Positions 1-64,000 of a stretch of 64,000 nucleotides of DNA are shown in pieces (the first letter of the stretch is position 1; each line of letters opens with the position of its first letter). Source of the DNA: Convolutriloba macropyga (Eukaryota); NCBI RefSeq assembly GCF_964194025.1, contig NC_134474.1:74338001-74402000 (forward strand), written 5' to 3'. The translations under genes and the position numbers were made by a program. The notes under the pieces are model-generated. The model had not been told where the DNA came from. It was given only the letters and a program-made list of their open reading frames with translations, and did no database searches.

Positions 1-9
1 GGCCATAAG

Positions 10-296
10 NNNNNNNNNNNNNNNNNNNNNNNNNNNNNNNNNNNNNNNNNNNNNNNNNNNNNNNNNNNNNNNNNNNNNNNNNNNNNNNNNNNNNNNNNNN
101 NNNNNNNNNNNNNNNNNNNNNNNNNNNNNNNNNNNNNNNNNNNNNNNNNNNNNNNNNNNNNNNNNNNNNNNNNNNNNNNNNNNNNNNNNNNNNNNNNNNN
201 NNNNNNNNNNNNNNNNNNNNNNNNNNNNNNNNNNNNNNNNNNNNNNNNNNNNNNNNNNNNNNNNNNNNNNNNNNNNNNNNNNNNNNNNNNNNNNNN
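10..296. other. Assembly gap (run of N)
   Basis: Continuous Ns. Confidence 0.99.
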
Positions 297-520
297 GGCA
301 ATGCTAATCTATACCACAGACTGCATATAGTCAATCTAGTTCTTTTGTTTCTGAAGTGATAAAAAAGAACAAACTACAAAAGTAAGAATGAATCTACCTC
401 AATTTAAATTAGGTTGTGCAAAATGTTTTCGCAATATGTTATATTATTAATTCTTGTTTATATATTATATATTAACTATGTAATTATATATTAACTATAT
501 ATAACTATATAACTATAGAT

Positions 521-524
<4 letters not shown>

Positions 525-557
<33 letters not shown>
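525..557. repeat. (TA)n microsatellite; a second one lies at ~9427-9460
   Basis: Direct reading. Confidence 0.9.
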
Positions 558-560
<3 letters not shown>

Positions 561-1857
561 TATGTAGTTATATATACACTATATATAACTATATGTTAGC
601 AATGTTATATTATTGATTATATATTCTTCATTTTTATTAAACACTCCTGTGCCGCAGAGGCCTAAATTAAAATTAATGTCATCTTTAAATGGTTAGGATT
701 TGTTTAAAAGGAGTCAATGACTATCAAATTTGCTGGTTTTCTTTAGATTAGATTTCAGTTACACTATTGGGGCAAAAGCAAATATTTAATTATCTTGTCA
801 AATTTTCTGAATTCAAGTTTTTGAGATCCGACAAAGTTGCCACCTTGTTAGTGCTTCAACCTTCCAAGACTCTGGATATTATAGAATGGTTATGAAATTG
901 CTAGCACATGCCATAATTGAAATTCAAAATCAGGCTGGAATGGCCCATAAGAATGGCTTGCCAAGGTTTAAAGCCAGCGTTAGTACAGTAGTGACAGAAT
1001 AGACTAATTTAAGTTATTGATCACCACAAAAAAAACAAACCACTGCCTCCAATTGTTCTCTTCTATTTTTCAGTGGCAACAATTTCCCTTTTATTGATTT
1101 GTTCTCACTATGTTACAAATAAATCAGATACAATTTTATTATCAGGACTTTCGATTATATTCAAACGAGTTTACATACCCCTTTTTGGCCTTCATCTCAG
1201 TTTCGTATAAGATTTAAATAAATATAGTTAGTTTGATCTCTAATTAATTGAGACTAGAAGGGAGTTTTCTATCGACCAGTTTTGAGCAATAGTTGTTAAT
1301 AAGACCAGTTTTGTAGTTGTTTATTTTTATACTTAAATGGGAACTGGTCATCAGCTAGGATATTTCCACCCTCACTTTCATTTAAGTATGTTTTAATTTA
1401 CAAACGCCTAACTATGTTATAATCAGCTAAAATAAATTGAATATAATTAGGATTATGTTTTCCTTTTTGAAATACAATCGTAAAACCTGTCTTCAGTTTT
1501 GACTACCTTTTTCTACTTTTGACTAACCGTTACCACTAAACATTACCCTTATCACCATGACATCTTTGAGCGGAACAAAAAATTCGATATTAATAGTTCC
1601 AAATGGTTTTTGAAGACTGGTTTTCGAAGACTGGTTCTTGAAGACTGCAAAATGAGGTTAACGTTCCTATTATGAGCAGCAAAAAGTTACCAACTGAATG
1701 TAAATGAATGTTTCTAATCACATAACGTTCTTTGATTTCCTACAAGGTTACAAACATCTTACATGATTTCCTGGAAATAGTTCAGGAATCACACCAAAAC
1801 TTTGAAAGCCTAAACAATTGAAAACATAAAAAAAATTGGTTGAAGTTAGAGACATTT

Positions 1858-2002
1858 GGATCTTTTCCGTTTGTGCCCCCCGTTACAGAGCACGTGTCAT
1901 TACATAGTAAACCATTAGGTAAAAGTATGGCACGAGCGTCTGGGGGGCGCAAATAATATGCGCCCACTAAGCTGGGGGTGGGGGCACAAACGAAAACGAT
2001 CC
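1858..2002. mobile_element. MITE family A (TIR GGATCTTTTCCGTTTGTGCCCC)
   Basis: Terminal inverted repeats GGATCTTTTCCGTTTGTGCCCCC...GGGGGCACAAACGAAAACGATCC; the internal sequence is shared with copies at 57540, 58112, 59181, 60135 and 63129. Confidence 0.8.
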
Positions 2003-2629
2003 TCTTTTCTTTAGCACTCAAATTTGCAATGAACAATGCACATCAGGGTATTTGGGCGCATCACAAAGTGATACCGGAGAATCATATCAGTCATTTTTTT
2101 TTATAAGTATGATAACATTCATGGGAAGAACATTAGATGTATAATGTTTTGAGGCTTAAGTGTTCTAAATAATTGTTAAGTAGAATATTTCTGAAACAAA
2201 AAATCTTTGAATGAACTGTTTTTATGACTCATTTTCTAATATTGGTGCCTGGAGTTTTCCTAAGCAGGAAAATTGCCGAGAACGTAGCGGCTATACTTTC
2301 TAGTCGATAAATTAGCATTTTAAATCTCAATGAGCCAACATAATTTACCATAAAAGACATTGTCACAACTATTGCGTCACTCTTTTGGCAGTTATTTTGA
2401 TTGAAAGTTATGACGTCATCTCTAAACCAACTCCCGGTCGACTCATTTGAAAGATTGTTTGATATTGAAACAAGAATTGCAAAACTTTCTCCAAATATAG
2501 TAGGTGATAAATTATCAAAATTGAGACGTACAACCTAACTCTAAATGATAATTCTCCAATTATAAAACTATAAATTATTTTTGAATAATATACTCTACTG
2601 ATCAATTATTTTTAAGCTCAATTAACAAA

Positions 2630-3253
2630 ATGGAATCGACGAATGAGATGCTTGTTTTTAGCGACGAAACTGTTCTCAAGGTCTGTTCCCAATTGAAGTC
2701 ACATAACATTGGAAAAGTCAAAGAAGGCGTGGCATCATTGTGGAAGTTTTACCAAAATACCAGTTCAAATGACCAGAGATCCAAACTAGCAGACAAGCTG
2801 GCCCAATTATGTCTGGTACAACATGCCAAGAATATTTTCACAACACTTGAAATTCAGAACCATCCGGCGGAGGTTTCAGAACGAATAGCTGATTTAATAT
2901 TTGATTTGTTTATAAGATTAACCAATTACAGCTTAGATCTTTGTAAATCAGTTACGGAAACTGGGTTTTATCTGATACTGGTGAGAGAGGTGAAGGAGAA
3001 TTTTTTGTCTCTTGCGAGAGAATCGCCTTCTAGTTTGGGTTATAGCATCAAAACTCAAAAGGCAATCGACTGTTTGATTATTCTACACAATGTGTTGAGA
3101 TCCGATGCAGAATCGGTCACTGTTATGCAATCAAGCGGACTACGGGAATTGCTGCTCAGAATTACGAAATCGGCTGAGGGGAACCTACAGATAGTAGCTT
3201 TAATGACACTTTGTTTGACCTTTGACAGCCAGTGTAGCCCTAATACACTAAAG
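2630..3253 (+). CDS. ARM/HEAT-repeat-like helical protein, exon 1
   Basis: ATG at 2630 (AAAATGG), 208 open codons of amphipathic-helix sequence (e.g. CLIILHNVLR, IVALMTLCL), phase-0 donor AAG|GTAAAA after 3253. Confidence 0.75.
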
Positions 3254-4996
3254 GTAAAATTCTCAAAATATACAGAGCGTCGAATGTAAATTAGCCCTAA
3301 TTAGTTTTACAGATCAAAAATGTACATGTTGTTCCCCTACTCGCCTGTCGTCTTGAATTCTTTTGAAAAAATTTCTTGGTAGGTTACCTTAGCGTTTTAT
3401 TACATGAATTTAATCGAAATACAAGATTTCTAGTGTAGTTGATGTATTGAAGTGCGCAACACTCAGTATCATGAGCACGGCTTTGTGCTATTAGTTTGAG
3501 AACTAAGAGTGCCTGAAGCACAAATTTGATTTAAGAGAGTCCATTACGTCACGCCAACAGACTACTAAATAGCTTTGAATTGCGACTGTTTTAAAAACAA
3601 AAACTGAAAATCTTTAGAACTGAGAAGACCATCATGACTTGACAATACCATATCACCTTGAGACAACCAAACTAGTATTGATAACGCCATCGACACCTTT
3701 AGTTTATATCTATCCAAAAAGAAACCAAAGACAGCGTGTCCTATAAAAGAAGCCTGCTCATTCAGCTAACCCCACCTTTGGATCACAATAACTTCAGTAT
3801 TAAATTATACTTATGTGTTGTATGCTTTTGCCTAAAAAAGAACTCCTGGAAATAACGTGTTTGAAAACTTTTTATGATAATTGTTTACCTCAATAAAACT
3901 CATAAGATAATTGCAACTTTGCAATAATATCGCAATTGAGAGACAAATCGTATTATCTAACATATCCTAATTTCCATCTAAGTTACAAAATAACTAAAAC
4001 TGACTCAATTTGGGCTATTTCGTTCTTATTATTATAACACTATCGCCTCATCCTTGGTTCATTATTAATGCCGCTTCAATAACTTATTCTTTAAAAATTT
4101 TTTTAACCATCTTCAACAGTAGATTAAACACCAAGAGTAAAACTAGGGATTGACCTCTAAATTTTTACATGTGACCTCAAGATATAACTCTGTTGTTGAA
4201 TTATATACAGTGTGGACCACCAGTAACAATGGTGGTCACAAAGAAAACTCTCGCTCAATTTCTATACGAGAACACCCAAATTCTATACGAGAAATCTCAA
4301 AAAAAGTTTATAACGTTCAATGATTTTTTGGAGCATTTGTAGTCTATTTACCCAAACGTTTTGGTCCACCCAAATGTTTCATGCATCACGATGAAACCTA
4401 AAATAGAGACGTTAAAAAATATCAGGAAGAACTGTTCTCCTATGTAAAACGTTTTTAAATTTTTGTTTTGCGAACATGCTTTTTTTTTACAAGAAACGAC
4501 GCTATTTGTAACAAGCAAAAAAATGAATATGCAAAGTAGCTTTACAAATTCTAATATTGCGAAATTTTTGAATTTGTCAGATTCTATTGTACCTATAACT
4601 TATTCTTAGATCTCACTTATTTCACTTATTTCAACTTTCAAACCACTTTTTGATAATTTCGGAAAAGAGCGCATAGATAGAAATACAAGTCAGCTATGAA
4701 GCGGGAGAAAAATTTGACGTTTCATGTATTTTTTGCAGCAAATAATTGCAATTCTTGACAAAAAATTATTACAAAATGAAAAGGTTTTTAACAACTGAAA
4801 AGATCCCCTACAAGGTTATTTTATGTCTTCAATTTTTAACGCATAATTTTATTACTCTTAGAAAAGGTTTAGAAAATGATGAAAACCCTGAACGAGAGTC
4901 TTCTCTTTTCAGCGCTATTGCTAATGTTGAAGCCTCAATTTTCAAAACAATATTCCAGAGAAAATTCAATATTGTTGGATAGTTCTTCCCATTTAG

Positions 4997-5431
4997 GTTC
5001 CAAAATCCGTGATCCACACAATGTTGACCCAGTTTCTATCAAGTACAATTTCGGATGACGTCTTGCACTCGTTGGCAGATTCTTCAACTCCTGGGTTCGG
5101 CAACAGCGATTCGGGTTGCTGCATTGACGAAGTGTTACAATGTTTGTCCGTATTAGCCCTGAATCGGGAAAATTCCCTAGAACTGATCAAACAAGGAATC
5201 CTCTCTCAAATTGAGACTTTTTTGGAGTTTGCAGTTGAGCAGCCCTTCATTGAGACTGATCCTAGTCTTCACAGTGTCAACAATGCAACTAAATGGGCTC
5301 TGAGGTTGATTCTAAATTTGAAGAAAACAGTGCCACAAATGTCCGCATTGTTCGAATTTGAGGAACTGCTTTTGGCATTCAAATGTCATCCCAATGATGT
5401 TATCACGCAATTATACTGCGATTTAATTTAA
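4997..5431 (+). CDS. ARM-repeat-like protein, exon 2 (joined product about 352 aa)
   Basis: Acceptor TTCTTCCCATTTAG|GTT is phase 0 and in frame with ORF 5009-5431; ARM-like segment EVLQCLSVLALNRENSLELIKQGIL...WALRLILNL; AATAAA downstream at ~5697 and ~5767. Confidence 0.75.
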   Translation, partial: VPKSVIHTMLTQFLSSTISDDVLHSLADSSTPGFGNSDSGCCIDEVLQCLSVLALNRENSLELIKQGILSQIETFLEFAVEQPFIETDPSLHSVNNATKWALRLILNLKKTVPQMSALFEFEELLLAFKCHPNDVITQLYCDLI

Positions 5432-7422
5432 TTTAATTAATTTCTATTTTATCACCAAAAGTTAGACCCCGACTCTTGCAAACACAATACTTAATGGGAC
5501 GATCAGGGACGATGATTCAGGATTGTTCCCTTTCCTTTTTGCTCTAGAAAATCATAACTGTTAAAGATGAAAAAAACAAAAAAAAAACAGTTAAAAATCA
5601 ACCAGTTGTGTATAACCAGTGGGTACAAATTAGTCTCTCAATGAGTTCAGTTGATACATATTGTTTTTAATCAGTTGGACATTAATTAATTTCATAAATA
5701 AAGCTACGACTTCTTTACTGTAACCAAGTCGCATTGAGGAAAAGTTCCATATTGTTTTCACAATGAAATAAAGGTTCATTGTTAGTATAGGTTTCATATG
5801 GTGCCGTTTTGATTTGGTTATTAATTGTTTTTAATAAAAATGGACCTTAATTTGTAATTATTTGATTTTTGTCGCCGTTTTTTCTGGTAGTCTCATTAAT
5901 GACAGGTCTCATCGGCCCTCTAATCGGATTTTTAAAAAAATTATTTAAAGGTTTATCGTAATATAAGTAATTTTTTTTATCTCTTCCTCATTTGGTAGAC
6001 AATTATATGAAAAATTTAGATGAGCGGGTTCGGAACTTTATGTGCGAACGCACAAAACCGAGCCGCCTTGTTTGGCACTTTAGTCTGATTTGAGGTGACT
6101 TCAGAAAGGGCTGAAATAAAAAATAACTGACCTTGGAAGGAGCCACAATTGATTAAAAAACGATTAATTTACTGAGTCAATTAATTTCAACTCATGAAAT
6201 GGGACCCGAAAATTTTTAGCCAGTTATTTTTTATTTTTTCAGAAACAGAAGAAATTAAATTTTATTATTTACCAGCAAAATAAGTCCGAAGCGACTAAAG
6301 AATTGATTGGTTAAATACTGCGGGTCATTGTCATGCCTCAGCATTGGACTTAATATGTTACTATCACAACCGAACATCAGATCAATGTAACAAAACAAAG
6401 ACTCTTAGCATAAACTAACCAACAAGCTAGGGGTGATTAAATGGCATTTATCAAATTCGTCTCCTTTTGAATCAGGTCAAGTCAGATTTTTAACGTTGAT
6501 TCTTTTTGATTGAACCTTGATTTGAATCAGCTTGAATCGTTTTAAAGAATCTCAATTCAGAGTTGACTATTTTCAAATTATAATAAGTATGCCAAAAAAC
6601 TTTCATTTACTCAACTTCTTGCAAATGGCTAGGGGTATTAGCTGGCACACAAAATTAGAAGATATGCAGTATGATATGAGAAGCTTTGTCTTAATTATCT
6701 TTTGCCAAGAGAAGTTGTTCGGTTGTTGTAGATTGATATCAATACCCACGTTCCACTGAAACATGGACAAATTAACTAGTAGTCAAAACCAATTAAGGCT
6801 GGTTTTAAAAAAATGACGCTGTTTTACCCACTTAATGCTCAGTTAATTAACATGAACGGTAATTTTGTTGGATTTATATCTATTCAGAAATTTGCTAAAA
6901 GGTTTGTCAGTTGATTTTTATGTCGGCCAATTGACCGGTCATACTTGTAAATGACGATGTATATTATCAAAATTAAAGTGCTGAAATCAATCGATCGGAA
7001 TCTCAAATAGATTGTCTTAGTGTTTTGAAAAAAGTGTACGGCCATTTGTCAAGTAGAGGGATCTCCAGCATTTGAGTGGGTAACAAATGTCAAAAGTATT
7101 TGATTACAGTATTAATAAGAGAATTGAGGGAGAACAAAAATTCGAATGCAGTTGCTAATAAATAAATCAGTCAAAAATTAGATGAGTAGTTTTCAACTAT
7201 CACTTGGTTTCTCATTTCTCATACCGGTTAAATAATTGGAACATTATTCCATACCGCATACAGTTCATTTTTGCCATTTTAACCTTCTTTTCTAAATTAG
7301 TTCAAAACCTGATCTTGATTTAATTTCTTCATTTTATCAGACAGGAAACTGTCTGTTGATATAGAATGCGCACCTGAAATATATATAATCAGGTCCGACC
7401 TAGCACAATCTTCATTAGAATT

Positions 7423-8095
7423 TTGTCAAAATATGTGGTTTGTATGCTGAGACAGCGACAAGTAGTGAACTTAAACTTAGTGAACTGAAAAAATATTAAT
7501 TATAGAAGTGAAGAACAGATCAAGTCAAGGAATCTAAGCTAATCAAGGAGGCCAATTCTAGAAAAACGAGAATCCAGAACGCAGAATTCATTATCTCTAT
7601 CTCAATTATACGAGTAATCCGATCCCCAGAGCCGTTGAGTCATTTGGTCGTGCTATAGCCAAAAAAAGATCCCAAAAAGCAAGCTAAAAGGCATCTGGAT
7701 GGACTATTTGTTTTTCTAGATCCAGGAACGATTAATGAGTTTACGGCGTCAACATCTGACAACCGGTGGTTCGAGTCAAAAACAGTGACCCAGTGAAAAT
7801 CGGTACTGAAGAAGAGCTATCGGCCCACTTGCAATGTACGATGATAGACGACCGGACCATCACACAGAACATTTCACTGAAGAAAAGCTCCCCGCACATG
7901 CTTTGAATCTAGGACGACGGGTAAATGGCGATATTCTAATTAAATGAAGAAGACAAAGTCTAAACGAGGGGAATACGATGACTAAATCTTCAAACGTACA
8001 ACGAGCCCTGAAAACAAGATTTCCAAAAATGTGACGTTCAAAAAGACATCAAGATGAAATCAATGATGGTGAACAAGACCTCCCAGGCAAACAGT
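7423..8095 (+). mobile_element. Degenerate Gypsy fragment, diverged copy of ~9840-10500
   Basis: Colinear similarity, e.g. TGCTGAGACAGCGACAAGTAGTGAACTTAAACTTAGTGAA vs TGCGGAGACAGTGAGAAGTAGTGACCTGAAACTTAGTGAA, and shared AAATGAAGAAGACAA(A/G)GTCTAAAC. Confidence 0.7.
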
Positions 8096-8139
8096 GACGG
8101 TTAAGTCAAAGTGACGATAGCTGAGTTTAGCGGGAAATT

Positions 8140-9423
8140 AGCAACAATTTTCTCAACGAAGCTTTCCAAACTTAACTGATAGATTGCAAATTATTCACAA
8201 CCAAATAAATTATCATGGCTTCAATCATTAAAATTTCCGCTTATCTCAATAACGAAAACTAATATTTTCAAGGAGATCATTTGTTAAATAATATAGTAAG
8301 CTCCTAGTGTGAATAAATGTCACATAACCCATCAGGAAAAGCACAAAAAATTTCATTTTTTAACAAACAATTTGTGGTAGTGAAAACAAATAGGATCAAC
8401 AATTCGGTCATTAGGAACATTCGTCCTTGTGAACGGCAAGAAGCAATTATTGAAAAGACAGAAGGGAACCAAATTAAAATTAGCTTTTTGCCTTTAGTAA
8501 TATTCAAAACAGTCGCTCTCTATTCGTGATTCAAGATTCAATCCATTTTTCCTCTCAAAAATTTAATCAAACTCAAATTCAAAATTCTGACAGGTTTACT
8601 TCTAATCTTACTTTTCGAAAATTTGGTTTTAGCCATTACTCATTACCACAACATTAACACAAAAATTACTTCAATTATCTACAATTACTGTACACGCGCA
8701 TCGCATCTCCCCAAATTTACTACCCACAACCCAAAAATCCCCTATTCACAAACGATGGGAAAACAAGCAGCAAGACACAACAAAGTTCAACGCTTCAAAA
8801 ATCAAGGGTCGCGTTTGATCCAAATCGTGTGACAAGACCATTATGTCCGCTAAAACATCCACAAAAAATGAAATTCCTCATCTTGGACAAGGTCCAAAAC
8901 AAAAAAGTTTTTTTGATTAGATGACCTCAAAAGATGCCATACTAAACGAAATCTGTGATTGTGTGATAGCCGGTGATGAAGATAAATGCAAGCAATTATC
9001 CAAATACAACCTTTCCTATTGGAAGGATTTGCACGTGAAACACAGATCGTTGTGGATAGACGACAAACTGGCTGTCCCGCACGCAATGAGGGACGCGAGG
9101 ATCGATTCACTGCACTTGTCACACTCAGGTAGCTTGGGCATGACTGATCTGTCTGGAAATGCATGGTGGCCGTAGGTCAGTCGAGATTCTCTCACAAAAG
9201 CAACCGAATGCACTCCTTGAACTTTGATAGGAAAAAGTTAAAAAAGTATTACACCTAAATGCAAGTCTATACCGTTAGAAAAATGTAAATTACCGAATGG
9301 AGAACTACCGACAGGTTTTGCCGGACCAACTCTTGTTGATCAAAACCAAGAATTTTGTACATTAGTAGCAATAAACCGTCTTATCAAATTCCCTATCTCA
9401 AAAGTTTACAATTGTACATCGAA

Positions 9424-9462
<39 letters not shown>

Positions 9463-11184
9463 CTTCATTGGATATTATATATGCAACCAATCAAGTAGTA
9501 ACAAGAAATATTAGATTTGCAAGAGCGCGTAGCTTTATTGGTACAAAGTTTAAAAATTTCACCAAAAAACATTAAATCTAATAGAAGCTCCTGGAAAAAA
9601 CGATCGGGCATTCAGTCTAGTTGAGAAATTGGTTCAGCAATCGAAGCGCACACTTGCCTGTATTAATTACCAAAACAAAATCGCAAATCATAAAACAAAC
9701 ATCCCAAAAACAGTTGAAGATATCATCTATCAGTTACATATTTGCTCACAAAGAATTAGAATCTCGTTTTTCAAGGCAATTTACGGACGTCCACCGAATG
9801 CGCTCCTTAAAATTATATAATCAAGTTCAAAATCACAATGTCAAAATGTTTTGTTTGGATGCGGAGACAGTGAGAAGTAGTGACCTGAAACTTAGTGAAA
9901 TGTAATAACATCGATTATAGAAGCGAAGAGAAAATCAGGTCAGGAGAGTCAAAGCTAATCAAGGAGGTCAAAGATAGAAATAACGAGAATCCAGAACGCG
10001 GAAGTCGTTATCTCTATCTGAATGAAAAGAGCAACCGGATCCCCACAATCGCTGAATCAGCTCGTCTTGCTATAGCCCAATGTAAACCCCAAAAAGCAGA
10101 CTAGAAGACATCTGGATGAATTACATTATTTTTTAGGTCCAGGAACGGTCATTGAGTTAACGGCGTCAACGTCAAACATTTTGGAACCCGAAGAAACGCT
10201 GGTTTGAGTCAAAACTGCAATTTGGCGAAGATCGAAAGAAAAGCAACTGACCCCCTCGCTACGAGACGAACGGATATCACACAAAAATTCTACTGAAGAT
10301 GATCTCAACCCACAAGCCTCGAATCTAAGACGATAGGTAAACTGCGAGTTTCTATTCAAATGAAGAAGACAAGGTCTAAACCAGGGGATTAGGAGAATAG
10401 GATGACTAAATCGTCAAACTTACAACAAGCCCCCCAAATAAGAGCTCCGGAAATGTGACGTCCAACAACCCATCGAGATGAAGTCAAACAGGGCGAACAG
10501 GTGAAGGAAGTTTACGCAAACTTTCACATAAAGAGCACGAGAACAAAAGGAAGACAAATACCTAAGCAAATTTTTATGGCTTCGAGGAGGCCAGTAGACC
10601 TATATCTAAAAGACAGCCATCAACGAGTAGACAAAAACGAGAAAAGGGATGCTTCTGTCAACAAGATACCTGAAAAACAAATACATTCTACTCCCGTTGA
10701 CGGAAATCTCGATAAAAGAGTCAGTGCGAAGGGCATTCGAAAATTTAAACGCGACTAGCGTGTAACTAATGCTGACTCAGAATTACCTGGAAACTCAGCA
10801 AAGCCCGTGCAGTTAACCGTCGGCTTCAGACTTGGAAAAGACTATTTTTTACGAAAATGTAGTAGATATGTCAAAATAAGAGCCAATTGAGAAATCCGCT
10901 CTAGAAAACGAGCATGAGTTCTCCCTAGTGGGAACATTTTATTAAGGGGCGGTGTAAAGAGATGAAAAACTTTTAAGGAGACTGCGTGACCATCAAAAGC
11001 TTATGTTGCCATAAAGATTATCTTGCTATAAATATGTCAATCAATTTAATGCAACAATTTTTACTGTGTAAACATATACTTAATACGTAGCAAACATTCG
11101 GAAATTTTTCGCCATACATTAAATTACTTAAACAATCATTAATCTCAGTGTTGTATTATTCAATAAATTTCATTTACATTTACA
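8140..11184 (+). mobile_element. 5'-truncated degenerate Ty3/Gypsy LTR retrotransposon (RNase H end, integrase, PPT, 3' LTR)
   Basis: RNase H tail-like MSHNPSGKAQ; integrase HHCC region LWIDDKLAVP...LHLSHSG...WWP*...ECTP; core remnants FAGP and ILVAINR; many stops and frameshifts; purine tract AAGGGGCGG directly before TGTAAA at 10953. Confidence 0.8.
10953..11184 (+). repeat. Putative 3' LTR of the Gypsy element
   Basis: Follows the PPT; TGTAAA...TTTACA inverted termini; internal TATAAAT (~11027) and AATAAA (11162). No 5' LTR partner was seen in the window. Confidence 0.6.
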
Positions 11185-13470
11185 AACAACTTTTTCCATC
11201 GGAAGGGAAATACGGTACACGCGACTCATTTCGGCTGCGTTTGGTATCCGGCAGTCGCGTTACCATATTGTTCCTCAATTTCTCCCTGCTATCGGGTCCA
11301 ATCTTTTGATCTTTCTTTGTACGTTAGGCTTCATTCTTGCCATAAGACCTTTATGAACGTACTTGTTATGTACTTATTGCTATTTTGTCTGTCTATGCAT
11401 TCCATTGTATGAACATTTTTCACTCTCTTGTGAGTTCTGAAATAGAACAGTTGCAATTATACTTAATGTGACAAAAAATTAACAAGGAAATTAAAGTTGT
11501 ATTTAAGAAATAGTACAGCCATCAAAATGTTGAACTAGGCAAATGTGTTCTTCTTTATTGCTTCGCTTCAAACTCTTCTTTTTTGCATCATAAATTTTTT
11601 TTTGCCAGATGCCAACTTGGAAGCTGACATTTGCAATCATTTAGTGGTGTTGGAAGCTGACATTTGCATTCATTTAAATCATGAGCAAACAATGTTTTTA
11701 AAAATATTAGCAAAAACTGTATTAGCAGTCTTCGTTTTACCTTAGTCCCCCCAAAAAATTTTGTTTATAAAAACAAAATTGACAATTTACCATGTTTTGG
11801 TAATAAGCCTACAAAAAGTAGCTATTCCAGGGGTTAATATGAACAAAGATATAAAAATTTCAAACCTATTTTTTAGAGCTAATGTGTGATATAACATTAA
11901 TGTGTGATATAACTAATGTTTGAAGAACCTGTGGAAAATAAATCTGCCTACATAAAAAACCAAAAATTGCTACAAAAAACGGAAATTTGCAGAAAAGATT
12001 TATAACTCAGATAAATGACTGTGTTGTGTTGAGTTGTTGAACAGCTCCAGCATTTTTTCACCGTAAAGATGCAACAAATTGGTTGTTGAACGCAGTTTAC
12101 AACTTGTGTTAATTCGAAACGCGTCGAAATTAGAGTAAAAAGTTTTCGGTAAAAACAATTGATCTGGTGGTCTCTTACTGCTAGAGCAAAGGGCGCTGAC
12201 AAGAAATCAAGGTTTTTTTTTCGTGAAACACCACCTATAAATTGTTCAAGTGTTCTGCCTGAAGAGAAAACACACGGAAAAAGATTTTCAGATATTGTCT
12301 GTTTTGAAATTGGACAAGGAGCTAGTTATGAAAACACTATAATACAAACTGGAAACATTTTTCTGAAACGACGGCAAATGATATTTTAAAATCTACAACA
12401 CTAAATATGAAACTAATCTCTTTTCTGTTAAGCAGATGAGCAAATTTTTCTAATTTACTATGTAACAATGACAAAAAATCAGGAATTATAATCACTAACT
12501 GTTAAGAAAAACTTTTTTTTAAAGAAACCTGCTCTGTTTTTTTGCGTATTAGGAGTTGGCATAAGTTTGATAGCTTTTCAGCTGTTAGCATTCTCCAAAC
12601 GCTTCCAGAGATTTGTGGTCAGCAGTTGCGGACCAGTGAGTTAGACACAATTTATATTTGAAACAATAAGTGAACCGGTTCAGGTATGGATAAATGAAGT
12701 GCCTAATTTTCTAATCAAGAGAACTTTTTTGAATTTTGCACATTTTTTGTATTCGAGCTAAAAAACCCGCTTCAAATGAAAACTTGAACTTCAAATCAAA
12801 CTTCTATAAAATTGAACGAAGTAGAAAGTTCTGATCAGTCTCCGAATTGCTGTGGATGTAGTAATCAAAATATTGAATCCAAACTGCCCTTCAATTTGAT
12901 AAATTTCAAAGTTCTGTTCTCATAATTTCAAAGTTCTGCATATCAGGTCGGTCGTAGAATTCAGTTTAGAACTCAGATGAAGTTAGTTTACTTTATAGTA
13001 GGCTTGTTAACGCACCAGGAGCAACAATTCGTTCAAAACTTACACTAGATTGTAATTAAAGAATACTGGATATTTTTATACATGTTTTTTCATTTGAGTT
13101 TTCGATCTACGCGTATGTTCGACATTTCGAGAGGATTAAAAATTAAAGCAGCGAGAAAACACAATAGTAATTCTCACAATTGAAATTTGAAATCGGACTA
13201 CATGTTTGCATGCAGAACTACAGCAAGAAATTTTCAATATGAAAAGAACTGACGAAATATTGCAAGTGAAAATCACAAAATGGTAAGCGTTGTGCACATT
13301 TTGAACCGTGTACAACAATGCTGTCAATTAGACTGTAAAGTAGATTTGCAATAGTAAAGTCACTATTATGCGTTCATGTTAGTCAGTGAAAGAAAACGGC
13401 AGTTGTTCTCTTTCAACCAAACTGAACTTCTTTTGAAGAGAAACACAGAACCAGAAACATGTAGATGAAT

Positions 13471-14056
13471 TGCAGCGAATTGTAACCAAAAAGATTCAAT
13501 TATTTTATGTCGCTCAAACTCATTCGAAACTTATTTGAGAGAGGTATTTTCCATCTTCACTGAACTATGTAAAAGTTAACGCTATGACCTCCTTATCATT
13601 AAGTAGACACGCTACAGAGAATGAATATAACCAACTAACGACCGGCGAGCGGTTGGCTTCTTCAGTAGCTAGCCACGGATTAGTGAGGCTAGCTTTAGCT
13701 CAATTAAGGGGCGTAAGCGAGCGAAGCGGGGGGGCACCGGGGGCTGATGGGGTGGCAAAAGTGGGGGCAACAGTGGTGGGCAACAGTGGGGGGGGGGGGG
13801 GGTCAATCTCTAAAAACCACCCTTCACAGCATAAGTATAGGTCTCCAAAACAGATTCTGTGAATCGCATACTTGAAGACTAGTGAGCTGAAAGGCTCTAA
13901 GAGCACTTAATGTCCACTGGGCGCTACCTGTTCATCTCGTTTTTGAGGAGTAAAAGTCAAATGCGTCAGACGAAAAATTGGTCAAGCAAAAAATCGCATA
14001 AAAAGACCGACAAGACTATTATAATTGCTACATGCTTCGTATGCGAGCAATTAAAA
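13471..14056. repeat. Dispersed repeat with G-rich core, copy 1 (block order X-Y)
   Basis: Block X 13471-13622 matches 18759-18910; block Y ~13625-14056 matches ~18265-18715. Confidence 0.8.
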
Positions 14057-15148
14057 AGTTTTCAAAACGATTGTTCCTTATGTTTGACGGATCTCTGAAC
14101 TAGAAGTTCGTCTTTATGAAATTACTATTAAAATTGAAAGTCTTGCAAAATTTGCGCTACTGCCAGGTTACAATTTTCTCCGCAAAATTTTAAAAATTTG
14201 TACGAGAAGGGAAAAACCACTTAAAGGGTTAATGAAAACTAAACAAATTCTAGTCCCTGCGTTTTTTCTATCTTGCACTAATACTATTTCAATTTTGAAA
14301 CTCAATGGCACATTGGCCATATACATGTGATCACGAGTTGAAAAAATGAGCACGTTTATCGGAGTTTGCTAAAATATCCGACCGAATTCCAATAATGTCC
14401 GGCTTTTTAAATTTATTTAGTTCAGCAAAAACTATGCGCATCCAGTGTTGTCCATTTAGTACTGTCACAACCAATGGTGTCTTTGTGTAAACTTTCTTAA
14501 CAAGGAGAGATTTCTGAACTGATTCCTTCTCACGTGATCAAAGGTTGAGATGGGAACAAACCAATGCATTCTTGCACTGATAATTGTTTGCATACCTCAA
14601 TTAGAGGTATTACTAGACATTATAGTTGATATATACCATTACAAAGATTAACATCAATTGTAGATGATTATATTTCACCTGTAGTTACATGTGAAACCTA
14701 AATATTAATTGATGTTAATCTTTATAATGGTAATTAGGGGTAATTTCGGTCTGGAAAGTCTTATCAGAAGAAAATTTGATTCTGGACCTCAACCTGGGAA
14801 GTTAGGGGGGGGGGGTGTTTAAGATTTCTGTATGACTCAAAACAAAACAGTTTCAATAAAGCATATGTTTTTAAATTAATTACTCGACAAATTGCACCCA
14901 ATTTATTTTTCATTTAGCCGAAAAGCAGAGCGTCGTTCTGTTCCTTGATCATGTTGCTGTTTGACTGGCTGTTAGTCTGGCAAAAATATTCCGATCGGTC
15001 ATCTAAGCCATATTTGGTACCCGTACTGTACCTCACCTGGGTGAATTATATAACTAGCGTTAAGTAGAACCCTGCTCTCATTATCACTCATAATCAGCAG
15101 CTGATTTTTAGCTCAAATAAACGTGGTTAAATGGGATTAGGTGAAGGA

Positions 15149-15312
15149 GATCTATTCTGCCCCCCCCCCCCCTCCCCCCAGCTTAGTGGGCTTATATTTT
15201 TTGCGCCCCCAGGCGCATGTGCTGTTTTTAACATAGAAACATGATATATAACAACATATAGTTTGTAACCGGGGGCGTAAAAGACACTGGGGGGGGGGGG
15301 GGGGGACAAAGA
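15149..15312. mobile_element. MITE related to families A/C
   Basis: GATCTATTCTGCCCC terminus and the CAGCTTAGTGGGC..ATATT..TTGCGCCCCCAG.CGCA.GTGC core (reverse of family A). Confidence 0.6.
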
Positions 15313-18264
15313 CACTAAAACACACTAAAAGACACTAAAACAGAATATATCCGGCGAAGAGGTTTTTAAAAGGGTTGATTAAACATTCAGCTTTACGTTT
15401 TTTAAATGTTCGCTCTCAATTAGTTATGTTTCTTCTAAAAACTCCTTGACTAAAAAACATTTCTTAATATTCTTGTAAAGCTTGATCAGAAGACACATAG
15501 CTTACGAACGATTTTCAATCTCTCGTATAACTCTCCGTCAGTACTCCTTGGGGGAAATTCACGTCTTGGGTTAACCAATAAGTGCGCTGATCACGACTTG
15601 TTTTAAAAAATAAATTTGCCAAAACTTAATTGTCAAGACTTCTTCAAATGTTGGAACATTATCCGTACAATTACAACTTTCTTATGTTTCCTACAAACAC
15701 TTGTCATTTTTTCTTAAAAACGCATGTCTTTTAGCTTCAAATATAGCCAAAATATATTTGGCTTTGAACCAGATATTATTTCGAAAAACGATAGGCGCGA
15801 CTACTAACAGTTTATAGGAAAAATCTTCGAATCTATTTTAAACTTTTTTTATTAATGAAAAATTTTTAAGCGAGCTCTTGTTTTTTTTGTTCATTGTGCA
15901 AATTTAGAAACAAAGAAAAGATAATGCAAGCAGTCTCCTGGGATGTTTGAAACAAAGGTGACAACGGGCCCAAAAATTGAATTAAAAACCAACCGTCAAA
16001 AATTCATAAATATCAAAAACGAACAAAGTGTAGAAAAATTTCAATCACGGAGAAAAATACGAGCTGGAGAAAAACGTCATTAGATAACACGTTTAAGTAA
16101 ACTTGGAAAACAGGCTTGAACTCTGATAAACATATTCTTATTTAAAAAAACAGCTCTGGCGAAGTATTAATCAGAAATGGCGTCGCCTTCTGAATTATCT
16201 TACGCTGTAGAGAGAGGGACTTTTAATAAAATTAAACAAAGATTCAGTTTGGTGGAAAAGGCTACACTGTTAATTTGACGATTCTTTTCCTGCGTTTTTG
16301 TTTGTTGTTGCGAGGTCATTGTTTGTTGTTGCAATAAGGCCAGTGATTCCAAATTTTTAATTATCTGTCAAAAACCCATGTCTGCTTTGAAATATCATTC
16401 TCATGAACTGTGCAAATATAACAAAAAACCTTTCTGCGTTCTAACGTTTGTAATTTTTTCATTCTATTCCTCAAAGTTCAAAATGACGAAAAGAGGATGT
16501 CTTGAACAGCCAAAAATTTGTCCTCTAGGCTTCATCCAAGCGACATGGTGAAAATGGGAAAACATACCCGGCAGATTGCCGGAAAACAGCCGCCGTTGAT
16601 TACCATAACTCTATTGGGATTGAAAGAAAAGAAAATATCAACAAAAATTGATTTTTGTACAAAAATATTTTTAGGTTCGATTTATTTTGATGTCATTTTG
16701 TAATTGAACATACTCCTGTCTCTCAGTGAGAGGCTACAGGGTCTAGTATTAATACCAATAAGCCATATAGATAGTAACTAAAACTTATGAAAACAAAGTT
16801 CAATTACCGGGCATCTAAAAATGGGCTTTATGGGTTTATTCCGTTTCTATTTGACTTTGATTTTTTATACTGGCTCTCTTCATTTTGAATTGTTTTGCTG
16901 AGCAGCTGCTGTTTAAAAGGACTTTGAGCAGAATGACAGAAGAGTGAAACTAACCTAGAGAAGTCAAAAAGATCCCACGCAAAATCTCGAAAAAGCGGCA
17001 AAATGGGTAAAGCGAAAAAAAATTTCGACGAAGTAAAAAAAACATAGCAGGACAAGTCCTGACGTACAATTCAAAGAATTTTCATTGACTAATACAAAAA
17101 CTAGACCTAGAACGGACTTTGAATGGATTGGGAAAACATTTAGAAAAAACTCATATCCGAAAAATTGAAAAAACAGTAAAAATCAAAGTGAAATTGCAGC
17201 ATGTGAACAAAAAACAACTAGCGAGAAAGCGAATTTTTGTTCAAACACCGTTCTCTCACTCCACTTTAAATTTAGAGCGAAAAAATTTCACGCCGCAAAA
17301 CCACTCGCTTTTTCGCTCCACTTCCTGTTTCGGCGTGACTAAAATCACTACTCCAATTTGACTTCAAAAATCATGAAAATGTGTGAACAGATCTTAAAAA
17401 AAAGACAGCGCCCCAATACTATTCAAATTCTTTGAATTGTAAAAAATACGAGCGCTATAATAGCCGGCTGAGAAGATGAGGGCGGCTATTAATTATTGAT
17501 GAAAGCAACTGCATTTGGTTAAAGTCCGCCTATTAGTACACCTAGTTATAAAATTTTAATTCCCAATTGTACACCAGCAGTTAATGCGCGCTCTATAAGC
17601 AAAAGTCGCGGGCGTCCAAAAATTTTAAATGGTCATATCGTGTAAACTAGGGGGTCTAAATATGGCGGGTATAAAATTAGGCACTGCAAGATGGGCGCTC
17701 GTTGCATTCGAAAAATTACCTCCTAGACTTAAATTGAGGTTAATTGTTTGAATTTAAACTTTTAAAAATTTGGTTTCCAGGGCCCATATTGTCCAGAGGC
17801 ACCAACTGCCGGTCGCACGTCGAAGTTTAAAATCGCACTTACTGAAAGTCCGTAAAAAGTTACACTATACATTAAAAAGTTTATATCTGCCCCAATCGAT
17901 TTACCACTAATTTTTAGGCTGGTCTGGTAGCTACTGTAAATTGCCTTAAAACGACGGTTGACAGTAGATGATTACTCTCAGTGACAACTCTCTCGTTAAT
18001 GCAAAAATTGACAATATGATTCATTCTCAGGACCAAATTTTTGCCATGATGAATGATTTAAGAAGCATTAAGGAAAATTATTAATAGCAAATACTATAAA
18101 ATGTTTAATTCAATCAATGAACGTCAGATGGCAGTTTTTTTTAAAAAAAAATGACAGCCAACTCAAATTTGGCCACGGATTTTTTTTGTCCTACGTACAC
18201 CCTATATTTATTTAATGTAAAACTATGTCAAATTGGCGCTAAAATTGGAGCAAGAAATTATAAC

Positions 18265-18910
18265 ATAACCGACTAACGTCGGGCGAATTGCTCTCAAACG
18301 ACCGGCGAGCGGTTGGCTTGGTCAGTAGCTAGCCACGGGGGTGGGGGGGGGGGGGGGGGTGCACCGGGGGCTGATGGGGGCAGCACTGGGTGGGGGGGGG
18401 CAAAAGCGCGGTGGGGGGGGGGTGTGGAGCCAATAGTGGGGGTGGGGGGTCAACAAAGGGGGGGGGGGTGTCAACCTCTAAGAACCGCCCCTCACACCAT
18501 AAGTATAAGTATAAGTCTCCAAGACAGTTTGAGCAGAAACAGACCTGAAAGGCTCTAAGAGCACATAATGCCCGCTGGGCGCTACCTGTTTATCCCGTTT
18601 TTGAGGACGAAAAGTCAAAAGCGTCAGACGAAAAATTGGTCAAGCGAAAAATCGCATAAAAAAAGACCGACAGGACTAATATAATTGCTACAAACTTCGT
18701 TTGAGAGCAATTAATAAAGTCCTCTTACAGCCTCAATCTTGATCCGTGTGCCCCCTTTTGCAGCGAATTGTAACCTAAAAGATTTAATAATTTTATGTCG
18801 CTCAAACTCTTTGAGAACTTATTTGAGGGAGGTATTGTCCTTCTTCACTCAACTATATAAAGGTTAATGCTATAACCTCCTTATCGTTAAGTAGACACGC
18901 TCCAGAAAAT
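18265..18910. repeat. Dispersed repeat with G-rich core, copy 2 (block order Y-X); Y is bounded by a 16-bp inverted repeat
   Basis: AATTGCTCTCAAACGA at 18286-18301 and TCGTTTGAGAGCAATT at 18697-18712; similarity to 13471-14056. Confidence 0.75.
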
Positions 18911-18967
18911 AATAAGAGCATTATATGTAGATTACTACGTCATCAGGGTGTTTATTTTACCCTAGCT

Positions 18968-19402
18968 TTACTCTGAAGGTACTGTACGGGTACCAAGTCC
19001 TGCTATATCGCCCTGAGGACCCAGAACAGCCTCCTCTTTTTCTAAAGTCTGGCCACTCCCGTCTAAATCTGGATAGTTGTTGTCATTTGTGACACCCACT
19101 TCCATTGACATGGAAAGACCCTCATGATCCATTTTGTTACTATTATCGATATCTGCACCCCCATTGGCCGCAATTTTCTCCCTGTTCAGTTTGGCCCTGT
19201 TTAACTTTTCCTCATTTTTGCGTCTCTTTTCCTGCTGGATCTCCTTGAGCCTTTGTTTGTTCAACTCGCTCTGTTCCCTCTTGAGCTGTATGTCTTGGGA
19301 GACTTTCTCTTTTAGCCCATCCTCCTTTTCACTCAATTCTGCCTCTGAAACTCTCCTCTGTCGCAGTTGTTCAGACTTCTGTCGTATCTTGTCCTCCCGG
19401 TT
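18968..19402 (-). CDS. STMND1: STMND1-like stathmin-domain protein, exon 5 (last coding exon)
   Basis: Acceptor TGTTTCAG|AAC, phase 0, in frame with ORF 18968-19336; charged coiled coil NREDKIRQKSEQLRQ...EKRRKNEEKL; stop TAA. Confidence 0.75.
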   Translation of the reverse strand, partial: NREDKIRQKSEQLRQRRVSEAELSEKEDGLKEKVSQDIQLKREQSELNKQRLKEIQQEKRRKNEEKLNRAKLNREKIAANGGADIDNSNKMDHEGLSMSMEVGVTNDNNYPDLDGSGQTLEKEEAVLGPQGDIAGLGTRTVPSE

Positions 19403-21264
19403 CTGAAACAGTCAAATCTTACTCAACCAGACCCAAGCCAGCTCTGGCCAGACCAAGTCACGCACGAAGGGCTCACCCTCCAACAGATTCTGCGGCATCC
19501 ACGCTCCAGACTGAATACGTTCAAATAAGGGCCCCATCCAGAGTCCTTCCGGCAGGGTCTGATCAGGGGACTGCCTACGGGGGTGGGGGGGGGGGGGGGG
19601 GGATGACTCCTCGAACTCTTGCCCCCTCCACCCAGCGGGACTACATTATAGATTGTTGCCATATTGGCAAATTCAAGGGACGAGTAAACTTACACGAAGC
19701 AGTAAGCTATAGTATGTCCCATAAAGTTGCAATACAAGCGAACGTTCGAAAACCACCTGACGTGCAAATGAACATCAAAATGCTGATAGATACTCGTCCT
19801 GAATTTGACCTTTGACCTTTGAAACTACCGATAGCGTTGCAACTTTATGGGACTGACTGTAAATTCATTTAACAATCGCAATACATGGACGAGAGTGTCT
19901 CAAATGGGACTTCGCTTACATTTGTACTTTTGAGAAAATTAAGAATATTGGTTCCTGTATTAGTTAAAGGAAGTCCGAGCGATGTGATAATTCAACACCC
20001 AGTGAATCGAAACTTGAAACATCTTGATAAGAAGGCTTATTAAAACTTGACAAATGGCAAGTTTTACTAGGTAAAGATAATTAAAAAATAAAGTAATTAA
20101 AAGCCATTTTGGTAACTAACATCCGATATCCTCAAACTTATCAATTCGAACAAGTCTGCGGTCTATAAGGCAGGAAACACCTCATCTTGACCTTGCCCAA
20201 AAACAAGCTGACCTCTGATGAGACCAAGCTCGACTAAATTCACGCTCAGACGCCCTGGAGAAAATTGATCTTTAATCAGAACTTTTTGAGGTCAAATTTT
20301 TTTGTGCATTTATAGTTAGTTTGATGAAATCACAGATTAGACACATTTCCGACTACTGACCAGACAAGTTCGAACTTATTGTGTTCAATCACAGTGCACT
20401 CACAATCGCTCGTATAGCTAGATGTAAAAATACCAATCACTCAATTAGCATGTATAAAAGTGATCAAAAATGGTAATTTTTTAGGGTGGGTTATCTTTAC
20501 ACAAAATTTACTCACTTATGATCAGGTACTTAATTGTGGTTATAACAACATGCACGAAAAAGTGAGACGTTTACCTAAAGTGAAATGAATTTCGAAACTT
20601 GTATAACTTAATGTATGACTAAAGAAATTATACTACGAAAAATTGATATAAAAATGAGCAAAGTTGATTAAGGAAATAAAAAATGAAACGAAAAAAAAAA
20701 CGAAAGATAAAAATCTCACGTGAAAAATGCTCTAAAAAACTCAAATCTCATGGGTGTAAAAGAATTTCTATTAGAACAGAAAAATTGCTCAACAAATTTG
20801 AACTCAGAATTGCTGAGACTATATCTGCTGAACTAACTAGATCATTGAGCACTCCAAATTTGATCCCATATCGCGTCAGTTAGACAGATCTAACAAACAG
20901 ACCCCATGTGTAATCTGCAAAACACTGCTGACTACGAAAAGGCTACCCAGAAGATTTTTGTAAGAATTCAAGATTGTAATTCATAGTTCAAGATGGTACC
21001 CCCCCCCCCCCCGTCATTCAAATATATGAACTAAGGAAAGATGTTCGAGTATGATTAGCATATGAGAACAATTGTGATTGTTTTCTATCACGTTTTCTAT
21101 TTTTGCAATTAAACAAAAAAATTAATGAAAAAAATTATATGAAGCTATCAAAGTTGGCATCGGATACTGACTTCACTGGTGTATAGACTTTGAATCCCAA
21201 ATATGTTCAAACAATTTTAATTTGGTAATTAAAAATAAAAACGAGGAAAGGTAAGGAACACATA

Positions 21265-21854
21265 CTAGAGAGTATACTCTAGCAGACAGTGTTTTGAAAT
21301 TTTTGTTCGAGGTATTTAGGTAGTTTTCGGACTATATGCGACTTGTTATTCTTAAATATGGCGAATTAAAGTATATACAGATAAAATATATAATTTTATC
21401 TGTCATAAAAAAAACTTTAATTTGGGAGCTCGACAAAATAATAATTTCACCCGGATACAATAAACGTATATAGAGCCGCATTAATACAACGAAACTTTGA
21501 CCGATTTTCGTTTGTCAACACGCTATCACTCATAACCAAAAATGAACGCTAACAAAAATGTACTGCAAGAATCTATAAAGAAACTATAAGAAAACTATAA
21601 AAGTCAAAAACTAATTGGTTGCTGTAAGAATATTTTCTGCAGTTCCTCAAAAGATAGGAGCCAAAAACACCAAAACGAAACTAAAGTACACATTTCCAGC
21701 TCAATTTTTAGAAAGTGGTTTTAATAATCATCTATTTTTTCCTCGTACTTTAATTCGCCATAGTTAAGAACAACAAGTCGCATATAGTCCGAAAACTACC
21801 TAAATACCTCGAACAAAAATTTCAAAACACTGTCTGCTAGAGTATACTCTCTAG
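21265..21854. mobile_element. MITE with 109-bp TIRs and TA target duplication (Tc1/mariner-type)
   Basis: 21265-21373 is the near-perfect reverse complement of 21746-21854 (CTAGAGAGTATACTCTAGCAGACAGTG...); TA on both flanks. Confidence 0.88.
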
Positions 21855-21928
21855 TAATTATGTTGTGATCACAAGATAGAGCTTGAAATGATAGCTCAAA
21901 AAAGAGAGCATAGTAAGACTCTTGCAAT

Positions 21929-22010
21929 GTCGACCAGTTGGTTCAGTAGAGAGCACAGGATTGCAATTAATTAAGAGATTGTGGGGTCGCAACCCGCTAC
22001 TATCCCAATT
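21929..22010 (+). mobile_element. Possible tRNA-derived SINE head
   Basis: A-box-like TGGTTCAGTAGAG and B-box-like GGTCGCAACCC at tRNA-like spacing; no clean cloverleaf. Confidence 0.35.
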
Positions 22011-22301
22011 TTTACCCTCACTATAAGGGTGTTGACAAACAATCAAAACAACCAGCATAGAGTTACTCTGATACTGTCTAACATGGATTTACAGAAACTC
22101 ATTTCAGTTTTTCTAGTTAACAAGAGTTAGTTGTTTATAAACAAAACAAAGTGCGCCCACATGGTATGATCTAAATCAAGATAATGATTTTCTTAATTCT
22201 GCCAAACCAATTTCTCTAATTCAAAATTTCATAAGACTTTATGTAAAAGTTTTTTTGTAACTAAAGATTTGCTTACATGAAGATTTGCTTACATGAATTA
22301 C

Positions 22302-25300
22302 AGAGTAATCTAAAAGTAATGCCGTCAAAGCAAAATAAAAAAGACGCTACAAACATGTTAGTGGAGATTGGTGCAAAACGCGGAGCCCAAGCCAAAGTCT
22401 AATCGTTTTTTTTAATAAATACTCGCAAACTTTCTTCAAGCATTCAAATATTAAAACCAAAATTAATCCGTATTGATGCAATGTTGTATATTGAGAAGTC
22501 AAAAACTTTTGAAATAAGACTTTTTTAGTTTTTTATAAATTATTTTACATCCAGATTTGTTGATCGGATAATGATCAAATTTTCTAACCAACAAAATTTC
22601 CAACTGCGCTGGCAATGCATGTCTCAGAATAAAAAACAGTTAAAAACTACTTTACCGCTGATAATTAATTCATTTTTTTTCAATTTGTTTTACCATCCAG
22701 TTTTTGACGCACTGGTTTTACATCGCTTCATGTGTTGATTACTATCTCCAGTTTAATTTTTACATTATCGTAACAATTAGTTACGATAATAGGTATCTAT
22801 AAAGTTTCCGAACCGTCTTTTTATGGAGCAATTACAAACGGTGTACTGTTGAAAAAGAACAGGTACCAGGTCGAGTTCCTCCTTCAACATGACGTTTGAA
22901 AATACACATCCAGATCAATTTTTTCATGAAAATAACCAGAGACTTCAAGATAACATATGATCCAGACTTTGGTTCGTTCAAAATTTTGGTCGCGTCATGA
23001 GTGCGTTAGAAAGTCATTACCAATAGACTCCTCCAAACCAAAATAGGGACGAACCAAAATTCAGTTTGTTCAAGTCGTAAAAAGTATGAAGAAGACTGAA
23101 GAATAATCATCATTTATGGCACCAATCTGGCGGTGTTAATGCGTTTTGCGGGCTAACTTCAGACTCAACCCAATAAATTGAATACTGTTGTATGATAAGC
23201 ACATTTTGGCTTCTATTTTGGGTGACAAAAGGTTTTGATGGCAACTAAAAAGTTGCTCAGCAGAGAGAGAGAGAGAGAGAGAGACGAGAGGGTTGATTAC
23301 AACGATATGAGTAGAAAGATAGACAGAGAAAAAGAGCAGTTGGTTCTTACAAGCAATTTTAAGTAATTTTCATTTGCGCGTTTGTAGCCAAGCAGGAGAA
23401 AATTGTTTTCAAACAAATCTCTATAGAGACAAATAGATATAAACCACCGAAATTAGGCTACAAATTGACGAAAAACGGCTAGAAGCCTATGCAGATTCTC
23501 TACAAGGCCGTCGTAGAGATTGAAGTTTCCATGCATGTGATCTAATGAATTAAGCAGTGAATTAATGAATTGTGAAAAGATTTATATGGTTATTGCTTGG
23601 AGTGGAATAGAGTAACCTAAAAGTAATGCCGTCAAAGCAAAATAAAAAAGACGCTACAAACATGTGAGTGGAGATAGGTGCAAAACGCGGAGCCTATGAC
23701 AAAGTCTAATCGTTTTTTTAATAAATACTCTCAAACTGTCTTCAAGCATTCAAATATTAAAATTAAAATTAATCCGTATTAATGCAATGTTGTATATTGA
23801 GAAGTCAAAAACTTTTGAAAATAAGAATTTTTTAGTTTTTTAGAAATTAATTTACATCCAGATTTGTTGATCGGATAATGATCAAATTTTCTAACCAACA
23901 AAATTTCCAACTGCGCTGGCAATGCATGTCTCAGAAAAAAAACAGTTAAAAACTACTTTACGGCTGTTAATAATTCATTTTTTTCAATTTGAATTACCAA
24001 CCAGTTTTGGCGGACTGGTTTTACATCACTTCATGTGCTGATTAATATTTCCAGTTTCAATTTTACATTATCCTAACAATTAGTTACAAACAAAGGTATC
24101 TATAAAGTTTCCGAACCATCTTTTCATGGAGCAATTCAAAACGGTGAACTGTTGAAAAAGAACAAGTACCAGGTCGAGATCCTCCTTCAACATGACGTAT
24201 GAAAATACACATCCAGATCAATTTTCTCATGAAAATAACCAGAGACTTCAAAATCACATATGATCCAGACTTTGGCTCGTTCAAAGTTTTGGTCCCGTCA
24301 TGAGTGCGTTAGAAAGTCATTACCAATAGACCCGCACAAACCAAAATGGGTACGAACCAGAATTCAGCTCGTTCAAGTGAGAAAAAGTATGAAGACTGGA
24401 AAAGACTCAACATTTATGGCACCAGTTTGGCGGTGTTAAACCGTTTTGCGGGTTAATTCCAATCTACAGTCAATACATTTTAGACAGTGCTATGGTAAGC
24501 ACATTTTGGCGTTTATTTTGGATGACAAAAGGTTTTGATGCCATCTTAAATTAGCTCAGCTGAGAGATACAAATAGATATAAACCACCGAAATAAGGCTA
24601 CAAATTGACGGAAAACTGCTAGAAGCCTATGCAGATTCTCTACAAGGCCGTCATAGGGATTGAAAGTTCCATGCTTGTGATCTAATGAATTAACCAGTGA
24701 ATTAATGAATTGTGAAAAGATTTATATGGTTATTGCTTGGAGTGGAATAGAGTAATCTAAAAGTAATGCCGTCAAAGCAAAATAAAAAAGACGCTACAAA
24801 CATGTGAGTGGAGATTGGTGCAAAACGCGGAGCCCAAGCCAAAGTCTAATCGTTTTTTTAATAAATACTCGCAAACTTTCTTCAAGCATTCAAATATTAA
24901 AACCAAAATTAATCCGTATTGATGCAATGTTGTATATTGAGAAGTCAAAAACTTTTGAAATAAGAATTTTTTAGTTTTTTAGAAATTATTTTACATCCAG
25001 ATTTGTTGATCGGATGATGATCAAATTTTCTAACCAACAAAATTTCCAACTGCGCTGGCAATGCATGTCTCAGAATAAAAAACAGTTAAAAACTACTTTA
25101 CGGCTGATAATTAATTCATTTTTTTTTCAATTTGATTTACCAACCAGTTTTTGACGCACTGGTTTTACATCGTTTCATGTGTTGATTACTATCTCCAGTT
25201 TAATTTTTACATTATCGTAACAATTAGTTACGATAATAGGTATCTATAAAGTTTCCGAACCATCTTTTTATGGAGCAATTAAAAATGGTGTACTGTTGAA

Positions 25301-25781
25301 AAAGAACAAGTACCAGGTCGAGATCCTCCTTCAACATGACGTATGAAAATACACATCCAGATCAACTTTCTCGTGAAAATAACCAGAGACTTCAAAATCA
25401 CTTATGATCCAGACTTTGGCTCGTTCAAAATTTTGGTCGCGTCATGAGTGCGTTAGAAAGTCATTGCCAATAGACTCGTCCAAACCAAATTCAGCTTGTT
25501 CAAGTCATAAAAAGTATGAAGAAGACTGAAGAATAATCAACATTTATGGCACCAATCTGGCGGTGTTAATGCGTTTTGCGGGCTAACTTCAGACTCAACC
25601 CACTAAATTGAATACTGTTGAATGGTAAGCACATTTTGGCTTCTATTTTGGGTGACAAAAGGTTTTGATGGCAACTAAAAAGTTGCTCAGCAGAGAGAGA
25701 GAGAGAGAGAGACGAGAGGGTTGATTACAAAGATATGAGTAGAAAGATAGACAGAGAAAAAGAGCAGTTGGTTCTTACAAG
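22302..25781. repeat. Tandem repeat of a ~1.1-1.3-kb unit (3 copies, the last truncated)
   Basis: Unit start AGAGTAA(T/C)CTAAAAGTAATGCCGTCAAAGC at 22302, 23609 and 24749; colinear throughout. Confidence 0.95.
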
Positions 25782-26236
25782 AGCTTCCTGAAACAAATTC
25801 ACAGGTGCTGTTAAGCAATTTCCAGATCTCTTCCGTCTGTTCCCCTTCTCTGAACGTTATGCAACCCTCAATTTATAGAATATGTCATTATAGTAAATTA
25901 TTATATCAATATGTAAAATGTGGCACGTGCTCCTGAGCTAGATAATAATACTCACCCACTAAGCTTCGGGGGGGGGGGGGGATACCCTACACTGATGTGA
26001 TCTCATCGTCAGTTTTGAATTCAAAAATCATCGTCTATCATTAACAAGATACCTTTAACAATAACCACATTCAATCTAACTCTTTTATTAAATAGCTCAA
26101 GAAGGATCTTCAATACTAAATTATTGAACTCTGACATCTCACAACCCAGCATAAACTTCATCATGTTTTTAAATGGTGGCTTGAATATACCAAAAATGCG
26201 ATATGAGCGAATGGTCAAAATAAAGTAAAGATGAAG

Positions 26237-26535
26237 ACCCAGGTTTAGGTCCAGACCCAAATTGAGCCATGATCAGACTATCCAGTCTGAAATGACCTCT
26301 GATCAGACTTTCCAGATCAAAGTTACCTCTGATCAGCCCTTCCAGACCAAAATGATCTCTAAACAGACTTTCCAGACCAAATGTCCTATGATCAGACCGA
26401 TCCTAGACCTTTGTCCAGACTATACTGCGCTTATGGTCAGACTCAACTCAGACCATTGTCCAGACTATAAAAAAGACTATGATCAGACCTTCTGGACCAA
26501 ATTGACCGCTTAACAGACTCAATCTAGACCAAATC
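26237..26535. repeat. Degenerate ~30-bp minisatellite (GATCAGACTTTCCAGACCAAAATGACCTCT-like)
   Basis: Repeated GATCAGAC...CCAGACCAAA motif at roughly 30-bp period. Confidence 0.75.
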
Positions 26536-27962
26536 TGGTAAAATGCACATTTTCTCTGTTTCAAACTTAAAAGTAAGCTAAGTAACCACAATCGGAAATT
26601 TTTGTTTGTTGAAAATCCAAATTGGTATATAAAAATGAATTGCTTTGACCTCGTTTTGGTGGCCTGTGTTCACGATCAAGCGAAAAACCAGTAATCATAC
26701 AAGGTCAATTATATGTTTATGATTTTTTGATTAACTTAAACACAAGTGTCATACAAAAATAAAGCACGTTGAAGCAACCACAACTGTAACGTCCAATTGT
26801 CCTGAAATATCAATACTTTGCTTTTTGTAAATTTCTGTTACTCATACTTTGTTATATTCGGAAGGCACCACCCAAGCTGAGGTCCGAGACCGAAAGTTGA
26901 TAGACCGATCCAGACGAAACATCTCTATGTCCAGACCGTTCCAGACGGAGAGTACCTATGTCCGGACTTCCATGAGTTCACAAGCATTCATGCGTTCATC
27001 GTGCGTTCAAAAGATCATGCAAAAAAATATCAAGAGTTTTGTGCTTTTAAGAGAAACTACCTCCAGAAAATGCTCACAGTTACTTATGTACAGACTATCG
27101 TGTGTTCAAAGCTTGTATATGTTTCGACTTTGGTGCTTTCATTAATGTTATTGATGTTTCCAGATTGTATTTGAGTGCCCTTCAACCTTCTGAAAAATCT
27201 CTAGGACCAGCTACGAAAAATAATTTTTCAGACTTAATCTAATATCGATAAAAATCTGATTTTCAAAATCTACATAGCAATTAATGAGAATCATTGAAGC
27301 ATTTTTTTGCTTCATCAATTCCTAAACATTGTCAAAACTGCTCAGCAGGTTGTATGCGATTCCTCTCTTTTCAGATGTACAATTAAAACATCTAACAAAC
27401 TATCCCAGCTTTGTGCGTAATTAAAAAATATTGAAAAGGCACATGACAAAAGCATTCTGAGAAACAGCTTTAAATCAGAAAATCAGAGCTGAATACTAAA
27501 CACATTTTTTTTCTTTTAAAAACTTTTTTCTGTGACCTTATATTGTGCAAAAATCTTCTTCTTCTTTACATTGTAAGTATTAAACAATTAAAAGGCAAAA
27601 ATATCCTAAGAAGTTGTATTTGATCAAAATTTTTTCTAAAATTTGAGAGTCCAAGTTGGATTCAGCAAACGATCAATTTTCTGAGACAATTGAGATCGAA
27701 CAAATATAAATGACGCAACAGAACAAGCTGAAAAAATGCAAAAAGAAACAGCCATAGTTGCAAGAGAAAGAAGTTGGCCTTGATTTTCTCATAAACTGTT
27801 TACAAATCAAGCAAGTGAATTCTTGGATTTTTAGTAGTCAATTCCAAGTAGTCAATTTTTGAAGTAACTTTTTGGTTATTTTGGAATGAAGAGTTTGAGA
27901 TAATTAAAAGATCATTAGGTTCCATATCAACTCTTACATTTAAATAAAAAAAATGAACTAAC

Positions 27963-28267
27963 TTTTCTTCTAATTTCCGCCCTTTTCTGTTTTGCTTCCA
28001 GCTGTTCCAGAGATGTCTGGATGGGGGGCAGACTCTGCAACCTCTGGATCCGATTGGGGGGCAAAGGTGGCAGCATCCGGCCCATTCCACCCTGACCCAT
28101 GTCCCCCGCTCCTCCCCCTCCTCCCTCGCCCTCTATGCTGTCTGTACTATTTGACATACCAGACTCGTGTTGTTGTTGTTGTGTTCGTTTGGTTGGGTTA
28201 GAGTGATCGATTTCGATGTTGAAAGCTAATGAGGTGCCGCATCTGTTTGTCTTCAGAGGGACGATGC
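27963..28267 (-). CDS. STMND1: STMND1-like protein, exon 4 (stathmin motifs)
   Basis: Acceptor CCACTTCAG|GC (phase 1), donor AAA|GTTAGT (phase 0); encodes GIVPLKTNRCGTSLAFNIEI...PPNRIQRL...TSLEQLEAKQKRAEIRRK, matching the stathmin GQAFELIL and SLEEIQKKLEAAEERRK motifs. Confidence 0.82.
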
Positions 28268-30299
28268 CTGAAGTGGAACAAACGCGACATTTCTAGCGCC
28301 CGGGGGGGGGGGGTTGTGGTCCCACAGAATTGCATAGAGAGATCATGCTTATTTCATAGAAGGACCAACTATGGATATAATTATTACCATTTTTGCGATG
28401 GGCTTAGAATATTGATAGAAACTGTTATAATTTTATTCTGAAAATTTCTGGATCAAAGTATGATTTTTTATGATTTCCTCTGAATCACATCAATTAATAA
28501 TTTAATTGATTAGTTAATTATTAAAGTTTTTAAATTAATGCTACTTGTAAGTACCATACTTGCTAATATTCTGAAATCATTTGCTTACTTTTTATGCATA
28601 CAACTTCTTTAATTTCATGCTAGTTCATAAATGATTTATATGATTTCTTAGTAGTCATATAATGATCATATATGATTTTTTGAAAATCCTACAGGAGTCA
28701 TACAAAAAAAATGAAAGCCGAATAATTATATAATTTTACTTTTCGATAGAAAGTGAAAAAGTTTCTCGGTAAATTATACAAGGTCATATACGGTGCATAA
28801 AAAATTGCCTGATGTCAAAAACTCTGATATTAAATAGTAAGAGAACATTTAAATATATATAGCCGGTGCAGTCCACATTTGACTGTTTGTGTGCAGTAAA
28901 ACAATAATTTTGGACATTTTATACGAATTTAAATAATAAAAAAAATTAGAAGCACCCACCTTTGATTTTGCACCCAACTTTGCACTTAGTATTGCATTAC
29001 AAGTTTTTTCGCAGTTCACAACGTGATGCTGGGGAATCACGTAAGTGATACCACACCGGTAAAAAAACATTATTTGAAGGAAAAAATGATTCATGATTCT
29101 CGGTAATCATATTAGGATCATACAAGACTTGCTGCTAAAAATACAATGATCATACATGATTTCTTTGGCTTCATACTAGGATTAATTTATGAATCAAGTA
29201 TTAATTTATGAATCATAAACGATCCTTGTATGAAATCAAAGAAACTTTAAATCGGATAAAGATTGTGGACTCAAATCATTTTTACCTTCTCTCAAATTGG
29301 ACAAATTGGTTCCAATCGTTTTGATAACTTTTTTAATTACGCATATTCATAGTTCAAAATTTTTCAACTATATTTGAAATCTGCTGACTCCTTTTAAGAG
29401 CCCGAGAAAATATTGGTACCATCATTTTTGATAAACTTTCCGAAGGGGCACATGAAAACAATTTTCAGTTTTTATATCACGTTAATCAAACTAAAATCAG
29501 TGATTTTTTATTAGCGAAACCAATAGCTAACAGCATGCATAGCAGAATGAGTTTAAGAAAAAAATTTTAACTGGCGCTGCTTTAGTAATTCCGGATCCCG
29601 GGGAGGCAAAAATGTAACCTTTTTTCTGAAATGTCAAAAAATTGAAATCGGAAATAACTTTGTTCAGATTGGACTTTAAATTCTTAAAACTAGGAGAGTA
29701 TAAATGTCTTATAAGCTAGAAAAACTCAAAATGTGGTCATAATATGCACAAATATTTTATCAGAAAAAAGAATGGAATAAATATAAGAGGTGACCGTTCA
29801 AACGTTCATATTGAAAAATTTAAACGCAAACGCGTGAAAATTAAGAGCACAAATGCTAAAAGTGTGACCTGAAATCAAAATAGTCTGGATATGAAAAAGT
29901 GAAAAAAGCTATTTCAATCTAAAAGTAGTCTGGCCACACCAACGCTCAGTCTATGAGCTGAACTTGGGTACCCAGGCAGAGGTTTTCAAACGTTTTCCTA
30001 TGATAAGGTAATAGAGCAAAATAATAATTGGACTTTCGTCGTGAGCATTTAAGCGCCAAAATATATAAAAAAGAACATTGTTAATTTCCTCTGGTACACA
30101 TGAGTATAAAAAGCAAATGGTAAAAGAGGCAATGTAAAGTTAAGAATATAATATTATGTAAAATTATAAAATCATTAAATTACTTAACTAAAAATTTGAC
30201 CTTACATTATTAAAAAATGGCCTAAAATGCGAGCATAAAATTTTCTCACAATTTTATATGTACATCATGAAGATTAAAAAATAAAATTAAAATCTAATG

Positions 30300-31148
30300 C
30301 TCTCAATGTCATCTTTTATATCAGTTACTTTTGGGTCCTTCAAAAATTCTTTACAAAATTATTCTTTCAGTTCTTTTTTTAAGGAAGCTTTCGACGTTGT
30401 ATTCAGTTTAATATTAGAAGGCAGACTATTATAAATTGGAATGGCTTATGCAATAAAAGAATCAGTTAAAAACTTATTGTTCTTTCTTATATCAAACGTT
30501 ACTTTTTTGACCTGTCATGTAGTTTTATTCTCATGGTAGAGAGAGGTTCAGTTTTACATGCTGGAAGATCGTTGCCGAGTACGCGAAAAAAAAATTTCAG
30601 CAATGGTATTTCAAGAGAAAAGAAACTGTTAGTATTTTGTTGCGAAGTTTGAGATCTGTAGACCGATCGTAATTTCTCCTATTAAAAATGGGTTTTATTC
30701 CCCAATTCAGTTGTTTTTCTAAAGTTGTGAGTAATGACATTTGCAACCCTATCAGAATTAGAGCTGAATAATGTAGATGACTTATTACTATTGCATTAAG
30801 TAATAAGACTTTCGTTTTCTCTGGTAAACTTTTATTTAGTGTATTCAAAACTTTTATTCCACAAGCCATTCTCTGAAGAATCTTTTTAACTTCTCCATCA
30901 AATTTTAGTTTGCTATCAATAATTACGCCAAGATACTTCACACTATTTGATTCTGCTATTCTTTCATTGTCGACATTCAGAACAGTATTTGTTAAACTCG
31001 TCCTGGTGCTGAACACAATATATTCTGTTTTTTGTTTGTTCACTACTAACTGGGACTTTGCAAAAAAGTCAATAATTTTTGAGATGTTATGTTCAAGTTT
31101 TGTTTTTGACGATATTTCATCAGTGTCGGATGTAATATCACATTTCAA
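30300..31148 (-). mobile_element. 5'-truncated LINE (CR1/L2-like) fragment, RT C-terminus
   Basis: NKQKTEYIVF, SVKYLGVIIDSKLKF and ISHLHYS are typical non-LTR RT/thumb motifs. Confidence 0.85.
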
Positions 31149-32190
31149 TAGTAAAAAAAAATTTTAACTCTCAAATAATGAATCTCAAATGTACTTAAAG
31201 TTTTTTTATTGACAGTTTATCTTCATTATCTTTTTAAATGAAGTCGTTGAGCTCACTCAAACCAAAATTTATCAAAGGGAGTCTGAAAAATTAAATTTGC
31301 CCGAAATGAAATATAAGCAATACGTTGTCATAATTTTGCAACATCAACTGTAATTACTGTAGTACTATACAACCTGTAAATGCTTAGGTAGTCGTGTAAG
31401 TAATTACTATGATTCGCATTTATCTTAGTGGATACGAACACTTATGCAACTTAAATGATCATCTGGTTCCCACCTGGAGGTTCGAATTACATATGAAGCA
31501 AACATTTTAGTTTCGAGTTAAATTTTAACCCCAAATCAAGAATAGCCATAGTCTAATTTGTGATATGAACAGATTACTGTATATCCCAAAAAAATTATGT
31601 TTTGAAGCTGATACTGCGCTAAATTGCGGTGTCATCCTCCACAGGTAATTTAGACAAATTTGGATTTGATATTAGCAAAAAATATATTCGGTCTAAAGTT
31701 CTGATCATAAATCTATGGTGCAGGGAATAATGTTACTTGAATTTGTCACTTTGCTACTCCACTATAGATCTGAACGACACTTCATTTAGATATGAATGAA
31801 AGAAATTATAAATAATTGCATTAAAAGCCCCCCCATTGCTAATGTTTGACTGAAAAGACTACTTAGAAACGAGGTGTGATAGTTGGGTTTCGAAACTAGA
31901 TCTTAATTAATTGATAAAAGAATTTGAGATATAAATTATAGGCTAAATAAATCTGTTGACACTGTTGTCCACAACAGCCCCGAAGTTTATGCTTTGCGAC
32001 AAAATTGTACTTTTGCGGCCTAATGAAAAATCTGAAAAAAACTCAAACTCTGAGACGTTTTTGATGCAGTTTTTGCTTTTTTTCAAATTATGGTAATACG
32101 CTCGCCATGACTTTTACACACTGAGCCAACCATAAACAGATGATCAGATAAAACGTGCTAAACGGATCTAAGAGTGTGCAGTTGTCATAC

Positions 32191-32412
32191 CTATTTCGTT
32201 CAGCTGGGAGAGAATTTCCTCGCTAGCCAGTCTAGGTACCGGCGCTCCTCCTCCTCCACTGGCGTGGGAAGCTTTTTGTGCGGACCACATCTTATGTGAG
32301 GGGATGGGGGTATTCTCTGTTTGCTCCTCGCCTTTCATTGAGGTCATTTGTGTGACAGGAGAGCCAGAAGAGGGCACGGGGGGTAACACAGCTGGAGGTA
32401 GTCTGGTTTGTT
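32191..32412 (-). CDS. STMND1: STMND1-like protein, exon 3
   Basis: Acceptor TTTTGGAGTAG|AA (phase 1), donor ATAG|GTATGA (phase 1); ends ASEEILSQLNEIG, resembling the STMND1 'DILEEL..QGII' block. Confidence 0.75.
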
Positions 32413-33715
32413 CTACTCCAAAATGAACAGAAGTTAATTGTCATCATTTATTGTCATTTGACATTGCAAAACTTTGTTTAATCTAGAAATATGGTGGCCA
32501 TTTTCTTCTCCTTTAATAGCCGGCAATCAAAAAACTACTTTATTTGGCAATCAAAAGTGAAACTTTAGTTAAAGCGTAAGCTTTGGAACAAATATCTCCA
32601 TAACATTCTCTGTAAATTAATAAAGCTTTTCGGTATTCCAAGTGTTCTCGAACGACTAGTGGGAGCTCTAATGAATTGCAGCCTGCTTCAGTCGGGGGGG
32701 GGGGGGGGAGTCTAAATGGGACTAAGAAGTTCAATAGTGGGCTTCAAATAACCACATTAGAGGTTGACATATACCACTATTAAGATTTAAAGTGAAAAAT
32801 GGCACCAGTTTCGGCGCACTTTTCAATTGACTTTTAGTATTAAAATGCCGCCAATTGTTGAGTTCAGCTGCTTGAAATTGTGATTGAGAGAGAATTTTAG
32901 ATGACGCGAAACGCAAAAAGTCAAGGGCGTAAAAGTCACTCGAAAAGTCAAAACGGTCAAGTGAAAATTTTGCATAAAAAGACACACACGTTCACAATAA
33001 TTGGTTCTCTACGAGAGCAATTAAAAACGCTGTTATAGCCGTAGGCGAGTTTTCTGATTGCTTGGGGTTTCTTCTCTACAATTATGCACATAAATATTAG
33101 AAGATAAATCAAACATAACTATTACAAAACTTTTACATAAATCTTACTGCTGTCTCCTACTGATTACATTGATTGTTTCCCCAACTTTTGTTAGAACTGT
33201 TACCAGCAAGGATTGTGGCCCAAATTGAAAGCAATAGAGACCGGGCAAAGCATTAGGGACGGTAGATGCTAGATTTTTGTCAAGTTTTTTTTAGCAAGCA
33301 AGAAACATGTAGCAATGAAGGCAGAGGGTCAAAAAAAAGTAAAAATATATGCAACATTGAAACTGAACTTGTCAGATTTGGAGCATGGACCGTATAAAAA
33401 AACTTCGATATTTATAGCGCCATCTAGTGTGAAAAAATTGCTAAAAGATTGAAACCAGCGCTTTAAAATGTTTTTTTTTGCAGATGATAGTAGAAGATTG
33501 AACGCAACAAAAATTTTCTAAACCCGGGTCGAGGTTTGGCGGTGAATTTTTGTAAGAAATGCGAAGAAATGCGGTGAAAAATTATTTTCACCGCGTATTT
33601 CTTTCATCATTTTGCGATGAATGCGATAAATCGTGGTGACTTTTTTATTTTCACCGTGTTCTCAGTATTCTTACAAAAATGAAGCTTCCTTACATGGGCT
33701 CAAACCTCTTACCTA

Positions 33716-35995
33716 TTTGATATGATTTGACTTATAATGTGTTCAATTAGCAGTGAACTGCTAATTGCAATTTCTCAGGTGGTAGTTTACACCACCTTTT
33801 AAACTGCGCTTTCACTTTGGTTTGCATTTGGTTTTGGTACTTTTGTTGGTTTCTTGTGGTTTAAATTGAGTACTTGTCTGGAGGATGGAGGCAGAGAGAT
33901 TGGTTTGGATGGAATACTTGGTTGTGGAATTTTTTGAGCCTTTGTTATGTTTTCGTGGAAGGATGGAGGGGGCCTGGGAGTGACAGCAAAGAAATTTCAG
34001 AGGAAGTTTGGGAAAGAAGGAGGGTGGGGGGGGAGAGTGAAAGAGTAGAGTCTTCAGAGAAGAAGAAAGCAGGAAAAGAGAAAAAGAAGAAGGAAAGAAG
34101 ACCACCGACAGCCAGCCCTCGCTTTCAGAGGACGAGCAGTCGGCTTGCGAACTGAGAGTACTAAAGCTTGTAGTTTATGCCTTTTTTTGAGGCGGTTATA
34201 TTCGCCCTTGCGGGGATGAGTGGTTGTTCCCGAGCGGGACCAGAGTATGCTGCCCTCCCTTACTGGTGCCCCGGAGTTAGTGTGGGGCGAGTTTCAAGGC
34301 CTCAGCATGATTCCAACGATCATGCTGCCCTCCCTTGCTGATACCCTGGAGTTAGATCAGCTTCAAGACCTAGACTGATTCCCGTGACCAGCCTAGTCTC
34401 CCACACTGATCTTTCTGATGTGGTTTGATTCGGTTCATTGGTTAGTGAGCATCTGAGGACGAATTTCAGGGGATGGAAATGCCTTAACATATACAAATAA
34501 AGACATATACGCGCTTTAGGCATCCAGGCATACCAGGCATACATACACACATGTGAACACATAACAACCATACATGCAGAAAAAAAGTGTTTTGGCCCAG
34601 GCAGTGCATTTTTGAATGGTTTCAGCTAACATCTTGAGTCATACCCCAAGACGTCCGCATCCACCTTTGTTCTGTAGATTTTTGGAAGAGTTTGCTACTA
34701 TTTTTGATGGGTTCAGCTAACGTCTCGAGTCATACCCCAAGACGTCCACATCCACCTTTGTTTTAGAGTTTTGCCCTAAATTTCGGTTTTATCCTTATGC
34801 TCTTTTCTTTTTTTCTTGTTATTATGAATGGCTTCAGCTAACGTCTCGAGCCATACCCCAAGACGTCCGCATTCACCTTTGTTTTAGAGTTTTGCCTTAG
34901 TTTTCGTTTTTCCTTTTTTGCCCCTTTCTTTTGATTCTTTTTTGTTTCGAATGGCTTCAGCTAACGTCTCGAGTCACACTCCAAGATTTCCGCATTCACT
35001 GTTGTTTGATTTTTTTCTATAAAATGTTTTGCAAAGGCGTTTGATACATATTGATCTGGCTCCAAGTTAGCAAAAGTTTTCTATTATGTTTTTAATTTCT
35101 TTGTTTCGCTTTATAGCCCCTGCAAGGAATTCTGAGCTTAACTTTGGATTCTATTATTTACTGTTACTAAGTTTCTTATTTGATGAAGTTCATCTACGTT
35201 CCTCCACAATGGCAGCTTATATGCAAGTCTTATAGCTTTATTTTGTTCTTTTTGTATCTTGAAGAGATCACTTTTTGTTACATTTGCCCAAGCTGCATTT
35301 GCATTAATGCATAGTGGTCTTACCATTGTTTTATTTAGGTACATGATAATATTAGATTTTATGTTTTTTGATTTTAGATGTCATAGCATGTTGATCCTTT
35401 GTTGCATTTTTGCGACTATTTTGTTGACATGATTTGTCCATGTCAATTTATAGTTGAGATGAAGCCCGAGAAATTTTACTTCTTTGCTGACGTTGATGTC
35501 TTCTGATTCTATTCTTAGCCTCAGATTTGTGTTCAGAGTTTGTCTAGTGAATATAGTGTATATTGTTGTTCCCGCGTTGAAGAGTATTTTCCATTTATCG
35601 CACCATTTTTCTAGGTGTTTAATTGCGATTTGAAGATGTTTAGAACCTAATTCTTGCTTTTCATGTGTTTAGTGTATAGCAATATCATCAACATATTGTG
35701 AGATTGATGTGTCTTTACATTTCGGTTTGCTTACATACATATTGAACAAAATTGTGCTCATAATTCTCCCTTGGGGGACCCCTGCTTCGGGTGTAAAGCT
35801 TTTAGCAATTCCTTGGTTGTATTTTACTTTGAATTTTCTGTTACTTAGGAAGCTGCTATTCCATTTTCTGATCCACCATGGTGTGTTGATTTGGATTTGC
35901 TTATATAAGATATCTTCGTGCCATACTGAGTCAAAAGCTTGCTCTACATCTAAGAAGGCAGCAGACGTGGCGCCTTTCCCATTAAAGCTTGATGT
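33716..35995 (-). mobile_element. 5'-truncated LINE (jockey/I-group-like RT) with long 3' UTR
   Basis: The minus strand reads AAFLDVEQAFDSVWH, AGVPQG, LFNIYV, QYVDD and VKFLGL; 3' hairpin CAATTAGCAG-TGAA-CTGCTAATTG at ~33744-33767 and a short TCAAA-like tail near 33716. Confidence 0.85.
34613..35003 (-). repeat. Four ~55-bp stem-loop repeats with T-rich spacers in the LINE 3' UTR
   Basis: GAATGGCTTCAGCTAACGTCTCGAG(T/C)CATACCCCAAGACGTCCGCATTC variants start at about 34613, 34705, 34825 and 34948. Confidence 0.85.
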
Positions 35996-37599
35996 TAAGA
36001 CAAAAGTTGATGCGGTTAATTTTTGTAAGACATGCAGTGAAATTCGCGGTGTATTTTTGTAAGAAATGCGGTGAAATATGGTGAAGTATTTTTTTCATCG
36101 AATTAACCGCAATCACCGCATTTCTTACAAAAATTCACCGTGTTCACCGCATTTTTTTTGCAAAGTTCACCCAAAAACCTCGACCCGGAAATAATAAAAA
36201 CCTTTATAAGTGATCTTTACAAAGAAGTGAGATACCAGCGCTTTATCGCGGTTCTTGCATTCCCATTTAGTTTTATCAATTTTCATCTAGTATATAAATT
36301 GCTCCTGTAAATCTGTACTCTCTATCTTTCTTATAATGGAATATTTTCATTATTCTCTCCAGAGAATATATATTTCTGGTGTTTAGAACGAAACGCTTTC
36401 ATTTGGCCTGCAAAATTTCATAGTTTAACATAGTCAGATGCTAAAATTGACTATTTTGTTGAAAAAAATCTTAATGCTGTTTCAGCTGTTTCATCAGAAA
36501 GATTTAACTACAGACTAACGCTGATAAGAAATGCAGAACTGGCTGAGAATGAAAAAAAGATGATTTTAAAAGAATTGTTTGGAAATGGCTACATTTTTTG
36601 GTCACCAAATTCCACAAAATGGCCAGTTTGGCTACTTCGAGGATTTTGGAGACAAAATTTGTCCCTCGGATCCCGCATTTTTAAACTAATGAACTTCATT
36701 TACCGGATGCAATTTCCAGAAGCTAAGTCCCTTGATATCCACGAAACATTAAAGAAACAAATGTTTTTTTCCACAACTACTAATCCGACTTCAACGACGC
36801 TTTCAAAACAAGAACACAGCGACGGAAAGGAGTGCTGGAACATTCAAACTATATAGTGCCTATGATGATTTAGGTTTATTTACATTATACTTTTGATTTT
36901 ATATTGTTTGTTTGTTTAAGATAACAATCAAATGCAAATAACACAAAAAGGAAAAGTTTTTTAGCTCATCTGTTTTTGTTTTTAATTAATTTAATTTTCT
37001 TAGAAAGTTCATTTGAAATATTTAGATAAAACTGCTATAATATTTTTTAAAATTTTGCACAGTCGGCTCAACCAGACCAACTTGTAAAAATCACAAAATG
37101 AATCAGTATAGGCTTAAATATAGTGGGCATTCACTTAATGGAGATTAAACAAGTACTGTCTTAGTTTCTCAAAATATTTATCGTATGAAAAATAATCGGT
37201 AATTATCAACTTCTAAAAAATTTTTTGTCAGAAAAATGATCATTAATGGTTTATTTGTGGATGGTTCTCTGTAAGAAAAGTGATCAGTATTATATTAAAT
37301 TTTGAAAAATCCCTCAGCATGAATAGTGATCTGCAATTATTTGATATTTCCACCTCAGTTGATTAAATTCAAATTTCAACAAAATTTTATTTTTTAGCTT
37401 TTAGAAAAGTTTTTTTGAGAATTAAAACACTGTGTTTATTTGCAAAGCACAGTAAAAAAACGTTCGTAGTAAAAAAATCTTTCTCCATCGAGTGCTAATT
37501 GTGCCTTGTATGCTGTTATTAATTATTCTCCCGATAGCTAAATTCGTTAAGTTTAATTTCAAAGGATACAATATTTTGGATGAGTTGGATGTGCATTGC

Positions 37600-39270
37600 G
37601 AGAAAGTATGTCTAAAAAGTGAAAGCGCAGAAGAGTACTGTTCTATTTTATTAACGAATGTTAAATAACAATAATGTTTCTGACGATTTACTGGTGGTCC
37701 TACCCAAGATTATGATGAGCAACTTTTTTGAAAAAAAACCCAGCTCCCCTACCAAATAAGGTGGAGCATTTCAACTGTTTCATTCCCACAAAACGTTTTT
37801 TAATACATTTTTAAAAAAACTTATAGTGTGGGATATGGTGACAAAAGAAAGATAATAATAAATGGCATTTTCACAACAATATTGTCCTTTTTCGTCGTAT
37901 TCCAAAAATTAGCGCAATATTAAATGAAAATAGGAGCGTTGGATAGCAACGTGGAGCTAATGAACATTTTGCCATCAGAATAAGATTTTTTTCTATCAAA
38001 AGAAGAACGTTAACTCTCGATTTCTTCTCCCTCTACAAAGGCCATTAGCACCCCACTCTTTTGCAGGCATCCCAGAATTAGCAGTCGTTCTTTTTCAGGA
38101 ACGCCGAGTTGAACTAAATTTTATTACTCAAACAAAGCAAGCTCCAAATTAGACAGATGCCGTTATTCACATCAGTTGGTGTACAATATGTTCGCCATAC
38201 ACAAACGTTAATTCCCAGTGTTATTTAAAAAAATTATTACAATTGTCAATTCTACAAGGATTTACTGAAGTAGATTTGGAACAATCGATTGATATTCGAC
38301 AGGGTTAACAAAAACTCTAAACGTCAGATTACTTCCCAACGATTAGATGCTGCAGTAGCTCTTAGAACTATTGGAGTGAACTACTTCGGCCATTTTACTA
38401 AAAAATTGGCGAAAAAACAAAAAACGATGATGTTTCCTGTTTACTTGTCCAACTGTGAGCACGGTCAAATTGAGGTGATCCTGAGTTAGACACAAATAGT
38501 TGTCTCAATGCAGTTATGCAATTCATTGCCAGAGGCCAAGTACAATGATCAGCAACAACAGTGATAGTTTTTGCTTCAGCTCAATGAGAGTTCACAGTAT
38601 ATATTGTGGCATGGAAGAGAGAAGGGATTGGTGAAAACCTGAATCAACAGGGAATCCGTTGCAAACTCAACCAACCGGCAGCAAGTCATTTCGCAGCAGT
38701 ATGGGAACGGTGAGTCATATATAGCAAGGAAGCAAATTAAGCAGTGTTGGGGAACAGATCTTTCACCGAGAACGGTCTTTCGACCGCCATGTGTATTGTG
38801 GAGCAATTATTGAAAGCAAGACTGTTGACCACGGTCTATTAAGATGTTAAAGACTTGGAATCACTGACTCCCAATAACTTCTTGCTTGTTAACAGCAAAA
38901 GTTTCCCGCTATAGCTACTTGCGAGGAGAAATTCGTGGATCTTTGAAAGCTCTTTCGATAAATTCAAGTTTATGAAAATCCAATTTGGGATAGAGTTCTT
39001 AATAAATCATTGCTTCCTTCTAATTATTGGCAAAAATGGTAAGCAACTACAGCAAACAACACCACTAGAGATGGCGAACTCATTCGGTTGATCCAAGATT
39101 GTAACGAGCGGCGGTATTACAAAATGGGTCGAGTTACAGAGAGCATAGAAAGGTCTGTAGGTGTGGTTGGGTCAGCGAAAGTTTGAACAAATGATGGAGT
39201 CATGAAGCTCGCACCTGTACTGCCAAACAGGAATGATGTTTAAGCGTTAGAAAACAGGGCTGGCGATCTT
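37600..39270 (+). mobile_element. Degenerate BEL/Pao LTR retrotransposon, integrase region
   Basis: IGVNYFGHF (GVDYFGPF), LFTC-like and IEV remnants, C-terminal MGRVTE...SAKV*TNDGVMKLAP, and the terminal purine tract GAAAACAGGGCTGGCGA. Confidence 0.75.
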
Positions 39271-39598
39271 AAAGCCTTTAAACTAAAATTTCCATTTTTG
39301 TTACGCAAACGTTGTTTTACGTTATTGTTGAAAAAACTTTTTACGTCAATGCTACATCGTTTTACAGAGGGGGATGTAGAATACTCAATGGGCATTCGAC
39401 ATGGTTTTATGTTCTCATCGTTCTCATGTTATTTCTTGGTCCTCAAGGCTTCATCTCTCGGGCCAAGTATACGTTGAACAGGCAGAGCTTCTTGTCAAGC
39501 TTATGTTTTATGAACAATTTACATTGGGTTGTTCTCTCCTAACCTAACACCAAACAAAGACACTACAAAATTTAGTTAACTCTTAAAAAAGGGCTCAC

Positions 39599-39874
39599 CA
39601 ATACTAATTCCGCTATCCTGAGACGCTTTAGACTGTGCCGATCCCTTGCGCATGTCAAGGTCCTGAGAGGAGATACCAAAAGTGCCAGTTGCTGGCTCTA
39701 TCCGAGGCAGCACTGTGACTGTGTGGATCTGATGCTTGACTGGAATTGGAGAAGCCGGCGAGTTGGTGTTGTTGTCCACACCTATCCTGTTCTTCCTCCC
39801 CCTGGAATCAGCTGTGAGCACTACTGGACCAGAGCCTGGGCGAGAGAACACCAGACCATCAGCCGTCTGACCCT
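39599..39874 (-). CDS. STMND1: STMND1-like protein, exon 2
   Basis: Acceptor TGTTTGTCAG|AG (phase 1), donor ATTG|GTGAGC (phase 1); contains SAQSKASQDSGI, similar to the STMND1 SK..DSG motif. Confidence 0.75.
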
Positions 39875-39951
39875 CTGACAAACAACAACAACATAATTTT
39901 TGGCAAATATCCGTCTCTGTTTCTCTTCTATTTCTCTTCTATGAATGAAGG

Positions 39952-40093
39952 TGTCTTTCCCATTATAGCCCCCTCAATGTAGTATGGTTATATAACATAT
40001 AGCCTCTACCTCCAAAAACTACCCAAAATAATGGGGGCTATAATGTCGCGGGGGAGGGGCTATAATTCCGTGGAGGGGGGAGTAAAAAGACTC
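39952..40093. mobile_element. Degenerate MITE family B
   Basis: GTCTTTCCCATTATAGCCCCC terminus and GGGGCTATAAT inverted motifs. Confidence 0.55.
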
Positions 40094-40388
40094 TAATTAA
40101 GTTCCACCTTTAATACTTGATAATGTGCGACCTTTTAAGTGCGTAGAACAGTAAACTAGTCCTATATCTAATCAAAAAATCTACACAAAAAACTGCTATC
40201 AATTCAATTTCATGCATTAGATTACACGAGTTAATGGATAAACAAAGATTTGTTTTCTTAAAAAAAAAACAATTTAATCTCGACTGTATATTTGTTCACA
40301 CCATAATCACTGATGGAAAGTTTGGAAGAATATTTTACTTTATTCTGCAATCAGAAAGCAGTCAGCAGTACTAGTGGTTGAAAGTTTG

Positions 40389-40584
40389 AGATCTATTCTG
40401 TTTCCCTTCCCCCAACCTCCCTCCCCCCCCCCCCCCCCCCCCACATAGTCTTTTCATGCCCCCCCCCATTACAATTTATGTTTTGTTATGTAGCACGTTA
40501 CTATGTAAAAAATAGCACGTGCGCCTGAGGGGCGTAAAAGCTGTGAGGGGGGATGGGGATGGGGAGGGGGAACATAATAGATCC
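40389..40584. mobile_element. MITE family C (TIR GGATCTATTCTGTT)
   Basis: AGATCTATTCTGTTTCCC...GGGAACATAATAGATCC, flanked on both sides by GAAAGTT. Confidence 0.65.
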
Positions 40585-40814
40585 GAAAGTTGACATAAAA
40601 CAAAGTGAAATGAAATTGGAAAAATAAACCTGTGCATGTTAATGTTTTTGAGTAAAGTTAAAGAGGACCAAAAATAATACAAAAGTGGAATGAGAGTGAA
40701 ACTCGATTGTGCCCACTCTTCAGCTCGTGTCTCCAATTCCTAACGACGGAGAAAAACTTCTAACCATATTCTCACTTTTCTGGAAAAAGGCTTATAACTT
40801 TGAGTAGTAAAAAA

Positions 40815-40869
40815 AACAAGGAGGCTCGTTAATGTGCGTTCGCACATGATGTTCCGACCCGAGCTCATC
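40815..40869. repeat. Dispersed short repeat with hairpin TGTGCGTTCGCACA (possible Helentron/HINE-like terminus)
   Basis: Reverse-complement copies at ~6019-6072 and ~61062-61115 that end in CCTTGTT. Confidence 0.5.
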
Positions 40870-40909
40870 TACAATTTTGACTTAGTTGTCAACCAAATGA
40901 AGAGACAAT

Positions 40910-41090
40910 AGTAGTATTATATAGCTGTATTGGGATGGGGGGGTTATCCTGCCATGAGGATAATAGGGTATAGAATGCATGAGGATAATATGGAGTGGTA
41001 TATCCCATGAGGATAATATGGAGTGGTATATCCCATGAGGATAATATGGAGTGGTATATCCCATGAGGATAATATGGAGTGGTATATCCC
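40910..41090 (+). repeat. Polinton left TIR with 4 perfect 28-bp tandem units
   Basis: AGTAGTATTATATAGCTGTATTGGGAT..., then ATGAGGATAATATGGAGTGGTATATCCC x4 at 40979-41090; reverse complement of 53075-53254. Confidence 0.96.
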
Positions 41091-41097
41091 TTCTGAT

Positions 41098-41477
41098 CTA
41101 CATGTAAATTGAGAAGGAAGAATTGCCGCGACTGAACTTGCGTTTGAATTGTACATGTAAATTGAGAATGTAAATAAGAAAAAATTACCGCGATCAACTT
41201 TGCATTTAAAAAGATTATTTACCGAGCTCCCGATTTATGTGAAAACGGATCAAACAACAATTTATTATTTTGTATTTCCAACTGTAAACCAAACAAATTA
41301 AAACAATTAACTACTTCACAAAATCCAAACTGCGGAGCACTTTGAAAACAGGTTCTAAAACTTAAAGTTAAACCAAAATTCACGTACAAACAATAATTTA
41401 CCTCACAAAATCAAACTGCGGAACACTTTGAAAACACGCTCTGAAACTTAAAGTTATACCAAAAATCACGTACAAAA
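41098..41477. repeat. Polinton subterminal direct repeats (two pairs)
   Basis: TACATGTAAATTGAGAA...CCGCGA twice (~41098-41210); an ~87-bp unit CACAAAATC..AAACTGCGGA.CACTTTGAAAACA...CACGTACAAA twice (~41302-41477). Confidence 0.8.
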
Positions 41478-41564
41478 TTGCGTAGAAGTGGAAACTAAGG
41501 TAAGTTTGTTTGAATTAATTTAGCAAGCAACAAAACGCTCAAGCGTTGGGTTTTGCTATGAATT

Positions 41565-44500
41565 TTAATCACTGCTGTCACTTGCTTCAAAGTTAATGAG
41601 GGAGCACTGAAAAAGATCATCTTCAGAACTGCTGCTCCTATCGAAATCAACAACATCAGAATCACTAGTTTCCTCCTCAGTAGTAGCTCTAGCAACAATC
41701 ATTCCCGGGTCGGGTGGTGTCCAGTTTTCTGCCATATCAAGCATTTGATTCATGTGATCACTTAAATGTTTTCTCATTCTTTTTGCTGGAGGAGGAATGG
41801 GACTGGGAGGTGTCGGATAATCCCAGTCGACATCAGCGTCATTGTCTCTACCATTGAAAATTCTACTTAAACTTTCTTCTGAGACTGATTTGTAATCCCA
41901 ACTTATTTCACTGTCCTCTTTCTCATTATCGAACCAGCTATATGAATCAGTATCACTCTCTGCTGTAGATTGCGAACTGTTCCTTATAGAATAATGCCCA
42001 AATGGCAGTGTTCTCAAACCATCAGCCAGAATGTATCGTTTATTGTCGTACGCTGAGAGGGACACTTTGTTTTCGGATACTGTTTTTAGAATATGGTTTT
42101 CGGACGTTACTCTATTACTTATTGCTCGATATTGTTTTGCCATAACCAGTGTAGACTTGTACAGCTCGTGTGTCAACAACTTCTGGGCAGCTTTTGTTAC
42201 CCCTTTCGCCGACAGCTTTCTACAACCTGGAATAAAACAAAAGCAGATCAACCTCGAGTCTCAGGTGAGTTCTTATTTCAACATGCAAAAAAAGTGATCA
42301 GTTCTCGAGGAATAAAAGTATATATGTAATTTATTACTTACTTTTAGAAGTTATTGAATACATTTTGGGCTTCAAGCATATAAATTCCGAGATGTAGTCA
42401 CCAGCGAATTCATCCTTGAACTTGAGAACTCTGCTGTGGTTAACATCGGAGTAGAGTGGATGATTGTCAGGATAGTTTGAAAAATCGAATTCTGTACAAA
42501 CTTCTTTCTTCTTTGCCAAGTCGGCATAGAGGTCAGTCGTCTCAACTTTATACAATAGACTGTCGGTATCAGAGTACAAGAGTGAGCACCGAAAATTTGC
42601 GCGCATAATATCATAGTGGAACCCGTACATACGTAGTTTTGAAAGATCCAAGATGGTCACCCCGACAATAGTTGGTGTTGTCCATTTAATAAATTTTGGT
42701 CGAGAACAGATCGCCGCCATGTTTTCGCCGAATATTTTAAATTTGTCAAACTCGAATTTTGATGTAAGTTTTGCAGTTTTTTCGGCTTCCCGTGTTATGT
42801 CTACTTTCAGTCGTCTTCGTTTTGACTCAATTGTTTTCCCATATACCGAGTTGTTCATCAATTTGTAGTAGTTCTGTTCAAATCTGTTAGTTGCTTTTTT
42901 TCTCATGGCGCTGTTTAAGGTAATGTACGGTTCAAGCCACTTTGATTGTGTGAATTTGAGAACTCTGTGTACTTTTTTTGATACGCAACCCCAGTCGAAC
43001 ACAGAATTGCAGTAGTTTGTAGTGTAGGACATATTTGCTTTTGTCAAACATAGTTTGTAGTAGTTTGTTAACTTTATTTTCAGGTAAATTGTAACGCTGT
43101 TTAACCTCTAACTGATAATCGCTTAGCCAGTCGTCCTTTACTAGTGTTTTTTCTGGTGCCAATGGGTAGTCCCGCTGTTGATCATGTATTTCACTTGGGT
43201 ATTCTAAATCGACTTCACAGAAATGCCCAACTGAAGAGCTATCAGGGTGGTGTAGTAGTTCGTTTATTGAGATGTCGAAAACAAAACAAAAATCACCAAC
43301 GGGTAGCATCTCCTCCTGCATAACTCCACATATAAATTATTAGCGTCCACCATTAGCCCAAATGTGGACGTTTCCTTGGAGTTGAACCCAGGCAGGTAGC
43401 GGTTGTTTGCTTTAAAATGTCGACTTTCGAAAACAGAGGTTATACCCCCGCGTATCGCTGGCTCTATCATGTCCAGATGTTCCCGTTCAGTGAATAACTG
43501 AACTTCAGCTTTGGTGATACGAAGTGCGGCATCTTTTGCCTGTTTGGGGCAGTGAAGAACTGTACAACATCAATCTTGTAAGTTTTGAAACTAATTTTCC
43601 GACAATACTCGGAGCAGCAAGCTAATAAAGCACAATCTAATTTTAGATAGGCATCATGATAATCCTGCATGGTTTTACACCCAAGCAAATTCCACATTCT
43701 GTTTGCATGATTCCATTCGTTTTGCTTTATTGTTGTGCCATTTAGTGAGTTTTTCCATGCTTCTATTGGAGACAAACTATCTTCCGAGAACTTTGTCCGA
43801 TTAGACATGTATGAATATGGGTAGTAACCTTTTTGCTTGAGCAGGTCAAAGTGGTCACTAGGAGCTTCATTGAACATTACTTCTAAAATGCCGAATTCAG
43901 ATTGTGGTAAAGTTTCGGTGAGTTTTTCTAGAGATGCGTTAAAAAGCTTGGACGAGTCAACAAACCTAAGGAACTCATACACTGGAACAATTTGCCCATC
44001 CTTTTTCATCGTGTCCACTTGAACACCTAATTGCATCGAGATATATTTCTCGTCAGTTGCAGGTATTACGCTTATTGTTGTAGATGGCTCACTTTCCTGC
44101 AATGCCAGACAGATATGGTGGAGATCGTAATTTTTTATGTTGTGCCCAATTACGGGAATGATTTTTGACGTTCTCCGTAGTCGGTTGCATTGCGGATGGG
44201 CCCAGCCCAAAAATTTACACTGTAGTGGCAGTGGTCAAGGTCTTTTTCGTCATTTTCATCAAAATCAGTTTCGCAAATCCAACAAGCAACACTTTCTGTT
44301 TTTCCAAGTTTTGATCTGTCTCCAAGAAAATACGGATGTTTTTGTTTCTGCTTGTGAATATCATTTGCCAACTTGTGAAGCACTTTCACAAATATCTTCA
44401 TGCAATTTTCGGAGCTATCTAAGTGGGTATACTCTGGCTTCGGGTTGTTATGCTCAACAACAGTCAGAGCGAAACCGCAGGGCTCATGAATTTCTATGGT

Positions 44501-45916
44501 GGATGATGAGGAGACGTTTCCACTAAGTGAACAAGTAGATACTGGCCTTACGAAAGATTCAAAATCAAAGTAAATTACCAATGGGGCAAACCAGAGGGCA
44601 GACCAGTTGTTAAATTTGTAGATATTGCTGTTTTCGCTGGGCATTCGAACAAGGGCTGGTGAATGATCTTTACACCCTTCAACGTGTTCATCGAAAGCTG
44701 TGACACCGTCATAACATAACCAGAAACAGTTTCTGCATAAAATCAGGTAACTACGATGACTCACTGACCGCGGAAAGCAATAAAAATTGCACAGGTCCTT
44801 GATAAGAACATAGTGATGTTTATCTGAATCGTAAAGTAGCAGTAAATTAATAACCAACTCCTCTGAACTCTTTTTTGTTGAAATTCGCATAGGAAATAGA
44901 TCTGTTTTGTGGTGACCAAACACGTTAACTTGAACAGAATTAAGTTCCTCAAACTTGTTGAGACTACTAAGACCCAATGGCATCTGAAAATTGCCCGCTG
45001 GGAAAAGCGACTTCAGGTCTTTATAAGTTTCGGGATTTGTCGCTCTCAAAGTATCGTTTTGACCGTCAACTTTCATGCCAATACTTTCCTTCAGACATCT
45101 GGCTGCTATATAACAGTAGACAAAGCAGTTATTGTCATTGTGGCTTCGAATATTTAGAACAGCTTAGCATGTGGATAACTCGTAAGGAAGAGCTATGAAT
45201 GACGATCCCCGAATAGGTCTGTATTTCGCAAAGTTGAGATGTAAGCGAATCACCCGATCTAGTAGCCATCCACTCCCTGAAGACACGAAAGTAAAGAGAA
45301 CAGCCAACATTTTTTCCACCATCAAGGCAAAGTCGTCGTTTGAGATACCTCCAACAGTTACTGGGGTCATTAGTGAATTGGCAAATGTAACTAAATTTTC
45401 GTCGTCTTCATCAGTCTCGTGTTTTGGTTTGAAGAGTGATATTTCAGCAGAAAATTGAATTTTCTGGGGTCCTGAGCTTAATTTTTGCTCAATAAGTTCC
45501 TTTATTTGTGCTCGCTTGGACTTCATAAAGGTCTGCAAGTCCAACGAATTTTCTTCATTGTTTTCAGCTTCGATTACAAACGTTTGAACGTAACCATTAA
45601 ATGCGGACTGGGAGGGTATTTGTAAAGGCTGGAACTCTTCTCCAAAAACGGGAAGCGATTGAACAGAGCTCATATGTTGTGCGTAGAGGTGAGAATTGTT
45701 AAAACCAAGATAACAAGAACGACAACAATTTGTAAACTTTGAGTGAACTGTTCTCATATGTTCTTCAAGAGGAGACATTTCTCTAGTTGAAAACTCACAA
45801 ATTGAACATTGATAATGTGGTAAGCCGCACTCATCGGGATGAAATTGTGTTTCATGTCGCGATTTGTTTCCCGGTGTACTAAACGTTGAAGGGCAGAAGC
45901 GGCAAGAATAAGTCAT
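41565..45916 (-). pseudogene. polB: Protein-primed family B DNA polymerase (C2H2 fingers, TP/OTU-like region, exonuclease with EndoVII insert, polymerase, acidic tail); one intron, one nonsense codon, four frameshifts
   Basis: Motifs GSGW, GSSFIALP, NDNNCF/HYVLIKD (OTU-like Cys/His), YFDFES (ExoI), CWIC..DHCH..AHPQCN (EndoVII), HNIKNYD (ExoII), KGYYPY, YLKLD (ExoIII), DANNLY (A), KLMNNSVYGK (B), YSDTDS (C), KPKMYS, SAKGV, DNKRYI. Stop at 45164-45166; frameshifts near 44218, 43540, 43330 and 42975. Confidence 0.96.
42227..42341 (-). other. 115-bp spliceosomal GT-AG intron in polB
   Basis: Donor AAAA|GTAAGT at 42341 and acceptor TTTTGTTTTATTCCAG|GT at 42227; removal joins KMYSITSK-S-CRKLSAKGV in frame. 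Confidence 0.88.
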
Positions 45917-46076
45917 TTCAAAAGCAGTTATCAGAAGTAAATAAATGAAGTTGGATAAACGGTTTGTTTAATAATGTTCGTTACTCTGCAATAAAACTCA
46001 GTTCTGTGTAATACTCAATTTCACTCGTTACGACTGAATACATGTTTACAGTGTTTTGAAAATGGTACTGAAATAG

Positions 46077-46344
46077 GGCGGCAAATTTGATATTCAAATT
46101 GAACGTTTTTCTATAGGCTAATTTTGGCGCGCGCTTCAACTCCAAATTTATCTCGACCTCGAAAGACTTTGTCTTTTCTTAAAACTATTATCCCGGCTTT
46201 ATTATTATACCTAATTTGAAGCTAATGCACAAAAGGGATTTTCACTAGATAGGGCGCCAAATTTGAATTTCAAAATAGCGGCCTCTGGTTGACTGGAATC
46301 GGCGGGAAAATAGTTTCGAAATTTTAGTAAAATTAAACGCGAAA
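46077..46344. promoter_or_regulatory. Cluster of E2F (TTTSSCGC) sites with a CHR motif upstream of polB
   Basis: GCGGCAAA 46078-46085, TTTGGCGC 46123-46130, GCGCCAAA 46254-46261 followed by TTTGAA, GCGGGAAA 46302-46309, plus a partial CGCGAAA at ~46338. Confidence 0.6.
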
Positions 46345-47696
46345 AAAGGATTAAAACATTTTGCGATTGCGAATTCAAAAGATGTGCTAGTAGACCCTTA
46401 GATGGGTCATACCGAGTATTGTTGTTTGTGGATTACTTCAAAAAATGCATTTAAAAAAGCGGAAAAACATGTTACTTTATTTGAATTTTTTCAAAAAAGT
46501 GTCATTTTAGACCTTATCTATAACGGGTGGTTAGAGTTGTCCTACGTTGTCAAGTGTGATGAGCAAAATTGCTCCCCGGGCCGAAAAACATAGGTCAGCA
46601 CTTAAAAAATTGCTCTAAAACAACCAGAAAAAAAGTTATTTTTTTCTGTCAATCATCATAAATCAATGTCATTAAATGACAATTACATGACAGAAACATG
46701 TGTCTTTTTTCTGAAACCTTTTTCGATGACAGGTGTTATGAGAGAATTGATGCTGTGGGCCCACAATGTGCAAAAATGCAAAGAAACGCGATCTAACATC
46801 TTTCCTTAGGGTACTTCATATGCTAATTAATGCCAGATGTTAATGTGACATTGATGACCAGATGTTTTCGAAATTGGTGAAGGAGCCATTTTTCGGCCAT
46901 GATGGTTATGATCAAAAACATCCAGCATGTTCCCACAAAGACATTGCTGTAACAAAATCCAATTTTTTTTTTCCATTAATTAGCAATTATGTCAATTAGT
47001 CGCTAATTAGCCGTTAATTAGGCGCTAATTATCTCCGTAACGGTTAAGTTAAATTTGACGAGCGTGATGAGATGTTTTGTAGGACACAGTGTGCTGAGGA
47101 CCTCTGTACCATCAGTTTCATCTCAAGTGTTTCTCCTTTTTGGGGTCAAAGGTCAGAGGTCATCTATCAAAAAAATTTTCTTTTCAAAATATTCAATTTT
47201 TTTTAACAAACCTGCTTTTTTTTACCCTTTTGAACGAGAGCCCAAAACTAGGAGGTGTTGCTAGAGGAAGTTAAAACTTTTTTTAACTCAGCCTAATGAC
47301 ATCATTTTGTTTTAAAGTACAATTTTTTGATTTTTTTCTGTGAGAGATTACAATTTTTGACAATTTTTTCCAAATTATGAATGAATTTCAGGGTTCATAC
47401 GCTGCTACAGCTGCTGGCATAATGTTAACAGTTCTTTTGGGCCAAAAAACGTGCACATTTTGCAAAATAAAATTATTGTTAATTCCGAAAAACTTAAGGT
47501 TGAACATACAGATGTTAATAAATTTTATTGATTCGATAGTCTTAATCTGGATATTTTAGCTCAAAAACTAATCACTCCAAAGATCACATTCGTGCACCAT
47601 ATGTTTGCCATAAAAATCGTAATGAACAGACTCAAGTACGCCGTAGGCATACTTGGGACTGTATTCGCCAATCATTTGTTTTTAATTGAGTGTTTG

Positions 47697-48122
47697 ATGA
47701 CACATGTGTAATCCCAGCTTGCCGCCGCTATTGAGTTGGAGCGCTCACAACTTTATTTGAAAGAGATAAAATTTGGTTGCGCCATCTCTTTCACTTCCAT
47801 TAAAGACACAGAATTTGGCGATTGTTATTTCGACATTTCGAAAACTGCTGGGCGCTTAATCAGGGCAACTGTGAAAACGTATGAAAGGACGGGAACCTTT
47901 GTGTTTCTAAAATTGTTCAAGAAAGCGGAAAGCGATTACGATTGTCAGCAGAGAGTTTCTCTAACTGTTCTAGAATTTGAGAACTTGATTGAAAAGTCAG
48001 CTGATATACGCGCTCAGTTCACCCATGAGGAATCAACAAAACCACCTCCAGCAAAGAAAACACGATTCCAACAAAAATTAGAAGAAACTTCGAATAACAA
48101 CACCAGCAAAAAAAATGGTTGA
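47697..48122 (+). CDS. PC4/Sub1-like ssDNA-binding protein (premature TAA at 47709)
   Basis: GRLIRATVKTYERTGTFVFLKLFKK...QRVSLTVLEFENLIEKSADI matches the PC4 pattern (beta strands, then ISL..EQW..L.E...DI); NLS-like PPAKKTR; in-frame ATGs at 47601, 47622 and 47697 lie upstream of a single stop. Confidence 0.6.
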
Positions 48123-48804
48123 GGCGATGTACGAGCGCTCACCAAATTACTTTAAACAATTTCAAAAACAGTTCAAGTTTCAGATTGTCCAAGAGAAACC
48201 TACCCTTTCTAACACAAATGTTTATGCAGTGTGTGCCCATTTTGATTCTGAGTTTTGCGGTTTAGTAACTAACCATTATCACGTTTTGCTTGATACAACA
48301 ACTTTCGAAAAAGAAACTTTGAAACGAAACCAGAATTTTCCTGTGCCTTGTATTTTTACAACCTTCAAATTCTTATTTTCGACTGCAACAACTTTGGAGA
48401 CTAATGGAGACGTTTTTACAAAGCTCAAATTGGCGGTTGAATTCAACAGCTCCGCAGATAAAGTTGACTCACAGACAGTACGCAAACAACTGCCAGCTTT
48501 TGCCTGCCACAGTAATGTGAAAAACAGCAATGCAAAACCAGTGAATATGAATCAAAAACCCTGTGCAAAGATGCCAGTATTTGCTCAAAAGACTATCTAC
48601 AACGCCCGTCCTCCATCGAAACAAGTTCAAACTGATTTTGTTAATAGTGAAAGTATCCGAAGAGTTGAAAACATTTTGTCTGGTCCTCATTCGGGTGCTT
48701 TTTGTCAAATTATGGATATTTTTGTTAGTGGATACGGAAAACTGAATATTAATACTGATTTGTTGAGTGTTGGCCTTGTGTATGAAGAAAAAATTAAATT
48801 TTGA
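48115..48804 (+). CDS. 229-aa Polinton accessory protein with an HUH-like motif
   Basis: Intact ORF overlapping the PC4-like stop; YAVCAHFD...NHYHVLL motif; AATAAA follows the stop. The function is inferred. Confidence 0.7.
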   Translation: MVEAMYERSPNYFKQFQKQFKFQIVQEKPTLSNTNVYAVCAHFDSEFCGLVTNHYHVLLDTTTFEKETLKRNQNFPVPCIFTTFKFLFSTATTLETNGDVFTKLKLAVEFNSSADKVDSQTVRKQLPAFACHSNVKNSNAKPVNMNQKPCAKMPVFAQKTIYNARPPSKQVQTDFVNSESIRRVENILSGPHSGAFCQIMDIFVSGYGKLNINTDLLSVGLVYEEKIKF

Positions 48805-48839
48805 GAAAAAAAAATAAATTTATTGCAATCAAGGAAAGG

Positions 48840-49279
48840 TTAATACATCATATGAAAAGCAAAGCGAATTAATTGAGCATCACTCAGTTTTACAATTTTT
48901 TGTGAATTAAAAACATAATGAGCAATATAAATACAATAAAGTCCACACATTTTTTTGAATTTTTACTTTGAATTGGCTGATCCTTCAGTAACTGTTAAAT
49001 TTTTGCCTTTTCTTCTAGAGAAATTATTCTTTGGTAAACATCTTTGTATGACGAAATAGACTGTCCGAGAGGATCAGCAAAGAACAACTAATCCTCTTCC
49101 TCTTTCTGACACAATAGTAACCAATGGGTACCAAAACTTTCTGCAGTTGCTGCGTTAACAATTAGGAAACTGTTTGGTTTCAATTTTTGGGGAAAATTAT
49201 TTGCAGCGAAGACACCCAGAAATTTATGCTTGAGTAAAGCACATCTTAGAATTAGATCATTTATATCATCTTCGTCCAT
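48840..49279 (-). pseudogene. PRO: Adenain-like cysteine maturation protease
   Basis: FLGVFAAN, GTHW (His), FADPLG (Asp), IQS (Gln), CGLYC (Cys); in-frame stops at 49088-49090 and ~48995 and a +1 frameshift in an A-run near 48952. Confidence 0.92.
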
Positions 49280-49281
49280 TT

Positions 49282-50592
49282 TTAGTTTGTTAAAATCTGA
49301 TTCTTTGATACTCTTCTTGCACTATCAACAAAAATTGTACTAGCTTTTTCACCAAAAATGAAAATTTCAATATTGTTTGGTAAGGCCACAGAAAATTTTA
49401 ACTCAACATATATTGAACAATTTGTCAGTTCAGGGTGAATAAAGTCCTGGGATGCTTGTTGGGTACTGGTCAAATCAAAAACCATTACGAAATGGTTTGT
49501 GTAATCTGTCAAACTTATTCCATGTCCATTATCAATGTAAGCTAGATCCGATATTGTATTAAAGTAAAGACGTTTGTCGTCAGCTTTAGATGTTGGACCA
49601 TCTGCCACAGGCAAACCGTTTCGATATACATAAATCTGCTCTAGGCTGAATTTTCGGAAATGAAAAGGATTTTGCCGGTTGTTACCCAGAAAAGCTTCAT
49701 TTGTATTTAAGCAGATCGCCAGTCGGCGGATTGGTTCTCTCGCAAATATATCTTCTTGTTTCCAACTGTGTAGAACAGTTGAAGCTAGAAACGTATTTGT
49801 GAGGGTTTCAAGGTAAGGATAGAAGGCGGGACTACTTAATAATGTTTTTTCAATGGCGGACACAACAGTGTCATTAAGGGTCATCTTCCGCACAAACAAT
49901 TTAGCTTCGACAATTTTTACTTTGTATTGTTTCGCAGCATCATCAGACATTATATCAAAATCATCAATTGAGCGTCTGAATGCAATTCGAAGTGTCACGC
50001 CACTTAGCAGATGTCTGTCGCAAGTGAAAAAGTCTACAGCAATTTTGCCATAGAATGTGCATTCAGCTGATTGTCTCACCAAAAGTTTTCTTCTGTTCAC
50101 TTCCGCAGTTGATAGCGTTCCCGGGTTTTCCTCATAAGAGTAGCCCTGACAGGCCAGCCATGTATTTTTTGCATCTTTATTATGTGAAAACTCGGTCTCA
50201 ATGAAACTTTTGTGAGCATAATTTCCGTTAGCATTTGAAATTTTCAGTCCATTAGCAGACACTGTACAATCAGAGAATAGTGAATGTAACACATTATTAC
50301 AAAAGTAGGGAGAATCCGTTTTTGTAATGTCAGCGGCGGCTGTAGCGTCATATTTCAAATCAGCTTCAGAAGACTGGACAATTTTACATTTAACTTCGAG
50401 AAAAATTTTTTGTAAATCTATAAAGTTGTTTCTGTCACCAGCGACTTCAAATTCTAACATGGGTCCATTTGGGCTGTAGAATGGACCCAATTTTTGACAA
50501 AAACTACCATCAAAAGTCACCAGTAGTGAGGGTTTTTCAAATAAGTCCAGTGAGCTGTGAGTTGCTTCTGATAGTAGCAAATTAGCGATCAT
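49282..50592 (-). CDS. PY: Major capsid protein (double jelly-roll, hexon-like), 436 aa, open
   Basis: SSLDLF, GPMLEFEV, FIDLQKIFLEVKCKI, NNVLHSLFS, YAHKSFIETE, NPFHF and FDLT are Polinton PY motifs. Confidence 0.93.
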   Translation of the reverse strand: MIANLLLSEATHSSLDLFEKPSLLVTFDGSFCQKLGPFYSPNGPMLEFEVAGDRNNFIDLQKIFLEVKCKIVQSSEADLKYDATAAADITKTDSPYFCNNVLHSLFSDCTVSANGLKISNANGNYAHKSFIETEFSHNKDAKNTWLACQGYSYEENPGTLSTAEVNRRKLLVRQSAECTFYGKIAVDFFTCDRHLLSGVTLRIAFRRSIDDFDIMSDDAAKQYKVKIVEAKLFVRKMTLNDTVVSAIEKTLLSSPAFYPYLETLTNTFLASTVLHSWKQEDIFAREPIRRLAICLNTNEAFLGNNRQNPFHFRKFSLEQIYVYRNGLPVADGPTSKADDKRLYFNTISDLAYIDNGHGISLTDYTNHFVMVFDLTSTQQASQDFIHPELTNCSIYVELKFSVALPNNIEIFIFGEKASTIFVDSARRVSKNQILTN

Positions 50593-51003
50593 CGTTCACT
50601 TTAGCAAAAAAATCCGACCGACTTCTTTTTGGTGCTCTTTGCGTTGAAATGGTCTTTCTGCGTTTCTCGCCTACTTTCATTGGCTTGCCTCGTATTGATT
50701 TCCTCCTACGTGAAGTAATTCGTCGAGAGCCTCCAGTCTGTTTTAAACAGTTTTTGAAATTGTGTTCTTAATTGCTTGTCTAGGAGATTTTTTGTTGCCC
50801 ACTACATCCAGAATCTCTGGTACACTTTGTTTCAGAAGCTCTTTCCCAATACCTTTAGCAGTTGGCAAAATGAAGCGACATGCTAGGGGCAGTGCAACAC
50901 GTCCAATTCCTGCAGCTAAGGCGCCAAAACCACTTCCTCTTTGTCGATAATGTCCAGAGAAATGAAGCAAAGACGTCGCTTGATTAGCATAGTAAGAATC
51001 CAT
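50582..51003 (-). pseudogene. Small basic core/membrane-active virion protein (frameshift at ~50745)
   Basis: YYANQA...QRGSGFGAL.. amphipathic helix; after a 1-nt shift it continues KQTGG-SRRITSRRRKSIRGKP...KRSRSDFF to a stop that overlaps the MCP ATG; lies between penton and hexon. Confidence 0.78.
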
Positions 51004-51010
51004 TTTATTT

Positions 51011-51889
51011 TTAAAATTTTTTGAATTGTAGTGTTAGAATAACTTTTCCAGTTCCCGAAAACGGAACTAATTGTCCTGTTTCCGTCGGCAGTTCAATTGA
51101 AATTGATTGAATTGTATTGGTCAAAAGTTTCTTGTAGTCTAAATTTGTAAAAACGATTCGATGAGTTGGTTCAAGCTCGCATACACTACCGTTTTTCAGA
51201 CGTTGTTTCGAATCAATGACTCTCAAGAGAGGCGCCTTAGTGTCACCGACGTATTGGTATTCAATTATGTTTGTATAGATGAAAATAAGATGCTTTCCAG
51301 CATAAAGGTCGGCTGGAAATTGCCCATAATATGCTTTTGTGTCATCACTTTTCATAGGCCTGTTTTCATTTGGATTCATTTTGTACCCAATATGAATTCC
51401 ATTACCGTCAGGAATACCTTCAAAGCCAATAATGCTAGGGATTTCTTCACTGGGAAATGTAATTCCCTCATATTTCCCTAGCAAAATTTTGTATTTTCCA
51501 GAGCTCTTAATTTCTCTGAAAGAAAAATGGGGTAATCCAACTGTGCGCTTAACTGTGGCAAGAAGTTGCGCCACCGAATCAAATGTTCCTGGCATAAAAA
51601 CTAGTTTTTGCCCGCTATATGGTCTAGAAATAACATTGGCTCCAAAAGACATCTTTTGGGAATCTTTATATTCTTTTAAGTTGTACACAGTCAGATTTCC
51701 GTTTACAAAATTTTCTATTTTTGTTGGGAATATGATTTCGCTTAGCGCCACTGGCCCATCACCTGAAAGTTGAATTTCGTCATTTAAAAAATTCCGAAAT
51801 GATGCAAGTGTGTTTGAATCAAATATTTCCATTGAAGCGGATGAAACAACGTGAACTGTAAACTCGTCTTCAAACCGGTTTTTGGACAT
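51011..51889 (-). CDS. PX: Minor capsid protein (penton-like), 292 aa, open
   Basis: FTVHVVSSASMEIFDSNTLASFRNFL...VALSEIIFP and IFIYTNIIEYQYVGDTKAPLLRVI...G..VPF..GKVILTLQFK; ATG at 51889 overlaps the integrase stop. Confidence 0.9.
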   Translation of the reverse strand: MSKNRFEDEFTVHVVSSASMEIFDSNTLASFRNFLNDEIQLSGDGPVALSEIIFPTKIENFVNGNLTVYNLKEYKDSQKMSFGANVISRPYSGQKLVFMPGTFDSVAQLLATVKRTVGLPHFSFREIKSSGKYKILLGKYEGITFPSEEIPSIIGFEGIPDGNGIHIGYKMNPNENRPMKSDDTKAYYGQFPADLYAGKHLIFIYTNIIEYQYVGDTKAPLLRVIDSKQRLKNGSVCELEPTHRIVFTNLDYKKLLTNTIQSISIELPTETGQLVPFSGTGKVILTLQFKKF

Positions 51890-52784
51890 TTTCAACGGGA
51901 GGGAGCCTGACAAGTTGTAGTTCTGGTTGATAAAATTTTCCTTGAATTGGTTCGATGACAGCGTCAACTAAAGAGTATGTTGGCGGGTTTAATGTAGGTA
52001 TTACCGTTATTTCAAAGACTTCGTCTGTGAATGATTGCTTGTAACTTTTCCGGAAAGCTTTGTCCTTTTTAACTATTCTCACAAAATCCCCAACGTAAAC
52101 TTTGGGCTTCTGAGTTGTGCTTGTTTGCGCGGTCAATGACACTAACCGTGGTACATCCTTTTTTGTAACTTTATTTGGGTTACCTGCAAGTTGGGTTACC
52201 CGATTTACTCTTGAATTGATTGTTTTCACAAATTGGTCTAATTGATCAATGTAGGAATATGTCCACCTTTCTTCGAGGTACCGATGAATTATCTCTTTTA
52301 AGACCCTAATGTTCCTCTCTGCAAATGCAGACTTTTTTTCGCTGAAAGTACTGTATAAATGAATTCCACGTTTGTTGCACAATTGTTTGAAAGCTCCAAG
52401 AAACTCTTTACCATCGTCAACCCACACTTTTTCAGGCTGCTTAATTTTGATCATCTTTTCAGCTGTTTCCGTCGCATACTTTGTTTTCAAGGGTTGCACA
52501 CGTAAATATCTTGATAGACAGTCAACCGCTACCAAGAGATATTTTATGTTACGGTTATATTCCGCTAGTTTGTCAACGTGCGCCAAATCCAGTGACCAAA
52601 TTTCATTTATGTTTTTTACAAAAATTTTAAGCCTGGGAAAATTTAATCGAATTGAACGGTATTTTGTTAAAGAGGGTTTTGTCTCCAAATATAACTGCTC
52701 ACTGTACTCAGGATAAACTTCCCTCACAAACAAAAAATTTTCGTGTATTATTTTCAAATCTATTGTAGCAATAGTAGCAACCAT
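51870..52784 (-). CDS. INT: Retroviral-like (RVE) DDE integrase, N-terminus probably truncated
   Basis: WSLDL (D), YLLVAVDCLSRY, VWVDDGKEF (D), AFAERNIR (E), VGDFVRI, GKFYQPEL. Recognisable homology starts at about YLETKPS (~52693); no C-terminal chromodomain. Confidence 0.93.
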   Translation of the reverse strand: MVATIATIDLKIIHENFLFVREVYPEYSEQLYLETKPSLTKYRSIRLNFPRLKIFVKNINEIWSLDLAHVDKLAEYNRNIKYLLVAVDCLSRYLRVQPLKTKYATETAEKMIKIKQPEKVWVDDGKEFLGAFKQLCNKRGIHLYSTFSEKKSAFAERNIRVLKEIIHRYLEERWTYSYIDQLDQFVKTINSRVNRVTQLAGNPNKVTKKDVPRLVSLTAQTSTTQKPKVYVGDFVRIVKKDKAFRKSYKQSFTDEVFEITVIPTLNPPTYSLVDAVIEPIQGKFYQPELQLVRLPPVENVQKPV

Positions 52785-52879
52785 ATCGTTCTATCACATC
52801 TCCGAAAAGTGAAAATTTCATCAGTTGATTTATGCCGAGAATTTATAGGCTCTCTTTAATAAAATTGACAATTCCATAT

Positions 52880-53254
52880 GCTCCAATGTGATTTCATATT
52901 ATCCTCATACAATAATCAATTCCATTTTATATTCATGGGATATATCATAACCTATTATTCTCAGGAAATAACATTCCATATTATCCTCATAGGATATAAC
53001 ATTCCATATAATCCTCATGGGATATACCACTCCATATTATCCTAATGGGATATACCACTCCATATTATCCTCATGGGATATACCACTCCATATTATCCTC
53101 ATGGGATATACCACTCCATATTATCCTCATGGGATATACCACTCCATATTATCCTCATTGGATATACCACTCCATATTATCCTCACGCATTCTATACCCT
53201 ATTATCCCCATGGCAGGATAACCCCCTATCCCAATACAGCTATATAATACCACT
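52880..53254 (-). repeat. Polinton right TIR and extended 28-bp array
   Basis: Six near-perfect GGGATATACCACTCCATATTATCCTCAT units at 53019-53186 plus about 5 increasingly degenerate units inward; terminus ...TATAATACCACT. Confidence 0.95.
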
Positions 53255-56200
53255 GACAATCAAATATAGATGTTTGTGTTTAAAAAACACACCCAAGATA
53301 ATAATTGAATTACATAATGCCTTGCCTCATTATAGTCCTCACAAGATCTGCAATTAAAAAGACTACGAGAAGAAAAAAAACGAACAATAAGCAAAAACAA
53401 AAATTTCACGGCACAAACGCAATATCAAAAATTAAAAGCACATAGTAACAACGTCAAAACACAATCTGATAAAGTTTTAACTTCACAAATTTACTTCTTC
53501 TTAACTATACAGCAAATGGGACTTTAATTCAATGTTTTAATTCAATATTTTTTTAGAGAGGATCATTTTCAACGTCTTAAAAATCATTCACTGTTAACTA
53601 AATAATTCTTGATAAATTTGATTAAAAAACACTACAAAAAAAGAAAGGACCTGTCTTTGGTTAGACTGAGCCATAAAAACGGACTACAGATGCAGGAAAA
53701 ACTCAACAAAATTACAAACACTTTGAGAAAACAAAAATTAGTGAGGCCATTAAAGCCTTAGCTATCATCTGCATATTGTTTTTTGTTTCACTGTTTATTT
53801 ACCCTAATTCAGCTAAAATTAAATTGAAAGATTTATGAAGTTCACTGGGGCCTCATTTGAAAGCAATTGGGATCTGCTATTACGTGGATGTGCTAAAAGA
53901 AGAGAAAAGAAAACGCAAATATTGACCACTTACAAATTTTATGAAAACGCATATTGTCCGACAAAAAAAACATCAGTTACGACATAAAATCAAGAGTTAT
54001 TTTAATTTTTGAAATACAAAAATTGGATGGGACCTCTCGATGTTGAGAATTGCTTAAAAATTAACGAGAAGAAATACAAAACTGAAAACCTGGAAAAGTT
54101 TTTGAATATTATCATGAACTCTAACTCTCTTAGGATATACTAACTGCATTGAGCACGATAATTCAATGCTCAATTAGAAATAAATGGGACCTGTCAGCAT
54201 TTTACTACAACAAAATTAAAGAACAACAGGCAAAAACAGCAAATTCCAAAACATTGAGAAAAAAACGTTGAAGCCTTTGACAAAGAATTTTTTCAGTAAA
54301 AACCTTTCTATTTTCGACTATTTTTTTTACAGCAATGGCATTTTAGTTTACAAAAAGTCTTCAAAAATTCATCAAACAGAAAAAATAAAACCGAAAAATT
54401 TTGAAAAAAGTATTACCAAGCAATTAAATTCAAAAGTTTTTAACGACAACAAACAAAATTTTGTCTCATGGGACGAAAATGATGTTTTTTGTTCATAAGT
54501 CATCGATAAGACCTCGCGATAAAACTTATGACTATGAAAACAGAAACAAATGCAGGCAAATTTTGTCAAAAAAGCGCAAGAACACTTCATATAGGATGAA
54601 CTGAATGTTTTTTTCAACCAATGGCAACTATCAATATTGAGATACTGTGTTCAGAATTCACAATGAACCAAAATTAAGAAAAAAAATTATCCAAAAATTA
54701 AAAAAAACTTTATAAAAACTTTTGGCATCAAAATCATAAAACCAAAAGTACGAGGACAAAACCGCTATTGAGATTAAATTTAGTTGCAGTAGAAAGGAAG
54801 AGGTCCTGTCATTACTGAGGATTGACTTAAAGTTCACAAAAATAAGATTAACACTGGTTACGGTGCAAACGAAGTTTTCGAAAAAATCCTTTTAAAGTTT
54901 TAACAGCCTTTAAATGTCCACTCAAAGCGCTAGATGGGTTCACTTAAAACTCAATCAGGAACCTATCTCACTTTAAGTCGACGAGTCCATGCGACAGGTC
55001 TACCAAAATTTAGTAAAATTTCAAAAACCGCAAAATTTCAATAAAAATTACAAAAACTCAGATTCGAAGCCAAAAATAACATGACCAATCCCTTGAAAAC
55101 GAATTTTTTGTTCATTGGGCATCATTTGACTGTAAACGGGACATCTTATTAACGGGTAGAGTAAAAAAAATAGTAAAAATTTTCTGAAAAACAGCTCTGA
55201 AAAAGAATTCAATTTTTTTATAGTGAACTTACCTATCAGTTCAGAACCTTTTTTATTGCCTTTCGTCTATTAGGAACACAATATTGATTCATTTCGTAGC
55301 GTGAAATGTAATTTTTATTCAATATTTTTGTTGAAAAAACCCTAATTTGAAAACGTATTACGCTAAAAGTGAACGAAATCATGCCAAATATCCCCTGTTC
55401 ACACAAAACTTTAAACCTCAATAACTGCTCAAAAAAAAACACGAAATTCGAAAAAAAAATTTCAGTCCGAATTCTTCGCTGGACCAGCTTTTTAATGATA
55501 CCACTCTGCGATAAACAATTCGGTCGACCAAAATCGACTGAACAAATTAAACCCATGGTTTAAGGGACTGAACAAATATAACCCAATAAAACCCATGATC
55601 ATATAGTTCACTTGTAGTTATATACAAATGGGGTTGGAACACTAAAGTAATTTATTGTGACAAACGAAGCGATTGAAACAAACAATGAACTAAGAATCAA
55701 CCCAAAGCTTATTACCAGGAGGTTTGTTAATGAAAGATACTCTGAACATAAAAGCTGCGCATGCCAAATCTTTTATGAAGGCAACAGCTGCAAAAACAAC
55801 TGGACAATGTTTCAATCATGGCAGCAAAGACAGTAAACCCAGAAGTGCGGCTGTGAATTCTCAACTACAACAACTACTACGTATAAAATGAAAATGAGCT
55901 TTCATGTTCCACCGAATAGTTTCATCGCAGAGGACTTAATTTGTTGCTATTGTGTTTTCAAAATATTCGTAACAATAGAAAAACGTGAAAAATTGTCTTA
56001 GTATGCTGCTTTTAAAACTATGCTTGCTGAAAAACTTCCTTTGTCTTGTTGAATCCGGAGTGCTCCATATTGTGAGCGGTTGACAAAAATTTACCGGCAA
56101 CCCAATCGGCAGCCTAATTTAAATTCTGGTAAAGCAAACAAACTTTTACAAAAATTTGGTTACAGAAGGAGAACATTTTTGTACTTTTTAATTTCTCAAC

Positions 56201-56607
56201 CAGGTGCATCCGGTACTAAATTCCATCGTTTTCAAATGAAATTGAACAGAAATTCTACTTCATGAGGAGATACTGCTGCTGCCCATTGTAAATGGTTGAT
56301 CAAAAAGCATAGAGAGCCAAAGAGAAAAATTCCTTGTAACCAATAAAAATAAAATTAATTTTTATGCCAATTCTCATTTATTAGCTCGTCAACTCTTTCT
56401 GAAATTTCAATATATGTAGTTAATATGCAGAAATAGCATAAAAAATTCCAACACTGTCTGACGTCTTGATGGCAAGAATTCCTCCCTAAATTTTTTGCCT
56501 CAGTTTCCAAAGCTCCTGCTAAAACTTCAATTTTGTCAAATTTAGTTGAATTAATTCTATCAAAATTAAGGGTTTTTGACACAAGAATAAAATAGCAAGT
56601 TTACTTA

Positions 56608-56980
56608 CCCGTACCGAACTCCAAGTGTAAAGCAGTACTGGACAATTGTAAATGCAAGTCTACCATGTAATATATTTTGCTCGCTTTCTGGCTTGAAATT
56701 TGCTTCTTTCAGGCGTATATTGACGGCCCAAAAGTCAAATTTCAACAAACGTGGTGGCGCAGAAAAGAGAACGGACGTCTAGGGAGAGGGAGATCGTGGG
56801 TTCGATACCCGTACGGAACTTTATTTTTATACTTCGCCCAAGTCTGGCCATTGTAAAATCAGACTGAATGCAAGTCTGACAAGTGAAAAAAGTGACATGA
56901 ATCAGTCTATGATTCAGTAATGATGAGGAATTGCATTTATACTGGCCCAGTACTGAAACGCACTTGGAGTTAGGTATGGG
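56608..56980. mobile_element. MITE with TA flanks carrying a tRNA-like internal segment
   Basis: CCCGTACCGAACTCCAAGTG...CACTTGGAGTTAGGTATGGG inverted ends; internal TGGCGCAGAA and GGTTCGATACCC A/B-box-like motifs at ~56755-56810. Confidence 0.65.
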
Positions 56981-57433
56981 TAGTTACTAAAAACTAAGTA
57001 AATCTATTTGTTCAATATGATTCCCCGACACAGCGAAAATCTTTTTGATGAGATTAATTTATTTGAGAAAGAAGTTAAAAACCGCAGGTTTTCAAGTTTT
57101 CCACCGAGGAAACTTAATTTAACTCGATGAAAAATTTTCCGCGGAGCTAAAATTTGTATTTGTTTGTTGGTTGTCCAGCTTTAATGTATTTCAAAGCAAA
57201 CTTCTTTTTTTGAAAAGTCAAATAAATTGAAGACAAAAATGTCGTAACTTTAGGAGAGAGTGAGTCTATTTAATTTTAGCTGTTTTCGGCTTGAGCCAAA
57301 GAAAGAAGATAACTCACTGATAATATACCCTCGGTGGATTTTTTTTGAACCAGTGATTTCCGTTGGCGAATTTTCTACTATCCAGTTTAATCCCATCTGA
57401 GCGTATTCAATGACCCAGTGAAATCACGTAGAT

Positions 57434-57736
57434 GGGTATTTCCCATTATAGCCCCCCCCCCCCGAAATTATAGCCCCCATTATGGTATAATAACCATGAT
57501 TGGTGGGGTTATACGTTATCTGGCCACTAAGCTGATTGGGGATCTTTTCCGTTTGTGCCCCCCCCCCCCCAGTACGTTATGCTCCCCCCAGTTACAGAGC
57601 ACGTGTCATTACATACTAAATCATTATGTAAAAATATTGCACGTGCATCTGGGGGTTGCAAATAATATGCACCCACTAAGCGGGGGGGGGGGCACAAACG
57701 GAAAAGATCCCTGATTGGCTATAATGGGAAAGACCC
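57434..57736. mobile_element. MITE family B containing a nested family A copy (57540-57710, TSD CTGATTGG)
   Basis: Outer TIR GGGTATTTCCCATTATAGCC / GGCTATAATGGGAAAGACCC; inner TIR GGATCTTTTCC / GGAAAAGATCC with an 8-bp duplication at 57532-57539 and 57711-57718. Confidence 0.88.
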
Positions 57737-57779
57737 GGTTTATCTATGATCCAGTGATATTCCATCGAAAGTTGAAAGC

Positions 57780-58257
57780 CATATGCCCACTAAGCTGGGA
57801 GTGGGGCGGGGGGAACAGAATAGATCCAAAATTTGTACGTTATGCACTCCTCACTTAACGTTAGCACGTGCCATTAAATAGTAAATCATTATGTAAATAT
57901 AGCACGTGCGTCTGTCGGGTGCAAATAATATGCACCCTCTAAACCTGGGGGGGGGGGGGGGGGGGGGGAGGCACGATAAACGGAGAAGATCCCGAAACTT
58001 TGTGCATCAAATGTGTTCTGTGTTCTTGTTTTAGAGGAGACCAAGGACTAATCCGGCCAAGTGTATTTTGGATCTAATCTGTTTTGACCCATATTTCCAG
58101 ATTCTTTTCCGGGATCTTTCTCGTTTGTGCCCCCCCAGTACGTATTACATAGTAAATCATTATGTTAGAATATGGCACGTGCGTCTGGGGGGTGCAAATA
58201 ATATGCGCCCACTAAGCTAGGAGGGGGGGGGGGGGGGGGCACAAACGGAATAGATCC
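57780..58257. mobile_element. Cluster of family A/C MITE copies (full copy at 58112-58257)
   Basis: Shared core ...GCAAATAATATGC.CCCACTAAGCT-G(n)-CACAAACGGAA.AGATCC; flanks of the full copy are CTTTTCCG and CTTTTCCA. Confidence 0.75.
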
Positions 58258-58315
58258 CTTTTCCATCTGTTACAGTGAGTGTTGCTAGGTGCTACTGACT
58301 CCTACTCATTATTAC

Positions 58316-58415
58316 CTGTGGGGTGTTTTGAGGTTCCATCTGTGGGTAAAGACGATCGCCTGGGTGTTTTTCTTGGCATTTCCACCACCACATCACGTGA
58401 CCCCCCACAACCCAT
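58316..58415 (-). CDS. STMND1: STMND1-like protein, first coding exon (MGCGGS acylation motif)
   Basis: ATG at 58415 gives MGCGGSRDVVVEMPRKTPRRSSLPTDGTSKHPT; phase-1 donor ACAG|GTAATA is compatible with exon 39874. The five exons total 1338 nt (445 aa). Too short to appear in the ORF track. Confidence 0.72.
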
Positions 58416-58978
58416 AATGCCAGTCCTCTTTAGTCTACGGCTCTTTTGATACGAATTGACAACACGTGACCTCTCCTCAACGACGCTGCTTCAAATATTC
58501 AGTTCCTTTCCAGTTTTTCCCTCCTTTTGAAAGGCACTTTCGTTTTTCCAGCGGCTGATGCTTTTGTTAAGTGTAGTAAATTGTGATTGTAAAATAATAA
58601 ACTATATCTCTTTTCACTGCTCTTAATTTTGTGTACCTTTACAGATAAAATCTCTCAAGGAGTTTCAAGCAGCAATTGTTGTTTTTTATTTTTTTTACTC
58701 AGTTGTTCATTAGAGTGGAACTGTTCCGTGTGAACACAAATGATTCCACGCGCAGGTGTTTCTTCTTTTTCCACGTTTTTCCTTTGCTTCCAACGCCAAA
58801 ACTAATCATTTATATACACACAGCATAATGTAATGTAGATACCACAGTTGGAAAAATATTCATAAATAATTTATCAATTTGTGCTCAAGTAATAAATGTG
58901 GAACAAGAAATTAGAAATTAGAAATACGCAATTAAGTTATATATGTTACAATGAATGAATAACTATTGCATCAAGGTG

Positions 58979-59099
58979 GGGTCTTTCCCATAATAGCCCC
59001 CCCCCCCCCCATTATGTTATGTTTACCATGATTGGGGGGGGGGGGGGGACTATAGGTTATCTGACCAATAAGCTAGGGTGGCTATAAAGGGAAACACCC
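58979..59099. mobile_element. MITE family B
   Basis: GGGTCTTTCCCATAATAGCC...GGCTATAAAGGGAAACACCC. Confidence 0.75.
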
Positions 59100-59180
59100 C
59101 CCAAGTTTAGGTTCTTTTCCACGGAGTCTCGCTTTTTCACTCCCTAATAGTTTTGCAAATCATTTAACCCCAATTATTTC

Positions 59181-59490
59181 GGATCTTTACCGTTTGTCCC
59201 ACCCCCCCCCCCCTGCACGTTATGCTCCCCCACGTGCCATTAGTTGTAATTCATTGTGTAAATATATGGCACGTGCCCTGAGGGTGCCAATAATATGCAA
59301 CCACTAAGCTTGGGGGGGGGGGGTGTGGGGCAAACGAAAAGATCCATTATTTGGGTCGTTCCCATTATAGCCCCCCCATGAAATTATAGCCCCCCATTAT
59401 GGTATAATAATTACTATGATGGGGGGGGGCTATAGGTTATCTGACCACTAAGCTGGGGGGGGGGGGGGGTGGCTATAATGGGAAAGACCC
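59181..59490. mobile_element. Family A MITE (59181-59345) abutting a family B MITE (59353-59490)
   Basis: B is flanked by an 8-bp duplication CATTATTT; A's TSD ATTATTTC (59173-59180) is restored when B is removed. Confidence 0.85.
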
Positions 59491-60134
59491 CATTATTTCA
59501 TTCCTCTATCATTTCAACTCAATTTTAATTCCATGTATAATTGCTTAACATTCAAAATAAGGATAAGCGAAGTTTGTGTTGAAAATATGAGTTTTTACTA
59601 TTAATTGGCAATTCAGAGGCTTTGGAGAAATAGTTATGGGGGATGAAATGATACGTGGTTAAAAGATATGCTGTTAAAATATGGCTTGGGGGGAATGAAT
59701 CAAGGTGAAAGGAAGTAGAAACCTTTTTCACAACCATCGTCTTAAAATTTAAAACGTCTCCTACCCACCCACCCAAAAATCAGGTCTCTTCTATGCCCCC
59801 CCTCCTCCACGAAAATATACCCCCGCCCCAAGCAACTCGATCAACGCGAAATCCAGCTCTGATCAGATCCGAATAGATCCAATGTACACCTACAAAGCGT
59901 GAGTGAGGGAAAGAACCGAAGATAAAAATGAGACGAAAATGTGGTGGTAATGATACAATAAAGTAATGCGTCTTTACTATAATCAAATAGTCGCCAAATA
60001 TACTTATGTTTAACTGAGCACGTGTTCAATTGGAATATGACGTCAACAGTCACATATTTTTGCCCTTCTTGTTCTGCCGATACAACCAGAAGTCACTCAT
60101 CTTCACAACTAACACCTTCATTCACAAAATGGAC

Positions 60135-60375
60135 GGATCTTTTCCGTTCCCCCCCCCCTCCCAGTACTTTATGCACCCCCTAGTTACAGAGCTCGTGTCA
60201 TTATACGTAGTAGTTCATTATGTAAAAATATTTCACGTGCGTCTGGGGGCGTGCAAATAATATGCACTCACAAAGCTGGGGGGGGGGGGGGGGGGGGACA
60301 AACGGAAAAGATCCAAATGGACGGATCTATTCTGTTTCCCCCCCCCAGTATTTTTCACGCTCCAAGTTACAAATT
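60135..60375. mobile_element. Family A MITE (60135-60314, TSD AAATGGAC) immediately followed by a family C end (from 60323)
   Basis: Perfect 8-bp TSD at 60127-60134 and 60315-60322; GGATCTATTCTGTTTCCC begins directly after it. Confidence 0.85.
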
Positions 60376-62706
60376 ATATATATGTATATTACTGTTTTCG
60401 AAAAATACAAACTTATTACATAATTTTGCCCTTTTTCTTTTTTTTTGGACAAAATATGGCTTTTACGGCTTCGACAGCGATTTATCGCAAGTTTTAACTG
60501 AATTTTTGTTCGTTGTCTCCACTTAGTGCTCGTTTTTTAACCGCAGAAAGTTGAATAATGACAGGTCGTAATGCCCTCCTATAAAAGCGCATGTGATCAT
60601 GAACATGTTGGATGATTTCAATTGCTATCTAAGATTTTTATTACTTTGAAATTAAATGTTTTTAAAAGTTTTTTTAAAAATTTTTTTGTTCCGTTTGTTC
60701 TAATTGTTACCGAGTCTTTTAAAAAGGTGATCCCATATCTATTCTAGTGAAGTATAAGTTATGTTTATTAGTTTAAGTTTTATCTGGCGCTATTTTGACC
60801 TTTTAATAAGTTTTTTATTGGAAATAAAGTTTTGGATATAATTAATGTTTTATGTTATTGTTGTGTAATTTTGTTGTTCGTCTTGACTTCCTTGCTTAAC
60901 AGTGGTTGATCTCATCAATCTAATATGGCAGTTTTTTTTACTACACTGAGTTATTTGCGTTGGAGACAAAGTTTATGTTCATACGCATTTTTTAAAAATT
61001 TGAATTTTTGGGAGTTTCTTTCTGTTTCTCACATGGTATAGAGATTTCTGACAAAAATGCGGATGAGCAGGGTCGGAGCTTCATGTGCTAACGCACATTA
61101 TCAAGCCTCCTTGTTATAAATGATAATTCATGCTCAGAGAACTCCTATTTATTTTTTTTTAGCTTGCACTTATCTCGCATAATTTATTGTGTTCTTACAT
61201 GTGTTTTGTATTTGTTTCTCTTCTATTATTAGGCGACAAGCTTCTCCGTTTTTTTGTTGCAAAAGTTTTTGGGGTCGTACAACGCATCAATTATATCTAG
61301 GCAACAAATAAATCAAAAAGCCATATTGAAAAGCAAGAAAATGTTTGCCGTTTTTTTGCATTTCAAACCCTGAATTAGACGGTTATCTTAGAACACTCTT
61401 GAAAAATTTAGACGTTCTTCTTTCAAGATTCTCATTTTGTCATTAGTTTAGCTGATGGGTATTTTGCAGATCTCTTGTAACAAAACGGTTATAAACAAAA
61501 AACTGCTAGAGGTCGATTCTCTTGAAGTATCTTTCAAGCAATTTTATAATGCAAAAAACCTTCAGCGTGCTGGCTTCGATTATCGGTGTCTGTATAATAT
61601 TTTTTAAATAAAAAATAAGTCGACGATAATTAAAAACATTTTCTGAAAAACCCCTGAGAAATTAACTCCGCAGTTCGGAGTATCACACTAAAACGTTTAG
61701 GTAATTTTACTTTAAAAAAGTTAAAGTAAACTTTTGTTAAGGTAGAATTAAGGTAAAAGTAACCTCAACTTTATCTTAATTTTGAGTCCAGGTTAAAATT
61801 ACCTATTTTCGTTTTTTTAACAAAAAAGAACATTTAAAATGAAAACCTGAAAGACACGTTAATTTTTCTCATTGAAAACGTTTTTACCATTAGGGTTGTT
61901 GGTACCATATGGATGTACTGTGCGAAAAAGGTCAAAAATTAAATATAAGCCAACGCATAAAAGATTCTAAATGCGCGAGTTGATGTAGCCCAAGGGCATA
62001 GACGGACAAATATGTGAGGAATTTCAACGTTAGGACTTTTTTCCCAACAGAATGAGGGGAAAATAAAAAAACCATGCTATCATCTTTAGTATTCTATCAG
62101 TCCGCTTATTCGTGCGTTTATTTCCACGATTAATGCTCGTCAATCTTGTTTTATTTTTGAACATCCATCGACTCTCTTAACTCGAATAGGGTCAAAAACT
62201 AAAAAAAAAAACGTTCGCTTCCTTAAAAAATTTTCATCTCCCGTCAGTTTTTACCAACCAAGTCAGTTAGTGGGGGACATTGTGCTAATAAATGCAAAAT
62301 TTGCTAATAAATGCATCTTGAAAACAAGATGACGCGAGAAAGAATTGTCTGTCATAAGTTAGAACAGTGGTGAACAATCTCATATTAGTTTGGCGCATGT
62401 TTGTGTCATTGCTCTCTCTCTCCTTTTAATAATTCATCTGGCTTAATAAATGCACGTTTTAAATTTTTAACGTGGTCTTTTCAGCTCTGGCGACCAGTTT
62501 TTAAAACGTTTATTTGCGTTTGAACTTTATTTTAAAAAACGCACTTTCGGGTTGTAAAATATTTCGGGTTAAAAGTCTGCAGCGCTGGAAGTTAGAATGC
62601 AAGAAGTTCTTATATACATAGCCAGATGTTGACTTCCAACAGATTTTTTAGGTTGACTTCCGCATTTTGAAACCTGAAAGTTGCCTGTTTAAGTATAGGT
62701 TATGTG

Positions 62707-62936
62707 ACTCTGCTTGAAGTCACTGAGAACTTCTGGAATTCTTCATCTTCTTTATCTAGAACGGGGTAGCATTTTAACATCTAGCACTGCAGACTTCGGG
62801 CATCTTGCACGTGCGGGTTTTACGCACGGGTACGTGACGCTGTAGATTTCACTTCGAAATTCTTGCCGAGAATCGCGAACCGCTTCGTTGTTCTGTTCTC
62901 GATAAAGGCCAAATGTTCGGCGACTTCAAGCAGAGT
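62707..62936. mobile_element. MITE (TIR ACTCTGCTTGAAGTC)
   Basis: 15-bp perfect inverted ends that extend imperfectly inward. Confidence 0.65.
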
Positions 62937-63128
62937 ATATTTAGTCATAAATTTGCAAGACAAGCGGACGTTCGAAAAGCTCCTCAAATGAGCAACAAAA
63001 TGTTGATGTTTGAACGTTTTAATTTTGAACTTTGACCTTTATAACGTTCGTTAGCGGTGCAACTTCATGGGACCAAATTTTAAATTAGTTCACCTCAAAC
63101 CTCTTCGCGGAGGTTCTATTTATAATTG

Positions 63129-63308
63129 GGGATCTTTTCCGTTTGTGCCCCCCCCCCCCCCCTCCCAATACGTTATGCACCCCCAGTTACAGAGCACGTG
63201 GCATTATATAGTAAATCATTATGTAAAATATGGCACGTGCGTCGGGGGGTGGGTTCAAATAATATGCACCCACTTAGCTGGGGAGGGGGGCACAAACAGA
63301 AAAGACCC
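63129..63308. mobile_element. MITE family A with 8-bp TSD TATAATTG
   Basis: TIRs and core as in the other copies; TATAATTG at 63121-63128 and 63309-63316. Confidence 0.82.
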
Positions 63309-64000
63309 TATAATTGTAGCGTTATGATAATCCTACTTTCATCCATTAATCAATGGGTTATCGACCATGGGAGTTACTAACATAACTGATAATGAATTAT
63401 TATAACCAATATTACGATTTTGATGATAGCTCAATTCCACAACTTCGAATATAATAACTGAGATACGTAAATACGTGTGCATATATCGCACAATTAACTA
63501 GATAAGAGGAGGGGCGTTTGTTTGCGGCCAGACCGAAACACCTTTTGAGCTTATGATAAGTTTATGATTTCTACTGATCATCTCTTTTGGTCAATCCGTC
63601 ACTGAAACTAAACAAAGCTACTTGAGTTCGCATGAACTAAAGCTAACCAAGCCAACAGAAACTAATTAACAATTGAAAATAATATCGTTCACTAATTAAT
63701 TTAATTAAAAATTTTTGCTTCACTCACTTTGCCTTACTTTACTTCACTTTATTAATTATCCCTCCTGTTGTTATCTTTCTGGTCTAAAATGGCAGCTGAT
63801 GAAATGCTCAACAATTCAATTGATGAACAGGAAAAGCAAGTTAGTTATGATAACGGTTACAATAAAATTTACGGTTACAATAACGGTTACAATAAATTCG
63901 CCATTCTAAACCCCCTCTCCTCCCCAGAGGACAAATAAAAATCACACAATGGAAAATTTTAAAAAACAGCCGGACAAGTCCTGACCTACAATTCAAGTTT

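What the first reader, a model, noticed from the sequence alone, without database searches (positions are those of the whole stretch)
47697..48804. Polinton carries a divergent two-gene module: PC4-like ssDNA-binding protein plus an HUH (Rep-like) domain protein
Seen: two overlapping plus-strand ORFs oriented opposite to every other gene in the element. The second has H42-x-D44...H54-Y-H56-VLL and, ~30 aa later, PVPCIFTTFKFLFS. Knowledge: rolling-circle HUH initiators such as pMV158 RepB have the layout H-D-K-D...HYHVL...MYLYLTH, with a His metal site followed by a catalytic Tyr helix; inactivated HUH folds serve as origin-binding domains in polyoma- and papillomaviruses. Here Phe (TTC, one change from TAC) occupies the Tyr positions. 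Inference: this may be an accessory replication module, i.e. an ssDNA-binding protein for strand-displacement replication plus a Rep-derived origin/TIR-binding or terminus-processing protein. HUH proteins are not part of the canonical Polinton gene set.
Basis: partly seen in the sequence, partly recalled or inferred. Interest (0 to 1): 0.85.

Follow-up and report, generated by a model that had tools for sequence, protein, structure and literature searches.

The report
Polinton gene pair: PC4-like plus Tyr-less HUH-like
A dead, integrated Polinton (virus-like transposon) carries two small genes that are conserved across a large unannotated lineage of such elements: one predicted to fold like the ssDNA-binding protein PC4, the other like the metal-binding domain of rolling-circle Rep proteins but without a catalytic tyrosine, so they may be the unknown replication helpers of Polintons.

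Summary
The two plus-strand ORFs exist as described (47712-48122 and 48115-48804, 8-nt overlap), inside a 12.3-kb Polinton (40910-53254) with 6-bp target duplication and TIRs built of 28-bp units. Both are real genes: hundreds of unnamed relatives, always adjacent, in the same position next to the adenain-like protease gene, with dN/dS of 0.2-0.4.

ORF1's model (four strands plus a helix, pLDDT 83-88) matches PC4 homologues (Foldseek probability about 1.0). ORF2's N-terminal 110 residues (pLDDT 60-83) match almost only HUH Rep domains (pMV158 RepB, parvovirus, circovirus and geminivirus Reps), but with weak E-values and no sequence-level hit. H42, H54 and H56 are near-invariant, as are C48 and C79. 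D44 is not conserved. No tyrosine is conserved: positions 81 and 84 alternate Phe/Tyr family-wide and position 86 is variable, so Phe is not a recent loss in this copy.

This is a conserved PC4-like plus Tyr-less HUH-fold module, probably replication or regulatory DNA-binding proteins. It is not a canonical Rep nuclease and is not peculiar to this copy.

The window copy itself is defective: PolB, protease, a 140-aa gene and integrase are broken, ORF1 has lost its start, and two gene blocks are deleted. Function is inferred, not shown.

The parts
40910..53254 (-). Integrated Polinton/Maverick-type element, 12,345 bp. It has 5'-AG...CT-3' termini and is a defective deletion derivative.
   Evidence: Inverted repeats. 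The termini were read directly. Relatives L001-L003 align along it.
40904..40909 (.). Left copy of the 6-bp target-site duplication, GACAAT.
   Evidence: Read directly.
53255..53260 (.). Right copy of the 6-bp target-site duplication, GACAAT.
   Evidence: Read directly.
40910..41107 (+). Left TIR. It contains 4 exact tandem copies of a 28-bp unit at 40978-41090.
52895..53254 (-). Right TIR. It contains about 10.5 tandem copies of the same 28-bp unit at 52895-53185.
   Evidence: The unit occurs nowhere else in the window.
41565..42251 (-). 228-aa ORF downstream of PolB with an acidic, Ser-rich tail. Function unknown. ORFs of 189-200 aa sit in the same position in relatives.
   Evidence: No Pfam hit.
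42337..45916 (-). Protein-primed family B DNA polymerase with an N-terminal C2H2 zinc finger. Broken: at least 3 frameshifts and 7 stops relative to an intact 1203-aa relative.
   Evidence: Pfam DNA_pol_B_2 and zf-C2H2. Counts and outer bounds.
47712..48122 (+). ORF1, given as its open frame. Its last ~112 codons are homologous to 105-112-aa proteins of relatives. The predicted fold is PC4/Whirly/PUR-type (four strands plus a helix). The start codon is lost in this copy (1 break).
48115..48804 (+). ORF2, 229 aa, intact. It has two domains joined by a variable low-complexity linker.
48148..48450 (+). ORF2 N-terminal domain (residues 12-112), predicted HUH-endonuclease-like fold. H42 lies on strand 2 and H54-Y-H56-V-L-L-D on strand 3 (48274-48294). 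C48 and C79 are conserved. There is no conserved Tyr.
   Evidence: AF2 model, pLDDT 60-83. Foldseek against PDB and BFVD. Column shares.
48625..48801 (+). ORF2 C-terminal conserved domain (residues 171-229) with Q-T-D, R183, D201 and G206-x-G208. The fold is not confidently predicted (helix-helix-strand-strand).
48843..49279 (-). Adenain-like cysteine protease (Peptidase_C5 in relatives), convergent with ORF2. Broken: 1 frameshift and 2 stops.
49282..50592 (-). 436-aa gene, intact, 91% identical to the L002 copy. It is a candidate major capsid protein by position only.
   Evidence: No Pfam hit.
50585..51003 (-). Homologue of a 140-aa gene of relatives. Broken: 1 frameshift.
51014..52784 (-). 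rve-type integrase with a long C-terminal extension (593 aa in an intact relative). Broken: 1 frameshift.
   Evidence: Pfam rve..

Best explanation
ORF1 and ORF2 are a conserved, tightly coupled gene pair of a large, so far unannotated lineage of Polinton/adintovirus-like elements.

ORF1 is a small protein with the PC4/Sub1-type fold (four antiparallel strands plus a helix). Inferred: it coats single-stranded DNA.

ORF2 is a two-domain protein. Its N-terminal ~110 residues adopt the fold of the HUH (Rep-class) nuclease / origin-binding domain. It keeps a three-histidine site (H42, H54-x-H56) plus two conserved cysteines, but has no conserved catalytic tyrosine. Inferred: it is not a covalent nicking-joining Rep. 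It is more likely a metal-bearing, sequence-specific DNA-binding (possibly hydrolytic) protein.

The most likely role (inferred from what the structural neighbours do, from the position next to PolB in one relative, and from the iteron-like 28-bp arrays in the TIRs) is as accessory replication proteins of protein-primed strand-displacement replication. ORF2 would recognise the repeated units of the termini, as RepB and parvoviral Rep origin-binding domains recognise direct repeats. ORF1 would cover the displaced strand.

Shown: existence, conservation, synteny, purifying selection, predicted folds and residue conservation. Inferred: DNA binding, metal binding and any role in replication. In this window the element is defective, so the pair is a relic here.
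For: Real genes:
- 175 and 111 relatives; 356 representatives at 50% clustering.
- dN/dS 0.18-0.50 over pairs down to ~30% identity.

Synteny:
- In all seven related loci examined (L001-L007) an ORF lies directly upstream of the ORF2 homologue. It was confirmed as an ORF1 homologue where tested: hhalign 98.5-99% for L006 and L005, and 51% and 27-38% identity for L003-L007.
- In the six loci that extend far enough, the next gene is a convergent ~141-145-aa gene that hits Peptidase_C5 in five of them.

ORF1 fold:
- AF2 strands 38-44, 48-57, 61-71 and 76-85, helix 86-104, pLDDT 83-88.
- Foldseek top hits are the phage T5 PC4 homologue, MoSub1, BPSL1147 and PUR-alpha, with probability 0.97-1.00 and TM (target-normalised) 0.6-0.65.
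- Weak Whirly HMM hit, E=0.11. 11/26 members hit phrog_1728 'transcriptional regulator'.

ORF2 fold:
- About 30 of the top 50 PDB hits, and 11 of the top 12, are HUH Rep domains: RepB, AAV Rep OBD, WDV, PCV2, duck circovirus (TM 0.53 over 99 columns), FBNYV, TYLCV and vientovirus.
- The BFVD top hits are parvovirus NS1, microvirus initiators and CRESS Reps, with probability up to 0.99.

Residues:
- In 29 divergent relatives: H42 28/29, C48 28/29, H54 28/29, H56 29/29, C79 29/29.
- H-[YFW]-H-[VIL]-[LIM] matches the classical HUH-plus-hydrophobics motif.

Context:
- TIRs carry 4 and 10.5 tandem 28-bp units, found only in the TIRs. L001 has 26-bp units with the same core.
- RepB's OBD belongs to the HUH Rep class and uses Tyr99 (PMC8056398). 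PDB 8amu is the RepB OBD bound to direct repeats (title).
Against: - The HUH assignment rests on one AF2 model of middling confidence: mean pLDDT 51, N-domain 60-83, with the other four models worse.
- Foldseek E-values are only 0.003-1.
- No profile-to-sequence hit to any Rep, PC4 or other family in Pfam, PDB or PHROGs.
- There is no conserved Tyr, and D44 is not conserved.
- Five conserved Cys/His residues would also fit a structural zinc site of another fold.
- PC4-fold proteins are also transcription cofactors, so a regulatory role is equally compatible.
- Nothing links ORF2 to the TIR units except analogy.
- No relatives were found in IMG/VR viral contigs by pattern scan.
Confidence: 0.55

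Rival explanations
1. The pair are transcription regulators of the element. ORF1 would be a PC4-like coactivator and ORF2 a sequence-specific DNA-binding factor that switches early and late promoters. They would not be replication proteins.
For: - PC4, Whirly and PUR-alpha, the structural neighbours of ORF1, are transcription cofactors as well as ssDNA binders (descriptions).
- 11/26 ORF1 relatives weakly hit a PHROG annotated 'transcriptional regulator'.
- The pair is transcribed divergently from a neighbouring gene. In relatives the space between them holds 75-97-bp tandem repeats that look like a regulatory region.
- ORF2 lacks a catalytic Tyr.
Against: - The best-matching structures of ORF2 are all replication initiators.
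- The three His are kept near-invariant, which a pure DNA-binding scaffold would not need. This is established knowledge: the polyomavirus and papillomavirus origin-binding domains lost them.
- In L006 the pair follows PolB on the same strand.
Confidence: 0.25
2. ORF2's N-terminal domain is not HUH-related at all. It would be a Cys/His zinc-binding module of another fold, and the AF2 model and its Foldseek neighbours would be misleading.
For: - Conserved H42, C48, H54, H56 and C79 make a plausible zinc ligand set.
- The model has mean pLDDT 51, and four of five models score below 40.
- Foldseek E-values are not significant.
- There is no sequence-profile hit to Rep families.
Against: - The enrichment of HUH Rep domains among top hits occurs in two independent libraries: 11 of the top 12 in PDB, and NS1/Rep/initiator proteins in BFVD. 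This is hard to get by chance.
- The H-x-H followed by hydrophobics lies on a predicted strand, next to a strand carrying the third His, as in RepB-type sites.
Confidence: 0.2
3. ORF2 is an active nuclease that processes element ends. It would use either water or a non-tyrosine nucleophile, or Tyr81 in those members that have it.
For: - The three-His site is near-invariant.
- Tyr at position 81, on the helix after the invariant Cys79, is present in 18/29 divergent and 24/82 close relatives.
- A Thr/Ser at position 173 is the only hydroxyl residue conserved family-wide.
Against: - Position 81 is Phe, Leu or Val in many full-length relatives under purifying selection, including this subfamily.
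- A catalytic nucleophile is not expected to be replaceable.
Confidence: 0.12
4. The ORFs are chance open frames in a decayed repeat.
For: The element in the window is defective, and ORF1 lacks a start codon here.
Against: - Hundreds of relatives down to 25% identity keep the frame, the order and the key residues.
- dN/dS is well below 1.
Confidence: 0.01

Closest known systems
HUH endonuclease superfamily, Rep class: origin-binding/nuclease domain of pMV158 RepB (PDB 3dkx, 3dky, 8amu) and of parvovirus, circovirus and geminivirus Reps
   Same: - Predicted sheet-plus-helices fold.
- An H-x-H motif followed by hydrophobic residues on a strand.
- A third conserved His on the neighbouring strand.
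- A domain size of about 110 residues at the N-terminus, followed by a second domain.
- Association with a genome whose ends carry direct repeats.
   Different: - No conserved catalytic Tyr.
- No sequence-profile similarity to any Rep family.
- Two extra conserved Cys.
- No helicase domain and no RepB-type oligomerisation domain detected.
- The host replicon is a protein-primed linear dsDNA element, not a rolling-circle replicon.
Inactivated HUH-derived origin-binding domains of polyomavirus large T antigen and papillomavirus E1 (from established knowledge; neither appeared among the listed top 50 hits of either fold search)
   Same: The concept of a Rep-fold domain that has lost the nucleophile and serves DNA recognition in a dsDNA replicon.
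   Different: Those domains lost the His motif as well and are fused to an SF3 helicase. Here the His triad is kept and there is no helicase.
PC4/Sub1 family and its phage and bacterial homologues (phage T5 PC4-like protein 4bg7, MoSub1 4agh/5zg9, BPSL1147 5a4o); PUR-alpha and Whirly share the fold
   Same: - Four-stranded antiparallel sheet followed by a long helix.
- Small size.
- A basic tail after the fold.
- Encoded by a mobile or viral genome, as in T5, where it is implicated in recombination-dependent replication (entry title).
   Different: - No significant Pfam PC4 match; only a Whirly hit at E=0.11.
- 15-22% identity in the structural alignments.
- ssDNA binding is untested.
Conserved adintovirus proteins of unknown function ('Adintoc' classes; Starrett et al. 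2021, PMC8502044)
   Same: Conserved small ORFs of Polinton/adintovirus-type elements with no BLASTP or HHpred hits. Our pair could belong to such a class.

Membership tests
HUH endonuclease superfamily (Rep class) | HUH motif: two His separated by a bulky hydrophobic residue and followed by hydrophobic residues. | tested here: met
   H54-[Y/F/W]-H56-[V/I/L]-[L/I/M]. H54 is present in 28/29 and H56 in 29/29 divergent relatives, and in 73/82 and 75/82 close relatives.
HUH endonuclease superfamily (Rep class) | A catalytic Tyr (Y motif) on a helix C-terminal to HUH, conserved in the family. | tested here: not met
   No Tyr column reaches 80% in the 35-sequence alignment. Position 81 is Y 18 / L 5 / F 4 / V 2, position 84 is F 22 / Y 7, and position 101 is F/M/L among the divergent relatives. 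In the close family F84 is 75/82.
HUH endonuclease superfamily (Rep class) | A third metal ligand (His, Asp, Glu or Gln) near the HUH motif. | tested here: inconclusive
H42 on the neighbouring predicted strand is 28/29 conserved.
HUH endonuclease superfamily (Rep class) | Central antiparallel sheet flanked by helices (Rep nuclease / OBD fold). | tested here: inconclusive
   AF2 N-domain pLDDT is 60-83. Foldseek top hits are overwhelmingly Rep domains, but E is 0.003-1 and the best TM is 0.53.
HUH endonuclease superfamily (Rep class) | Sequence-profile match to a curated Rep family. | tested here: not met
   No Rep family in Pfam at E<=10 for 27 + 35 members. No PDB sequence hit for the profiles. 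A single PHROG 'replication initiation protein' hit at E=0.024 in 1/35 members.
PC4/Sub1 (ssDNA-binding transcriptional regulator fold; also Whirly and PUR) | Four antiparallel strands followed by a helix. | tested here: met
   AF2 pLDDT is 83-88 over residues 38-104 of the 136-aa query.
PC4/Sub1 (ssDNA-binding transcriptional regulator fold; also Whirly and PUR) | Structural similarity to solved PC4 homologues. | tested here: met
   4bg7, 4agh, 5zg9, 4bhm and 5a4o/5a4n give probability 0.97-1.00. Target-normalised TM is 0.58-0.65, except 4bg7 at 0.43. E-values are only 0.04-0.2.
PC4/Sub1 (ssDNA-binding transcriptional regulator fold; also Whirly and PUR) | Match to the Pfam PC4 or Whirly model above the gathering score. 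| tested here: not met
   Only Whirly at E=0.11, 12.8 bits against a cut-off of 23. No relative carries a precomputed Pfam domain.
PC4/Sub1 (ssDNA-binding transcriptional regulator fold; also Whirly and PUR) | Binds single-stranded DNA. | not testable with these tools
   No test available.
Polinton/Maverick (adintovirus-like) element | Protein-primed family B polymerase and rve integrase. | tested here: met
   Pfam DNA_pol_B_2 and rve in the window and in intact relatives. Both genes are broken in the window.
Polinton/Maverick (adintovirus-like) element | Terminal inverted repeats and a 6-bp target-site duplication. | tested here: met
   TIRs of about 200-360 bp, up to 98% complementary. GACAAT on both sides and AG...CT termini.
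Polinton/Maverick (adintovirus-like) element | Adenain-like protease and A32/FtsK-type packaging ATPase. | tested here: met
   Peptidase_C5 in L001-L004. Pox_A32 in L002, L003 and L006. In the window the protease is broken and the ATPase block is deleted.
Polinton/Maverick (adintovirus-like) element | Double jelly-roll major capsid and penton proteins. | not tested
   The 436-aa and ~140-aa genes are candidates by position only.

The most novel reading that the evidence does not exclude
ORF2 is a Rep-derived end-recognition or terminal protein of Polintons. An HUH-fold domain that lost its tyrosine but kept its metal site would dock on the iteron arrays of the TIRs. Together with the family-wide invariant Thr/Ser173 at the start of the C-terminal domain, and with the PC4-like ORF1, it would take part in initiating protein-primed replication. 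That would tie the replication apparatus of protein-primed dsDNA elements to that of rolling-circle ssDNA replicons.
Probability: 0.15. Interest if true: 0.85.

Novelty: new variant of a known kind. Interest (0 to 1): 0.6.

Why it matters
How Polintons/Mavericks and adintoviruses replicate is inferred almost wholly from their polymerase. To my knowledge (not checked beyond the searches cited below) no single-strand-binding protein, origin- or terminus-recognition protein, or terminal protein has been assigned.

A gene pair that is conserved across hundreds of sequence clusters, sits beside the replication genes, and is predicted to have the PC4 fold and a Rep-like fold gives two concrete candidates.

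A Tyr-less HUH-fold domain that keeps its histidines would also be an unusual intermediate between active Rep nucleases and the fully inactivated origin-binding domains of polyoma- and papillomaviruses. It would add a link between Polintons and Rep-encoding ssDNA viruses.

In the held literature I found no paper that connects Polintons with PC4-like or HUH accessory genes. HUH genes are reported only for mriyavirus-like groups.

Tried and rejected
1. **Programmed -1 frameshift at the A-run before the ORF2 start, fusing ORF1 and ORF2.** Rejected. The A-run is not conserved (L002 lacks it), and the ORF1-ORF2 spacing varies among relatives: -8, +5, +12 and +137 nt. The relative frame also differs, being 1, 0 and 2 in the loci where it could be determined. 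A few single-copy clusters do encode fused 290-347-aa products, probably through mutation.

2. **Sequence-level tests for Rep or PC4.** These covered Pfam, PDB sequences and PHROGs, using single proteins, every member of three alignments, and two profiles. Nothing significant was found.

3. **Bridging ORF1 to PC4.** I used a profile search that included the most divergent ORF1 relatives. It returned only unnamed relatives without Pfam domains.

4. **Fetching pMV158 (NC_010096, accession seen in papers) to build a RepB alignment for hhalign.** The record is not in the plasmid collection. The profile-profile test against Rep families was therefore not done.

5. **Pattern scan of IMG/VR viral contigs.** No relatives were found.

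6. **Names for the family.** Only 'hypothetical protein' appears.

7. **Copies of the TIR 28-bp unit inside the element as possible internal binding sites.** None were found.

Not supported by column shares.

9. **Model coordinates.** They were not available for inspecting the geometry of the His cluster.
Full report
**1. What is in the window**

The two ORFs are there. One is a plus-strand open frame at 47712-48122, listed from a TTG at 47736. The other is an ATG-initiated ORF at 48115-48804. They overlap by 8 nt (ATGGTTGA).

Relatives of ORF1 are 105-112 aa and start further downstream. In this copy the codon aligned with their initiator Met is not a start codon. ORF1 is therefore a relic here, while ORF2 is intact.

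**2. The element**

- Inverted repeats built of a 28-bp unit lie at both ends: 4 exact copies on the left and about 10.5 on the right.
- Reading the ends gives termini at 40910 and 53254 (AG...CT), flanked by a perfect 6-bp duplication, GACAAT.
- On the minus strand the element carries:
  - a 228-aa ORF;
  - a family B polymerase with a C2H2 finger;
  - an adenain-like protease;
  - a 436-aa gene;
  - a ~140-aa gene;
  - an rve integrase.
- Intact relatives from public assemblies (L001-L003, L006) add an A32-type ATPase and several small genes.

These are the hallmarks of a Polinton/Maverick (adintovirus-like) element.

The window copy is defective, measured against an intact relative:

| Gene or block | State in the window |
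|---|---|
| PolB | at least 3 frameshifts and 7 stops |
| Protease | 1 frameshift and 2 stops |
| 140-aa gene | 1 frameshift |
| Integrase | 1 frameshift |
| ORF1 | start codon lost |
| 170-246-aa gene that lies before ORF1 in relatives | deleted |
| ~3.7-kb block with the ATPase | deleted |
| ORF2 and the 436-aa gene | intact |

**3. Are the ORFs genes?**

Yes.

- ORF2 has 175 relatives in the word-indexed search. The exhaustive profile search gives 356 cluster representatives at E<=1e-3.
- ORF1 has 111-135 relatives.
- None carries a name other than 'hypothetical protein', and none has a precomputed Pfam domain.
- Pairwise dN/dS is 0.18-0.40 for ORF2 and 0.22-0.50 for ORF1.
- In all seven related loci examined, an ORF lies directly upstream of the ORF2 homologue. 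These come from one large eukaryotic-looking assembly and from several metagenomes and read sets. The upstream ORF was confirmed as an ORF1 homologue where tested.
- In the six loci that extend far enough, the pair converges on the protease gene.
- hhalign of the ORF1 family against the upstream ORFs of the most distant loci gives 98.5-99% probability.

The pair is therefore a conserved module of a lineage, not a peculiarity of this copy. In L006 PolB lies on the same strand just upstream, so 'opposite to every other gene' is not general.

**4. ORF1**

- AlphaFold2 on a 26-sequence alignment gives four antiparallel strands followed by a helix, at pLDDT 83-88.
- Foldseek against the PDB puts the following on top, with probability 0.97-1.00; TM normalised to the target is 0.58-0.65, except 0.43 for 4bg7:
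  - the phage T5 PC4 homologue;
  - Magnaporthe Sub1;
  - a Burkholderia PC4 homologue;
  - PUR-alpha.
- E-values are modest (0.04-0.2).
- At sequence level there is only a sub-threshold Whirly hit (E=0.11) and weak hits of 11/26 members to a PHROG annotated as transcriptional regulator.

I accept a PC4-type fold (about 0.85). Membership of the PC4 Pfam family is not shown.

**5. ORF2**

*Predicted structure.* AlphaFold2 on 27 sequences is confident only for residues ~12-112 (pLDDT 60-83). The order of elements is helix-helix, four strands, helix, strand, helix. H42 ends strand 2 and H54-Y-H56-V-L-L-D forms strand 3. The linker and the C-terminal domain are poorly predicted.

*Foldseek against the PDB.* The search returns HUH Rep domains in 11 of the top 12 and about 30 of the top 50 places:
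- pMV158 RepB first;
- then AAV Rep OBD;
- then wheat dwarf virus, PCV2, duck circovirus (TM 0.53, rmsd 4.8 over 99 columns), nanovirus, TYLCV and vientovirus Reps.

*Foldseek against BFVD.* The search returns parvovirus NS1, microvirus initiators and CRESS Reps, with probabilities up to 0.99.

E-values are weak (0.003-1). No sequence-profile method finds any Rep family.

*Conservation in 29 relatives of 25-38% identity:*

| Position | Share |
|---|---|
| H42 | 28/29 |
| C48 | 28/29 |
| H54 | 28/29 |
| H56 | 29/29 |
| C79 | 29/29 |
| G98 | 29/29 |
| P127 | 29/29 |
| T173 | 26/29 (Ser in the rest) |
| R183 | 28/29 |
| D201 | 28/29 |
| G206 | 29/29 |

- D44 is acidic only in the close subfamily (77/82) and variable otherwise.
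- No tyrosine column is conserved.
- Position 81 is Tyr in 18/29 divergent and 24/82 close relatives, and Phe, Leu or Val in the rest.
- Position 84 is Phe with a minority of Tyr.
- Position 86 is variable.
- Position 101 is hydrophobic.

By the defining features of HUH endonucleases, the His motif is met. The fold is probably met. The tyrosine motif is not met, and profile membership is not met. I file ORF2 as 'HUH-fold-like, Tyr-less', not as a Rep nuclease. I put the probability that the fold assignment is right at about 0.65-0.7.

**6. How it most likely works (inference)**

RepB's OBD carries both DNA binding and catalysis and uses Tyr99 (PMC8056398). RepB OBD has been solved on direct repeats (8amu). 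AAV Rep OBD has been solved on its AAVS1 target site and on single-stranded DNA (titles); that it recognises repeated elements in the viral hairpin ends is from my own knowledge.

The Polinton TIRs here and in L001 are arrays of 28- or 26-bp units with a shared core. They look like iterons.

The simplest reading has three parts:
- ORF2 recognises the termini, or another repeated site, through the Rep-like domain.
- The retained His (and Cys) site is either structural or supports a non-covalent (hydrolytic) activity.
- ORF1 covers the strand displaced by the protein-primed polymerase.

A regulatory (transcription) role is the main rival.

The tight ORF1/ORF2 junction (overlap or 5-12 nt in most relatives) suggests expression from one transcript. 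A conserved frameshift is excluded.

**7. Novelty**

The held literature did not connect Polintons with PC4-like or HUH accessory genes. HUH genes are described for mriyavirus-like groups that replace pPolB. Adintovirus papers list conserved unknown 'Adintoc' proteins, which may include this pair; I could not compare sequences.

I rate this a new variant of a known kind, of moderate to high interest. The evidence is at fold level only.

- In my reasoning I noted approximate window positions of a deletion junction and of the lost start codon. I also listed the coordinates of the ORF pieces of the broken genes. These break positions are deliberately not given in the notes or in this report.
Consensus lines printed by the alignment tools were not used.

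Noticed in passing
window 40904-40909 and 53255-53260; termini 40910 and 53254: A perfect 6-bp target-site duplication (GACAAT) and AG...CT termini. The defective 12.3-kb copy was therefore inserted as a unit, or decayed after insertion without disturbing its ends.
   Followed up: yes
window 40978-41090 versus 52895-53185; L001 1721-1886 and 18236-18385: The TIRs are arrays of a 28-bp unit with unequal copy number (4 versus 10.5). The related element L001 uses a 26-bp unit with the same CATGrGGATAATATGG core.
   Followed up: partly
window 42337-45916 versus 47576-52698: The copy is a mosaic. The PolB segment is only ~65% identical in DNA to L001, whereas the ORF1-to-integrase segment is ~94% identical to it. 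This suggests recombination between element subfamilies.
   Followed up: no
window 41301-41476: Two copies of an 86-bp tandem repeat between the left TIR and the first gene.
   Followed up: no
L001 9224-9471; L002 7246-7545: Three copies of a 75-97-bp tandem repeat in the divergent intergenic region just upstream of ORF1 in relatives, possibly a regulatory region. Most of it is missing from the window copy.
   Followed up: no
proteins P0006, P0010, P0116, P0119 (290-347 aa): A few single-copy clusters encode one product that matches both ORF1 and ORF2, i.e. naturally fused frames in some copies.
   Followed up: partly
window 41565-42251 (-): A 228-aa ORF with an acidic, Ser-rich tail downstream of PolB. 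ORFs of 189-200 aa sit in the same position in L001 and L002. It has no family hit.
   Followed up: no
window 57400-63200: Many short inverted and direct repeats of a G/C-run followed by CACAAACGGAAAAGATCC-like sequence. This is another dispersed repeat family flanking the element.
   Followed up: no
window 60450-61115 and 40815-40860; L001 243-943: Sequence flanking the L001 element is ~69% identical to window 60450-61115. A 46-nt stretch just outside the left TIR is inverted at 61070-61115. Polintons may sit in or near another repeat.
   Followed up: no
window 30597-31148 (-): A 183-aa ORF with a weak reverse-transcriptase (RVT_1) hit at E=8e-4, probably a retroelement fragment.
   Followed up: no
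window 10-296: A run of 287 N (assembly gap or masked), left untouched.
   Followed up: no
L002 844-4455 (intact PolB, residues 530-581): A weak Endonuclease_7 (recombination endonuclease VII) hit at E=0.002, just before the polymerase domain of the intact relative's PolB.
   Followed up: no
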